From Macrostomum lignano (Eukaryota): a stretch of 64,000 bases of DNA. The notes under the pieces are model-generated. The model made no database searches. It saw only the letters and a list, made by a program, of their open reading frames with translations, and had not been told where the DNA came from. The DNA lies in the NCBI GenBank assembly GCA_002269645.1, contig NIVC01000146.1, forward strand, positions 1 through 64,000, written 5' to 3'. Each line of letters starts with the position of its first letter. Position 1 is the stretch's first letter. Position numbers and translations under genes: made by a program. Below, piece after piece: positions 1 through 64,000 of the stretch.

Positions 1-484
1 CCATACCCGGACATTTCATCACATCCCGGACATTCATACCATACCCGGACATTTTCCACATACCGGACATTCTATGCCATACTCGGACATTCCATCCCAT
101 ACCCAGACATTCCATCCATACCCGGACATTCATCCATACCCGGACATTCCATCCCATACTCGGACATTTCATCCCATACCCGGACATTCCATCCATCCCG
201 GACATTCCATCCATACCGGACATTCCATCCATACTCGGACATTCCACCCATACCCGGACATTCCATCCCATACCCAGACATTCCATCCCATACCCAGACA
301 TTCCAACCATACCCAGACTTCTATCCCATACCCAGACATTCCACCCCATACCTGGACATTTCATCCCATACTCGGACATTCCATCCATACCCGCGACATT
401 CCATCCCATACCCGGACATTCCATCCCATACTCGCGACATTTCATCATACCGCGACATTCCATCCATACCCGGACATTCCATCC
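1..484. repeat. ~20-bp minisatellite (ccatacccggacattccatc), runs off the left edge; intronic
   Basis: Degenerate 20-nt unit seen directly; the array ends ~35 nt before the splice acceptor at 517-518. Confidence 0.95.
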
Positions 485-518
485 CCCTAAGCCTCCCACT
501 CCCGCACCCCTCGGCCAG

Positions 519-1992
519 GCGGCGAATTCCTGGAATTCGACAGCGCCAAGACGGCCGCAAAGCCGGGCTACCGAAGAAATCGCGGACAATTTCGGCCGAA
601 GCCGGGCTACCGTACAGCGTCCGGACAGAATCGACAGCGCCTTCTACGACTACGGAACCGGCTGGTGCACTTTTTCAAGGGCATCTGGGTGAGTTAGGAA
701 TCTTTTCAGTTACCATTTGCAATGACTTCTACTAAGGAGGCTGTGAGCCTGGAATCTGGGGATTGAGGAACTTTTCCCTAATCGCAGTGCTATTATACAC
801 GAGAAGGCTGACCTGACGCTCAAGCTGATTCTCGCCTCATGAGGACCAATATTAAAAGACGCAGAGAGTGTACATGCCTGAGGGGGTTGTTTTACGAACT
901 GCCGTCTAAGACTGAACTCCTAAGTTCCAACTTAGGCTCGAACTTAAGACTGAGCCGTAAATGCGTTTTACAAACACTAGGAGTCATTCTAACTCGATCT
1001 TAGCTAAGGTCGAGCTTTGGTTGTTTAAGATAGGGTGTGCATAGACTAATTCCGGTGGCGTCAAACTTTAGCCGTTTTATATATGCATCTCGGCATTCGC
1101 ACGACGAGCAATTAAAACGGCAAACATTTCATTCCAATAGATCGGCTTCTGCTGTTCAGATAGCGACTTGAAACTTAGGACAACTCTAGATTGTGTCCTA
1201 AAGTTAAGATTTGATCATGACAGTTTTTGGTCATAGACAGTGTCTCTTGCTAAAACGCACCAGTCGTAAGTTCGATCTTATCTTCATTAGGTCAGACCTT
1301 AGTGATCCCAGCTAAGATCGACTTTTATCTTCATAGAACACGTCGATCCTAAACTCAATCCTTAGTTTGATCTTAAGATGAACTTTGGTGTTCGTAAAAC
1401 GCCGCCCTGACGATGATAAAGTCAGGGCTTTTGTACACCCTGTGTGAGCGTGTGGATATGGCTGCTTGCAGTTGTGTCGGCTGTCGCGAGGATTCCTAGA
1501 AATAGAGCATAAAAACTGAGATACAGAAAAATTTTCTTCATTCATAGACGGCGACATTTCATTCGACCAGAGCTGCATCTATCAAGCGCTCTTGTGTCTT
1601 TTGGTTTTGTTTTCAATAATTGCAAACTGAGCAGTCGCCCCCCGCCACCTCAGGTGTTCATTACAACCCGGCTCAGCCAGGCGCTTCAAAATTCAACAAC
1701 TGCTCGAGTCGGTCCGCAGAATTGCTGACAGATTCCCAAACCGCGCCTGGGGACAAGCCGCTGCAGACGCCAGTGGACTCCGTGTACTTTCGCCTGGCCG
1801 ATGGCGGCCTGTACTTCTTCTCGGGCCGGGAGGTTCTGCAGGACGTGGCGTATTCGGCCTACCGTCCGCCAGCGGCCGGGGTGCCCGCGGCCGGACTCCT
1901 GCCTACCGTGGCCGGGCCAGCGACAAGTGGCCGGATCTGTGCTTCCTGAGCACAGCAAGTGCGACCTGAGCGAGGTCAAGCTGGAGGACTGA
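519..1992 (+). CDS. Last two exons (519-688, 1654-1992) of a hemopexin-repeat protein (MMP/hemopexin-like), with several 1-nt indels
   Basis: AG at 517-518, GT at 689, AG at 1652-1653. Allowing frameshifts it reads GEFLEFDSAKTAAKPGY(P)KKIADNF, DRIDSAFYDYGTG/LVHFFKGIW, V(F)HYNP, PVDSVYFRLADGGLYFFSG: hemopexin-type GYPKxI, IDSAF and YFFxG motifs. The terminal frame and TGA 1990-1992 are uncertain. Confidence 0.65.
860..1470 (+). mobile_element. SINE family B fragment split by a Harbinger-like MITE
   Basis: agtgtacatgcctga (to 881) joined to cgatgataaagtcagggc..tgtacaccctgtgtgag (from 1411) matches the body of the intact SINE at 56422-56777. Confidence 0.6.
882..1407. mobile_element. PIF/Harbinger-like non-autonomous element (526 bp)
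   Basis: 18-bp TIRs GGGGGTTGTTTTACGAAC / GTTCGTAAAACGCCGCCC (15/18 match); 3-bp TSD TGA at 879-881 and 1408-1410. Confidence 0.8.
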
Positions 1993-2259
1993 TGCACTGG
2001 GAGGTCAAGTTGATAAGATAGTTTGTTGGTTAATCTGATGCGATCAGAGTTAAGTAGCTACTTGTCTCTGTGCATGAAATAATTTTTCAAACAGTTTTTT
2101 TTACTTGGTTTTTTATACTGCGTTCCCGTGTCCCCCGGCACAACACCCGCGATATTGTTTTTTATTCGTTTGCTTTGTCGTTTTTAGTTTATTAAAACAG
2201 TGAAAAGCATCGTTCTGTGGATGTTTAGCTGTAAGCGCCACCTGCGGGATCTGCATTGA

Positions 2260-2660
2260 GGTGTGTGGGTGAAATGGGGGTGGTGGGTGAAATGGGTGGT
2301 GGGTGAAATGGGGGGTGATTGAAATGGGTGGTGGGTGAAATGGGGGTGGTGGGTGAAATGGGTGGTGGTGAAATGGCGGTGATGGGTGAAATGGGGTGGT
2401 GGTGAAATGGGGTGGTGGGTGAAATGGGGTGATGGGCGAAATGGGCTGGTTGTTGAAATGGGCTGGTGGGTAAAATGGGGTGGTTTGTGGAATGGTGGTG
2501 TGTGTGAAATGGGGTGGTGGGTGAAATGGGGTGGTGGTGAAATGGGTGGTGGGTAAAATGGGGTGGTGTGGTCAAATGGGGTGGTGAGTGAAATGGGTGA
2601 TGGCTGAAGTGGGGTTGTTAGTGAATGGGGTAGTGGGTGAAACAGTGGTGGGTGAAAGGG
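2260..2660. repeat. G-rich ~17-18 bp minisatellite (ggtggtgggtgaaatgg)
   Basis: Seen directly, between two convergent 3' gene ends. Confidence 0.9.
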
Positions 2661-3112
2661 GAAATTTTTGCTAAAAAATTGCAGAAGAGTCTGCAATCAA
2701 ATTTAGTAACCGCACCAGAAAAAAATAACCAAATCCAGTGAAAATCTTCTTTGAAAATATTTTTTCTCAATCACCTGTTAAAATACGACATCAACGCAAT
2801 ACTCTGCTTTTTTAAGGCAATAATTTTCCTCATTGGGCACATTATAATTACGAGTTGATTTTTTACCCAAAATAAATTATACATTCGCTATGGGTTCCGC
2901 TCTGATCTCACGTATTTTGAGCATTCAGTTATTATCGTATCGAAATTTAGCTGTCTGCAATGTACAAGTATTTATTCTCTATTGAGTAGAGAATAGGTCT
3001 GTAGAGAGGTCTGTAGCACAGTGCAGGTACAAAGACACAGTATGGGCCTACAGCATGAAGGCTTTTTTGGCTTTCTGGTGACCGCCTCAGCGCAACAGTC
3101 TGTTGAGGCTCT

Positions 3113-6100
3113 CTACGGTATCAGCTGCAATCCAAGCCTGCCTGATGGCTCCCTTGCCGCTCTGGCTGAGTTCAACTGTTGCTGCTGTTGCGGCTGCTGC
3201 TGCTGTTGAGGTTGTTGCCGCTGGTACTGCAGCTGACGCACCGGCTCCCTCATCTCTTCGTCCTCCAGACTCGCCAGGTACCTTAGTATGGCTTCGAAAT
3301 CTTGCGGCATCCTGAAATGATTTAGCGATGCAGATGTCCCGTATATTACTTGCAGTAGTCGTATCCTTTTCCAAAGAAGCGTTTCGGTCGCTTAAACTTG
3401 AGCTACCTGTTTCGAGAGGCTGCTGCACTGCCAACGTTTGAAGACCTTTTGCCCGCGTCTCGGCTGGTGCAGACGCTCATCAGGATGCACAGCAGCTCGA
3501 TGAACTCCATGACGCTGAGCAGCGAAATTCCTGCGGGGCAGGCGAGTATGCGCTTTGTGTCAGCTGGGATATGGGTTTGTGTCAGCTTCGGGATGCGTTT
3601 GTGTCAGCTGGGGGGATGCGTTTTGTGTCAGCTGGGATATGGCTTTGTGTCAGCTTCGGGATGCGTTTGTGTCAGCTGGGGTATGCGTTTGTGTCAGCTT
3701 CGGGATGCGTTTGTGTCAGCTGGGGGGATGCGTTTTGTGTCAGCTGGGATATGGCTTTGTGTCAGCTTCGGGATGCGTTTGTGTCAGCTGGGGTATGCGT
3801 TTGTGTCAGCTTCGGGATGCGTTTGTGTCAGCTGGGGTATGCGTTTGTGTCAGCTTCGGGATGCGTTTGTGTCAGCTGGGGTATGCGTTTGTGTCAGCTG
3901 GGGTATGCGTTTGTGTCAGCTTCGGGATGCGTTTGTGTCAGCTTCGGGATGCGTTTGTGTCAGCTGGAGGGATGGGTTGGTGTCAGCTGGAGGGATGGGT
4001 TGGTGTCAGCTGGAGGGATGGGTTGGTGTCAGCTGAGGATGGGTTGGTGTCAGCTGGGGTATGCGTTTGTGTCAGCTTCGGGATGGGTTGGTGTCAGCTG
4101 GGGATGGGTTGGTGTCAGCTTCGGGATGCGTTTGTGTCAGCTTCGGGATGCGTTTGTGTCAGCTGGAGGGATGGGTTGGTGTCAGCTGGAGGGATGGGTT
4201 GGTGTCAGCTGGAGGGATGGGTTGGTGTCAGCTGAGGATGGGTTGGTGTCAGCTGGGGTATGCGTTTGTGTCAGCTTCGGGATGGGTTGGTGTCAGCTGG
4301 GGATGGGTTGGTGTCAGTTGGGGATGGGTTGGTGTCAGCTGGGGATGGGTTGGTGTCAGCTGGGGATGGGTTGGTGTCAGCTGGGGATGGTTGGTGTCAG
4401 CTGGGGATGGGTTGGTGTCAGCTGGGGATGGGTTGGTGTCAGCTGGGGATGGGTTGGTGTCAGCTGGGGATGGGTTGGTGTCAGCTGGGGATGGGTTGGT
4501 GTCAGCTGGGTGGCACAGTGATGGCGCGTTCGGCCAGAGCTCATTCAGCTTCCTGCAGCTTCAAATAGTTTGAAAGCGCAGTTCACACAGAGTACGACGT
4601 TTCCACATGGTGACGTTCTGTGTGTTCGAGTGCGCAAAAATCACTTACTGATGGGCTGGTCATGCCAGAGGGGGGGCAAGAGTTTCGGGCTCTGTTGTTC
4701 ACTTGACAGCTGCGGTACGGTTGCCCCATCAACCAATAAGTATTGGGCAGGACTTCGCGATGGGAGAATTGGAATATGGGGACGACTGACTGCAGAGACT
4801 GGCAGGAACAGCCGCTAGCAAGCTGTCTTGCGACCCTCCTTTGCCGGAGAGCCCGCTTGTGCAGATAAATTGAAGCTCTGCTCCGAGACAGATACCGAAA
4901 TGCACAGCTTGGGTTTATTTTATATAGATGCTGGGCAATGCTGGTGGGTATTCCAGCCTTGCTATGCACAGTGGATCCACTTCGACAACTAATTTCGTAA
5001 TTCGCCTCCCTCAGAAAATGCACATGTAGTTTGGCCTCTCTAGACCCGGCACAGGCCTACCTGTGCAATTTGTCTTATCGCAGCCATCTGCGGCAGGCAG
5101 GCAGGAAGCGAGGCAGAGACAGGGGGAGAAATGCAAGACTGGGAATAGATTACCGGCCTGGCGCGCCGTTGGCTCGAAGCTTGACATTTCGCTTTGCTGC
5201 TGCACCGAGAAGGACGGTTGAAGGAGGCTCTCCGAGTCCCTTGGCATCAGCGGGATCCCGGGTGTGTGCGGGCTGCACTTTCTTACCATTTTTGCTCACT
5301 AGCAACGGGGATCTGACACCGCAAGTGCGAGTGCATTTATGCCCTAGGCTGTATTAAGTACAACCAGCTGGGCCTTGGGCTACATATTACTATTAGTAGA
5401 TCGTTAAATGGGGATAAAAAAATTCAGAGATCTTCAAAAACCTCAGCCTCACCCATCCACAGGCCGAAGATGCCGCCAACCTCGCTGAGTGCCTCCGGCC
5501 AGTCGTAGCTGTACTCCTCCATGTAGACGCCCGCGTGGGTCGAGGCAGGTTTGATCCAGATCTGGGCAACGTTTGCCTTCAACTTGGCTCTGGAGATGCA
5601 CCACGAGTCTACCAAGGGTGCGTCCGTGCCATTCTCCTTCCGGCAGTCCGGGTTGAACAGGTGCCGAATGATGGCCTCGGCCCGGCTGTTCCGCGACTTC
5701 AGCAGGTGCATAACCTGGTCCTCATTCTGCAGCTCGGCGATGTAAGACGGCATGAAGACGTAGTTCACAAAGTCAATCAGCTCGTCACTTCGCGGCCAGG
5801 GCACCTGCACTTTGGTGGCCTGCAGCTTCCAGCTGGTGCAAGGCTTGTATTCATCTTTCTGCTGCAGCAGTTCCGAGGTTTTCTGCTCAGCCAGTTTGAA
5901 TGAGTTGGTGTGGCAGGCGAGCCGCTGCATGAACTCCATGGAAGGGTGAATTCTGTGCTGCGGATCAGCGTAGAGGCACAACAAGCTGGTGTTGAACTTG
6001 AACGGCAGCAGATGAGTGTAGCAACCGCATTTGTCAAATATCATCTTCTGCTGGGCCTCCATCACTGCTTCCGGTTGAGTTAAACGATAGCTCCGTAGTC

Positions 6101-7118
6101 CAGTGACGTTCGGGCCGAAGTACCTCACATAGGAGATGGTCTCCGGCTCTTCTGCGTTGCACACATGCGATGGTGGCCTGTTCAACGTGTTCACCTGCTT
6201 TGTGTTGACCTCAATGGTGGTTGAGGCGCCGCTGGACACGTCAAAGGCAATATCTGATGTGGTGGGAAACTGGCTCTCATTGTGTATGAAGATTCTCAGG
6301 CCTTCAGCCTCCCATTTGTTGCCGGTAAGCACCTGATTTAAGGTCCGATTTCCGCGACCCAAGTACGTGCGCAGCGAATACGGATTGGTGATCTCGTCCT
6401 CTCTGGTCATGCTTCGGAGATAATTCACCGAGTCGTCCAGCCTGTTGCTGTCGAAGTTTGAGTCTGTGAACAGAATCAGCCTCAGCCCGCTGTCCTGATC
6501 GCTGTTGTCAATCGTGCGGTCGCCATCGAGGGGCTGGAACGTGTAGCAGTTCCAGTAACGGTGGTGCTGAACTAATTTAAAGTTGGAGGCATTGCAGTGC
6601 TTGTTCTTATACAGGCACATCAGCAGCGTGTGTCTGTCACTGAGCCCGAACTCTCGGGTGTCGTCCGATACCCAGAAAATGTCCGTGTACGTCTTGAGCA
6701 GTTCGCGCTGCCTTTCCTTGTATTCGACTCGGGTCTCGCTGTGTTTCCGGCTTCGCAATCCGAACAGCCAGTTATCAAAAAAATTCCACACCTGGTCCAG
6801 GTGGTGGAACAGCGCGGCTTTCTCTTCCTCGGCGTGAAGCAGCGCCTCGGACACGGGCTTCAGGTTGCAGATGGTCACGCCGGGGAACAGGGCCTGCGGG
6901 CCTTCGTCCCGGTAGATGCTGGTGATGGGCGACTCCAGGTAGTTGCTAACCGTGGCGTAGATGTGATAGACGCAGGCCCCGCTGGCTGCGAAGGTCAGCA
7001 CAAGCCAGAACGCCTTGCGCCACAGGTCGCCGCTCTGAAACATGTGGCTCAGTCCGTGCAGAGTGGACCGGTGCCCGTACTCAGTAAGCACGGTCGCCGC
7101 CGCCTTCACGTTCGACAT
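3113..7118 (-). CDS. DEG/ENaC/ASIC-family sodium channel subunit; join(7118..5453, 3530..3407, 3311..3113), ~662 aa
   Basis: ATG at 7118. Motifs STLHG (pre-TM1), hydrophobic TM1, FPGVTICN, WNCYTF, GLRIFIH, Cys-rich thumb, and SEVGGIFGLWMG|ISLLSVMEFIEL (TM2 with GxS filter joined across a phase-1 intron). A 95-nt intron at 3406-3312 gives an in-frame Gln-rich tail; this last exon is less certain. Confidence 0.9.
3548..4507. repeat. 21-23 bp minisatellite (gtgtcagctgggg...) in the DEG/ENaC intron
   Basis: Seen directly; the unit drifts from atgcgtttgtgtcagct to atgggttggtgtcagct along the array. Confidence 0.95.
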
Positions 7119-7124
7119 TGCTTT

Positions 7125-7127
7125 TGC

Positions 7128-7165
<38 letters not shown>
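7125..7165. repeat. (CAG/CTG)n tract just upstream of the DEG/ENaC ATG
   Basis: ~13 trinucleotide units with one variant; an in-frame TAG lies upstream, so the tract is probably UTR. Confidence 0.85.
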
Positions 7166-7166
<1 letters not shown>

Positions 7167-8613
7167 AGAAGTCTAGAAATTTTGCAGCTGCTTTAGTCTT
7201 GCTAAGACGGTCGATACTAATAGGCTTCCCCTGCGCCAAGGACTGGGAAAAGTGAAACGCAGTCTGTTGCTCCCCGGCTCTAAATTAGGGAAGAGCGCAA
7301 GAACGCTAAGCCCTTCCAAAGAGGATCCGCCGCCAGGTATTGGACCCCTCCTGATGGCCATTCAGTGAAGGACGGTCGGCTCCCTCTCGGGTGGTGCGTC
7401 ACCTCCCAACTGTACTAAAAAAGGTCAGTACAGCATTCTCTGCATTCTCTTTGGGGAAAAATTGCCCCAATATTATTCTCTTCGCGTAAACGACAAAGCG
7501 AAAAATTCAATGAAATAGACCATAACTGCGGCCCGCTAAGCCTCTCTATCCGGCCCTCGGGTCCTTTGAAACTTCACAACATCGATCCGGCCGGCTCAAG
7601 CCTTGTGTCTCTTCTCAGCTCTCTTAACTTCCCTCTCTCCTCTCTCCTCTTTTCTTCTCTCATCCCATTCTGATCCCAGCTGGGTTCTTTATCTGGCCTT
7701 TGAGGTAAACAAGTATTAAGGTTTTGTGCCTCTGTTTCAGTGCACTGTTTGGCCAATTTCATTGGATAACAGACACGCCGTATTTTCATCATTTTCGTTA
7801 CTCGCCTTGCAGAAAAGCCAGCTTGCCTCAATAGCAAAGAGTTTACGCGACGTGTCTGCTTCTGCACAACAGCTCTGTTGCTTTTTTAGCACAAAAGCCT
7901 GCTCGAATTTAGTCTCCACGCGCACAGTAGCCAGGCATTAACAATGGCCGCCTGTACAGCTTATTCATTATCCCCAGGCTGCTCGGGTCAGGCAAGACAG
8001 TCAAGATGCCCCGCACCCAGTCACCGCCCCTCCTCCAGCACTGGAACGGACAATAGCCCCGTCATGGACTACTCCACTTGGAGTCTGGATGGCGAAACCA
8101 CAGTTGTCCAATATTTAATCAGAATTTGAAAGTCGATTTTAATGCCATCCGATGCACATCACGAGAGTCAAAAATCGTTTATGCGGAAGATTATTACATG
8201 ATTATTAGCGCATTGCTTTCGATAGATTTTGTTGTGGTATAAGAAAGAACTGGGCTGGTTATTCCCTTGCCATATAAATGCTTTTTAGAACTTCTTGGCT
8301 CGGGTCGCGAGCTGCATAACAAGCTGTCTATTGTGTCGACCAGTCGATATCTGTTGGTTACTCCGCGAGTGCGAGCCCGCCATTCCAGCACTGCAGCTGT
8401 TGCAGCAATATCAACCGCAGTGACAATGTTGGTGAGTGCAAGTTTCTGTCTTTATATTGAATTCAGAGGAAGAAAAAACATGCAGCTACCCTAAAAAACC
8501 AATTCGCTGGATATCTCCGTTCTCGAGGTTGAGAGAAATATACGATTTATTGTCATAGGGCGCGTTACTTCCCCGATAGGCTTCGCCCTCGCCCATAAAC
8601 CAGTCCTCAGCCA

Positions 8614-8914
8614 TTTGCGGCCACAATCAATGAAGCCAGCTGGGCAATGGGGTCCGGCCATAGACTACAGAAACACTTCCCTTCCCCTGCCTTTGTTTGC
8701 GGCCACAATCAATGAAGCCAGCTGGGCAATGGGGTCCGGCCATAGACTACAGAAACACTTCCCTTCCCCTGCCTTTGTTTCCGGCCACAATCAATGAAGC
8801 CAGCTGGGCAATGGGGTCCGGCCATAGACTACAGAAACACTTCCCTTCCCCTGTCTTTGTTTCCGGCCACAATCAATGAAGCCAGCTGGGCAATGGGGTC
8901 CGGCCATAGACTAC
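8614..8914. repeat. 82-bp tandem repeat, ~3.7 copies
   Basis: Near-identical units at 82-nt spacing (ORF starts 8615 and 8697 mirror the period). Confidence 0.9.
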
Positions 8915-9653
8915 ATAAAACGTATTTATAAAACTCCAAATTAATGAATTTCTGTGGCGGAAGGCTGCAAGTACACATAGGGGCGGCGGCGTAGAAGAAG
9001 CAGCCTTCGCGCTCCCCAGCCCATCACGACTCGTCTGTGCGCCATTTTAGAACTAATTTTAATGTTAAATACTAAATGAAATTATTTTAACATGATGTCT
9101 AACATTCTGAAGATATCGAATTTAAAGAGAAAAAATCGAGAATGCTTTAATGAATGCGAACTTCCCTGGATACTGAAAGTAGGGTCTGTTGTACAGCCTC
9201 GCACGCAGCAACTCAGCGCTGCTTGTGCTCGCACTTTATCTGCATCAGCAAGTTTGATTTGCTATGCGCAGCTTCAATATCTAAAACTTATTGAACTCAA
9301 AGTCTAAAGGGATTGTTGCGCAATCGCTAAAGCCATAGACAAGTCTCGGAAGGGGGACATGGGCATATAATTTATATAGCATACGGTTTACTCAGCAGCC
9401 CAAAGCCCAATTCTCAAAGCCTAACTGCACTGGAACCGACAAGCCTCTCGCACTGGCAAGACTCACAAACCAGTGGGGCAATGCTCAACCTGCAGCTTTC
9501 ATCGGCCTGCGACAAAGCGAGGCGGGCAAGGCAGTTGTATTTTGCAATGGTAAAAATACTTGACTTTGCAGACAGCACAGAGCTAATAAAAAGAGATCTC
9601 CGAAATAAAATTATTACTATGAATGTTTCATACTTTTTCAAGATATAAATACT

Positions 9654-9769
9654 GGGGTCGTACTATAAAGCTGTCGTAGCGTAAGTTCGATCGTACGTCG
9701 GAACTTTTACACGGCGGAGATAGGAGCTAAGAACGATCTTATCTTACGATGGCATTATAGAACGGGCCC
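9654..9769. mobile_element. Small degenerate Harbinger-like MITE (116 bp)
   Basis: Imperfect TIRs ggggtcgtactataaagctgtcgta / tacgatggcattatagaacgggccc; shares cgtaagttcgatc and gatcttatctt with the 882-1407 element. No clean TSD. Confidence 0.55.
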
Positions 9770-9942
9770 AAGGTCCCTGCAACCATGGATTTAAGGACTG
9801 TCTGTAGAAACAGTCCTGAAGTCTATCATTAAGAGTACAGGCAAACTATAAGTGATTTCATCTTCATCTCGCTGAGAACAGGTAATCAAAATAGCTCCCC
9901 AAGTGCAGTCCTTGAACTGACCTTGAACCGTTGCTGGCATAA

Positions 9943-11376
9943 AACCCGCAGTTCACCGGGCACAAAAGCTTCACTACAGTCATACTGCTCGGAGTCGGTT
10001 TGCTGCTGCTGACCATTCTGTTTCTAAGAAGCACGCACAAACTTGCAGGCAATGACAAGTTCAGAATACCAGCAACCATGCCACATGCAGCAGAGCTTAA
10101 ACAAACTGCTAGCGAAGTCATACAGCAGCAGCTGCGCCGCGACCAGATCGATCTGGAGTCCATCGGGCACTTCGTGTACAGCGCCTACTTTGACACCAGA
10201 CCGACGCTCAACGGTCGCAAGTACGTCCGCGTGATCACTGTGCTCGATACGAAGGCCTACGAGAAGGAGCTCACCTGCCAGTTCATGCACCAGTCCGGTC
10301 ACCTCTCCTTCAGCACAGTCGCCAAGAGGTCTGCTATCGGCGCTGGCATGGGTCACAAGCAGCACTATTACAAAGAGTTCGTGCTGTCTTGCCCCGTCGC
10401 AGATGACCTCAGCTCTGCTACCTTCGTCTTCATTCAAACTGGCGACGCCTCTCTGAGATCGCAGGTGATGCGAGTGAGACACAACCCTCTGTCTCTGGGT
10501 CAGAGTCCAAACACCCTCGTCAGATCATCAACTGCGTGTCGGTGACCTTTGGCAAGCCGGATGAGTACAGACTGATCGAGTGGCTCGAGGCTCAGAGACT
10601 GCTCAAGATGGACAAAGTGCAGCTGCACTTTCATCACATGACGAACAAAAATTTTGAATCAGTAGCTCAAGCCTACAGTGCAGAAGGATTTGTGGATGTG
10701 AGAAAGCTCGGATGTCCGTTTTGTGAAGCCGGTCAGGAAGAGTCGCTGGGGCTGCTGCTGATGTCTCCCGCCATCAACCAGTGCTTCTATGAGGTAATAG
10801 ACACGTCATGGTGGACAGTTTTCAGATTCGTGGTGTCACTCGTCCTTCCTTATCGAATTGCAGAACCTCGGCCGCTACACGTACACGGCGGTGTTCGACC
10901 TGGACGAGATCATCGTGCCACAGCAGCACCCGGACTATCCCACTCTGCTGAGCGCGCTGGAGAAACGAGCGAACACGAGCTCGTTCGCCTTCAGGAACTG
11001 GTACCACTTCAGCGAGCTCGGAGAGGACTCCTCGGTGGACCCCAAGATGTACATGCTCCGGCATCCGTACAGCACGAAACAGGAGAGTCCGCTTGGCTAT
11101 TCTATCAAATCGATTCACAAATCCTGCTGTGTGGTGGCCTTGCACAACCATTTCAGCTGGGAGGACGTCCCCAAGCCGAACACCCAAAGCGGTCATCTTC
11201 CAGTGCCTATCGATCTGGGACTCAATGAGCACTACAAGAAGTGCCATTTTGACGAGAAAACTTGCAAGGAGATGACTGACGTGAAAGACAGAAAATACGG
11301 ATTGCGACTTCGTCAACTGCTCGGCAAGGTGCTCACGGAGTCATTTCGTAGCAAAGTGAAGCAGATTTTTGGGTGA
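9943..11376 (+). CDS. Glycosyltransferase family 92 (DUF23, GALT-1-like) copy 1; intron 10794-10863; frameshift ~10515; start codon not found
   Basis: Signal anchor FTTVILLGVGLLLLTILF; CVSVTF..LIEWLE; NQCFYE|NLG; VFDLDEIIVP (DxD); KSIH; HNHF. One C is missing in a C-run relative to copy 3. Confidence 0.8.
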
Positions 11377-12195
11377 CTTGAGTACCCGAAGGAGTTACTC
11401 TCTCTAGTTTTTTTGCAAACTTCATATACTGCTTGATGCTTGATGATAGTACGAAACATTACTAATAGTTCCCGACAGAACAACTTAATTATCTTTGGTT
11501 CTGTCAGCTGAATTCCACTATATTCTTATATGCACATTTTCATATAGTAAAGCCAGGAACCATTCAATACTAGGGACGGGAAACTACAATAGTTGTAGGC
11601 CGATCTATTAATAACTTAGTCCTCGGAAACCATTACTTGGATTTGTTTTTACCCCAGACAATAGGAGTAAGACCTATCTAAGTAATGCTTTTTGGTTTGA
11701 GGACAAAGTTATTAATGGATCGACCGCCAACGTCATTCGCTTTCCAACCCTAGTATTGATTAGTCTCTGTGCACAACGTTGTTTCCATAGGTGTAGTCAA
11801 CTAGTGAATACAATTCATACAGTTTGTTCGGTAATGCTTGACTTTTTCAATAATTTTGACGCATTTTCAAGCATTGATTACTGTAAGAAATTAGATCTAG
11901 AAATTACAGCGTTGAACTTTACATTTTCTACTGTCTCAAATATTTATACTGCGATGCTCACACTAGATGAGTGTGATTTTCAGCATTTAAAGTCAAAAAA
12001 ATCAGACAAAAAGCACTTCCGACGATAATAACCAATTGTTCTAACATGCGGCCTACTTTGATGTTTTACGGAATGACATCGCTAGAGAAAACTGAAATGC
12101 ACTGATTTGTTCGTTAACCAACAAATAGGGATGTGAAATGAGTATGCACGTATTCATTCGCTGTGAACAAACTGCTTAGAATCATCAAACTCAAT

Positions 12196-12383
12196 TTAAT
12201 AATAATAATTTACAGTATTACACCTGCCCTAGTGGGCAGATGTGCAACCGACAGCTCAGCCGCAGCTATTGCACGGCGCATCTGAAGGCTGCGTACGGCT
12301 GTTCAGTCCAAGGACTGGGGGGTCGCCACACACAGCCTCAATTACCCCAGCTAATGCTGGCACCCATTTTACAGCTGGGTGAA
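12196..12383 (-). mobile_element. SINE family A, 5'-truncated
   Basis: Reverse complement of the 24125-24380 element; (TTA)n-type tail. Confidence 0.8.
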
Positions 12384-12829
12384 CACAGATACTAGAATAG
12401 CTCGATGGGTCATTCAGCACATTTGCGTGCAAGCTACTTTCAGTTGAGTAGTAAGTTAAACTGAAGCATTTTAATGTATTTTTAAAGACGGCTCATTTAT
12501 TGGCTCTTTCCCACCAAGCTTAATTAAGGCCTCAAACTCCACACAGAACCTCTACCCCTGCCCCGCCACCCAATTTTTATTGCCTTCCTCGCTTGTTCCA
12601 GCCTAAATCTGCCATGTACATTTCAGTGGCTAATGTACATTATTGCTGAACCAAATAGCAAGCTGTTTGCGTCTGAAAGCTTCTAAATTTATTAGTCATC
12701 TCAGCTGCCTTTATTGTTATAAAATAGCTTATGTATTCTTCATTGCTACTGAACTAAAAATAGAAAGCTGTTTTGTCAAGTACGAGTATATATGCCTGAG
12801 TGGCCCATCTAGTTATTCTAGTATCTGTG
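12384..12829. mobile_element. MITE with ~34-bp TIRs (CACAGATACTAGAATA...), copy 1
   Basis: TIR pair at both ends; the whole element recurs inverted at 32390-32836. Confidence 0.85.
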
Positions 12830-13048
12830 CCTGTTCCGAACTGGGACCCAACCGTCTCAGTTTACGTTGAGCAGCAGTTGCAGCGGATACTGCCATTTTC
12901 CGCTTGGAGACACGCAATGATGACCGCTGAACTTTGCACCAGTGATGAAATCGCAACCGGGTGAATAAGGTCGCCAACGATGTCATCCGTGCTTGGGTGT
13001 TCGGAATTGTGCAGTTGAAAAACGGAGCCGGCTTCTCCTTTCGCATTG

Positions 13049-13148
13049 AGCCGTACGCAGCCTTCAGATGCGCCGCACAATAGCTGCGGCTGAGCTGTCG
13101 GTTGCACATCTGCCTATTAAGGCAGGTGTAATCATTTATTGTTATTAT
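13049..13148 (+). mobile_element. SINE family A 3' fragment
   Basis: agccgtacgcagccttcagatgcgccg...cacatctgcc plus an AT-rich tail. Confidence 0.8.
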
Positions 13149-14081
13149 GCATCTTTGAATTCCCTGTCTAGGCAGTAAGCCAGTAAGGTGGGTCATACAG
13201 AGTGCAGTACTCAAGTACACGAGTTCTTGCTGTCGTGCGCACGGGCGCGAGAGCTCACAGCTCACGATCTCACTGAGTCTGGGGCGTCAGGTGGTGCAGG
13301 CTGCCTTCAGCAAGGTGTCAGGACGGCCGCAGGCAAGAGGCAGAGGATGCAATACAAGCATACAGGTAACCTGGACCTGGACCAGACCTTCAACTGCCTC
13401 TGGCAACCGAATGAAAGAAGACAGAACAAAGCACTTACTTCGTTGGCAACGGATGAGTTGGCGTAAGTCCTTAAAACTCGCGGCCTGCCGTCTCAACCGA
13501 TGTATATTTGAGATAATTCCGTAATGTGGTATGTCTGGAACCGAACTACACGGACTATTAAGTACGTTGGGCGTTCGCAGTAAGAGACCGTGTTTACGGC
13601 TGGCAGCTCCAACTGTACAGCTAGGTAGTGAAACAAAATCTCAAGCCCGAGCGCGCGAGAGGGGGGCAAGCGACGCTGCGCTCAAATAAATTAGCCACAG
13701 TACGCAAGGGGAAAGGCTGGCTCGGAGCCCCATTAGCCAATCACAGCGCAGAGTTACAAAAATGTACTGCAAGAGATGGCCTGGCTGCAGCCAATCATCG
13801 CACAACAAGCAAGGGGATAATTAACAGAGGGTTAAACGATAAAATAGAAAACTAGGACTTAAGCCAACTGGCTGAGACACACATTGCATACATTGAGGTG
13901 TGTCACACAGGGTGATTCACGCAGACATCAAAGTGGGGACGAGACGCATGGGGATGACTCAGGGAGGGATGCACTTGCACTGCAACGGTACCAACACAAC
14001 GTGGAACAAGAGCAAATGCGCTCTATAAATCACTTGAAATTGCTGAATTCCATACTGCTGGCTTAGGACGCTGCATCAGCC

Positions 14082-15492
14082 TTAACTTGCGCCAAATATT
14101 TGCTTTACTTTGCCGCGAAAAGCTGCCGTAAGCTCCTTGCCCAGCAGCTGACGGAGTCTGAAGCCGTCCTTATTATGCTTGACATCCGTCATCTCCTTGC
14201 AAGTTTCCTTATCTAAGTGACAGCGCTTGTAGTGCTCATTGACGCCGATTTTGACTTCTGCGTTGTAGCAGGATCCTTTCGTGTTTGGCTTGGGGACGTC
14301 CTCCCAGCTGAAATGGTTGTGCAAGGCCACCACACAGCAGGATTTGTGAATCGATTTGATAGAATAGCCAAGCGGGCTCTCCTGTTTCGTGCTGTACGGA
14401 TGCCGGAGCATGTACATCTTGGGGTCCACCGAGGAGTCCTCTCCGAGCTCGCTGAAGTGGTACCAGTTCCTGAAGGCGAACGAGCTCGTGTTCGCTCGTT
14501 TCTCCAGCGCGCTCAGCAGAGTGGGATAGTCCGGGTGCTGCTGTGGCACGATGATCTCGTCCAGGTCGAACACCGCCGTGTACGTGTAGCGGCCGAGGTT
14601 CTGCAATTCGATAAGGAAGGACGAGTGACACCACGAATCTGAAAACTGTCCACCATGACGTGTCTATTACCTCATAGAAGCACTGGTTGATGGCGGGAGA
14701 CATCAGCAGCAGCCCCAGCGACTCTTCCTGACCGGCTTCACAAAACGGACATCCGAGCTTTCTCACATCCACAAATCCTTCTGCACTGTAGGCTTGAGCT
14801 ACTGATTCAAAATTTTTGTTCGTCATGTGATGAAAGTGCAGCTGCACTTTGTCCATCTTGAGCAGTCTCTGAGCCTCGAGCCACTCGATCAGTCTGTACT
14901 CATCCGGCTTGCCAAAGGTCACCGACACGCAGTTGATGATCTGACGAGGGTTGTTTGGACTCTGACCCAGAGACAGAGGGTTGTGTCTCACTCGCATCAC
15001 CTGCGATCTCAGAGAGGCGTCGCCAGTTTGAATGAAGACGAAGGTAGCAGAGCTGAGGTCATCTGCGACGGGGCAAGACAGCACGAACTCTTTGTAATAG
15101 TGCTGCTTGTGACCCATGCCAGCGCCGATAGCAGACCTCTTGGCGACTGTGCTGAAGGAGAGGTGACCGGACTGGTGCATGAACTGGCAGGTGAGCTCCT
15201 TCTCGTAGGCCTTCGTATCGAGCACAGTGATCACGCGGACGTACTTGCGACCGTTGAGCGTCGGTCTGGTGTCGAAGTAGGCGCTGTACACGAAGTGCCC
15301 GATGGACTCCAGATCGCCTTGGTCCTGCAACAACTGCTTGGCAATTTTCAGAGCCGTAGCCCGAAGAGATGCAAAAGCACCGTCGTTGTCGGTCTGACAC
15401 GACATCTGCAGCACGATGCCCAGCAGAAACAGTCCGGCCAGTGCGATTGTGCCAGCCGCGAATGTAACATAACTCAGCTTGGTGCGCTTCAT
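14082..15492 (-). CDS. Glycosyltransferase family 92 copy 2; join(15492..14671, 14600..14082), 446 aa
   Basis: ATG at 15492, N-terminal signal anchor, 70-nt GT-AG intron, same motifs as copy 1, uninterrupted frame after splicing. Confidence 0.9.
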
Positions 15493-16089
15493 ACAAGTTG
15501 CTTTTAGGCTTCGGAAGAGTCAAGTATTTAAGTTTTAACTATCCTAGCAGCTGCTGTCAGAGAAGTTTTGCAGACGATTTTCTGAGAGAATGAAGAGCTG
15601 CTAACTCCTAGTTTGGCGTGCGTCTGTGTTTTTCACATGATGCAAGTCGCATGGAAATATGTTTCTCATTCATTTTCGGCAATTGTTGCAAAACTGGCAC
15701 AAGCTGAGTTACGGGTCTGGGCTGAGCACCCTGGGGTGAGAAACAGACGGAGGCTATGGTTAACAAAATCGTACATAGAGAGTACTGCTTTGCATGCAGT
15801 GGCATCGTTGCAAAAAAACTTTGCTTTTTTCTCTTGCCGAGCTCGAAATTTACAAACTCCTGTACAAGGAAAGGTGGGTGTAAAATTGTTTCATCTGTGT
15901 AAAATTTCTTTTCTATTTTAAAATTATCTCTTCACAAGATACGATTTCAAAGTTTATTTATACGAAGTTATACGGATATTTATATTTATATTTATATTTA
16001 TATATTTATACGGATATGGAGAATAATATTATGGAGAAGTAATGTTGAGTCTGGAACAGGCCATTATCGAGCCTTGGTTACTTGGAGGT

Positions 16090-16320
16090 TTGGGGTTCGA
16101 TTCTCGACCCACTCAACAATTTCTGTTCTTGAGCAAGAAACTTGCTCAATGGGTGCCAGCATTAGCTGGGGTAATTGAGGGTGTGTGTGGCGACCTCCCA
16201 GCCCCTTGGACTGAACAGCCGTACGCAACCTTCAGATGCGCCGCGCAATAGCTGCGGCTGAGCTGTCGGTGCCACATCTGCCTATTAGGGCAGATGTAAT
16301 CAATTCTTTTTAATATTAAT
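16090..16320 (+). mobile_element. SINE family A copy with internal deletion
   Basis: B-box gggttcgattc, body matches 24125-24380, and ~35 nt of the core are replaced by an inverted repeat. Confidence 0.8.
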
Positions 16321-16559
16321 AGTTCAAAATGCTTATAGCTCTAACTAAAATACAGTAAGAGCGAGTACAATGGCAGAATAGTTGACAAAATTCCACATTG
16401 CCTAAAAGTTTCAAGCATTCCAATTTTTGAATTTTTGGTCTTGTGAACCCCCCGGAGCATGTGTTGTGCCCGGGTGCGCTTGCACCGATGAGCAATCTCT
16501 GGCTCTCGGTCAAGTGTGCCCGGCACTGCACTCCCACCCCTCCCGGCCGCGTGCCTGTG

Positions 16560-16810
16560 CCAACCCCCCCATTCTGTCTGCGTCAACCCCCCCCCCATTC
16601 TGTCTGCGTCAACCCCCCCATTCTGTCTGCGTCAACCCCCCCATTCTGTCTGCGTCAACCCCCCCCCATTCTGTCTGCGTCAACCCCCCATTCTGTCTGC
16701 GTCAACCCCCCCCATTCTGTCTGCGTCAACCCCCCCCCCATTCTGTCTGCGTCAACCCCCCATTCTGTCTGCGTCAACCCCCCCATTCTGTCTGAGTCAA
16801 CCCCCCCCAG
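16560..16810. repeat. ~22-26 bp minisatellite with variable C-run (caacccccccattctgtctgcgt)
   Basis: Seen directly. Confidence 0.9.
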
Positions 16811-16937
16811 TTGCACCCACCCCACTGTCTGTTAGGTCAGCCGGTTTTGGCTGGCTGCGGCTCCAGTGCGCCCCTCGCTCGCCCTGCGATTGGCTTCAAT
16901 TTCATACTAGTCAGGAGAATTTTCATACGACTGCTAC

Positions 16938-17660
16938 AACAAATCTGACACAGTTTTGCGGTAGTGACACACACAGATCTGACACAGTTTCGCAGTAGTG
17001 ACACACAGATCTGACACAGTTTTGCGGTAGTGACACACAGATCTGACACAGTTTGAAGTAGTGACACAGATCTGACACAGTTTTGCAGTAGTGACACACA
17101 CAGATCTGACACAGTTTTGCAGTAGTGACACACAGATCTGACACAGTTTTGCAGTAGTGACACACACAGATCTGACACAGTTTTGCGGTAGTGACACACA
17201 CAGATCTGACACAGTTTTGCAGTAGTGACACACAGATCTGACACAGTTTTGCGGTAGTGACACACAGATCTGACACAGTTTGAAGTAGTGACACAGATCT
17301 GACACAGTTTTGCAGTAGTGACACACACAGATCTGACACAGTTTTGCAGTAGTGACACACAGATCTGACACAGTTTTGCGGTAGTGACACACACAGATCT
17401 GACACAGTTTCGCAGTAGTGACACACAGATCTGACACAGTTTTGCGGTAGTGACACACAGATCTGACACAGTTTGAAGTAGTGACACAGATCTGACACAG
17501 TTTTGCAGTAGTGACACACACAGATCTGACACAGTTTTGCGGTAGTGACACACACAGATCTGACACAGTTTTGCGGTAGTGACACACACAGATCTGACAC
17601 AGTTTTGCGGTAGTGACACACACAGATCTGACACAGTTTTGCGGTAGTGACACAGATCTG
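16938..17660. repeat. ~30-34 bp minisatellite (cagatctgacacagttttgcagtagtgacaca)
   Basis: Seen directly; a variant block recurs 420 nt apart (16981 and 17401). Confidence 0.95.
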
Positions 17661-18592
17661 GCAGTGCAGGAAGATATTTTACAGTAATTGGCACAAATTG
17701 TTACATAAGTTCTACATCAACTGGAGCGGATATGAAACATGAGAAGCAGCTGCCTGTCGCGCTTACAGAAATTTCACAATACCGAGTTATATTTGCTTTT
17801 GTTGGCAGCCTGTACTGACAATAGGCAGCGTGGCGCAGGCAAGGCAACTTAATGCGATTCGAGCAGAGGAGAACAGCGTGAATATAGACTACATGAAGTT
17901 TTAAACAGACAGCCACGGTGCTTTCCAAATTCCCTCTTTTTGCACCGTCTAAAATACCTTTTAGCTTAACTTCCTTTTCTGCATGTGGAAAAGCACACAC
18001 AGTGCATTGTTCTCCGCAAATATATGACTGCTTCTGCGACCCATGCAGCATACTTTTGGTTTTGGCGATTTAAAACGAAAAAATTAGAAAAAACTGAATA
18101 AATTACTTCATGCTAAATGGTATAACTTTGATAGATCGTTTCTTGGAAAATTTTAGGAGGCAGGAAGAAAATAAATTACGCAGATTGAAGATTTTCGTTT
18201 TTTCAATACAAAAATTTTTATTGCTTTCGATAGGAGGCAGACTTAATGCTCATATTTTGATATGATTTGCCTGTCTTATAGCTCTAGTGATATTCATAAA
18301 GCTTCTCGTTCAGAAAACTAGGATTCTATGTGAGTTTTATATTCTGCGTACATGTCCTGTGCCTAGAAATTTTCTTTATGACTATCAATAGAGCTTATGA
18401 GAAAGGCAAAACTTATTAAAATATGAACACTGGATCTGCCTCCGATCGAAAAGCAAAAAAATTTGTGCTGAAAAAAATGAAAACTTCCGATCTCCGTAAT
18501 GTTATCTTTGGAAAAACCTGCCTACTAAACTATTTCAAGAAACGTAGTTTGCCATACTTCTACTTGAGTAGTCCTTGGCCTAAAGATTAGAC

Positions 18593-18700
18593 AGTCAGGG
18601 CCGCTGCACACCGTGTGCGAGTGTGTGTGAGTGCGTGCCTGTGTACAGCATTGGCGCGCTTGTGTGCTCAGGGGTCAGCGGGATGGGCAGAATTGCCTCC
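18593..18700 (+). mobile_element. SINE family B internal fragment
   Basis: gccgctgcacacc..gtgtgagtgcgtgcctg..gctcaggggtcagcgggatgggcag resembles the body of 56422-56777. Confidence 0.55.
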
Positions 18701-18799
18701 GAGTTGTGGGCTGATGCATTTAATCATTAAAATTCTTAAGTTTTCAATAATGTTAACAATGCCACACCGAGCCGATGCTGTTTGTCAACTGAAAAAGCA

Positions 18800-19226
18800 G
18801 CTACAGCTACTCTGCGCTGGCCTTCCCGGTCCCTAGACACGAATCCCATCGAGAATGCCTGGGACTTCGTTAAACGCAGCATTCGAAAAGAGAATCCACC
18901 ACAGATATTGTGGAGCTGCGTCATGCCATTAAAAACGCTTGGCAGCAGCTTCTCCAGGACTTTCTGCGCCGCCTCATCCTGGGGATGCCCCGCAGAGTCG
19001 CCGCACACAAGGGATCCCACACGCGTTATTAAGCATCGCGATTCTAACTGCATATTGCATATAGTAATTTTTTGTGCGACTGATTTTTATTATTGATTCA
19101 ATCAACTTTCCCTTACTTCTTAGTTGCGTAACTTAAGGCGTGAATTTTGAGTGACAAGTTGTCGGAATAAGTGAGAAAATTTTCATCTCACTTGGAGGGT
19201 GGAACTTTTGACTATCGCTGAGTATA
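18800..19226 (+). mobile_element. Tc1/mariner transposon 3' remnant (frameshifted transposase C-terminus plus right end)
   Basis: WPSRSLDTNPIENAWD matches the Tc1 WPxxSPDLNPIE motif; after a frameshift, ELRHAIKNAWQQL...GMPRRV..KGSHTRY* (TAA 19030-19032); putative end ...actatcgctgag followed by TA. Confidence 0.8.
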
Positions 19227-20002
19227 GTTACACACAGATACTTCTAGAGCGCCAGCGTGAGGAATCTGCGCCACCGTAAGTGTCGTTGTTTAGGGTTCAG
19301 TGCCATTAGGATATCGTCACCATGGCCTGCGCGTTAGTGCGACAGTGGGTTGGCAGGCAAGCAGGACTGTGTGCTGAGTCTCCCGTGGTCCGTCTCGGAA
19401 CATAGTAGTTAGTGCCGAGTAGCGACGTCCATTAGATGGTCAGATTGAGCACCAGCTGCAATGTTCTCTAAAGACCTGAATCCTGCTACGACAGCAGCGA
19501 GGTTAATTACCGAGTCAGAAAAAAGCTGTCACGGATGCCATCAGAAAAAATACTGCTTTCAGGAGCATTTATGTTGTGACCGTAGGATACACCGGTTGTG
19601 TCAATAGGGAACTCAATGCATGCATATTACGAGCTATTTGCAGTTGGCTAATCATCGTAGCAAGGCAACGCTTTATTTGAAACCGAAGGGATGCTGGCCA
19701 GAGGGTAGCTTATACATGTAGAAGCAATAATACAGCAAGTGGACATTACCGACGCGGGTTTTAAAACATAGAATTCAATAGAACGCTTGAGCTTGAACAC
19801 ACAATAACAATTTATTAGCATTATTAAGTTTTCAACAATACGAGCGTATCAACAAGCTTACTCAGCAGAAAAGGTTACACTTAAACAGATTTAAACTCGT
19901 CAAAATTACTTTAGAAGTAACCTAACCAAAAATGAGCGAATAGCAATTCCTTCAAGGTCGAATGCGATCCCAATAAATTACCGTCAGCAATTCGCGGCAA
20001 AA

Positions 20003-21362
20003 CTATCCAAGAAGCTGTTTTGTCTTACTTTGAAAAGCCGCAGTAAGCTGCTCGCCCATCAGCTGAAGAAGCCTCGAGCCGTCCTTCCGCAGCGTTGCAT
20101 TCGTCATCTCCTTGCAAGTTTTCTCGTCAAAATGGCACTTCTTGTAGTGCTCATTGAGTCCCAGATCGATAGGCACTGGGAGATGACCGCTTTGGGTGTT
20201 CGGCTTGGGGACGTCCTCCCAGCTGAAATGGTTGTGCAAGGCCACCACACAGCAGGATTTGTGAATCGATTTGATAGAATAGCCAAGCGGGCTCTCCTGT
20301 TTCGTGCTGTACGGATGCCGGAGCATGTACATCTTGGGGTCCACCGAGGAGTCCTCTCCGAGCTCGCTGAAGTGGTACCAGTTCCTGAAGGCGAACGAGC
20401 TCGTGTTCGCTCGTTTCTCCAGCGCGCTCAGCAGAGTGGGATAGTCCGGGTGCTGCTGTGGCACGATGATCTCGTCCAGGTCGAACACCGCCGTGTACGT
20501 GTAGCGGCCGAGGTTCTGCAATTCGATAAGGAAGGACGAGTGACACCACGAATCTGAAAACTGTCCACCATGACGTGTCTATTACCTCATAGAAGCACTG
20601 GTTGATGGCGGGAGACATCAGCAGCAGCCCCAGCGACTCTTCCTGACCGGCTTCACAAAACGGACATCCGAGCTTTCTCACATACACAAATCCTTCTGCA
20701 CTGTAGGCTTGAGCTACTGATTCAAAGTTTTTGTTCGTCATGTGATGAAAGTGCAGCTGCACTTTGTCCATCTTGAGCAGTCTCTGAGCCTCGAGCCACT
20801 CGATCAGTCTGTACTCATCCGGCTTGCCAAAGGTCACCGACACGCAGTTGATGATCTGACGAGGGGTGTTTGGACTCTGACCCAGAGACAGAGGGTTGTG
20901 TCTCACTCGCATCACCTGCGATCTCAGAGAGGCGTCGCCAGTTTGAATGAAGACGAAGGTAGCAGAGCTGAGGTCATCTGCGACGGGGCAAGACAGCACG
21001 AACTCCTTGTAATAGTGCTGCTTGTGACCCATGCCAGCGCCGATAGCAGACCTCTTGGCGACTGTGCTGAAGGAGAGGTGACCGGACTGGTGCATGAACT
21101 GGCAGATGAGCTCCTTCTCGTAGGCCTTCGTATCGAGCACAGTGATCACGCGGACGTACTTGCGACCGTTGAGCGTCGGTCTGGTGTCGAAATAGGCGCT
21201 GTACACGAACTGCCCGATGGACTCCAAATCGACCGGGTCCTCGAAAAAGTTTTTGTTGATTGTCGCCTTGTCTTTAATGTCACTCAAAGACCAGGTACAG
21301 AGCAGCAGTAGCAGCAGTGCAAACCCGGCGGTCGCTATGACTCGTCGTGGTGGCTTTCCCAT
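20003..21362 (-). CDS. Glycosyltransferase family 92 copy 3; join(21362..20586, 20515..20003), 429 aa
   Basis: ATG at 21362, signal anchor GFALLLLLLCTW, the same 70-nt intron, intact frame. Confidence 0.9.
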
Positions 21363-21523
21363 GCCGCGGAGCCAACACTGAGAAGGAAAAACGATTGTTT
21401 TACTTAGATTTACAGGTAAGAGCCGTGTCAGAATTATTCTGATTTGCTGCTCATTACTTTTTCTGGTCCCTTGAGAAAAGCCATTAGATCGAAAATAATT
21501 TAACCAGCTAGCCTTAAATAGTA

Positions 21524-21997
21524 CTCTCCTCTCCTCTCCTCTCCTCGCCTCTCCTCGCCTCTCCTCGCCTCTCCTCTCCTCTCCTCTCCTCTCCTCTCCT
21601 CTCCTCGCCTCTCCTCTCCTCTCCTCTCCTCTCCTCTCCTCTCCTCTCCTCTCCTCTCCTCTCCTCTCCTCTCCTCTCCTCTCCTCTCCTCGCCTCGCCT
21701 CTCCTCTCCTCTCCTCTCCTCTCCTCTCCTCTCCTCTCCTCTCCTCTCCTCTCCTCTCCTCTCCTCTCCTCTCCTCTCCTCTCCTCTCCTCTCCTCTCCT
21801 CTCCTCTCCTCTCCTCTCCTCTCCTCTCCTCTCCTCTCCTCTCCTCTCCTCTCCTCTCCTCTCCTCTCCTCTCCTATCCTCTCCTATCCTCTCCTATCCT
21901 CTCCTCTCCTCTCCTCTCCTCTCCTCTCCTCTCCTCTCCTCTCCTCTCCTCTCCTATCCTCTCCTCTCCTCTCCTCTCCTCTCCTCTCCTCTCCTCT
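21524..21997. repeat. (CTCCT)n pentanucleotide microsatellite, ~95 units
   Basis: Seen directly, with cgcct and atcct variants. Confidence 0.97.
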
Positions 21998-22240
21998 GAA
22001 TTAGGCAACACAGAAACACAGACGCATACAATGTAGCTTAGAAAAAGATACGTCTGTCTGGAATGTCGAGAAATCCAGGCCAGCTCTTCGGTCGACGTAG
22101 CGGAAGCCACTTCTCCAGGCGCATAGTTGAGCATGTTTATAAAGCGGTAGGAAAAAACTTTTTAGAAATTAAAATTAATTCTAGAAATTCTCTTTCCTAT
22201 TACGGTGAATCTTCCTATATACTAAAAATGAGTTGTCTGT

Positions 22241-22625
22241 ACTAGCAATCTAGCGCCCCCTTCGGGGTGGCCAATAAGCAAGGGACGAATCCTTTAAAAT
22301 GAAAAAAAAAATCTTAGGGAGGGGGGCTAGGAATCGAATTCTCATTTTAATTCTGGGCTAATGTACCAATAAAACATGCTTGTGCAGAATTTTATAACAG
22401 ACATTGAAATTCAACCATACTTGCCTTCTTTCAGAGCTACTTCTACCAGTACGCTCCAGTACGCTACCAGTACCCTTGTGAGCCTTGACATGTCAGCAAT
22501 TCCCCCCACAAGCCTTAACACATCAACTCCCCCCCTCGACATCTCAGCGATGCCCCCATAAGCCTTGAAATCTTAAAAAATCTGTCTACTTTCTAACCCT
22601 AACCCTAACCCTAACCCTAACCCTA
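22241..22625 (-). mobile_element. Helitron-like 3' end, left arm of a large inverted repeat
   Basis: On the minus strand, a GC hairpin followed by ...attgCTAG|T; near-identical reverse complement of 23393-23778. Confidence 0.6.
22593..22625. repeat. Interstitial telomeric repeat, (TAACCC)5
   Basis: Five perfect units at 22594-22623. Confidence 0.95.
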
Positions 22626-22667
22626 TCTATAGATAGATAGATAGATAGATGCTCAACTATTGATAGA

Positions 22668-23111
<444 letters not shown>

Positions 23112-23112
23112 A

Positions 23113-23778
23113 GCTGAGATGTCAAGGCTCACGGGGGAATAAATGAGATGTCAAGGCTAATGTCAGAAGCTACATGTAGTTTATTGGAAAAAAGTTATTA
23201 TATTATTTGTTGGCTCCTCACGGGAGGGATCGCTGATAGAAAAAGCGTAATGTAAAAAATAAAAGAAGCTTCATGTCGAAGTTAAGAGATTCATTTGGGA
23301 ATCCCTACGATGTCGAGGCTTGCAGGGAATCGCTATAATGCTGTAGTAGTGCTATAATGACTCTTAGAGAGAATTACTGAAATTTCAATGCTTTAGGGTT
23401 AGGGTTAGGGTTAGGGTTAGAAAGTTAGACAGATTTTTTAAGATTTCAAGGCTTATGGGGGCATCGCTGAGGTGTCGAGGGGGGGAGTTGATGTGTTAAG
23501 GCTTGTTGGGGGGGGGGAATTGCTGACATGTCAAGGCTTACAAGGGTACTGGTAGCGTACTGGAGCGAACTGGTAGAAGTAGCTCTGAAAGAAGGCAAGT
23601 ATGGTTGAATTTCAATGTCTGTTATAAAATTCTGCACAAGCATGTTTTATTGGTACATAAGCCCAGAATTAAAATGAGAATTCGATTCCTAGCCCCCCTC
23701 CCTAAGATTTTTTTTTTCATTTTAAAGGATTCGTCCCTTGCTTATTGGCCACCCCGAAGGGGGGCCTAGATTGCTAGT
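23113..23778 (+). mobile_element. Helitron-like element 3' portion (right arm), including (TTAGGG)4 at 23393-23420
   Basis: Hairpin ggccaccccgaaggggggcc at 23747-23766, 11 nt before CTAG|T (23774-23778); body homologous to 47502-48330. Confidence 0.65.
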
Positions 23779-24124
23779 CTAAGCCTATAAATTAAGACCA
23801 TGAAAATTTGTCTACGGTTCTAAACTGAACAACGAGGAGAAAGAATGGCCATCCCCATAGACATTTGCAGTTTCTTGTATGCTTCAGCACTGAGCTATGA
23901 AGTTTCGACCCTGATGCCCGAACATCGAAAAAAACGAATTGCCTGGTGATTTCAGTTTTCTCTCTATGGTGAATGGAACTCTGCTAGACTCTGTGCAATG
24001 CACCAAACTGAACGCAGTAGAAAGCGGAAAGGAAGCAAAAAACTAGAAAAGAACTAGAACCGAGTTTTGCGCCCCTTCCATCTAATATATACTACTTAGT
24101 TGACCACACTAGAAACTGAAAGGT

Positions 24125-24380
24125 CAGTCAGGGGTTCGATTCTCGACCTAACTCGGAACAAACTGTGCCATTGAGCAAGACACCCAACTCTGCATTGCTT
24201 CAGTTCACTCAGCTTTTATATGGGTGCCAGCATTAGCTGGGGTAATTGAGGGTGTGTGTGGCGACCCCCAGTCCTTGGAATGAACAGCCGTACGCAGCCT
24301 TCAGATGCGCCGTGCAATAGCTGCGGCTGAGCTGTCGGTTGCACATCTGCCCATTGAGATTAATTAATTATATTAATTAT
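24125..24380 (+). mobile_element. SINE family A (tRNA-type B-box, CORE/MIR-like centre)
   Basis: gggttcgattc at 24132-24142; gagcaagacacccaactctgcattgcttcagttcactcagc resembles the CORE-SINE central domain (from recall, not searched); five copies in the window. Confidence 0.8.
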
Positions 24381-25607
24381 ATTTGCTCGTAATTATGGAC
24401 TACGCAGTCAGACCTCAAAACAATGTGCGACAACTCACCGCTACGGCCATGCAAGCTTTTCAATAGAAACGATAGGGCTGTAAAGTTTGGTGTCTCAGAA
24501 CTGGCAAAATATTGAAGCTAATAAACAGGATTATAGATGGAAAATAATATACACTAGCGTACAAATGCAGGTAGCAGGTGGAAGAGTTTAAGCTGGAGAG
24601 CCAATCTGCAGCCAATGGGAAGCCCTCTGTTGGCTCTTACTCTCATCCTTTTGTCAAACTTGCAGTGCTGGGTTCTGGTCCAAGCTTTCTTCCATTTTGT
24701 AATTCTTGAACCTTTCTGTCATCAAGAAAATTTGATTTTTAACTTTTCAAAACCCAAGAATCTCTTGATATTCAGTAGCTTATTATTTTATTAAATTATG
24801 GGTTCGGCCTTTTAAGCCTGTAGCTTCGGGCCTGAGAACTCAGAAATGAATCTCTTAGAACTCGACCTCTCACTTCTGTCAGATGGTCAGCCCCATGGTA
24901 GCTAGATTGTGGGCGAGCAGCTAGGTCCTATAGCTAAGAGAAGACAGCGAGAGACAAGCAGGGAGAGTTTGAAAGGTAGAGATTAGCTAATCCACCGATT
25001 AACTAACCCGCTGCCACCAGTCCGTGCGCCCCGGCTGACCAAACCGGAGCTATTGAAATCGGACTTCCGACTAGAGGGGCACTGCACTTACCTGCCACCT
25101 AGTGTCTTTTAGCTGTCTATCTCGAAGTCATAGCCGAATAGAAGGGACGCTGCTGGGACTAAGATCGCATTGGCCATGCAGGGACAGAGAGGACTTTTGC
25201 AGGGGGTTCTTGCGCTGGCGAGCCTTTATACACTGCCAAATGTACTACCTCATTACCAAATTCCCAGAAGTACATGTACAAGTACACGTAACTGCACGCC
25301 TTTGGCACTAAATGTGTTAACACATCGACAATAGCGATGATGTTGGTGTATTGTCACCTTTGGAGACCCTTAGCCTAACAATTAACTCGTTTTAGCCGCT
25401 TAGCTGCCTGAGACTGCGCGAAAGCACCGGTCTGGCACTTAGTTTGCATGTTTATCATGATTGCTTAGATCGACTGATTGACTGGGAACTGTGTCGCTTC
25501 CGGTTCACTGTGACCCCTGCCTCTAGGTCTAGCCACTCATCTCAGTTGGCATTGCGAAAAAGAAAAAAAAACGTTAAGTATTTAACTTACAGGTTAAACT
25601 TTCTCAC

Positions 25608-26410
25608 TTATACTGTCTAACAAAAGTTCTTGTACGGTTGCTTCTGTTGCCTCTGGTATCCATAATTTCCATCCGTTTCAAATGAAAATTAGTGCAAATG
25701 AAAGCTAGGAATCTCTGCAACATTTTCTGTTTCACCGTATTTTTTTATTCTGGAGTGGCTCGGAACAGCTTGCCGTTTAGCACAGACAGATCGAATAAAA
25801 AAAGTGACAGAATGACATAGAGCAAGCAGTCTATGGCCAACTTTCTTTACGCGTTGACAAACTCCACAGTGTCTAGGAAGCCTTCTGTCGATCGATCGCT
25901 CTGTGTGTGGGGTTTGCTTTACTTCTTCACCCAGGCGACATGTCTATGGCCTAAACTGTCGCACACTGTATAACCCTGTGGTTCCTCGCAAAGTTCCATG
26001 ACTTAACTTGTCCTTTCTGAGAGACATGCCTGTTGTGAGCCAAGAAATTCGTTGGAGAATCGTTTCGCTTCGAGAGGACGCATTTTACCTTAATTAATAG
26101 CGAGACAACAAGGAAAAGATCGATTAAGTGGTTTTCTAGACATTTAGTGACGAAAAAATAAGGCCTAGACAGCTAAGTTGGCCATAGACTGCTTGCTCTA
26201 TGTCATTCTGTCACTTTTTTTATTCGATCTGTCTGTGCTAAACGGCAAGCTGTTCCGAGCCACTCCAGAATAAAAAAATACGGTGAAACAGAAAATGTTG
26301 CAGAGATTCCCAGCTTTCATTTGCACTAATTTTCATTTGAAACGGATGGAAATTATGGATACCAGAGGCAACAGAAGCAACCGTACAAGAACTTTTGTTA
26401 GACAGTATAA
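25608..26410. mobile_element. ~800-bp non-autonomous DNA transposon with 236-bp TIRs, TA-flanked (Tc1/mariner-like)
   Basis: 25608-25843 is the near-perfect reverse complement of 26175-26410; ends are ttatactgtc / gacagtataa. Confidence 0.9.
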
Positions 26411-26935
26411 ATCACAATCCTAAACGCCTTAGGTTGAGTCGGAGCGAATAGCTACTTTTAGTATTAAACAGAACTTCTGCCACGAGTTTGGCACACAAAA
26501 ATCGATTTATTTTTAATTAGTTGGCGCCGGAAGGAGTCGAGGAGGGGGGAGAGTGAGAATGGGGGTGTTGGGGCAAAGCCCCCACTTTCTACAATGAAAT
26601 TTAAATAAATTTTAGTCTATGGCCCACATCGACATTAATATGCACTGTAGTTTTTTGATCCCATAAAGAGGGAGACAGAAGGTTTAAGAGAGCTGAGTAG
26701 AAAGACAGCAGATTTGATTGCTTGCATCTTTCATTTACGCAAACGAAATCGCCATGGCTGACGCAGAGCCAACTACAGTGGCAGAAGTTCTGCCTCCTCT
26801 ATTTAACTACGGAGCTATGCCGAATGGTGAGATTTCAGGAGTAACATCCGGCGAATTCGACTTGATCTGCACGTCATTCGATCATGCCCAAGGTCATTAG
26901 ACAGTCGAGATGCAGCGAACCGCTATAGATTCTCT

Positions 26936-27300
26936 GAGAAAGGCTGCTAGAGGCTTTCGCTATCTTCTTGAGTTTATGAAGAACGTCAGTGAGAAAGCAG
27001 GCCTTACTAAGGTGTACACCGACCGCTGCATATGGTAGGTAGTTTGACCTGTACTTTTGCCCACCATATTCATGTGTCTCTGTGAACACATTTGAATCTA
27101 GACAAATCAGTTGCCAACTTTTCTTAAACTGCAGAGTAACTAGAGCGTGCCACCTGGATGCCTGTGGCCAGACTATCCAGGAGATCTTGCTCATCACTGG
27201 GCGAAAGTGAAAGATCGTTAAGCTAGCTCGTCCAAAATCCAATCACAATAAGCGAGGCTACGATGGAGGAATGTGCGGACGTTTATCAAGAGCCTGTCCA
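26936..27300 (+). pseudogene. Crypton-like tyrosine recombinase C-terminal remnant with a 100-nt intron (27035-27134)
   Basis: FMKNVSEKAGLTKVYTDRCI|(R)VTRACHLDACGQTIQEILLITG, then frameshifted (H)xSERSLS: resembles the YTNHxxR...TGHxSxxSLxxY pattern with the catalytic residues decayed. Confidence 0.55.
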
Positions 27301-27590
27301 GACCGACGGCGCACTACGTGTGCAGGCTGCTCCGTCAAAGAAGATGAAAGTGACCATTGGTGGCAGTCGCAATCTGATCGATATTCTTTTTGAGTGACGT
27401 TTCTGTGTAGGCCTGGTATTAAATGATTAACATACGATTTCTTTGTTGAACAGTTTTTGATGTTTTTCTAACATAAAAAATAAAATTTACCCTTTGTTAT
27501 TGTTTAAATTGCCGTTGCGTGTTAATGTCCAAAATGACATTAACACGCATCCCACGCGCGTGTTATTGTCACCAAAAGTGCATAGCAATG

Positions 27591-27626
27591 TCAGGGACTA
27601 CTCAAACATGTTTGAGTAGTCCCTGA
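27591..27626. other. Perfect 36-bp palindrome
   Basis: tcagggactactcaaaca followed by tgtttgagtagtccctga. Confidence 0.95.
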
Positions 27627-27793
27627 GTAATGTCATAAGATAGCATAGGACTCGGCCTAGGTGAGAGAATAGAGAGAAAATCCTAGGCTAGCCTACTGAT
27701 AGTAGGGGAAGAGGCGCATCGAAGCTAAATGTGCGGTTTTAAGATTGAAAAAATGTGCGTCCTCTTCATAAAACTATCATCAAATTAAATAAT

Positions 27794-28225
27794 CTCTTAT
27801 CTCATCCTAGCTCTCATCTCATCTTCTTTCTCTTCTCTTATCTCATCCTAGCTCTCATCTCATTTTCTTTCTCTTCTCTTATCTCTTCCTAGCTCTCATC
27901 TCATTTTCTTTCTCTTCTCTTATCTCTTCCTGGCTCTCTTCTTATCCCATTTTCTTTCTCTTCACTTATCTCGTCCTAGCTCTCATCTCATTTTCTTCTC
28001 TTCTCTTATCTCATCCAAGCTCTCATCTCATTTTCTTTCTCTTCTCTTATCTCATCCTAGCTCTCATCTCATTTTATTTCTCTTCTCTTATCTCATCCTA
28101 GCTCTCATCTCATTTTCTTTCTCTTCTCTTATCCCATCCTAGCTCTCATCTCATTTTCTTTCTCTTCTCTTATCTCTTCCTAGCTCTTATCTCATTTTCC
28201 CTCTCATTTCCTATCTCGGCTCTCC
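27794..28225. repeat. 41-bp CT-rich minisatellite
   Basis: Unit ctcttatctcatcctagctctcatctcattttctttctctt, ~10 copies. Confidence 0.92.
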
Positions 28226-28500
28226 CCTCTCCTCTCATCTCTCATCTCGCCCGCAGCCACGATCTGGATTCTTTACCCTGGCCCTTGAGGTAAAGTTTGC
28301 CGAACCCGGAACCAAAACGGCAAGACGGAATCTGTTATCTAACTGGTCTTATAGCTCAGGAGAATACGAGGCATCGAGAGAGGGGCTTGTCGGAGAAGGG
28401 ACGTTCAGGGACATTACAAGTTAGACATCTGGACTGGCAGCATGGCTGAGCCAATGCTAGCTGCAAATTTAAGCTAATCAAATGATCTCTTTTTGCTCAC

Positions 28501-28768
28501 TAATAATAATAATGATAATAATAATTGATTACAACTGCCCTAGTGGGCAGATGTGCAACCGACAGCTCAGCCGCAGCTATTGCGCGGCGCATCTGAGGGC
28601 TGCGTACGGCTGTTCAGTCCAAGGTCTGGGGGTCGCCACACACGCCCTCAGTTACCCCAGCTAATGCTGGCACCCATTTTACAGCTGGGTGAACTGAAGC
28701 AATGCAGAGTTAAGTGTCTTGCTGCTCAAGGATACAAATTGTTCCGTGCGGGTTGAGAATCCTGACTG
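28501..28768 (-). mobile_element. SINE family A copy
   Basis: Reverse complement of 24125-24380 with a (TTA)n tail. Confidence 0.85.
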
Positions 28769-29155
28769 TACCCACACAGCTTTATCTGCCCAAACGTTAC
28801 TTGAATGGTGCAACATGATGAGGAAGGCAGATTTATCCACACATTTATGTATTCAAACCATGTACATTAATTTCCACCTCTTCTCCAGGTAAATATAAGG
28901 TGACAGACAGTTACAGCACACAGCCAGTGCCAGGTAGATGTGAATCTCTAACCAAACGAATGTTTGCACACCAAACAGCTCAAAACTGCCCTAATCTCAC
29001 ATCTTTTCCGACTCTCAAATCTGAACTAACATTGGCCTTCTCAAGTGAGAGAATAATGCTGGACAGTTACAAAACGCAAAAAGAAAAGACCAAGTGTACA
29101 TCCATGCGACTCTGCGTGAGCTGAGTCCAAGTTGAGCACTCGCCATCCAGCCGTC

Positions 29156-29189
<34 letters not shown>

Positions 29190-29249
29190 CAGCAAGCAAA
29201 ATAAAGAGCTGCGCCGCTCTCACATCTCCAAGCGATTCGGCATTTGCGA

Positions 29250-29510
29250 ATGGAGATGAGCTCACGGTTCTGCCAAGCTCTGCTCCCACTGCTGCTCCTG
29301 TTGCACCTGTCTGCTCTGCGGCTAGCCGTCTCTGTCGAGGACGTCGAGAACGACGATAACGACGGCGACGCTGAAGAAGTTGACGACGACGACTCCTGGG
29401 AGGATGAGGAGAAGCGGATCAACGGTGGCCTTCTAGGCGGAGGTGCGGTTCAGCTGCGCCTGCGGCGGCGCTACTTGCAACAGTACGGGCCGCCCGCGTA
29501 CCCCGGCTGA
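29250..29510 (+). CDS. Short secreted prohormone-like protein (86 aa), or first exon of a larger secreted protein
   Basis: ATG at 29250; signal-peptide-like FCQALLPLLLLLHLSALRLAVS; acidic D/E tract; KR and RRR sites; ends in Gly-stop. GC-rich, with (CT)n upstream. Confidence 0.55.
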   Translation: MEMSSRFCQALLPLLLLLHLSALRLAVSVEDVENDDNDGDAEEVDDDDSWEDEEKRINGGLLGGGAVQLRLRRRYLQQYGPPAYPG

Positions 29511-29639
29511 TTCTCAAGTCAGCAATTGCACGGATGCCGGCGCTTAAAAGGGAGAGAAATTGACACTCGACTTCGCTTTAATGGCCGATTTTGCTTTTAA
29601 ATACAATTAGCGAGATGAGACAAGTGGCCTAAAATTGGA

Positions 29640-29869
29640 TTTTGGGGCTAAAATTGGAATCTCGGCTTGGCTCTGCTCGTGCAATTAATGCCCTTGAGGG
29701 CCAACCCCCCAAGGCACAGTGAAGTCAGAGGTGCTGTACACTACTGTGTGAGTGCGTGCCTGAGCGTATGACTGCGTCTGAGTATGACTGGAGTCGGCAG
29801 AATGGGCAGCAATGCCTCTCGCTTAAAGTGTGCCAGGGTGCACACAGCCTCCTGCCTGACTAAAAAACC
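29640..29869 (+). mobile_element. SINE family B copy, 5'-degraded
   Basis: ttggggctaaattggaatctcggcttggctc...ccagggtgcacacagcctcctgcc..aaaaaa matches 56422-56777 in reverse. Confidence 0.8.
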
Positions 29870-30230
29870 CTGAAGCAGAGCCTGCATCCATCACTAATCA
29901 CCTGCAGCACAGCAACATCCAGAAGACAACAGAAAACACGCATTGAGAGAATTACTTGACTTAGCTGCTGGGGGCTCCGGGCATCCGGATGCAGCGAGGC
30001 GTTGCCGCTCATTTCACTAACCCCTGGCGACCACGGGCAGATGGTGCTGATGCATTGAGAGACAACAATGGACTTTTACAGAGCTGGGTAAATATGACTG
30101 AGTCAGCACGAGTTCAGTATGTGATGGCAGGTTTCATCTCAAAGCATTGGCAATAAAACTTTTTCTTCATTTCAACAATGCATTGTTCAACCATTACCCA
30201 AGGCGGAGTGAGAAAATAAACCCAGAGCAC

Positions 30231-31287
30231 TGATCCCAGCCAGCTGTATAGCTTCATCTGATCCTTAACCAGCTGTAGCTTCATCTGATCCTTAGCCAGC
30301 TGTAGCTTCATCTGATCCTTAGCCAGCTGTAGCTTCATCTGATCCTTAGCCAGCTGTAGCTTCATCTGATCCTTAGCCAGCTGTAGCTTCATCTGATCCT
30401 TAGCCAGCTGTATAGCTTCATCTGATCCTTAGCCAGCTGTATAGCTTCATCTGATCCTTAGCCAGCTGTAGCTTCATCTGATCCTTAGCCAGCTGTAGCT
30501 TCATCTGATCCTTAGCCAGCTGTAGCTTCATCTGATCCTTAGCCAGCTGTAGCTTCATCTGATCCTTAGCCAGCTGTAGCTTCATCTGATCCTTAGCCAG
30601 CTGTAGCTTCATCTGATCCTTAGCCAGCTGTAGCTTCATCTGATCCTTAGCCAGCTGTAGCTTCATCTGATCCTTAGCCAGCTGTATAGCTTCATCTGAT
30701 CCTTAGCCAGCTGTAGCTTCATCTGATCCTTAGCCAGCTGTAGCTTCATCTGATCCTTAGCCAGCTGTATAGCTTCATCTGATCCTTAGCCAGCTGTATA
30801 GCTTCATCTGATCCTTAGCCAGCTGTAGCTTCATCTGATCCTTAGCCAGCTGTAGCTTCATCTGATCCTTAGCCAGCTGTAGCTTCATCTGATCCTTAGC
30901 CAGCTGTAGCTTCATCTGATCCTTAGCCAGCTGTAGCTTCATCTGATCCTTAGCCAGCTGTATAGCTTCATCTGATCCTTAGCCAGCTGTAGCTTCATCT
31001 GATCCTTAGCCAGCTGTAGCTTCATCTGATCCTTAGCCAGCTGTAGCTTCATCTGATCCTTAGCCAGCTGTAGCTTCATCTGATCCTTAGCCAGCTGTAG
31101 CTTCATCTGATCCTTAGCCAGCTGTAGCTTCATCTGATCCTTAGCCAGCTGTATAGCTTCATCTGATCCTTAGCCAGCTGTATAGCTTCATCTGATCCTT
31201 AGCCAGCTGTAGCTTCATCTGATCCTTAGCCAGCTGTATAGCTTCATCTGATCCTTAGCCAGCTGTAGCTTCATCTGATCCTTAGCC
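30231..31287. repeat. 27-bp minisatellite (gatccttagccagctgtagcttcatct) with 29-bp variants, ~38 copies
   Basis: Seen directly. Confidence 0.97.
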
Positions 31288-31692
31288 TTTCACGTCCCCG
31301 CGGTACTTTCCAAGTGTTTAGTGACCTGGTATCCAGACTCCATACTCACAGAGGCCTCCTGCTGAACTTTGCTTTTCGCATGTACGGCGGCCTTGAAAAT
31401 TTCTCTGCCGTCGAATTTGCCTTCTTTTGCTTTTGTTTCACGTCCGGTGCAGCGTCACCGTCCGCATGAACCCATCTTTGGAGAAGCCACTTCAGCGCAG
31501 CTTCAGGGCCGCGCCCTGCTGCTGTGCGGCTTCTTCGACCTGCTTAGATGCACTAATTAACCTGTTCTCACTGTGATCACTGGCCCGTGCAAGCGATCTG
31601 CAGTGGCACATCGACGGACCCCGGCTCCGCATCCGGGTGACCAAAACCATGCAATCAACTGGGGAAACAGGACCAATGTCAAACTGAAAATA

Positions 31693-32135
31693 CTGACACC
31701 TGCAGTACAGATGCTACTGACACCTGCGGTACAGATACTACTGACACCTGCAGTACAGATACTACTGACACCTGCAGTACAGATACTACTGACATCTGCA
31801 GTAGAGATACTACTGACATCTGCAGTAGAGATACTACTGACATCTGCAGTACAGATACTACTGACATCTGCAGTAGAGATACTACTGACATCTGCAGTAG
31901 AGATACTACTGACATCTGCAGTACAGATACTACTGACACCTGCAGTACAGATGCTACTGACATCTGCAGGTCAGGTACGAGTACTATTGACACCTGCAGT
32001 AGATACTACTCATATCTGCAGATCGGATACTACTCACACCTGCAGTACAGATACTACTCACACCTGCAGTACAGATACTACTGACATCTGCAGTACAGAT
32101 ACTACTCACACCTGCAGTACAGATACTACTGACAC
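31693..32135. repeat. 24-bp minisatellite (actgacacctgcagtacagatact)
   Basis: Seen directly. Confidence 0.93.
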
Positions 32136-32389
32136 TGACATTTCGAAGTTCAGCTCCAAAACATGCCATAAATCTGAGTGTAAAATGCTATTCATTTCAG
32201 CCAGCCACAGCCTCAGACGCTGTACACGGTCCCTCTCAGCATTTGCTGCATGAAAATTTGAAAACTGCCGTTTCGTAAAATTCGGCCACTTTAGCAACTT
32301 CGATTTATATAAACATGAAAGAGTACAAACTTTTGCTCAAAACTGTTAACTTCATTCAGAGAACCAACCCACAAACACCTGGTGTATAT

Positions 32390-32836
32390 CACAGATACTA
32401 GAATAACTAGACGAGCCACTCAGGCGTATATACTTAGCAAAACAGCTTTCTACTTTCAGTTCAGTAGCAATGAGGAATACATAAGCTATTTTATAAGAAT
32501 AAAGGCAGCTGAGATGACTTTGATAAATTTAGAAGCCCAAGCTTTCAGACGTAAACAGCTTGCTAATTGGTTCAGCAATAATGTACATTAGCCACTGAAA
32601 TGTACATGGCAGATTTAGGCTGGAACAACCGAGGAAGGTAATAAAAATTGGGTGGCGGGGCAGGGGTAGAGCTTCTGTGTGGAGTTTGTGGGTTCAAGCT
32701 TGGTGGGAAAGAGCCAATAAATAGGCCTTGTTTTTAGAAATAAAATTAAAATGCTTCAGTTTAACTTACTACTGAACTGAAAGTAGCTTGCACGTAAATG
32801 TGCGGAGTGGCCCATCTAGTTATTCTAGTATCTGTG
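32390..32836. mobile_element. MITE with CACAGATACTAGAATA TIRs, copy 2 (inverted relative to 12384-12829)
   Basis: TIRs at both ends; the internal sequence aligns in reverse with copy 1. Confidence 0.85.
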
Positions 32837-33097
32837 CACTGTGTATATAGAACAGGAAACTGTGTGTAAAAGCCTTGAAAATAGTCTTGAGTCTAAAAGC
32901 CTTGAGTAATTTTAATACTATAAGTAATTATCCCCATTCATTGCTACTTATACTAGTAGCATTATAAATACGAGATTTTGACAGCGCGTGGCACTTTCGA
33001 AATAGTAATAAGACGAGCTTTTAATTTAATAAGATTTCAGTTGCGATCAGATCGCGGACCACGTGACCCTGCAGCCGGAACCAGCCTTAGCAGCTGG

Positions 33098-33200
33098 TCT
33101 GTACGCAGACACGCACTCATACACACGCTCAAACAGGACGTACAGCGGCCTGAATTTCTCATCGTTGGGCATGTACACTGTCTGTGCCTTGAAATTAGTG
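33098..33200 (-). mobile_element. SINE family B internal fragment
   Basis: gtacagcggcctgaatttctcatcgttgggcatgtacac resembles 56578-56620. Confidence 0.55.
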
Positions 33201-33328
33201 TGAATCACCGTGTGACAGCGGAGAGTCAGACCCGTGTACCGCTGAGCTGCTCTGCTACTTGGTATTGATGCGTAGAGAGGAATGGAAAATTTAAATTCAA
33301 TGCTTAATTGCTGAATTAGTTAATTGTA

Positions 33329-33425
33329 CACTACTTAGTAAACTATATACACTACTTAGTCAACTATAGATACTACTTAGTCAACTATATATACTACTTA
33401 GTCAACTATATATACTACTTAGTAT
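33329..33425. repeat. ~21-22 bp tandem repeat (actacttagtcaactatatat), 4-5 copies
   Basis: Seen directly. Confidence 0.85.
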
Positions 33426-33904
33426 AATTCGCTGCAAGATTCTCACGAACGAAAGAAGGACACGAAACACGAAAGAGAAGCCAATCCAATCAGCCTGTTG
33501 AAAGAATTATCCTAATAAAAAACGGAAGCGAACAAACAGGTTTTTTAGGAGTTTAATAGCTGGAGTAGAAGTATTACACAGAAGTATAGTTAACAGTAAC
33601 AGTAGCAGCCTATGAAAAATGCCGTTCTGTGGTGCCTGAGCACTGCTCATAAATGCCACACGATCTCTTCTACCATTTTGCCAAGCTTTCACCCCCGCTC
33701 AGATCATGATTGATTGAGTAAGCTGCAGAAGACCGGAAGATCGCTAAAAAGAAAATATATATTTTGGTGCGTATATAGGAAAGTAAAAGTAAACGAAAGT
33801 GTGCGACGAATTCATGTGAAACAAATGTCAAGAGAATGTAATTGCAAACGGGACGCTCTAGTAATTGTTCCCCAGAGCACTGATCCCATTGCCGCGCCAG
33901 ATCT

Positions 33905-36900
33905 TCAGTCGTCCCCGTCAATGGACATGCAATTACCGGCCTGGGTGCTGGCAGCGGCAGCGGTGGCGGGAGTGGCAGCGGCAGCGGGAGCTCCAGTGGC
34001 CATCGGAGTCGAAAACCACCGCTGCATCGCTGAGTGCGGAAGAGGCGCCGGCGGCGGTGTCTCGACGGCAGTGAGACCTGCGGCTGCAGCGGCCGAGGGG
34101 GTGGACAAGCGCGACTGGACTGGCGAGTCGGACACCAGGACCACCTTGCCGCGGCTCTTGTTGCCGATGATCGAGCTGGCGCCCGAGACCGCCGACGTGT
34201 CCCCAGCCGCCGCAGCCGAAGCATCAGCGCCCAGTGACCGCGACAGCAGGCTGTGCACCGGCCGACTCTGCAGCGCCTCCTGAAGGCTTTCGTCAGACGA
34301 GGACAGCTCAACAACTTCGATCGGTTCGTTGTTCTCTCCAGCATCTGACTCAGCATCTGACTCAGCACCTGACCCAGCATCTGACTCAGCATCTGACCCA
34401 GCATCTGACTCAGCATCTGAGCCGGACTCTTCCACTAATTCGCCTTCTCCGTCAGCTTCCGAGAAGCTCATGGCGTGAGCACTGTCTGAGAGGCGTTCCG
34501 GCGTGGAAGGCACAATCAGCTTCTGAGGAGCCGGCGGGGCTGGCGAAGCCGCGCACGAGGCCTCCATAGCCGCGGCGCCGGCCTGCTGCTCATCATCGGC
34601 GGCCTCATCGGAGTCGGAGTCGATGGCCAGCCGGCGGACATTGCGGAGGCCAGCTGACGGCAGGCGCACGGCCAGCGGCGAGTCCTCGAAGCTGACGTCG
34701 GCTGCTGCGGGAGCAGCCTGCTGGACAGCCATCGAAGTGTCGCCTCGATTCGACTTGTCGAACGTCGGGTCATCGCTAACCACGCTGTCCTCGGAGACGC
34801 TCATTGCGTGGATGCTCTCAGACAGCTGGGCCACCGAGGGCGGCGGCGTCGGCGGCGATTGCGGCACTTGCTGTTGCGGCACTGACTGTTGCGGCACTGG
34901 CTGCGGCGGCACGGGCTGTTGCGGCACTGGCTGTTGCGGCATAGGCTGCCGCGGTGGCGGAGGCGGCGGCATCGGCTGCCGCAGTGGCGGACTAGGAGGC
35001 GGGCTTGGAACGCCAGCCGCTTCAACCCCGGCGGATGACGAGGCGGAAGCTGAAACCGAGGCGGCCGAGGCCGAGTCGGAGGCGTACACAGGCCGAGGCC
35101 GCGGCGGCTGCAAGTTTCAGATTTGTAGAAAGTGAATAATCAGTGCTCAGAAAGACAGTTAAAAAACTTTAGCAAACTTCATACCTGAGGAATTTTGGGC
35201 CGGGAGAGCGGCACAAACTGGTGCATGGTGGCCTCAATCCGGTCGCGCACATTGGCCGGCCGAGCGGAGCCCGGCTGCAGCACTGACAGCTCCATGCGGC
35301 TCATATCGATGCGGTCCAGCCTGCGGCCTGCCATCTCCTCGTTCTCCCTAGCCAGTGTCTCCTCCACCTGACGCCGGCGCTGCTCGGCAAATTTAGCCGA
35401 ATTAGCGGCTCCGATCGTGGTGGATTCGAGCCCGGGACCGCCGAACATACTGGCGGCAGCGGCGGCTGAGGCCTCGCTGTTGTCGTCCACGTCGGGCTCC
35501 GTGGCGTCGGCCTGCGTGAACATCAGGTCGTGATCGGAGATGCCGAACACATTCAGGCTGTGAAGGTAGGCCAGGTGCTCGTCAAGCTCCGGATCGGTGC
35601 GACGCTGGCCGCTGTGCAGCTCGGCCAGCTGCTGCTGCGTCTGCGACTTCAGGTGATCGTCCAGCTTGAAAAGCTCCCTCAGCTCTTGCTTTGTGAAGTA
35701 GCTGGCGGATTGAGCATAGGGGGGAGTGGGCGAATTTTGGGGTTAGAGACTCCAGCAATAGTGCTCATGAATTGCTCAAATATTTGTGCTCAGAAACTCG
35801 ATCGACAGTGCCGAGAATATCGATTGATAATGCTGGGAATGTCGATTGATAATGCTGAGAATATCGATTGATAATGCTGGGAATGTCGATTGATAATGCT
35901 AAGAAACTCGATCGATAATGCTGAGAATATTGATCGATAATGCTAAGAATATTGATCGATAATGCTGGGAAACTTGATCGATATTGCTGAGAAACTCGAT
36001 CATAAGCACTACATAAGCTCAGACTCGAACTCACCGATAAGGATCCTTGTCAGCCTCGCCGATGCCAGTTGTCTGTCTGGTGATACCATCTTTGAACACC
36101 TGTCGGCGGTAGATCTTCTCTTCCACAGTGCCGCACGTGATGAGCCGGTAGATCAGTACATTGCGACTCTGCCCAATGCGGAAGGCCCTGTCAACCGCCT
36201 GAGCGTCCACCGCCGGGTTCCACGATGGGTCCAGAATGACTACGCGGTCTGCCGCAGTCAGAGTGAGGCCGACTCCGCCCACCTGCGGAAGAGTGGCAGC
36301 AGACAGGTAAATTGACGACATAAATGTGTGAGGTTTAAATAGGCCCCTTATTGATGTTTAGATAAGCCAGCAATTTATGATTAGATATGCCACCAATGAG
36401 TGATTAGATACGAAACCTCTAGATGATTAGACACTGTTGGACTCTGACTGACTCTGATCTTTTATGGACTGTGGGCTCTGGGGTCAGTGTTTGGGGTGGG
36501 TTATTTGTCTGGTGAGGGTTTGCGTACTCTGTGTACATTGTTGCTCATTCTCTATTCCATCGTGCATGCCTTATCTCTGTCACCCACCCCAATGCTATGC
36601 TGCGATGCTTATTAAATGTGTTTCTGATCTAAGGTTGATTTCAAAAAACTTTTGTCACAACTTTTGAGTGCTGAAGCTATTGACTTTCACTTGGCGTCGG
36701 AAGCAGGATCGCGCATGCCTGCATACGGCCAGAATGTCTATTAAGATACGAGATCAACTGCCTCTGGGAAATGTGGACGAACTGCAAGCCTGGGTAGAAG
36801 TGTTCGACGCTCAGGCGAGGTCCAAAGGAGTCAGAGACGAGGAGAACAACCTCGGCTTGATAGACGCATTTCTAGGATCGCTGGGCGTAAGTCAACTTAT

Positions 36901-39900
36901 GAAGGTCAAACAGCTGGTGGCTCCAAAGAAGATCGCAGGAATGCGGTGGGAGGACATCAAGAAAAGTCTTTTCAAGTATCTGGAGCCCAAGAAGAGACTT
37001 CTGATAGCCGAGAGGACAGCATTCATGGCCATGAGACAAGTCGTAACTGTGGCCGGCTTCACTGCTAGATTGCGAGAACAGGCCATGGTTTGCGAGTTCG
37101 AGAAGTTCAAGGAAGAGCGGGCAGACCCGGCTGAGCAGCTCATTAAGATGCGCCTCATCGCTGGCCTAGTCAGCCAGGACACGAGAAACAAGGTTCTGGA
37201 GCGTGAGATGACGCAAGAGCTGACTGTAGATCAGATCACTGAGTTTGTTCAGCAGCTGCAACTAGTCAACGACTTCACGACACCAACCTCGGCAGCTCAG
37301 AACATCGGAGCATCAACTGAGCCAGCTGTGCATCAGGCAGTGTCACAAGAGCTGGAGCAGCAATCGGCTCACACTGTTCACCAGTTCAAGGGCAAGTGTG
37401 GAAGATGCGGCTTGGCTCAGCATCGTAACGTGTCTGAATGTCGGGCCTTGAAAGCGGTTTGCCACAAGTGCGAAAAGCAGGGGCAGGGCATGCCGCTGCT
37501 GAGGGCTTCAGGGCATGCCGCGGCACCGCCAAGGCGCACTTCACGGAGCCCAAAGCCAACTCGGATGAAGCTGTGTTTTTCTGCACTGAAGACAAGCCAG
37601 CTGACTTCTGCTTTGTGAAGATCAACGGTAAGCAGGTGAAAATGGAGAGGAACAGCGGCACCTCCTGCTCATTGATCTCCAAGAAAATCTGGATCGACCT
37701 TGGACGTCCAGCACTCAAGAAGCCGAAGTCACGCATGCTGTCATATGATGGTCACGTGATGAGACAGCTTGGCCTCCTACAGTGCCTGGTGGAGACTGAA
37801 GGCGACAACGGGAGATTTGCGACAATGGAACTCCCGGTGATAGACTGTCACCAGCAATTCGGTCTCCTGGGCCGGAATCTGCTAAGCAGCCGGCAGATGC
37901 ATCATTCGGAGGAGGTGAGCAACAAATATCTGAAGTTGGCTGGAATCAAGGGCGCGGTTGCAGAGATCCGACTCAAGTCCAGCGCCGAGCCAGTGTTCCA
38001 ACCGGCCCGTAAGCTTCCAATGACATTAAAACCGCTGGTGAAGAAGGAACTCGACCTGATGGAGGCGGCTGGAATTGTTGAGAAAGTGAACTCATCGGAG
38101 TGGGGCAGCCCGATCGTAGTCACCGCCAAGCCTGGCCGGGAGACCGTGAGGATCTGCGGCGACTACACCGCCGTCAATCAGCTGATTCAAGGCCAGACGT
38201 ATCTCACAACCTCCATAGAGACGGCCTTTTCGAAGGTTGCCAACAAAAAGTTCTTCTGTCACCTGGATCTGTCAGACGCCTACTACCAGATTCTCCTGGA
38301 TGAGCAGTCCAAGGCGGTCACCACCATCAACACCCCGTTCGGCTGCTACCGCTTCAACAGACTGCCCTACGGTATCAAGGTGTCACCATCAGTCTTTCAG
38401 CGTGAGATGGAGGAACTGATCAGTGAGCATCCGAGTGTTATTACTTATCAAGATGATGTGCTGATTGGTGGGAGTTCTACGCTAGAGCTACAGCAGATCA
38501 GGGAAGGTGTCTTGAAAAGACTGCGAGAGGCCAATGTCAAAATTAACGAGTCAAAGTGCGTTATGGAGGCTAGCAGCCTGAAGTTTCTTGGGCATGTTAT
38601 CGATGCAGAAGGCATCAAACCAGACCCAGGGATGGTTGAGAGAGTGCTACAGGTAGCCAGCCCCAAGATCAAAAAGGACCTAGAGAAGTTTCTAGGACTC
38701 GCTCGGTTCTACGGCAGACTGATTCCCAACTTCTCCTAGCGCTGCCGAGTATTGCATGAGCTGAGGAGGAGCGACAGTGCATTCGATTGGAGTCCGGCAG
38801 CCGAGGCTGCCTTTGCCGAAGTAAAAGCATGTCTCGCCTCCAAGCCGTGTGTCAAGCCATATGACATCAATGCGCCAGTCTGCCTTCGAGTTGATGCTAG
38901 TGAAAAATCTGTAGGCGCTGTTCTGACTCAAGCAGGTCACCCGGTGATGTACCTATCGAGGATGCTCACCTCCGCGGAGTCCAACTACTCTAACATTGAA
39001 AGGGAAGCGCAAGCCATAGTCTGGGCAGTTGAGCGAGCGAAAATGTTGATCGGGAAAAAACTTATCTTGCAAACGGACCATGAACCTTTGAGATTTATTT
39101 TCATCCCGAGCAAAAGCCTGTCAAAAACAGCTTCAGCTAGGCTGACTAGATGGGCCTTGAGACTGTCTGAATTCGATTACTCTGTGGAATACATTCCAGG
39201 AAAGCAGCTACTGGACGCTGATGCTTTGTCAAGGCTCAACTACACTGCAGAAGTTGATGAGGACACGGTGCATCAAGCGGATTCAGTGCTGAGCGCAGAT
39301 GACTCGGCAGGAGCTCCGGGAAGCCACACTGAACTGCTCGGTGCTGAAGAGACTGCAACAGAGAATCCGAACCGGGCGTTGGGGTCAGGTTTCTCAGGTT
39401 GAGCGACCCTTTAAAGCCTGTAGAACTTCCCTGTCGACTGATAACGGCTTGGTGATCCATGGAACTCGTGTGGTACCTCCAGCAGTGCTTCGTCGGAGGA
39501 TTCTGGAAGCGGCTCATGATGAAGTGCATCCTAGCTTTGAGAGCACTAAGACCCACATCTGCAAGGAATTCTAGTGGCCTGGATTGGATCGAGATGTGCG
39601 ACAGTATATGGAGAGATGCCGGACATGCGCTGAGTCCCGCCCGCTGTCTAATCGCAAAATCGACATATGGCCACCGGAGACAACTTCATGGAGCCGCGTC
39701 CACATGGACCACTGCGAAGTCTCGGGAGTCGGCCTGCTGCTGCTACTGTCGGACACTTACTCAGGTTACTCATGATTAGATATGAAACCTCTAGATGATT
39801 TAGATACGCCACCTCTGGATGATTAGATATGAAACCTCTAGATGATTAGATATGAAACCTCTAGATGATTTAGATACGCCACATCTAATGATTAGATATG

Positions 39901-42900
39901 AAACCTCTAGATGATTTAGATACGCCACCTCTAATGATTAGATATGAAACCTCTAGATGATTTAGATACGCCACATCTAATGATTAGATATGAAACCTCT
40001 AGATGATTTAGATACGCCACCTCTAATGATTAGATATGAAACCTCTAGATGACATAAATACGCCACCTCTGGATGATTAGATATGAAAACTCTAGATGAT
40101 TTAGATACGCCACCTCTGGATGATTAGATATGAAACCTCTAGATGGTTTAGATACGCCACATCTAATGATTAGATATGAAACCTCTAGATGATTTGCAGA
40201 TTTAGATACGACACTAATGGATGAAAACTCACCTGAGTGGTGAGCAGAAAAGCGTCAATGCTCTTGTCCCGAGCGAATGTGCTGACAATGTGCTGCCGGT
40301 CAGCCACCTGGGTTACCCGGCCGTCCAGTCTAGACAGCCGATGGCCGCGCTCCTCCAGAATTCGCTCGGCAATGTCCAGCATCTTGCGCGACTGTGAGAA
40401 CACCAGAGTCCGATGCCCCTCGGCCTTCAGCCGGGCCATTAGTTTGGCCAAGAAAGCCATCTTGCCGCTCTCTTCCGTCAGCATGGACACTGGCAGATGG
40501 ATAGCGGCCCGGCTATTATCCAGCATGTTCTCGGCGCGGCTCAGGCCCAGATCCTGGCACTGGTTGGCCGACAGCAGGCGAGGATGATCGCAAATCTTCT
40601 TCAGCACGGTCAGCTCCACTAAAGGCGACCGGCGGTTGCTATTCACTAACAGGGCCTTGACCTGGTCCAGCTGGAGAAAGTCGCGGTAGATGTTGAGCTG
40701 AGTCTGAGACATGAACAGCCAGACAACTACGTCGTTCTTTCTAGTCAGGGAGGGCATTGCCGGCCCGGCCGAGGGCTTCTGGCCCTGCTGCTTGGTGCTG
40801 GCCTGGATCTGGTGCTTGGTCCGGCGCAGGAAGTACGGCTCGATGCGGGCCTTCAGGCTCTGCGCCATCTGGTCTCCGTAGCGACGCTCGGACGCTGTGG
40901 CGTCCTTCTCCCTGGACCGAATGATTGGCCGCTCGTACTCGGTTTTGAAGGTCTTCTGCGTGCCCAGCAGGGTGCCGTGATGGGCGAAGTCGAATAGAGC
41001 CCACATCTCCATGAGGTTGTTTTGCACCGCTGTGCCAGTGAGGAGCAGTCTGTGCTTGGCGTCGATGGCAAAAACACCCTGTGGAAGGCAAATCAGGGAG
41101 CTTGTTGTTCTTTTTTAAGCAGTGGTATATAGGCAGTAGTCAGTGTGGGAAATGAAGACGCAAAAAAGGAAATAAAAAATGTGACCTTGAAAGACAAAAT
41201 AAAATAAATAGTTTTAAACAAATCAATTCACATATTCAAGATATACACTTAGGTGCAAGAAAACCTATTTAAAATTATCCACAACGACAGACAGACAGAC
41301 ACTAAGAAAGACAGACAGACAGACAAACAGACACTAAAACAGACAGACAGACAGACAGACAGACAGACCTTGGATGTCTTTCGGCTAGAATTCTTGATCT
41401 TGTGGCCCTCGTCCAGAATAACATAGTCCCAAACGAAGGTGCGGTTATTCTGGTCGCAGGCCAGACTCTGCCAGGAGGACACCACCATGCCGTAGGTGGT
41501 GATGAGCACGCCGGAGCGCCGCTGCACCCTGGACAGATCGTATTCCATCTGGCGCTTAGTCTGGCCGTGGTACAAGTACACAGGCAAGTTGCGGGCCCAT
41601 TTGTCGAACTCCTGGCGCCAGGTCATGATGACCGACACGGGCATGATTAGCAGAACGGATCGAATCTCGTTTTGATCGAAAAGGCCGCGCAGGAATGCGA
41701 TGGTCTGGATGGTCTTGCCTGCGGGTGGCGCGGGCCGATGTTTATGGCAAGTGTAAGGGTGACAGTGGGTGCGGTGTCAGGGCGATTCTAGGCGATGTAT
41801 TTAGTCGCGTTTTGAGGTTGACGTTAGGGATATTAAAGGGTGATGTTGGGGATATTAAAGGGTGATGTTGGGGATATTAAAGGGTGATGTTGGGGATATT
41901 AAAGGGTGATGTAGGGGATATTAAAGGGTGATGTTGGGGATATTAAAGGGTGATGTTGGGGATATTAAAGGGTGATGTTGGGGATATTAAAGGGTGATGT
42001 TGGGGATATTCAAGGGTGATGGTGGCGGACATTAAAGGGTGATGTTGGGGATATTAAAGGGTGATGTTGGAGATATTAAAGGGTGATGTTGGGGATATTA
42101 AAGGGTGATGTTGGGGATATTAAAGGGTGATGTTGGGGATATTAAAGGGTGATGTTGGGGATATTAAAGGGTGATGTTGGGATATTAAAGGGTGATGTTG
42201 GGGATATTAAAGGGTGATGTTGGGGATATTCAAGGGTGATGGTGGCGGACATTAAAGGGTGATGTTGGGGATATTAAAGGGTGATGTTGGGGATATTAAA
42301 GGGTGATGTTGGGGATATTAAAGGGTGATGTTGGGGATATTAAAGGGTGATGGTGGCGGACATTAAAGGGTGATGTTGGAGATATTGAAGGGTGATGGTG
42401 GCGGACATTAAAGGGTGATGTTGGGGATATTAAAGGGTGATGTTGGGGATATTAAAGGGTGATGTTGGGGATATTAAAGGGTGATGTTGGGGATATTAAA
42501 GGGTGATGTTGGGGATATTAAAGGGTGATGTTGGGGATATTAAAGGGTGATGTTGGGGATATTAAAGGGTGATGTTGGGGATATTAAAGGGTGATGTTGG
42601 GGATATTAAAGGGTGATGTTGGGAATATTAAAGGGTGATGTTGGGGATATTGAAGGGTGATGTTGGGGATATTGAAGGGTGATTTTAAAGGGGGCTACAT
42701 GCTTATCGTGAAACAAAATAGTGATAGAGTTCACACGCAATCAGTAAGAGAGGGGCGATTATTGCAGAGCTGTTGAGCACTCACCCAGTCCCATATCGTC
42801 GGCCAGGATGCCGCCCTTGCCGGCTTTGTGCAGGCCGTACAGCCAGGAGATGCCGGCTCGCTGGTGATCGTACAGCTTATCAAAGAGCGGCCGGCACAGC

Positions 42901-43472
42901 GAGAATCCCGGGCACACCTCGGCCAACTTGCTGTTGTCGCCGCCGACATCACGGTGTCCGGCTTCGCTGCTGTTGGACAGAGCCAGCGGCGACTTCGAGA
43001 TGTGCGACCGCGGCGGCGACCTCCTTCGCGGCGGCAGCTGATGCTTGGACCGGCGCCAGTTGTCGCGATCGTCCTGTTCGTCATCGTCGTCCTCGTCGAC
43101 AATTCGCGGCCGCGGCTTCGGCTTAGCGAATGTCGGCTTCAGGCGAGGCGGCTCTACAAAGTCAACGTCGTCGGCGTCGACTTCGCTGCAATTCTCGTCG
43201 GCGCCGCCAGCTTCTTCGTCGCTGCCGGCATCGCCTTCTTCAGCATCGCTGCCGTCCTTGGCATCTTCGAGGAATTCCTTCAGGCGCGAGATTCGGTTGA
43301 GCAGCGACTCGCTGGGATTGATGGCGTAGGCAGCCTGGAGGCTGGTCAGAGACGCTAAGAAGTCGTTGGCATTAAACTGCTGCCTTGCCTGCTTCACTAG
43401 CAGACGGGCGGCGCTCTGCGGCGATGCGGAGCCGGCGCCTGCCGAGTCAAAGTCCTTTTGGCTGGCGGACAT
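33905..43472 (-). CDS. ERCC6L: ERCC6L/PICH SNF2-family DNA translocase; join(43472..42785, 41718..41369, 41078..40233, 36282..36035, 35701..35185, 35107..33905), ~1283 aa
   Basis: N-terminal TPR-like [19 protein letters not shown]; [10 protein letters not shown]|KT; LDEGHKIKN; [10 protein letters not shown]; SGKM; FSQSRKML; LLTTQ|[23 protein letters not shown]; DRAFRIGQ; RQVFK; DPYR|[11 protein letters not shown]; GISDHDLMF. All junctions are GT-AG and phase-compatible. The 3' end is less certain. Confidence 0.92.
35797..35998. repeat. ~22-23 bp minisatellite in ERCC6L intron 4
   Basis: Units of tcgatcgataatgctgagaatat type. Confidence 0.85.
36435..36689 (+). repeat. 5' LTR (255 bp, TG...CA) followed by a PBS at 36692-36709
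   Basis: tgttgg...tttca, then TGGCGTCGGAAGCAGGAT, which resembles a tRNA-Leu-type PBS (from recall). Confidence 0.7.
36435..39770 (+). mobile_element. Ty3/Gypsy (Mag-like) LTR retrotransposon, decayed and 3'-truncated in integrase, antisense in ERCC6L intron 3
   Basis: gag from ATG 36734 with a double Cys/His knuckle; protease NSG (Asp lost); RT with ICGDY, LDLSDAY and YQDD; RNase H with DAS and TDH; ADALSR; integrase HHCC and HMD. Domain order PR-RT-RH-IN. Stops at ~38737 and ~39572 plus frameshifts; no 3' LTR. Confidence 0.93.
39772..40200. repeat. Dimeric ~46-bp minisatellite (two ~23-bp subunits); the same repeat occurs at 36378-36434
   Basis: atgattagatatgaaacctctag alternating with atgatttagatacgccacctcta. 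Confidence 0.92.
41285..41368. repeat. (AGAC)n microsatellite beginning at the ERCC6L exon 2 donor
   Basis: Seen directly; the donor GT is the first GT of (GTCT)n. Confidence 0.9.
41827..42685. repeat. 22-bp minisatellite (ggggatattaaagggtgatgtt) in ERCC6L intron 1
   Basis: Seen directly, ~39 copies. Confidence 0.97.
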
Positions 43473-43567
43473 TGCGCTGTGCTGACTGACCGATTTAACT
43501 AAGCTGCAAGATGCAAATAATGCTGGTGTGAGCCCGGTTCGGGGCTTGATACTGGAAATCACATGCG

Positions 43568-44275
43568 GAGTTGCCAGTCTCAGAGGGGTCCGGGTGTGCT
43601 GTTGCCAGTCTCAGAGAGAGTCAGGGTGTGTTGTTGCCAGTCTCAGAGAGAGTCAGGGTGTGCTGTTGCCAGTCTCAGAAGAGAGTCAGGGTGTGTTGTT
43701 GCCAGTCTCAGAAGAGAGTCAGGGTGTGCTGTTGCCAGTCTCAGAGAGAGTCAGGGTGTGCTGTTGCCAGTCTCAGAGAGAGTCAGGGTGTGTTGTTGCC
43801 AGTCTCAGAGAGAGTCAGGGTGTGCTGTTGCCAGTCTCAGAGAGAGTCAGGGTGTGCTGTTGCCAGTCTCAGAGAGAGTCAGGGTGTGTTGTTGCCAGTC
43901 TCAGAGAGAGTCAGGGTGTGCTGTTGCCAGTCTCAGAGAGAGTCAGGGTGTGTTGTTGCCAGTCTCAGAAGAGAGTCAGGGTGTGCTGTTGCCAGTCTCA
44001 GAGAGAGTCAGGGTGTGCTGTTGCCAGTCTCAGAGAGAGTCAGGGTGTGTTGTTGCCAGTCTCAGAGAGAGTCAGGGTGTGCTGTTGCCAGTCTCAGAGA
44101 GAGTCAGGGTGTGCTGTTGCCAGTCTCAGAGAGAGTCAGGGTGTGTTGTTGCCAGTCTCAGAGAGAGTCAGGGTGTGCTGTTGCCATTCTCAGAGAGAGT
44201 CAAGGTGTGCTGTTGCCAGTCTCAGAGGGGTCATTGATGCTGTTGCCAGTCTCAAAGGGAGAGTCAGGATGTGTG
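43568..44275. repeat. 32-bp minisatellite (ttgccagtctcagagagagtcagggtgtgctg) between NTPCR and ERCC6L
   Basis: Seen directly, ~22 copies. Confidence 0.96.
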
Positions 44276-44448
44276 GTCTGAGAATCGTAGAGATAACAGT
44301 TAAACACAAAAAGCCTAACAAGCTAAAAAACAAAAAATAACTGGAGAATTCAAGCTTTTAGTGAGAATTTATTGTTGCTTCATAAGTTTATCTAATATTA
44401 ATCATAGCTAGGGTTTCTATTGGACATAAGTTTACGCATGACAACATT

Positions 44449-46070
44449 CTAAGAAACAGCAGATTCCAATGCTTTCAACGCAGAATCTGGCGCTTCATCG
44501 CGCGACTCGCGACTCAATGAGTACGTGAAAAATTTATGGTCCGCCCGTAGCCGACTAATTAACGGGTCCTCCCGCGACCCCTTAGCAACTGGCAGCGTCA
44601 ATAGCAACCGATAGGGTGTCACAGCCGGATTAACCAGGCGTTCAACAAGCCGCCTAAACTGACTGCCGAATAACTCCATCTTGCCAACCTCGTCAATGAC
44701 AACTAGCAGCGGCGGCCCGCTAGCGGCCCGATCCGGCTGCTGCAGTCTGGCCAGGGCTGGCGACAGAGCGGCCTCGGCGGCGGCTTCAAAGGCGACAATG
44801 TTGACTAGATAGGCCGAGACGCGAGGCGGCGGCGGCTGTCCGAGCCGGACAAAGTCGGCAAACGGTCTGCAGTGTGGATGCAGGGAGTGCAGGGCTTGAT
44901 TTAAAATGCATTAGTAACTACTTTTTAAGTACTAGTGCTTTGTATTCCATTTTACTAGGGATTTTTCTATTAACAGACTTTATAGCCAAACATCAAGAGC
45001 CTACTGAAGGACTGGGGAAGGAGTTGTCGCCTACTGAAGGACTGGGGAAGGAGTTGTCGCCTACTGAAGGACTGGGGAAGGAGTTGTCGCCTACTGAAGG
45101 ACTGGGGAAGGAGTTGTCGCCTACTGAAGGACTGGGGAAGGGGTTGTCGCCTACTGAAGGACTGGAGAAAGGGTTGTCGCCTACGGAAGGACTGGGGAAG
45201 GAGTTGCCGCCTACTGAAGGACTGGGGAAGGGGTTGTCGCCTACTGAAGGATTGGAGAAAAGGTTGCCGTCTACCCAAGGACTGGGGAAGGGGTTGTCGC
45301 CTACTGAAGGATTGGAGAAAAGGTTGCCGTCTACCCAAGGACTGGGGAAGGGGTTGCCGCCTACTGAAGGATTGGAGAAAAGGTTGCCGTCTACCCAAGG
45401 ACTGGGAAAGGGGTTGCCGTCTACTGAAGGATTGGAGAAAAGGTTGCCGTCTACCCAAGGACTGGGGAAGGGGTTGCCGCCTACTGAAGGATTGGAGAAA
45501 AGGTTGCCGTCTACCCAAGGACTGGGAAAGGGGTTGCCGTCTACTGAAGGATTGGAGAAAAGGTTGCCGTCTACCCAAGGACTGGGGAATGGGTTGCCGC
45601 CTACTGAAGGACTGGGGAAGTTGTTGCCACTTCGTGAAAGAGTAGCGGATAGTGAAAAATCAATAGTTCGACCCTAGCCTGGAAGCCTTAAACTTCTTAA
45701 AGTCTTAAACAGATAAAATGTAAAAATCTGAAGCCACTCACTCGGTCCTTGCTAGCGTGGCCCGGCTGCCATCGACAATGGACACCACATCGAAACCAAT
45801 CCGTCTGCCGCTGGACCGGACCTCCTCCGTGTAGAAGCCAGCAGCTGGGCGACCGCGACTGCGCCAGAGCTCAGCCAATCGACGAGTGGCCGTTGTCTTG
45901 CCTACACCTGCATTGGTGATTAGATAACAGGCCCAGGTTGTGGGCGGATGCTGAGAGCATTATCAAGTCAGTTAGTAATGAGGCAATTAAGCAGTAAACT
46001 TTTACCTACCAGGTGGCCCAGTGAAGATGATGTGCTTTGCACTTGCACTAGGTTTAGAGGCAGCAGCCAT
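44449..46070 (-). CDS. NTPCR: Nucleoside-triphosphatase NTPCR (NTPase_1/THEP1 family); join(46070..46010, 45907..45742, 44866..44449), 214 aa
   Basis: MAAASKPSASAKHIIFTGPPG|VGKTT (Walker A), GFYTEEVR..GRRIGFDVV, PPRVSAYLVNIVAFE, VVIDEVGKMELF (Walker B). GT-AG junctions in phase. Largely missed by the ORF track. Confidence 0.93.
44998..45620. repeat. 30-bp minisatellite in NTPCR intron 2, becoming a 60-bp dimer distally
   Basis: cctactgaaggactggggaaggagttgtcg and variants. Confidence 0.95.
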
Positions 46071-46929
46071 GCCACAAGTCATATGCTAGGTATTTAGCCT
46101 GGAAATTCAAGTTAGGTACAGGTACTCAGGTAATTTCAGTCAATTTAACCAAATCGAGCTATTAAGTTAGGATTTTGTTTTAACGCTAACGCTTTTGCTA
46201 TGGTTTAAGACCAAGATGGCCACAGCTGGAGTGGGGGTCACGTGGGGGTCATGGAAAATGACAGCTGGTCTACTATTGGATAGCTTGGGCTTAAGTGTTG
46301 TCAAGCCGTTGGTATCTAGAAATAAAAAGGAATGTGGAGAATGGGTAGCAACTGATACAATTGATAAGTTTTTCATAGTTGATTTCCATTGCAATTGAGA
46401 TCACATATTCAGTTGTTAGAGTTGAATAGTTGAACACAAAAGGTGGGCGGGGTTGCTGTCAATTCAAGCTTGAATGAGCAAGGAGTTAATTTATGGTCAA
46501 ACTGTCCCCAAACCCCTCCCTTCCTTATGTGCATTGATTGTGACTAGTGGTGGTGGTGCCTCACAGATTTTTACTCACAAGCCAACCTTAGAGTAATTAA
46601 CTATACAATATAATGAAATAGAAAGTACTAAAGATTATCTTTAGAATCTTTATTTACTTCAATCTGAGTGTCAATCAGTGAGTCACCATGAAAAAAGAGA
46701 GAAAGAGAAAGCCAGTTCTGCATACAGTAAGCAGTATTGTTCCCATAGTGAATCAGTGAGTCAGTCAGCCGGTGACCATAAAACCAATGAAGCAATTGTA
46801 ATTTAGAATAAATTTAAAGGTATGAGCAAGTTCTGTGTTACATTAGGAACAATTGTTAGGCTTATAAAATCTTTGTTTACTTTAGACTTCGACATGTGAC
46901 AGGAGTCATAAACTAGCCACATGCATCAC

Positions 46930-47086
46930 CATACTTGGGCGCAACCTAGGGATTCACCCAGCCATTTCTATTGGCAACACACATGTGTAAGTCGCTATTG
47001 GACAGACTACTCTCAGCCAATAGTGACTTACATGTGTGTGTTGCCAATAGAAACAGCCAAGTGATTCCCAAGGTTGCGCATGTATG
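46930..47086. mobile_element. Fold-back MITE with CATAC..GCGCAACC-type ends
   Basis: Long imperfect hairpin (ttctattggcaacacacatgtgtaagtcgctattgg versus its inverse); termini resemble 51370-51658; no TSD match. Confidence 0.65.
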
Positions 47087-47647
47087 TAATTTCATTACAA
47101 AATATGCCTTTTTCAAGACTTAAAAATCAATTTACCCTTATTATTCCAATCATAGCCTAATAATATTATTCCAATCATAGCCTAATAATATTATTGCAAT
47201 AATATTAGTAATAAAACATGGCAATCATTTAGTTTCCTACTCTAATTTTTCCTTTTTTCAAACTTACAGTTTAAAAATATAAATATAATTAAATAAAGTT
47301 ATAGAGTAAAAAGTCAACAAGGCATATAGGATAATCATCTAAAGCAGGAAACTGAAGCAAGTTGCTAAATTTCTAATCTAGAAAGGCCATAAAAATATCT
47401 AGAATGCTAAAAAATACTAATGCCTAAAAATCTAAAATTTAATTATTTTGAGCAAGAAACCAAATGATTGCTAAAACATTAAAAGTTAATAAGAGTTTAA
47501 TACTAGCAATCAGCACCCCCATTGGGGAGCCAAAAAATGCAATACAAGTTTTTTAATAAACTACATGTAGCACTCTGCAATATCCCTTAGCAGTCCCTTG
47601 TAAGCCTTGACATGTCAGCAATTCCCCTCACAAACCTTAACATATCA

Positions 47648-47844
47648 TGAATCTGAAAATCAACATTGTGTGAGTAACAACGCGTTTTGCACTCCTAGGT
47701 ACATCTTCAGGTTTATTTTTTTCAACACGAAATTAAACAGGTTTTGTAAATAAATATGTTTAAAAAAATAAAAAAATAAACCTGAAGATGCACCTAGGAG
47801 TGCGAAACACATTGTTACTTACACAATGTTGATTTTTGGATTCA
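47648..47844. mobile_element. Fold-back insertion with ~75-bp arms inside the Helitron-like copy
   Basis: tgaatctgaaaatcaacattgtgtgagtaac...cttcaggtttattttt pairs with its inverse; ttaacatatca is duplicated around the inserted block. Confidence 0.7.
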
Positions 47845-48659
47845 TTTTCCTTTTACTAGCCAAGCGAGCTACACTACCCAATTTCTACTTAACATATCAA
47901 CTTCCCCCTCTACATCTCAGCAATGTTTGCCCTCCCATAAGCCTTGCAATCTTAAAAAATCTGTCAACCTTCTAACCCTAACCCTAAAGCATTGACAGTT
48001 CAATAATTATCCCTAAGAGTTATTATAGCAATTCCCTGCAAGCTTCAACATTGTAGGGATTCCCAAATGAATCTCTTAACTTTGACATGATTTTTCTATC
48101 AGCGACACCCCCCCCCTGTGAGGAGCCAATAAATAATATAATAAAAAGTTTTGAATAAACTACATGTAGCTTTTGACTTTAGCCTTAAAATCTGTTATTC
48201 TCCTATGAGCCTTGATATCTCAGCTACTCCCCTATAAGCTTTGACATCAATAGTAATTCTCCCCAAGAGTCACAGCACATAGTTTCATGTGACATTTTTA
48301 TGACACTTTTATGTCTGACATGATGCTTCTTTTGTCAAGGCTTTATTCTACTTTTGAATAAACTACATGTTTAAACTACAGCTTCTCTTTGCAATAACTT
48401 CAGCAATCCCTTTTAAGTCTTGACATCTCAGCTATTCCCCTTGCAAGTCTTGACATCTCAGCTATTCCCTTCTTTTTTACATGAAACTTTCTATCAATGC
48501 CCCCCATGGCAAGCCAACAAAGATATAAAAAATTGAATAAACTACATGTAGCTTCTGGCTTTTGCCTTAACATCTCAGAAATCCCCCTTAATCCTTTATA
48601 TCTCAGTTATTTTCCATGAGCCTTGATATCATAGTAATTCTCGTCTAAAGTCACAGCAC

Positions 48660-49410
48660 AGTTTTATATGATGCTTCTTTTATTTTTGACATGATGCTTC
48701 TTTTGATTTTTATATGACACTTCTTTTATGTCTGATATGACACTTCTTTTATTATTTGATAACACTTTTATGATTTTTTACATGATGCTTCTATGATTTT
48801 TTGCATGATGCTTCTATGATTTTTCACATGACATTCCTATGATTGTTTAAATGACACTTCTATGATTGTTTACATGAAGCTTGTATGATATTTACACAAT
48901 GCTTCTATGATTGCTTACATGACACTTCTATGTTTGTTTACATGACACTTCTATGATTGTTTACATGATGCTTCTATGATTGTTTACATGACACTTCTAT
49001 AATTTTTTACATGACACTTTTATGACTTTTTATATGATGCTTCTATGATTCTTTATATGACACTTCTATGATTTTTTATATAACACTTCTATGATTGTTT
49101 ACACAATGCTTCTGATTGTTTACATTATGCTTCTGTGATTTTTACATGACGCTTCTATGACTTATTATATGACACTTCTATAATTTTTTTACATTATGCT
49201 TCTATGATAGTTTAATATGACATTTCTATGATTTTTACATGGTGCTTCTATGATTGTTTACATGATGCTTCTATGATTCTTTACATGATGTTTCTATGAT
49301 TGTTTACATGATAATTCTATGATTCTTTACATGATGTTTCTATGATTTTTCATGACGCTTCTATGATTGTCTACATGACATTTCTATGATTGTTTACATG
49401 TCATTTCTAT
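48660..49410. repeat. Degenerate ~23-bp minisatellite (ttctatgattgtttacatgacac)
   Basis: Seen directly. Confidence 0.88.
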
Positions 49411-50611
49411 ATAATCATAAAATTTAAAACTAATTATTGCAAAATTAACATCCATGTTTTTATAAGATAAAAGGTTTGAAGTTTTAACAAAAATGCACAA
49501 ATTTTACTTCTGTTTTATATATATATAAAAAATGTTATACAAATTTACTATACTCAGGATGATGTCCTGTTGCCTAGAAAATTCCAGCAAATAGAAGCCT
49601 TTTCAATCCAATCTCTAACTATAAAAATCAATTTTTATATATATGCAAATATGGTATAGTTGCAACATAGTAGCGCAACATAAAGCAGCCTGTATAATGG
49701 CTAAAATTCAGTTTCCATGCATTTCAGTGCCAATGCTTTTCAGTACCCAGCATTTTGGTGCCCCAGTTTATTATGCCAAAATGATGATAATAAAAAAGAA
49801 ATCATATAAATATAATAAATACTTTACAAAATGTTTGATATTCCTAATAAAATCAGTATTCATTTTGTTAAACTGGCACATTTCTTAAATTTGGAAAAAT
49901 CTGGTCAATTTAATTGCATGCATTTGCTGTATCCTGTATATACAATATAAGCTGGTTGCACTTAGCAAGCATGCTAATGCTATGAAGACTTAGTTAGGTA
50001 AAGTTGAAATCCATCAATGGTGCTACATGTAGTTTTGATCAAAATTATGAAATGTGATAAGTCTACATGTATTTTGATTAGTATTGATTTTTTTAATCAC
50101 ACAATTGTTTTCTTTTTATAAAACTACATAGGAAGTGAAGCAAGTATTATTTAATGAGCTGAAATCTTTTGGGACATAACTATTGGAGCATAATCTATAA
50201 GATTTTATTACAAACATATTTGGGGCATTAGTTTAAAATTTTGATGCAGCTAAAACATAGCTAGGCCTAGCGACATAGAAGTAAATCAAATTGAATAACC
50301 AAAAACCATTTTTTTAATTAAAAGACCAGGTCAGCTTAACGAAATGAATAATACCTTCATTTTTTAAAGTAAATAAGTACTGCAAAGACAAAGCATTTAT
50401 TATTAAATTAAGGCTCAATTTCTATATTTTGTGTCAAATTCTAATATATAATTTGAGCATCAAAAGGCAAGCTGGGATACAGAAAAATGCTAAGCACTGA
50501 AAAGCACAGGCATTAAAAAGTGTGGATAGGCCTACCTAAAATTCAGTGTGTATCAAATATAAAAAGATAGTAAATGTATATTTCAATTAAAATCTATTGG
50601 ACTAAATTTAA

Positions 50612-50831
50612 GGCAGTTGTTATTTGTCCGGTGACCGGACGAATAGCAATGTGGTTATTTGTCCGGTTACTGGATCCTGACCATGCTTTCCTATTCATCC
50701 GGTTAATACTGGACAAATAGACATTATGTTATTTGTCCAGTTAAATTGATAGTTCCAAAATATATTGTTCATAAAAACCACAAGGGTAAATATTCTTAGA
50801 CTTCAAAGTCACCGGACAAATAACAACTGCC
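50612..50831. mobile_element. PIF/Harbinger-type MITE (220 bp)
   Basis: Perfect 24-bp TIR GGCAGTTGTTATTTGTCCGGTGAC; TAA on both sides (50609-50611, 50832-50834). Confidence 0.88.
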
Positions 50832-51369
50832 TAAATTTAAAAATTTTTAAACTTTCTCATTACATGAATACAACATTTTTAAATTTGTTCTATTGTCTAC
50901 ATTATTTTAATTTTCTTATACTTTAGTAATGTCATTAAAAAATTAGTGATATATAAATTTAAGTACATTCAATGCTTATAAAAATTGACTATATTTTGAT
51001 GCAAGATAAATCTCTATTGCCTGGTGCATGATACATGTATTTTTTGTCTAACCTAAAAATTATCTAGTGCATAGTTCACATGATTCTGACTATGGCAAAT
51101 ATAACTATTTTTCACAGTTTTTAAATCTAATTGAAATTAAATATTAAAATCACTTATCTAATGGTAACATTTCAAAACTGATGATTTGGAGCTTTGCATA
51201 GGCCTAAGCTTTGTACCTGTAAGGTAATGTAGGCCTATCTTTAATATGACTACATTGGTATACACAAAAATGTAGGTAGTTTTTTCATGAGTACATACAA
51301 TGATACAAAGTGTTCTTAATTATAGATTATTTACTATATTATAATTATATTACTTAGCATACTTACTAT

Positions 51370-51658
51370 CATACATGCGCAACCTCCAAAATTCGGTCGG
51401 CCGTGCGACTTAGTTTTAACAAAAATGCGACGTAGTTTTTGGCCAAAAATGCGACTTACATGTAAAAAAACCCTAAAGCAAAATTAACGCAACTTTGGGT
51501 AAACGGCAGGAGTAACTATGACTGTTTTATTAAGCCAAAATGCCTCGTCAGCTACTTAGTACTACTACTTGGGTATTTTTTTAGGTGGACATTTTTGCGA
51601 CTTCCTTGGTTGGCTGCCAAATCAGTCGGCCGGATCGGCCGACTGTTGCGCACGTATG
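51370..51658. mobile_element. 289-bp MITE (hAT- or P-like) with 14-bp TIRs and an 8-bp TSD
   Basis: CATACATGCGCAAC / GTTGCGCACGTATG; TSD cttactat at 51362-51369 and 51659-51666. Confidence 0.88.
51497..51560 (+). pseudogene. 64-bp degenerate fragment of 28S rRNA (helix 69-71 region, R2 target), not a functional rRNA gene
   Basis: gggtaaacggcaggagtaactatgact...agccaaaatgcctcgtcagctacttagt compared with the conserved LSU sequence GGGTAAACGGCGGGAGTAACTATGACTCTCTTAAGGTAGCCAAATGCCTCGTCATCTAATTAGT (recalled). Confidence 0.8.
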
Positions 51659-53323
51659 CTTACTATTATGCTAATAATCAAGTATGAACAATTCATATAG
51701 GCCTATTATCAACTTATACTTTCTACTAGATTATGAGAATGCTATTATAGAGGTTAGGATTATGAATTATTTATTACTACATAGGTAGGTATGGGCAAAC
51801 TAGGTCTGCCTATGCCAAAGCAGCCAAACCAAAACAAATGTGAAGGCAACGCCAGAATGGTGGTCCTGATTCTATAGAACCTAAATGTTGAATTCAATAC
51901 CGGAGCGGTACGCTACGTGGTCAAAACGGAGACGGCATTTCACGACACGCGAAGAGAACTAAGAGGCCTAATCGAAGCAACAGGCTAGGCCCCCGCGGGT
52001 CGCGGCGCGCTGCGCAAGCCAAAAATTTTTAATTTGGTCCGAAAAGCTACAGTACAGTAAAAAAACGTTTAGATTTCACAAAAATACAGTGCTCCCAAAA
52101 TATTAAATTCTTTTTTTTTCTAGTGACTCACACAAATTTTTATTCCTAAGAAGAGGGCTGTCTACTATATCTTGAACAACAGATGTGTTATACTCTTCAA
52201 AAAATGCCGTAACTAATATCTATAGCTGCATCAAGTTGAAAAGCAGTAAAAAGCAAAAACAGACCTTTCGGCCTTACTTTAATTTACTTGTTGGTTGACT
52301 TCCTTTCTATTTTGCTCGCCGTTAGTCTTTTGATTAGACCCATACTTTTGTTTGGCTCTAATCATTAAAAATTTTTTATTACTCGAAACACTTAGTAGAC
52401 TATTATTGTCTTGCGATCTCCGTCTCTCTTCACTCTTCTCTAACGTTCTAAAATTGACGTGTTTGTCTGTTGGAAATCGATCTCCTCCCAAAATACTGGC
52501 AAATCAGCGTTGAAACTTATATGGAAAAATCGAAGATAGGCTATTTAATTTTTTCTCACCTTTTTAAGATCCTCATTTTTAGATCCTCAAGATCCTCAGT
52601 ATTTTAAGATCCTTAAAAGGCAGAAAAGTAGGATTTTCGGCCTACCGCTGCACGTACTGTTTCTCTTTCCAGCGGAGGGAATGCAAGTGTAAGGGCAAGG
52701 CCGACGAGATTTCAGTCAACTCGGGTAGTCGGCCATGCATAGACTTAAAATTGAGGGGTCCAAAATAAATTCAATAGACATCAGCCGCATACACTGAGTG
52801 AACAAACTACGAGCGTATAAGCATTGGTGAGTTTTAAGAATAAGGTGGGGAGATTGAGCTGAGATATCAGATAACTGAGCGAGAGAAAACGGAATTTTCT
52901 ATTGTAGACTGTGCTTGCTCTTACAGGGATTGATGTTTGAAATTTATCGCCTGAAAGATCTTGAGCAGAGCACTGTAAGCTCGTATATAAAGTCTTAATT
53001 TTTTTGCTGGATCCACAAAATTGGAGACGCTGCAGCCAGGAAATTAAAGTTTTGGTCATGTTACACTTTTTTATCAGATGTACATTTTGATAGAGCCATC
53101 ATCGTAGCGGTTAGGGTCGACGATGAGTTCTCTCTCTCTCTCGACACTGTAACTGCGTGCCCTTATTTGTATTGGAAAAAGAGGGTAAAATCAATCAGCT
53201 GCTAAGGAGGGGTTTGAACTTACGCTCGTAATTAATGAAAAAATAGCACATTTTCATACTTGGTACGCGCTTGTAATGATTCGAATAAGATTACGATTGT
53301 ACGCCATAGTACATACGCCATTG

Positions 53324-55166
53324 CAGGGGCGTCGCCATGGATTTTATGGTATTTTATTTTATAAGACAAAGCCAAGAATTCTGTATGTACATGTACATGA
53401 CCAAATTCCTATACGTACATTGTTTTCAGAAATCGGTGTTGTCAGCACTCATTTTAGCGCCGCAGGCACTCATTTTAGCGCCGCAAGTACTTATTTTAGC
53501 GCCGCAGGCACTCATTTTAGCGCCGCAGGCACTCATTTTAGCGTCGCAGGTACTCATTTTAGCGCCGCAGGCACTCATTTTGGCGCTGAGCACTCATTTT
53601 AGCGCCGCAGGCACTCATTTTAGCGCCGCAGGCACTCATTTTAGCGCCGCAGACACTCATTTTAGCACCGCAGGCACTCATTTTAGCACCGCAGGCACTC
53701 ATTTTAGCACCGCAGGCACTCATTTTAGCACCGCAGGCACTCGTTTTAGCGCCGCACACACTCATTTTAGCGCCGCAGGCACTCGTTTTAGCGCCGCAGG
53801 CACTCATTTTAGCACCGCAGGCACTCATTTTAGCGCCGCAGGCATTCATTTTAGCGCGCAGGCACTCATTTTAGCGCCGCAGGCACTCATTTTAGCGTCG
53901 CAGGTACTCATTTTAGCGCCGCAGGCACTCATTTTAGCGCCGCAGGCACTCATTTTAGCGCCGCAGGCACTCATTTTGGCGCTGAGCACTCATTTTAGAT
54001 CCGCAGGCACTTATTTTGGTGTCGCAGGCACTCATTTTAGCGCCGCAGGCACTTATTTTAGCACCGCAGGCACTCATTTTGGCGCTGAGCACTCATTTTA
54101 GCTCCGCAGGCACTTATTTTGGTGTCGCAGGCACTGATTTTAGCGCCGCAGACACTCATTTTAGCGCCGCAGGCACTCATTTTGGCGCTGAGCACTCATT
54201 TTAGCTCCGCAGGCACTTATTTTGGTGTCGCAGGCACTCATTTTAGCGCCGCAGGCACTCATTTTAGCGCCGCAGGCACTCATTTTAGCGCCGCAGGCAC
54301 TCATTTTAGCGTCGCAGGTACTCATTTTAGCACGGCAGGTACTCATTTTAGCGCCGCAGGTACGTATTTTAGCACCGCAGGCACTCATTTTAGCGCCACA
54401 GGCACTCATTTTAGCTCCGCAGGCACTTATTTTGGTGCCGCAGGCACTTATTTTAGCGCCGCAGGCACTCATTTTGGCGCTGAGCACTCATTTTAGCTCC
54501 GCAGGCACTTATTTTGGTGTCGCAGGCACTCATTTTAGCCCCGCAGGCACTCATTTTAGCGCCGCAGGCACTCATTTTAGCGCCGCAGACACTCATTTTA
54601 GCGTCGCAGGCACTCATTTTAGCCCCGCAGGCACTCATTTTGGCGCTGAGCACTCATTTTAGCTCCGCAGGCACTTATTTTGGTGTCGCAGGCACTCATT
54701 TTAGCGCCGCAGGCACTCATTTTAGCGCCGCAGGCACTCATTTTAGCGCCGCAGGCACTCATTTTAGCGTCGCAGGTACTCATTTTAGCACGGCAGGTAC
54801 TCATTTTAGCGCCGCAGGTACGTATTTTAGCACCGCAGGCACTCATTTTAGCGCCACAGGCACTCATTTTAGCGCCGCAGGCACTCATTTTAGCGCCGCA
54901 GGCACTCTTTTTAGCGCCGCAGGCACTCATTTTGGCGCTGAGCACTCATTTTAGCTCCGCAGGCACTTATTTTGGTGTCGCAGGCACTTATTTTGGTGTT
55001 GCAGGCACTTATTTTGGTGTCGCAGGCACTTATTTTGGTGTCGCAGGCGCTATGCTTTGTCGCCCTTCAGCAAAATTATTGATTTCCATAACGGCTCACA
55101 AATTGGGGTGAGGGGACAAAGCATTGGCATGTCCCCCCATATCTTTTACTCGTGGTGACGCCCCTG
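53324..55166. mobile_element. hAT-like non-autonomous element (1.84 kb) carrying an internal tandem array
   Basis: TIRs CAGGGGCGTCGCCAT / GTGGTGACGCCCCTG; flanks acgccattg and ccgccattg (9-bp TSD with one mismatch). Confidence 0.78.
53444..55050. repeat. 22-bp tandem array (gcactcattttagcgccgcag-type) with higher-order blocks
   Basis: Seen directly; marker blocks recur at ~103, 103, 292, 166 and 293 nt spacing. Confidence 0.95.
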
Positions 55167-56421
55167 CCGCCATTGTTTGGGTTTCACGAATGGGATTTAA
55201 TTGAGATGGAGTTCCAGCTTCTAAAACTTCTAACTAACCCGTTCTCCTCTAACGAAGGAGTTGGCCTGACCCTAAGATATATGGAGAGCCAGCTCAATCG
55301 GACTGAGACGATTCTCCCAACTTCTTTCAACCACTAAACAGCTTGAGTGCTCTGTTTGCTCAACAAGGAAAATGCATGGGTTTTTCGCATCATCGCATCA
55401 CCATTACGACATAATGTTTCCTTGACAAGACGTACGTAAGGACACATTAATCGATTCAAGTAATTGAGCATATCAAGTAGGGAGTACAAAATCCCGAGTT
55501 TTGCCAACAGTGGATTTGAAAAGCTTCTAATCTTGGTAGGTGCAATTTTGCCTAACAGTTATCTAATCTGATTAAGGGCTTACAATGATAAAAGTAGAAT
55601 AGAGTAAAATATTTTGCAAATAAGAAACTGACAGTGAGCTCTGAATTGGAGTGTGATGTACAGGCTGGCGTAATAGATGTGCTTTTTTACATGCTCAGGA
55701 ACATCACACTTGAATGTGATGTCACCTGGGGAATGATAGCTTGCAGAGCTACTGGCCCGAGGTACTGATACCAGGTTAGAAGGGGATCAGAGACCTCATC
55801 CTTACATGGGCACCCACCCTACAGATGGAGAATTGGATAGCTTGGGTTGTGATCTGATAGCGAGGTCCTACTGTTCTAATCCCAACTATGACCAAGGAGT
55901 TTTGAAGGTAGGGACTGCTTAAAGTAGTTCTATACATTATTACACCTTAAATCTCGTTACGATCTGCTAACACCCGATTTGTATCCCTGCAGCCCTAGCC
56001 TTTTACTCACAAGCCTGCATGTTTAAAAGATCAATAAATCAAAGCAGGACAACTGGGTTATGATTTTCAATTGTGATCCTGGGATTTAGGCCTAATCGAA
56101 ATCCTGGAATTATATTCCCTAATATCAAGGTATACACAAAGTCAACCTTAGGATACACAAAGACAAACGATCAATCCTCCAATGAAAAAACGAAGGACAT
56201 ATTTAATGTAGCTATAGACATCCAATCGAGGTCCCGAAATTTTGCTGCTTTGCAACCCGAAGTTTGTACATCTACAGTAACATGTAGCACATGTACATGT
56301 ACTTGTGTGCTGCGTAAGCAACTGTTGAAGGGCGACTTGCTGACTCCCACCGCCCCACAACAATGCAGGGATCGGTACTTGCTGATGCACACGTTCCCTA
56401 CCTCAGCAAAGACTCCACCGT

Positions 56422-56777
56422 TTTTTTATTAGAGGCAGGGGGGTTGTGTGCACCCTGGCGCACTTTAAGCGACATAGGCATACAACCGGCGAAAGGCATT
56501 ACTGCCCATTCCGCCGACTCCCCTGAGCAGGCATACAAGCGCGCGGATACGTACGCAGGCACACACTCACACAGGAGTGTACAGCGGCTCTAACTTTATT
56601 TTATCGTTAGGCATGTACACTTCACTGCGCCTTGGGGGGTTGGCTCTCAAGGCCGTTAATTGCACGAGCAGAGAGCCAAGCCGAGATTCCAATTCAGCCC
56701 CAAATTAATGTGACTGCACTTGGAATCGAGCCTGGGTCGCTGGCACACCAGAGCTACCGCTGGGCTACGGCCCCCCT
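56422..56777 (-). mobile_element. Full-length tRNA-derived SINE (family B, 356 bp) with a 13-bp TSD
   Basis: Minus strand starts GGGGGGCCGTAGCCCAGCGGTAG (A-box), then GGCTCGATTCC (B-box), and ends in an A-rich tail; TSD aagactccaccgt at 56409-56421 and 56778-56790. Confidence 0.9.
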
Positions 56778-59064
56778 AAGACTCCACCGTATAGCGCCGA
56801 AGTTCTGATGACAGCGCAGCTGATCCGGGTGAACAGGCGCAATACTGTGACGCTTTTTTGACGCCAAGCTCACATGAATTGTTTCTATCCTGTTATCTTA
56901 AGCTGTGGGTGCAAATAAAAAATATTGAATAAAAAAGGCAATGAAAAGTTAAAGCCTGGATTATTTTCAAGCATTCAACTGCAAGTACGAGCGTATCCTG
57001 CATTCTGCAATACGAGCGTATTTATTGTGTATGGCTCAGAAACACTTAAAGATCACATCATCTGAATTTGTGACTTTCGCGAGTGAATTATTTGAAATGT
57101 AGGGTGCGTTTTGTGCAACTGTGACGCGGGCTCAAAAGAACGCCTGAGGTGGTTCATTCTGAAGACAACGAGGAACAACATGCGTTAATAAAAACTGCAG
57201 GTATACCTTTCCAGTTAAACGAAGTTGAGATGCAAATTAAAACATCACACAAAGTAATCAAAGAAGCTACAAATGCAATGGCACAACAGTCTTACCAACC
57301 AACAGCAACAGCAACAACAACAACATGAAGAGACTCTGGCCAAGGCTGTGCGCTTGTGCTCCGTTCTATGATAAATTTAATCCCATTTACCAGGCGAAAC
57401 AAACAAAAACAATTTTGGCTAACAAGCTGTTTGCCGGACAAAAATTGTCAAACGAAAATTATTAATAAGAAGAAAAAAACTGAAAAAGCAGAAAACCGTG
57501 CATAAATGAATGCTATATTGGCTGGCCTTGTACTTTCGTCGGATTAGTGGAAATAACATATCATAACCATCCAAGAGATCCGTTTGAGCAGAGCGATGGA
57601 AAGTTTGAAAACTACAATAAATTAATTGTTTAGCAAATCGAAACTGGTTTCAGCTGGTAACGAACACGAAATTCACATTTTTATAGAACTGACAGGCGAA
57701 ACAAACTGTTAAAAGCACTACAATTATTCAATAATGGCTATTCATCAAAGGGATTGCAGGATGATTTTAATTCGATATTGCTTTTGCCTCGCCTCCAGTC
57801 AGAAGCAGGTCCGGTTATTCACGCTTCCACACTTCCATAGAAATGCTCAGACGGCGCTCGCGAGTTGCCCAGCTGCCTGCCAGCTTCATTGCTGAGAGCG
57901 GGGCAGTTCAGCGCACGCTGGGACAGCTCAACACGAGCCGAACCCTTCGATTAAATCGTCGGGAGCTCCGATCTGAGATTTCTCCCAATGGAAGTTTTTC
58001 ATCCCTTTATGCGAGACTGATATTCTAGACAACTGGAGGGAGATGGCGAGCACTAATATAAAATAAATTCGATTTTGACACAATAATAATGACAAGCGCA
58101 ATTCGAGCCAAGCTATTTAACTTCTTGCGCGTGTCTGTTATCCATCTATAATACTGGACTTCTAAGCAAAATACGCTGTGATATGCTTAATATTGGTTGC
58201 ACAACCTACGGGCCAAACAAAAGTACATCACTGCTTTCTTGACTGGAAATTTGTACGAATATAACAAATTATATACACTTTCGAAATTATGAATATATAT
58301 CGATCGAAAGAAGGAATAGTTTTTTTTCAAAATCAGGAGAATCTCTGCGCAATATACACTACTTATGAGCAAATAGTTTAAGACTGCCCTTTCGATGAGA
58401 TCGAGGTTAAAAATTCGATCAAAAGATGTACATTGATCAATGTACAATCTCTTTCTATGCTGGGTATAAGGGACAGACTTGGCTGGCTGTGGGGCGTTCA
58501 CGGGGGGATAGAAAACGAATAATGTACATACACGCTCTAGTCTAAACCGATCGATAAATAATGTACATTGAGGAGGACGCTTCCAACCCGCTCAGGAGCT
58601 AAGCATGTGCACATGGGAATGCAGATAAAGATAGGGAACGGGTAAATATGGCCTATCTAAATCCTTTGCAATTATAAAAACAAGCACAGTAGCTAGCGCC
58701 TATCTGTCAATAGAAGAGATTCTAACAGTGAGAATTATTATTTCTAAAGCAGATATTTTCATGCAAAAACATTATCGTGCAAAGCTGAGTGAGCCAACTG
58801 CGCCGCGCATTGGAAAGCGCGAGTTAAATGCGCTTGTTACAGTACCAATAGGGCATTTTATACACTCACAGCGTACCTATAAATTGCTGCTTGCTTAATT
58901 CTTACAGATTCAAAATCATAACTACACAATATTTAACATTTACGGGACAGATCGGATAGATATGACGGCGGAATTTAAGGATTTGATAACCGCAGGTAAT
59001 AAGATTTGAACTACGGTAAGTTTGGCAGTTTAAAGCGCAGTTTAAAGCCCGTCACTTATCCTGT

Positions 59065-60975
59065 CTAGCTGTTGTCAAGCGAGCCGGGGATCGGGGCGGT
59101 TAGCGGCCGGGTTGTTAGGACCGTCTCCGCCGGCCGCAGCATAGCTGGAAGAGTCGCACGGAGCGGCCGAAGGCTCTGGAGCCGGAAGTCGCCTGCTTGT
59201 GCTGCGGTGTGGCGTTGACGCTGGTTACGGCTGTGGGAGGGGGCGATTGACAAGCATAATTATAGATTGCTTGCTGAGTTTTTCCAAGAATGAAATTTTA
59301 TTTGGTCAAGAAGCATAGGGCAGAGCAGCTGAGCGGTAAACGTGTCTGAATCTCGCGCTAAACGACCCCTGGTTCCAAATTTATTTAGGGCTTGTGTGCA
59401 CGACAAATTTCCCGGGTGTTGTGCGGAACGGGTGTAGAGTATTTAGTTAGAAGGCCTAAGTAAATTGTTCTTTTCACATGCGAAAACATTTCTATAAGTA
59501 GCCTCATACAAACATCAATTGTTAATTCTATGAATCAGCCGATCAGAAAGTACTTCATAGGTTACCAAACCATAGACTACCACACCATATATTACTGCAA
59601 CATAGACTACCACAGCATAAACTACCACACCATAGACTACACACCATTTACAACCACACTATGGATTACCACAAAATACACTGCCACACCATAAACTACC
59701 TACCACACCACAGACTACCGCACCATAGACTACTACACCATAGACTTACTACACCATAGATTACTGCACCATAGACTACCACACCACAGACTACCACACC
59801 ACAGACTACCACACCATAGACTACCACACCACAGACTACCACACCACAGACTACCACACCAGAGACTACCACACCACAGACTACTACACCATAGACTACC
59901 ACACCATAGGCTACCACACCATAGACTACCACACCATCGGCTACCACACTACCACACCATAGACTATCATACCATCGGCTACCACACCATCGGCTACCAC
60001 ACCATAGACTACCACACCATCGGCTACCATACCATATACTACCACACCATAGACTACCACACCATCGGCTACCACACTACCACACCATAGACTATCATAC
60101 CATCGGCTACCACACCATCGGCTACCACACCATAGACTACCACACCATCGGCTACCATACCATATACTACCACACCATAGACTACCACACCATCGGCTAC
60201 CACACTACCACACCATAGACTATCATACCATCGGCTACCACACCATCGGCAACCATACCATAGACTACCACACCATAGACTGCTACACCATCGGCTACCA
60301 TACCATAGACTACCACATCATAGACTACTACACCACAGACTACCGCACCATAGAGTAGCTTTAGGATGTGGTGCGCAATAGCAGGGAGGCTGGCTGTAAT
60401 AAATTTTAGTTATTTACCAACCCGAACAGAAGACAGACATCACTCAAAGATCCTGCTTAAAACACTGTCCCCTGCACTGGACAATCTTTTAGAGAATGTA
60501 GGGCAGCTAAATCATCATCAGCTAAAAGACATAAAGGTTTCTTCTGCTTTATAAAAATAGAATTCAATTGTGCGCAGTTTGGCCTAGAACTGCTTCAGGC
60601 CTAACGAGCAGAAGAGAAGAACAGTTAGATCAATAATGCTAAATTGAAACAGGTAATGCAAGAATAGCAGGCAAATGCAGCCGTTTTTCTTGGGATTCCA
60701 ACCATGTAGCGACACCGCAAGCATCGGTCCTTAAAAGCAGCATCTTTTCTGCGTCACCTATTAGTGCGCCGAGGCACACTGGGATTCTTCCGCGTTCGCA
60801 GGAGAAACTTCTTGAAGGTTAGAAGCATTTTGCGTGGAATTGGCAGCAGCAACTGGGCTGTGGGGGGGAGGCATGCGAGCGACTCTCGGTGGGAAATAAC
60901 AGTCTGCGCACTTAACAGATTCGGCAGAGATTGGTAGTCCATGAACTGGAGATCCCAGGCTAAGATAGCCAAAGT
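59065..60975 (-). CDS. Possible last two exons (60975..60758, 59230..59065) of an unidentified gene
   Basis: Both have polypyrimidine-AG acceptors, there is a GT donor at 60757, and the phases are compatible and open to TAG at 59065. No recognisable domain. Confidence 0.3.
59568..60352. repeat. ~15-bp minisatellite (ccatagactaccaca) with a 128-bp higher-order period distally
   Basis: Seen directly; an identical block starts at 59934, 60062 and 60190. Confidence 0.93.
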
Positions 60976-61079
60976 CTTGAAAAAGTAAATAGAAAAACAG
61001 ATTGACCAGGAATGCACGGCTAATCTCTTGTGTCCGTGAATGAATGATTCTTTTCTAAATGTGTGACAGCTTCCTTTCG

Positions 61080-64000
61080 TGTACGCTCTGGACAGTGCAA
61101 TATTCTTGTACATTCTAGACAGTGCCATATTCTTGTACATTCTGGACAGTGCCATATTCTTGTACATTCTAGACAGTGCCATATTCCTGTACATTCTAGA
61201 CAGTGCCATATTCTTGTACATTCTAGACAGTGCCATATTCTTGTACATTCTAGACAGTGCCATATTCTTGTACATTCTAGACAGTGCCATATTCTTGTAC
61301 ATTCTAGACAGTGCCATATTCTTGTACATTCTAGACAGTGCCATATTCTTGTACATTCTAGACAGTGCCATATTCTTGTACATTCTAGACAGTGCCATAT
61401 TCTTGTACATTCTAGACAGTGCCATATTCTTGTACATTCTAGACAGTGCCATATTCTTGTACATTCTAGACAGTGCCATATTCTTGTACATTCTAGACAG
61501 TGCCATATTCTTGTACACTCTAGACAGTGCCATATTCTTGTACACTCTAGACAGTGCCATATTCTTGTACATTCTAGACAGTGCCATATTCTTGTACATT
61601 CTAGACAGTGCCATATTCTTGTACATTCTAGACAGTGCCATATTCTTGTACATTCTAGACAGTGCCATATTCTTGTACATTCTAGACAGTGCCATATTCT
61701 TGTACATTCTAGACAGTGCCATATTCTTGTACATTCTAGACAGTGCCATATTCTTGTACATTCTAGACAGTGCCATATTCTTGTACATTCTAGACAGTGC
61801 GATATTCTTGTACATTCTAGACAGTGCGATATTCTTGTACATTCTAGACAGTGCCATATTCCTGTACATTCTAGACAGTGCCATATTCTTGTACATTCTA
61901 GACAGTGCCATATTCTTGTACATTCTAGACAGTGCCATATTCTTGTACATTCTAGACAGTGCCATATTCTTGTACATTCTAGACAGTGCCATATTCTTGT
62001 ACATTCTAGACAGTGCCATATTCCTGTACATTCTAGACAGTGCCATATTCTTGTACATTCTAGACAGTGCCATATTCTTGTACACTCTAGACAGTGCCAT
62101 ATTCTTGTACATTCTAGACAGTGCCATATTCTTGTACATTCTAGACAGTGCCATATTCTTGTACATTCTAGACAGTGCCATATTCTTGTACATTCTAGAC
62201 AGTGCCATATTCTTGTACATTCTAGACAGTGCCATATTCTTGTACATTCTAGACAGTGCCATATTCTTGTACACTCTAGACAGTGCCATATTCTTGTACA
62301 CTCTAGACAGTGCCATATTCTTGTACACTCTAGACAGTGCCATATTCTTGTACATTCTAGACAGTGCCATATTCTTGTACATTCTGGACAGTGCCATATT
62401 CTTGTACACTCTAGACAGTGCCATATTCTTGTACACTCTAGACAGTGCCATATTCTTGTACACTCTAGACAGTGCCATATTCTTGTACATTCTAGACAGT
62501 GCCATATTCCTGTACATTCTGGACAGTGCCATATTCTTGTACATTCTAGACAGTGCCATATTCTTGTAGATTCTGGACAGTGCCATATTCTTGTACATTC
62601 TAGACAGTGCCATATTCTTGTACACTCTAGACAGTGCCATATTCTTGTACATTCTAGACAGTGCCATATTCTTGTACATTCTAGACAGTGCCATATTCTT
62701 GTACATTCTGGACAGTGCCATATTCTTCTACATTCTAGACAGTGCCATATTCTTGTACATTCTAGACAGTGCCATATTCTTGTACATTCTAGACAGTGCA
62801 ATATTCTTGTACATTCTAGACAGTGCCATATTCTTGTACATTCTAGACAGTGCCATATTCTTGTACACTCTAGACAGTGCCATATTCTTGTACACTCTAG
62901 ACAGTGCCATATTCTTGTACATTCTAGACAGTGCCATATTCTTGTACATTCTGGACAGTGCCATATTCTTGTACACTCTAGACAGTGTCATATTCTTGTA
63001 CACTCTAGACAGTGCCATATTCTTGTACACTCTAGACAGTGCCATATTCTTGTACATTCTAGACAGTGCCATATTCCTGTACATTCTAGACAGTGCCATA
63101 TTCTTGTACATTCTAGACAGTGCCATATTCTTGTAGATTCTGGACAGTGCCATATTCTTGTACATTCTAGACAGTGCCATATTCTTGTACACTCTAGACA
63201 GTGCCATATTCTTGTACATTCTAGACAGTGCCATATTCTTGTACATTCTAGACAGTGCCATATTCTTGTAGATTCTGGACAGTGCCATATTCTTCTACAT
63301 TCTAGACAGTGCCATATTCTTGTACATTCTAGACAGTGCCATATTCTTGTACATTCTAGACAGTGCCATATTCTTGTATATTCTAGACAGCGCCATATTC
63401 TTGTACATTCTGGACAGTGCCATATTCTTGTACATTCTAGACAGTGCCATATTCTTGTACATTCTAGACAGTGCCATATTCTTGTACATTCTAGACAGTG
63501 CCATATTCTTGTACATTCTAGACAGTGCCATATCCTTGTACATTCTAGACAGTGCCATATTCTTGTACACTCTAGACAGTGCCATATTCTTGTACATTCT
63601 AGACAGTGCCATATTCTTGTACATTCTAGACAGTGCCATATTCTTGTACATTCTAGACAGTGCCATATTCTTGTACATTCTAGACAGTGCCATATTCTTG
63701 TACATTCTAGACAGTGCAATATTCTTGTACACTCTAGACAGTGCCATATTCTTGTACACTCTAGACAGTGCCATATTCTTGTACACTCTAGACAGTGCCA
63801 TATTCTTGTACACTCTAGACAGTGCCATATTCTTGTACATTCTAGACAGTGCCATATTCTTGTACATTCTAGACAGTGCCATATTCTTGTACATTCTAGA
63901 CAGTGCCATATTCTTGTACATTCTAGACAGTGCCATATTCTTGTACATTCTAGACAGTGCGATATTCTTGTACATTCTAGACAGTGCCATATTCTTGTAC
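61080..64000. repeat. 27-bp satellite (ctagacagtgccatattcttgtacatt), >100 copies, runs off the right edge
   Basis: Highly homogeneous units seen directly. Confidence 0.98.

Follow-up and report, generated by a model that had tools for sequence, protein, structure and literature searches.

Three neighbouring GT92 glycosyltransferase genes of Macrostomum lignano, which we call c1, c2 and c3, carry a nearly identical central segment between strongly diverged ends. We conclude that the three are very probably old tandem paralogues whose central 1.03 kb has been repeatedly overwritten by ectopic homologous recombination. Interlocus gene conversion, which had been proposed in a first-pass annotation of this DNA on account of sharp-edged identity, is the best explanation of the sequences we compare, and its support extends past the edges themselves, to the near-identity of silent sites, the comparison with counterpart copies, the mosaicism of the genes and the number of recombination events required. 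The mechanism is known and the example is new: as gene conversion goes, the case is clear but ordinary, and it reveals no new mechanism.

Three GT92 genes in one cluster

The window, that is, the whole stretch of 64,000 nucleotides that was analysed, comprises positions 1-64000 of contig NIVC01000146.1 in assembly Mlig_3_7, and window coordinates are equal to contig coordinates. Another sequence, L002, is identical (100%) to window positions 32134-10003. A tblastn search of the 64-kb window finds three GT92 genes and no further copies. Their proteins score 81-84 bits against the Pfam GT92 profile PF01697, compared with a gathering cut-off of 23 (E-values of 4e-23 for c1, 1.7e-23 for c2 and 1.4e-22 for c3), in agreement with the family assignment of the first-pass annotation. 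Genes c1 and c2 are convergent, with a 3.1-kb spacer between them, while c2 and c3 form tandem direct repeats with a period of 5,915 bp. The features of the cluster are collected in Table 1.

Table 1. Positions of the genes, introns, shared segments and diagnostic sites in the window.
Feature	Position	Strand	Remarks
Gene c1 (GT92)	9481..11376	+	translations; exon 1 junction from P0010 and sequence; Pfam PF01697
c1 exon 1	ends at ATG 9547-9549	+	in-frame upstream ATG at 9481
c1 upstream intron	9550-9951	+	donor 9550, acceptor AG 9950-9951
c1 exon 2	9952-10793	+	
c1 exon 3	10864-11376	+	including stop
Gene c2 (GT92)	14082..15492	-	ATG 15492; absent from NCBI annotation; no gene call in L002
c2 exons	15492-14671, 14600-14082	-	
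Gene c3 (GT92)	20003..21362	-	ATG 21362; NCBI PAA89576.1 = P0007
c3 exons	21362-20586, 20515-20003	-	
70-nt intron, c1	10794-10863	+	0 differences among c1, c2 and c3
70-nt intron, c2	14670-14601	-	
70-nt intron, c3	20585-20516	-	
GT...AG-flanked block	10465..10523	+	59 nt in c1; 60 nt in every other copy, c2 and c3 included
Core, c1 copy	10149..11183	+	versus c3 only, reaches 11276
Core, c2 copy	14281..15316	-	variable-site table, segment distances
Core, c3 copy	20196..21231	-	versus c1, reaches 20103
Tail segment A of c1 (QSGHLPVPIDLGLNEHYKKCHFDEKTCKEMT)	11184..11276	+	one synonymous mismatch versus c3, at 11199
Four window-specific sites (10975, 11045, 11064, 11109)	10975..11109	+	c2 14489-14355; c3 20404-20270

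There is no ATG in c1 at 9943; the start codon sits in the upstream exon, and the NCBI product for this gene (PAA89575.1, P0008, with first residues MDKVQLHF) is truncated. The NCBI model of c3 includes an extra upstream exon, out to 22134. The 70-nt intron, previously described as the same in all three genes, is indeed so at 70 of 70 positions, and it is a true intron: L007, a transcript-like contig of a related gene, skips exactly these 70 nt. A second intron was considered at the GT...AG-flanked block and was rejected, the block being coding. It encodes VMRVRHNPLSLGQSPN(N/T)PRQ, it is translated as coding in P0002, P0007, P0009 and P0010, its protein sequence is conserved in P0005, P0006 and P0015, and L007 aligns all the way across it. 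Because the block is coding and is one nucleotide short in c1, where a base is missing at 10513 (AAACA-CCC), c1 as assembled contains a 1-nt frameshift.

All three genes are predicted to encode type II membrane GT92 glycosyltransferases, in which a stem links the anchor to a luminal domain. The motifs FDLDE (of the DxD type, for metal and nucleotide sugar) and NEHYK.CH (conserved in the family near the C-terminus) occur in c1, c2 and c3 as well as in the distant relatives P0015, P0018 and P0047, and the proteins may well be active, galactosyltransferase-like and resident in the Golgi; no solved structure among their relatives was detectable by sequence. In each N-terminus a short basic tail precedes a hydrophobic anchor and a stem. 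The N-terminal DNA of the three genes gives no alignment, and the N-termini had at first been called unrelated; the common layout, together with a residual motif (I..QL..DQ.DLESIG) found in all three, instead identifies them as diverged homologous anchors of one type.

Extent and edges of the near-identical core

The core comprises 1,035 bp, over which the three window copies vary at 11 positions (10153, 10170, 10188, 10191, 10274, 10374, 10513, which is an indel, 10652, 10695, 11088 and 11178). A repeat search recovers the arms of about 1 kb, with some ten differences, that had been noticed by eye: c1 10513-11183 is 100% complementary to c2 14281-14951, c1 10127-10516 matches c2 14949-15338 at 97%, c1 10514-11276 matches c3 20103-20865 at 99%, and c2 14281-14580 is a 100% direct repeat of c3 20196-20495, at a spacing of 5,915 bp. 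In 1,030 columns of the core, c1 and c2 differ at 3 positions, c1 and c3 at 10, and c2 and c3 at 8. The 5' half of the c2 core resembles c1 (two differences, versus eight from c3), and its 3' half is the same as c3. Outside the core, by comparison, the 238 other alignable columns contain 69-91 pairwise differences (Fisher P = 1e-43 to 1e-69 for the core versus the rest). In a three-way alignment, all 50-nt windows from c1 10159 to approximately 11183 show 98-100% identity; beyond the core, identity is 66-78% in the tails and 12-50%, which is unalignable, upstream and downstream, as the earlier description of diverged tails and non-aligning anchor and stem regions would have it.

The alignment shows an abrupt drop at the boundaries, which had been described as sharp: at 11178-11184, and again at 11276-11277, identity falls from 100% to about 70% in the space of a few bases. 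Between these two edges lies tail segment A, in which c1 is nearly the same as c3 (Sawyer-type run test of the c1-c3 tract, P = 5e-5) and c2 departs from c1 at 37 of 93 sites. From 11277 on (tail B), the order is reversed, with 38 differences between c1 and c2 versus 51 between c1 and c3. The segment distances thus bear out the mosaic structure first read from c1, which is like c3 for about 95 nt and then closer to c2. The edge of segment A is common to all counterparts of c1, and therefore the c1/c3 tail tract predates the split of the subgenome copies. The core's own 3' edge lies about 30 residues within the GT92 domain. The idea of a homogenised catalytic module, put forward in the first-pass annotation, holds as regards homogenisation, but the homogenised unit is not the module as such.

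Comparison with counterpart copies

About 85% of the M. lignano genome is present in three copies, with SNP divergence of about 2.2% (PMC10733133), which explains why the same locus occurs on three more contigs of this neopolyploid assembly (L001, L003 and L004). We compare the window with six copies elsewhere, on contigs 147, 148 and 2621, a set that does not include contig 2621's counterpart of c3. Between 10701 and 11177, the window's c1 differs from c2 and c3 at one position, from its own counterparts at six, and from copies of the second gene at 10-11. In the tail, c1 differs from its counterparts at 0-3 positions and from its paralogues at 38-51. In the segment distance matrices, the core of c1 groups with the neighbouring genes, and its tail with the counterparts of c1.

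The same pattern can be traced to individual sites. Each of the four window-specific sites has one state in 3/3 window paralogues and the other state in 6/6 copies elsewhere. As to their polarity, the outgroups point in two directions: L007 carries the non-window state at three of the four, but P0018 has Thr, which is window-like, at 10975. At 10929, one state is confined to contig 2621, where both genes share it. Over 6,421 bp, the window shows 12 differences from contig 2621, eight of which fall in the 1,035-bp core of c1 (binomial P = 1.2e-4); among these eight, four correspond to the state found in c2 and c3 of the window itself, and two to the state of contig 2621's second gene. The core of c2 is c1-like in the window and c3-like on contig 2621, and so has had different donors on different copies. 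For the core we obtain Rm = 4, so that at least four recombination events are required, and incompatible sites prevent any single bifurcating history from fitting the nine core copies.

A chimeric copy

On L001 and L003, the N-terminus and upstream DNA of c3 are joined to the tail and downstream DNA of c2. Positions 7458-11348 of L001 align to window 11480-15326, and positions 10139-11673 to window 20032-21566; the segment missing from L001 is 5,915 bp, exactly one c2-c3 repeat period. P0001, from the separate ML2 assembly, is a matching chimeric protein. L001 and L003 are 98.7% identical and probably represent a single copy that was assembled two times. Between c2 and c3, unequal crossing-over probably also occurs, with the chimera as its evidence and assembly collapse as another possible source; the crossover point is not placeable because the cores are too alike.

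Alternative explanations

Might the true cores be more diverged than they appear, and the two-gene form of L001 and L003 be a collapse of two repeats of 99% identity? All contigs derive from one assembly (Canu, one PacBio data set). Mlig_3_7 was polished by Pilon with Illumina reads mapped by Bowtie2 and RNA-seq reads mapped by STAR (PMC5730564), and about 93% of read pairs are multi-mapping (PMC10733133), and polishing made use of multi-mapping reads, so that the states of single sites in a 1-kb repeat are possibly affected. Moreover, ML2 (P0001) and Mlig_3_7 (L001) conflict at core sites 10717 and 10744, which therefore indicates noise at the single-site level, and the 1-nt deletion in c1 stands in a short homopolymer context, typical of uncorrected long-read error. 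Cross-talk between paralogues would, however, favour the majority state, yet the window paralogues hold the minority state at four sites. Likewise, the window and contig 2621 are near-identical over 6.4 kb, yet their cores differ, each matching its own neighbours. The direction of the differences, as far as the sequences tell, argues against polishing cross-talk, and in exons 1 and 3 the ML2 protein P0003 is an exact match to the c3 of the window. Finally, the most unlike pair of cores is 2.2% apart, versus 35-40% in the tails, of which an artefact could explain the final 1% at most. We regard an artefact as quite improbable.

Viewed in the window alone, three near-identical cores with common edges are also explicable by one or two events, for instance if the core was copied and pasted just once, in recent times, or if a whole gene was recently duplicated and its ends were then replaced. 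We give such a one-off history little credence, for the tracts differ in age and in edges (the c1/c3 tail tract is old, and the four window-specific sites and the contig 2621 site are young), c2 resembles c1 on one copy but c3 on a second, and Rm is 4. Purifying selection alone might be thought to hold the catalytic region identical in old duplicates, given that the core spans most of the conserved GT92 domain. Silent sites, however, are near-identical in the core (dS of 0.019-0.029) and diverged in the tails (0.9 to saturated), even though the tail holds the family-wide motif N.HYK.CHF..KC.EM. Because of the silent-site data and the identity of the intron, this explanation is refuted, and we assign it virtually no probability. 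As to the type of exchange, crossovers (unequal crossing-over or inversion), rather than non-crossover conversion, might have been the main homogeniser, and the L001/L003 chimera is the product expected of unequal crossing-over, or of intrachromatid deletion, between c2 and c3. But c1 has the opposite orientation to c2 and c3, and therefore a crossover would flip the 3.1-kb spacer and exchange the tails, whereas all copies are collinear at the c1-c2 spacer and every tail remains with its own flank. The patches are, in addition, short, e.g. the 135-bp cluster and the single site 10929. Crossovers in this role are thus highly improbable.

Proposed mechanism and significance

The central segment runs from where the stem stops (DLESIG) to a point just short of a variable loop near the C-terminus. 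Under recurrent interlocus conversion, most events would be non-crossover gene conversions, the mechanism that we infer for the cluster as a whole. The direct repeats c2 and c3 have probably also undergone unequal crossing-over, which would have left a 5.9-kb deletion and a gene with a c3 head and a c2 tail on another subgenome copy. Tracts would end at the loss of homology, namely in the fast-evolving anchor and stem, in the variable loop (c2) and in the non-conserved C-terminal extension (c1 and c3); and because tracts end where homology does, the edges would be self-reinforcing. Loss of homology, and not selection, thus presumably sets the edges.

A further reading, which we hold to be doubtful, is that the cluster is an unusually active conversion hotspot, with several events since the three subgenome copies separated (about 2% divergence or less) and with the c2 core donated by c1 in one copy and by c3 in another, and that selection may favour the shared core. 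If this were true, a common catalytic core attached to three distinct sets of anchor, stem and C-terminal loop would provide one activity at different Golgi locations or on different acceptors, and the copies of the locus would directly measure how fast ectopic conversion proceeds, in a recent polyploid, compared with the divergence of its subgenomes.

As a case of concerted evolution, the locus is a clean and internally controlled example on three subgenome copies, in which flanks that are near-identical between two copies isolate the conversion events. In practice, the genes are indistinguishable to short-read mapping, RNA-seq quantification, RNAi or genome editing aimed at the core; paralogue-specific sequence is confined to the tails and the N-terminal segments. 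In the public annotation c2 is absent and c1 is cut short, and gene number varies among subgenome copies (three or two). The diversity of the GT92 family could matter biologically.

Comparison with known systems

Invertebrate GT92 enzymes shape surface glycans and N-glycans, and in nematodes they have been connected with resistance to pathogens. Examples of the family are GALT-1 of C. elegans, which attaches galactose in beta-1,4 linkage to core fucose, and GALS1 of Arabidopsis, a beta-1,4-galactan synthase. The three genes are like the family in their Pfam domain, FDLDE, type II layout and C-terminal N.HYK.CHF; GALT-1 and GALS1 have named activities, whereas c1-c3 are known here from sequence alone.

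Among tandem duplicates, the classic example of interlocus conversion whose tracts have sharp edges and take in an intron is the human fetal globin pair HBG1/HBG2. There, as here, old duplicates share a near-identical tract, including an intron and silent sites, with abrupt edges, and paralogues on the same chromosome resemble each other more than they do the alleles or counterparts on a different one. Unlike the globin pair, our cluster has three genes, one of them inverted, and both ends of the protein lie outside the tract; moreover, the copies compared are subgenome copies of a neopolyploid, not population alleles. Conversion restricted to one domain is known from paired receptors and clustered families, such as SIGLEC11/SIGLEC16 and the protocadherin ectodomains, in which one functional part is likewise kept near-identical and the other parts are distinct, but c1-c3 are enzymes rather than receptors, and the 3' edge cuts a conserved domain.

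Arm-to-arm conversion in inverted repeats occurs in the palindromes of the primate Y chromosome. Similarly, c1 and c2 make up an inverted repeat in which arms of 1.04 kb, differing at 3 positions, flank a 3.1-kb spacer; in contrast to the Y palindromes, the arms are the middles of genes only, they are three orders of magnitude shorter, and a third copy in direct orientation participates. Lepore-type fusions, such as delta-beta globin and the red-green opsin hybrids, arise by unequal crossing-over. The L001/L003 gene resembles these, in that it combines a c3 head with a c2 tail and the intervening 5.9 kb is gone, and it differs from them in being known only from assemblies of one inbred line.

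Copies of the locus in the assembly

Coordinates in the window are those of contig NIVC01000146.1 of assembly GCA_002269645.1 (Mlig_3_7), and the locus fetched through one GT92 product (L002) corresponds to window 32134-10003 at 100% identity. Canu built the assembly out of PacBio reads, and Pilon then polished it with Illumina and RNA-seq reads (PMC5730564). About 85% of it is present as three paralogous copies, whose SNP divergence is ~2.2% overall and 1.1% in coding sequence (PMC10733133). High-identity matches of all three GT92 proteins are to Macrostomum lignano sequences only.

Through cluster members of the c1-like protein we reached three further contigs of the same assembly: contig 147 (at its end, L001), contig 148 (at its start, L003) and contig 2621 (NIVC01002621.1; L004 and L006). 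L001 and L003 are 98.7% identical, and they are probably one copy of the locus. A c3 counterpart on NIVC01002621.1 was sought via a neighboring 89-aa gene; L006 contains no core copy, and the fetched loci leave out 42,255-67,264 (~25 kb). The comparisons below use distance matrices for each segment and a table of the sites that vary among nine sequences: c1, c2, c3 and six copies on other contigs.

Across window 5300-15979, the three copies of the locus (window, L003 and L004) are mosaics. All three subgenome copies are identical across ~5521-8800. Up to ~11.7 kb the window equals contig 2621; beyond that point contig 2621 is equal to contigs 147/148, with the window 3-5% divergent from both. 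The pattern suggests that subgenome copies have recombined or converted one another, or that the assembly switches haplotype.

Gene models

The products of c1, c2 and c3 all exceed the Pfam threshold for GT92 (PF01697, 81-84 bits against a cut-off of 23). All three contain FDLDE and a C-terminal NEHYK.CH motif, the latter found in distant relatives as well; a search of PDB sequences with these proteins gave no match. The 70-nt intron reported in the first-pass annotation is real, and it shows no difference among the three copies: the alignment to c3 of L007, a transcript-like contig of a related gene with 72% nucleotide identity, skips exactly 20585-20518. A second block flanked by GT...AG, at 10465-10523, was treated as an intron in the first model. 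In c2, in c3 and in all copies from other contigs it is 60 nt long and keeps the reading frame; its translation in the NCBI models, a peptide conserved in relatives (P0005, P0006 and P0015) and an uninterrupted L007 alignment rule out the intron, and the block is coding.

Gene c1 is one base short at 10513 (AAACA-CCC), which shifts its frame; c2, c3, L001, L003 and L004 are intact at this site. The NCBI product for c1, a truncated 232-aa remnant (P0008), fits the frameshift. The loss is either a very recent pseudogenizing mutation or an uncorrected long-read indel. Nor does c1 have a start codon at 9943: an upstream exon ends in the ATG (9547-9549) and is spliced to 9952. Gene c2 is an intact two-exon GT92 gene (window 14082-15492, minus strand) that has no annotation in the NCBI record of the contig.

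The N-termini had been described as unrelated. Each consists, however, of a short basic tail, a hydrophobic anchor and a stem, with a residual I..QL..DQ.DLESIG pattern. Pairwise BLASTP among the three N-termini gave no significant match; that of c1 matches a distant paralog, P0006, with E = 2e-4. Judged by their sequences, the N-termini are diverged homologs.

A near-identical core with sharp edges

Repeat finding and three-way alignment both recover the proposed core, a near-identical segment of 1,035 bp with 11 variable positions among its three copies (see table); there is no fourth copy in the window. Pairwise, the core copies differ at 3, 10 and 8 of 1,030 columns, as against 69-91 of the 238 alignable columns outside the core (Fisher P = 1e-43 to 1e-69). 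The boundaries are as sharp as had been claimed: at the 3' edge a few bases separate 100% identity from ~70%, and at the 5' edge the sequences become unalignable. The mosaic structure of c1 is likewise confirmed, since 11184-11276 (93 nt) equals c3 but for one synonymous mismatch, and the sequence thereafter is nearer to c2.

Coordinates of core copies, the chimeric gene and tandem arrays (window positions unless a locus is named)
Feature	Position	Strand	Remarks
Core copy c1	10149-11183	+	repeat finding, three-way alignment
Core copy c2	15316-14281	-	repeat finding, three-way alignment
Core copy c3	21231-20196	-	repeat finding, three-way alignment
Chimeric GT92 gene (c3 head, c2 tail)	L001 10114-11560; L003 15363-16810		5.9-kb deletion relative to window
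82-nt array, x3.7	8614-8919		
C-rich 23-nt array, x10	16561-16807		
34-nt array, x22	16939-17654		~1.8 kb on contig 2621
CTCTC array, x95	21524-21997		directly upstream of c3 ATG
CTAT array, x111	22668-23111		inverted repeats either side, 22241-22588 and 23426-23778

The core had also been interpreted as one homogenized catalytic module, which is only approximately right. Domain limits were taken from Pfam and from how far homology reaches across the family. In the numbering of protein P0002, the core starts at residue 100 (DLESIG) and ends at residue 421. Homology to hundreds of distant GT92 proteins begins at residues 103-108, and so the 5' edge is the junction between stem and folded domain. 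Past the core end, the Pfam match and the family-wide homology run ~25-30 residues further; thus the 3' edge lies inside the GT92 domain. It directly precedes a loop that is variable family-wide, which is followed by the conserved N.HYK.CHF..KC.EM motif.

Gene conversion versus selection and artefact

Selection on the protein cannot account for the identity of the core, because dS there is only 0.019-0.029 (0.9 to saturated in the tails) and the intron does not differ at all. When the three copies in the window are permuted in the Sawyer/GENECONV style, only the c1-c3 tail tract is significant; the test is under-powered for the core, where all three copies are homogenized and few sites are polymorphic, and we therefore put weight on the comparison with other contigs.

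Across 10701-11177, the window's c1 differs from c2/c3 at one site, from its own counterparts at 6, and from the second-gene copies at 10-11. In the tail, conversely, c1 differs from its counterparts at 0-3 sites and from its paralogs at 38-51. At four sites (10975, 11045, 11064 and 11109) all three window paralogs hold one state and all six copies elsewhere the other; the outgroups compared for polarity at these sites, L007 and protein P0018, point in different directions. The variant at 10929 is common only to the two genes of contig 2621. Within the window the core of c2 resembles that of c1; its copy on contig 2621 has c3-type variants at 10170, 10274, 10374 and 10652. Private variants mark the second-gene copies of L001, L003 and L004 at 10212, 10411, 10415, 10420, 10751, 11093 and 11096. 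The 1-kb core requires a minimum of four recombination events (Rm = 4). Between ~5300 and 11720, the window and contig 2621 differ at 12 of 6,421 bp, and eight of these differences fall in the 1,035-bp c1 core (binomial P = 1.2e-4): four of the eight agree with c2 and c3 of the window itself, and two agree with contig 2621's second gene. Such clustering is what recent conversion from a neighboring paralog on the same chromosome predicts.

It is a fair concern that polishing cross-talk between paralogs made the cores look alike, given Pilon polishing with multi-mapping reads. Single sites are indeed noisy: the annotated protein P0001 and L001 are discordant at 10717 and 10744. Cross-talk should, however, draw copies towards the majority state, whereas at the four sites all three window paralogs hold the minority state; moreover, the assembly gave different cores, each like its own neighbors, to two contigs whose flanks are near-identical. 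Even the most divergent core pair differs by 2.2%, compared with 35-40% in the tails; artefact could contribute the last percent of core identity at most. Silent sites, the intron and the other contigs support the original reading of interlocus gene conversion.

A probable fusion of c3 and c2

The second gene on L001 and L003 joins the N-terminus and upstream DNA of c3 to the tail and downstream DNA of c2, and these loci lack exactly one 5,915-bp repeat period. Contig 2621 retains c2's own head and the c2-c3 spacer. The deletion could be a collapsed repeat in the assembly; the same chimeric protein, P0001, is also annotated in ML2, a separate assembly. Unequal crossing-over between c2 and c3 probably occurs as well.

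Proposed mechanism

By their tail distances c1 and c2 are the closer pair, and c3 is the older branch. Ectopic recombination among the three cores would transfer patches from gene to gene, ranging in size from single sites up to ~900 bp or more. In the largest patch (10192-11087), c1 equals c2 but for the 1-nt indel at 10513. Since c1 lies in the opposite orientation to c2 and c3, and every copy keeps the spacer collinear, exchange with c1 must be non-crossover conversion; exchange between c2 and c3 would include crossovers as well. Tracts would form and resolve only in homologous DNA, stopping where they meet the diverged stem, the variable loop (c2) or the non-conserved C-terminal extension (c1 and c3). 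Identity within the core and divergence outside it may in this way reinforce one another. Selection may also favor a shared core with private ends.

Surroundings of the cluster

Between c2 and c3 lies an ORF (18782-19096, plus strand) containing '...NPIENAWDFVKRSIRKENPPQ...'. It resembles the C-terminal part of a Tc1/mariner-type transposase and is presumably a transposon remnant. Tandem arrays are densely set in this region (see table). Dispersed repeat copies of 100-150 nt, with 86-95% identity and either orientation, lie on both sides of c2 and again further downstream (12217-12368, 13049-13159, 16148-16327 and ~28500-28720); the repeat may be a small non-autonomous element. ORFs resembling retrotransposon gag and reverse transcriptase occupy 36668-39402 and 40185-43562 (plus strand), adjoined on the minus strand by a gene annotated SNF2-related and Helicase_C, with a 1,285-aa product. 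G+C content is 30-36% across 46000-52000, as against 42-55% in the rest of the window.

Relation to known systems

These results have a practical bearing on annotation and on paralog-specific experiments in M. lignano as a model animal. Our literature search returned no prior account of this GT92 cluster, nor any of gene conversion in M. lignano. Gene conversion of tandem paralogs, tracts that include introns, and Lepore-type fusions are all textbook phenomena; the GT92 cluster is a new, well-controlled instance of this known biology.
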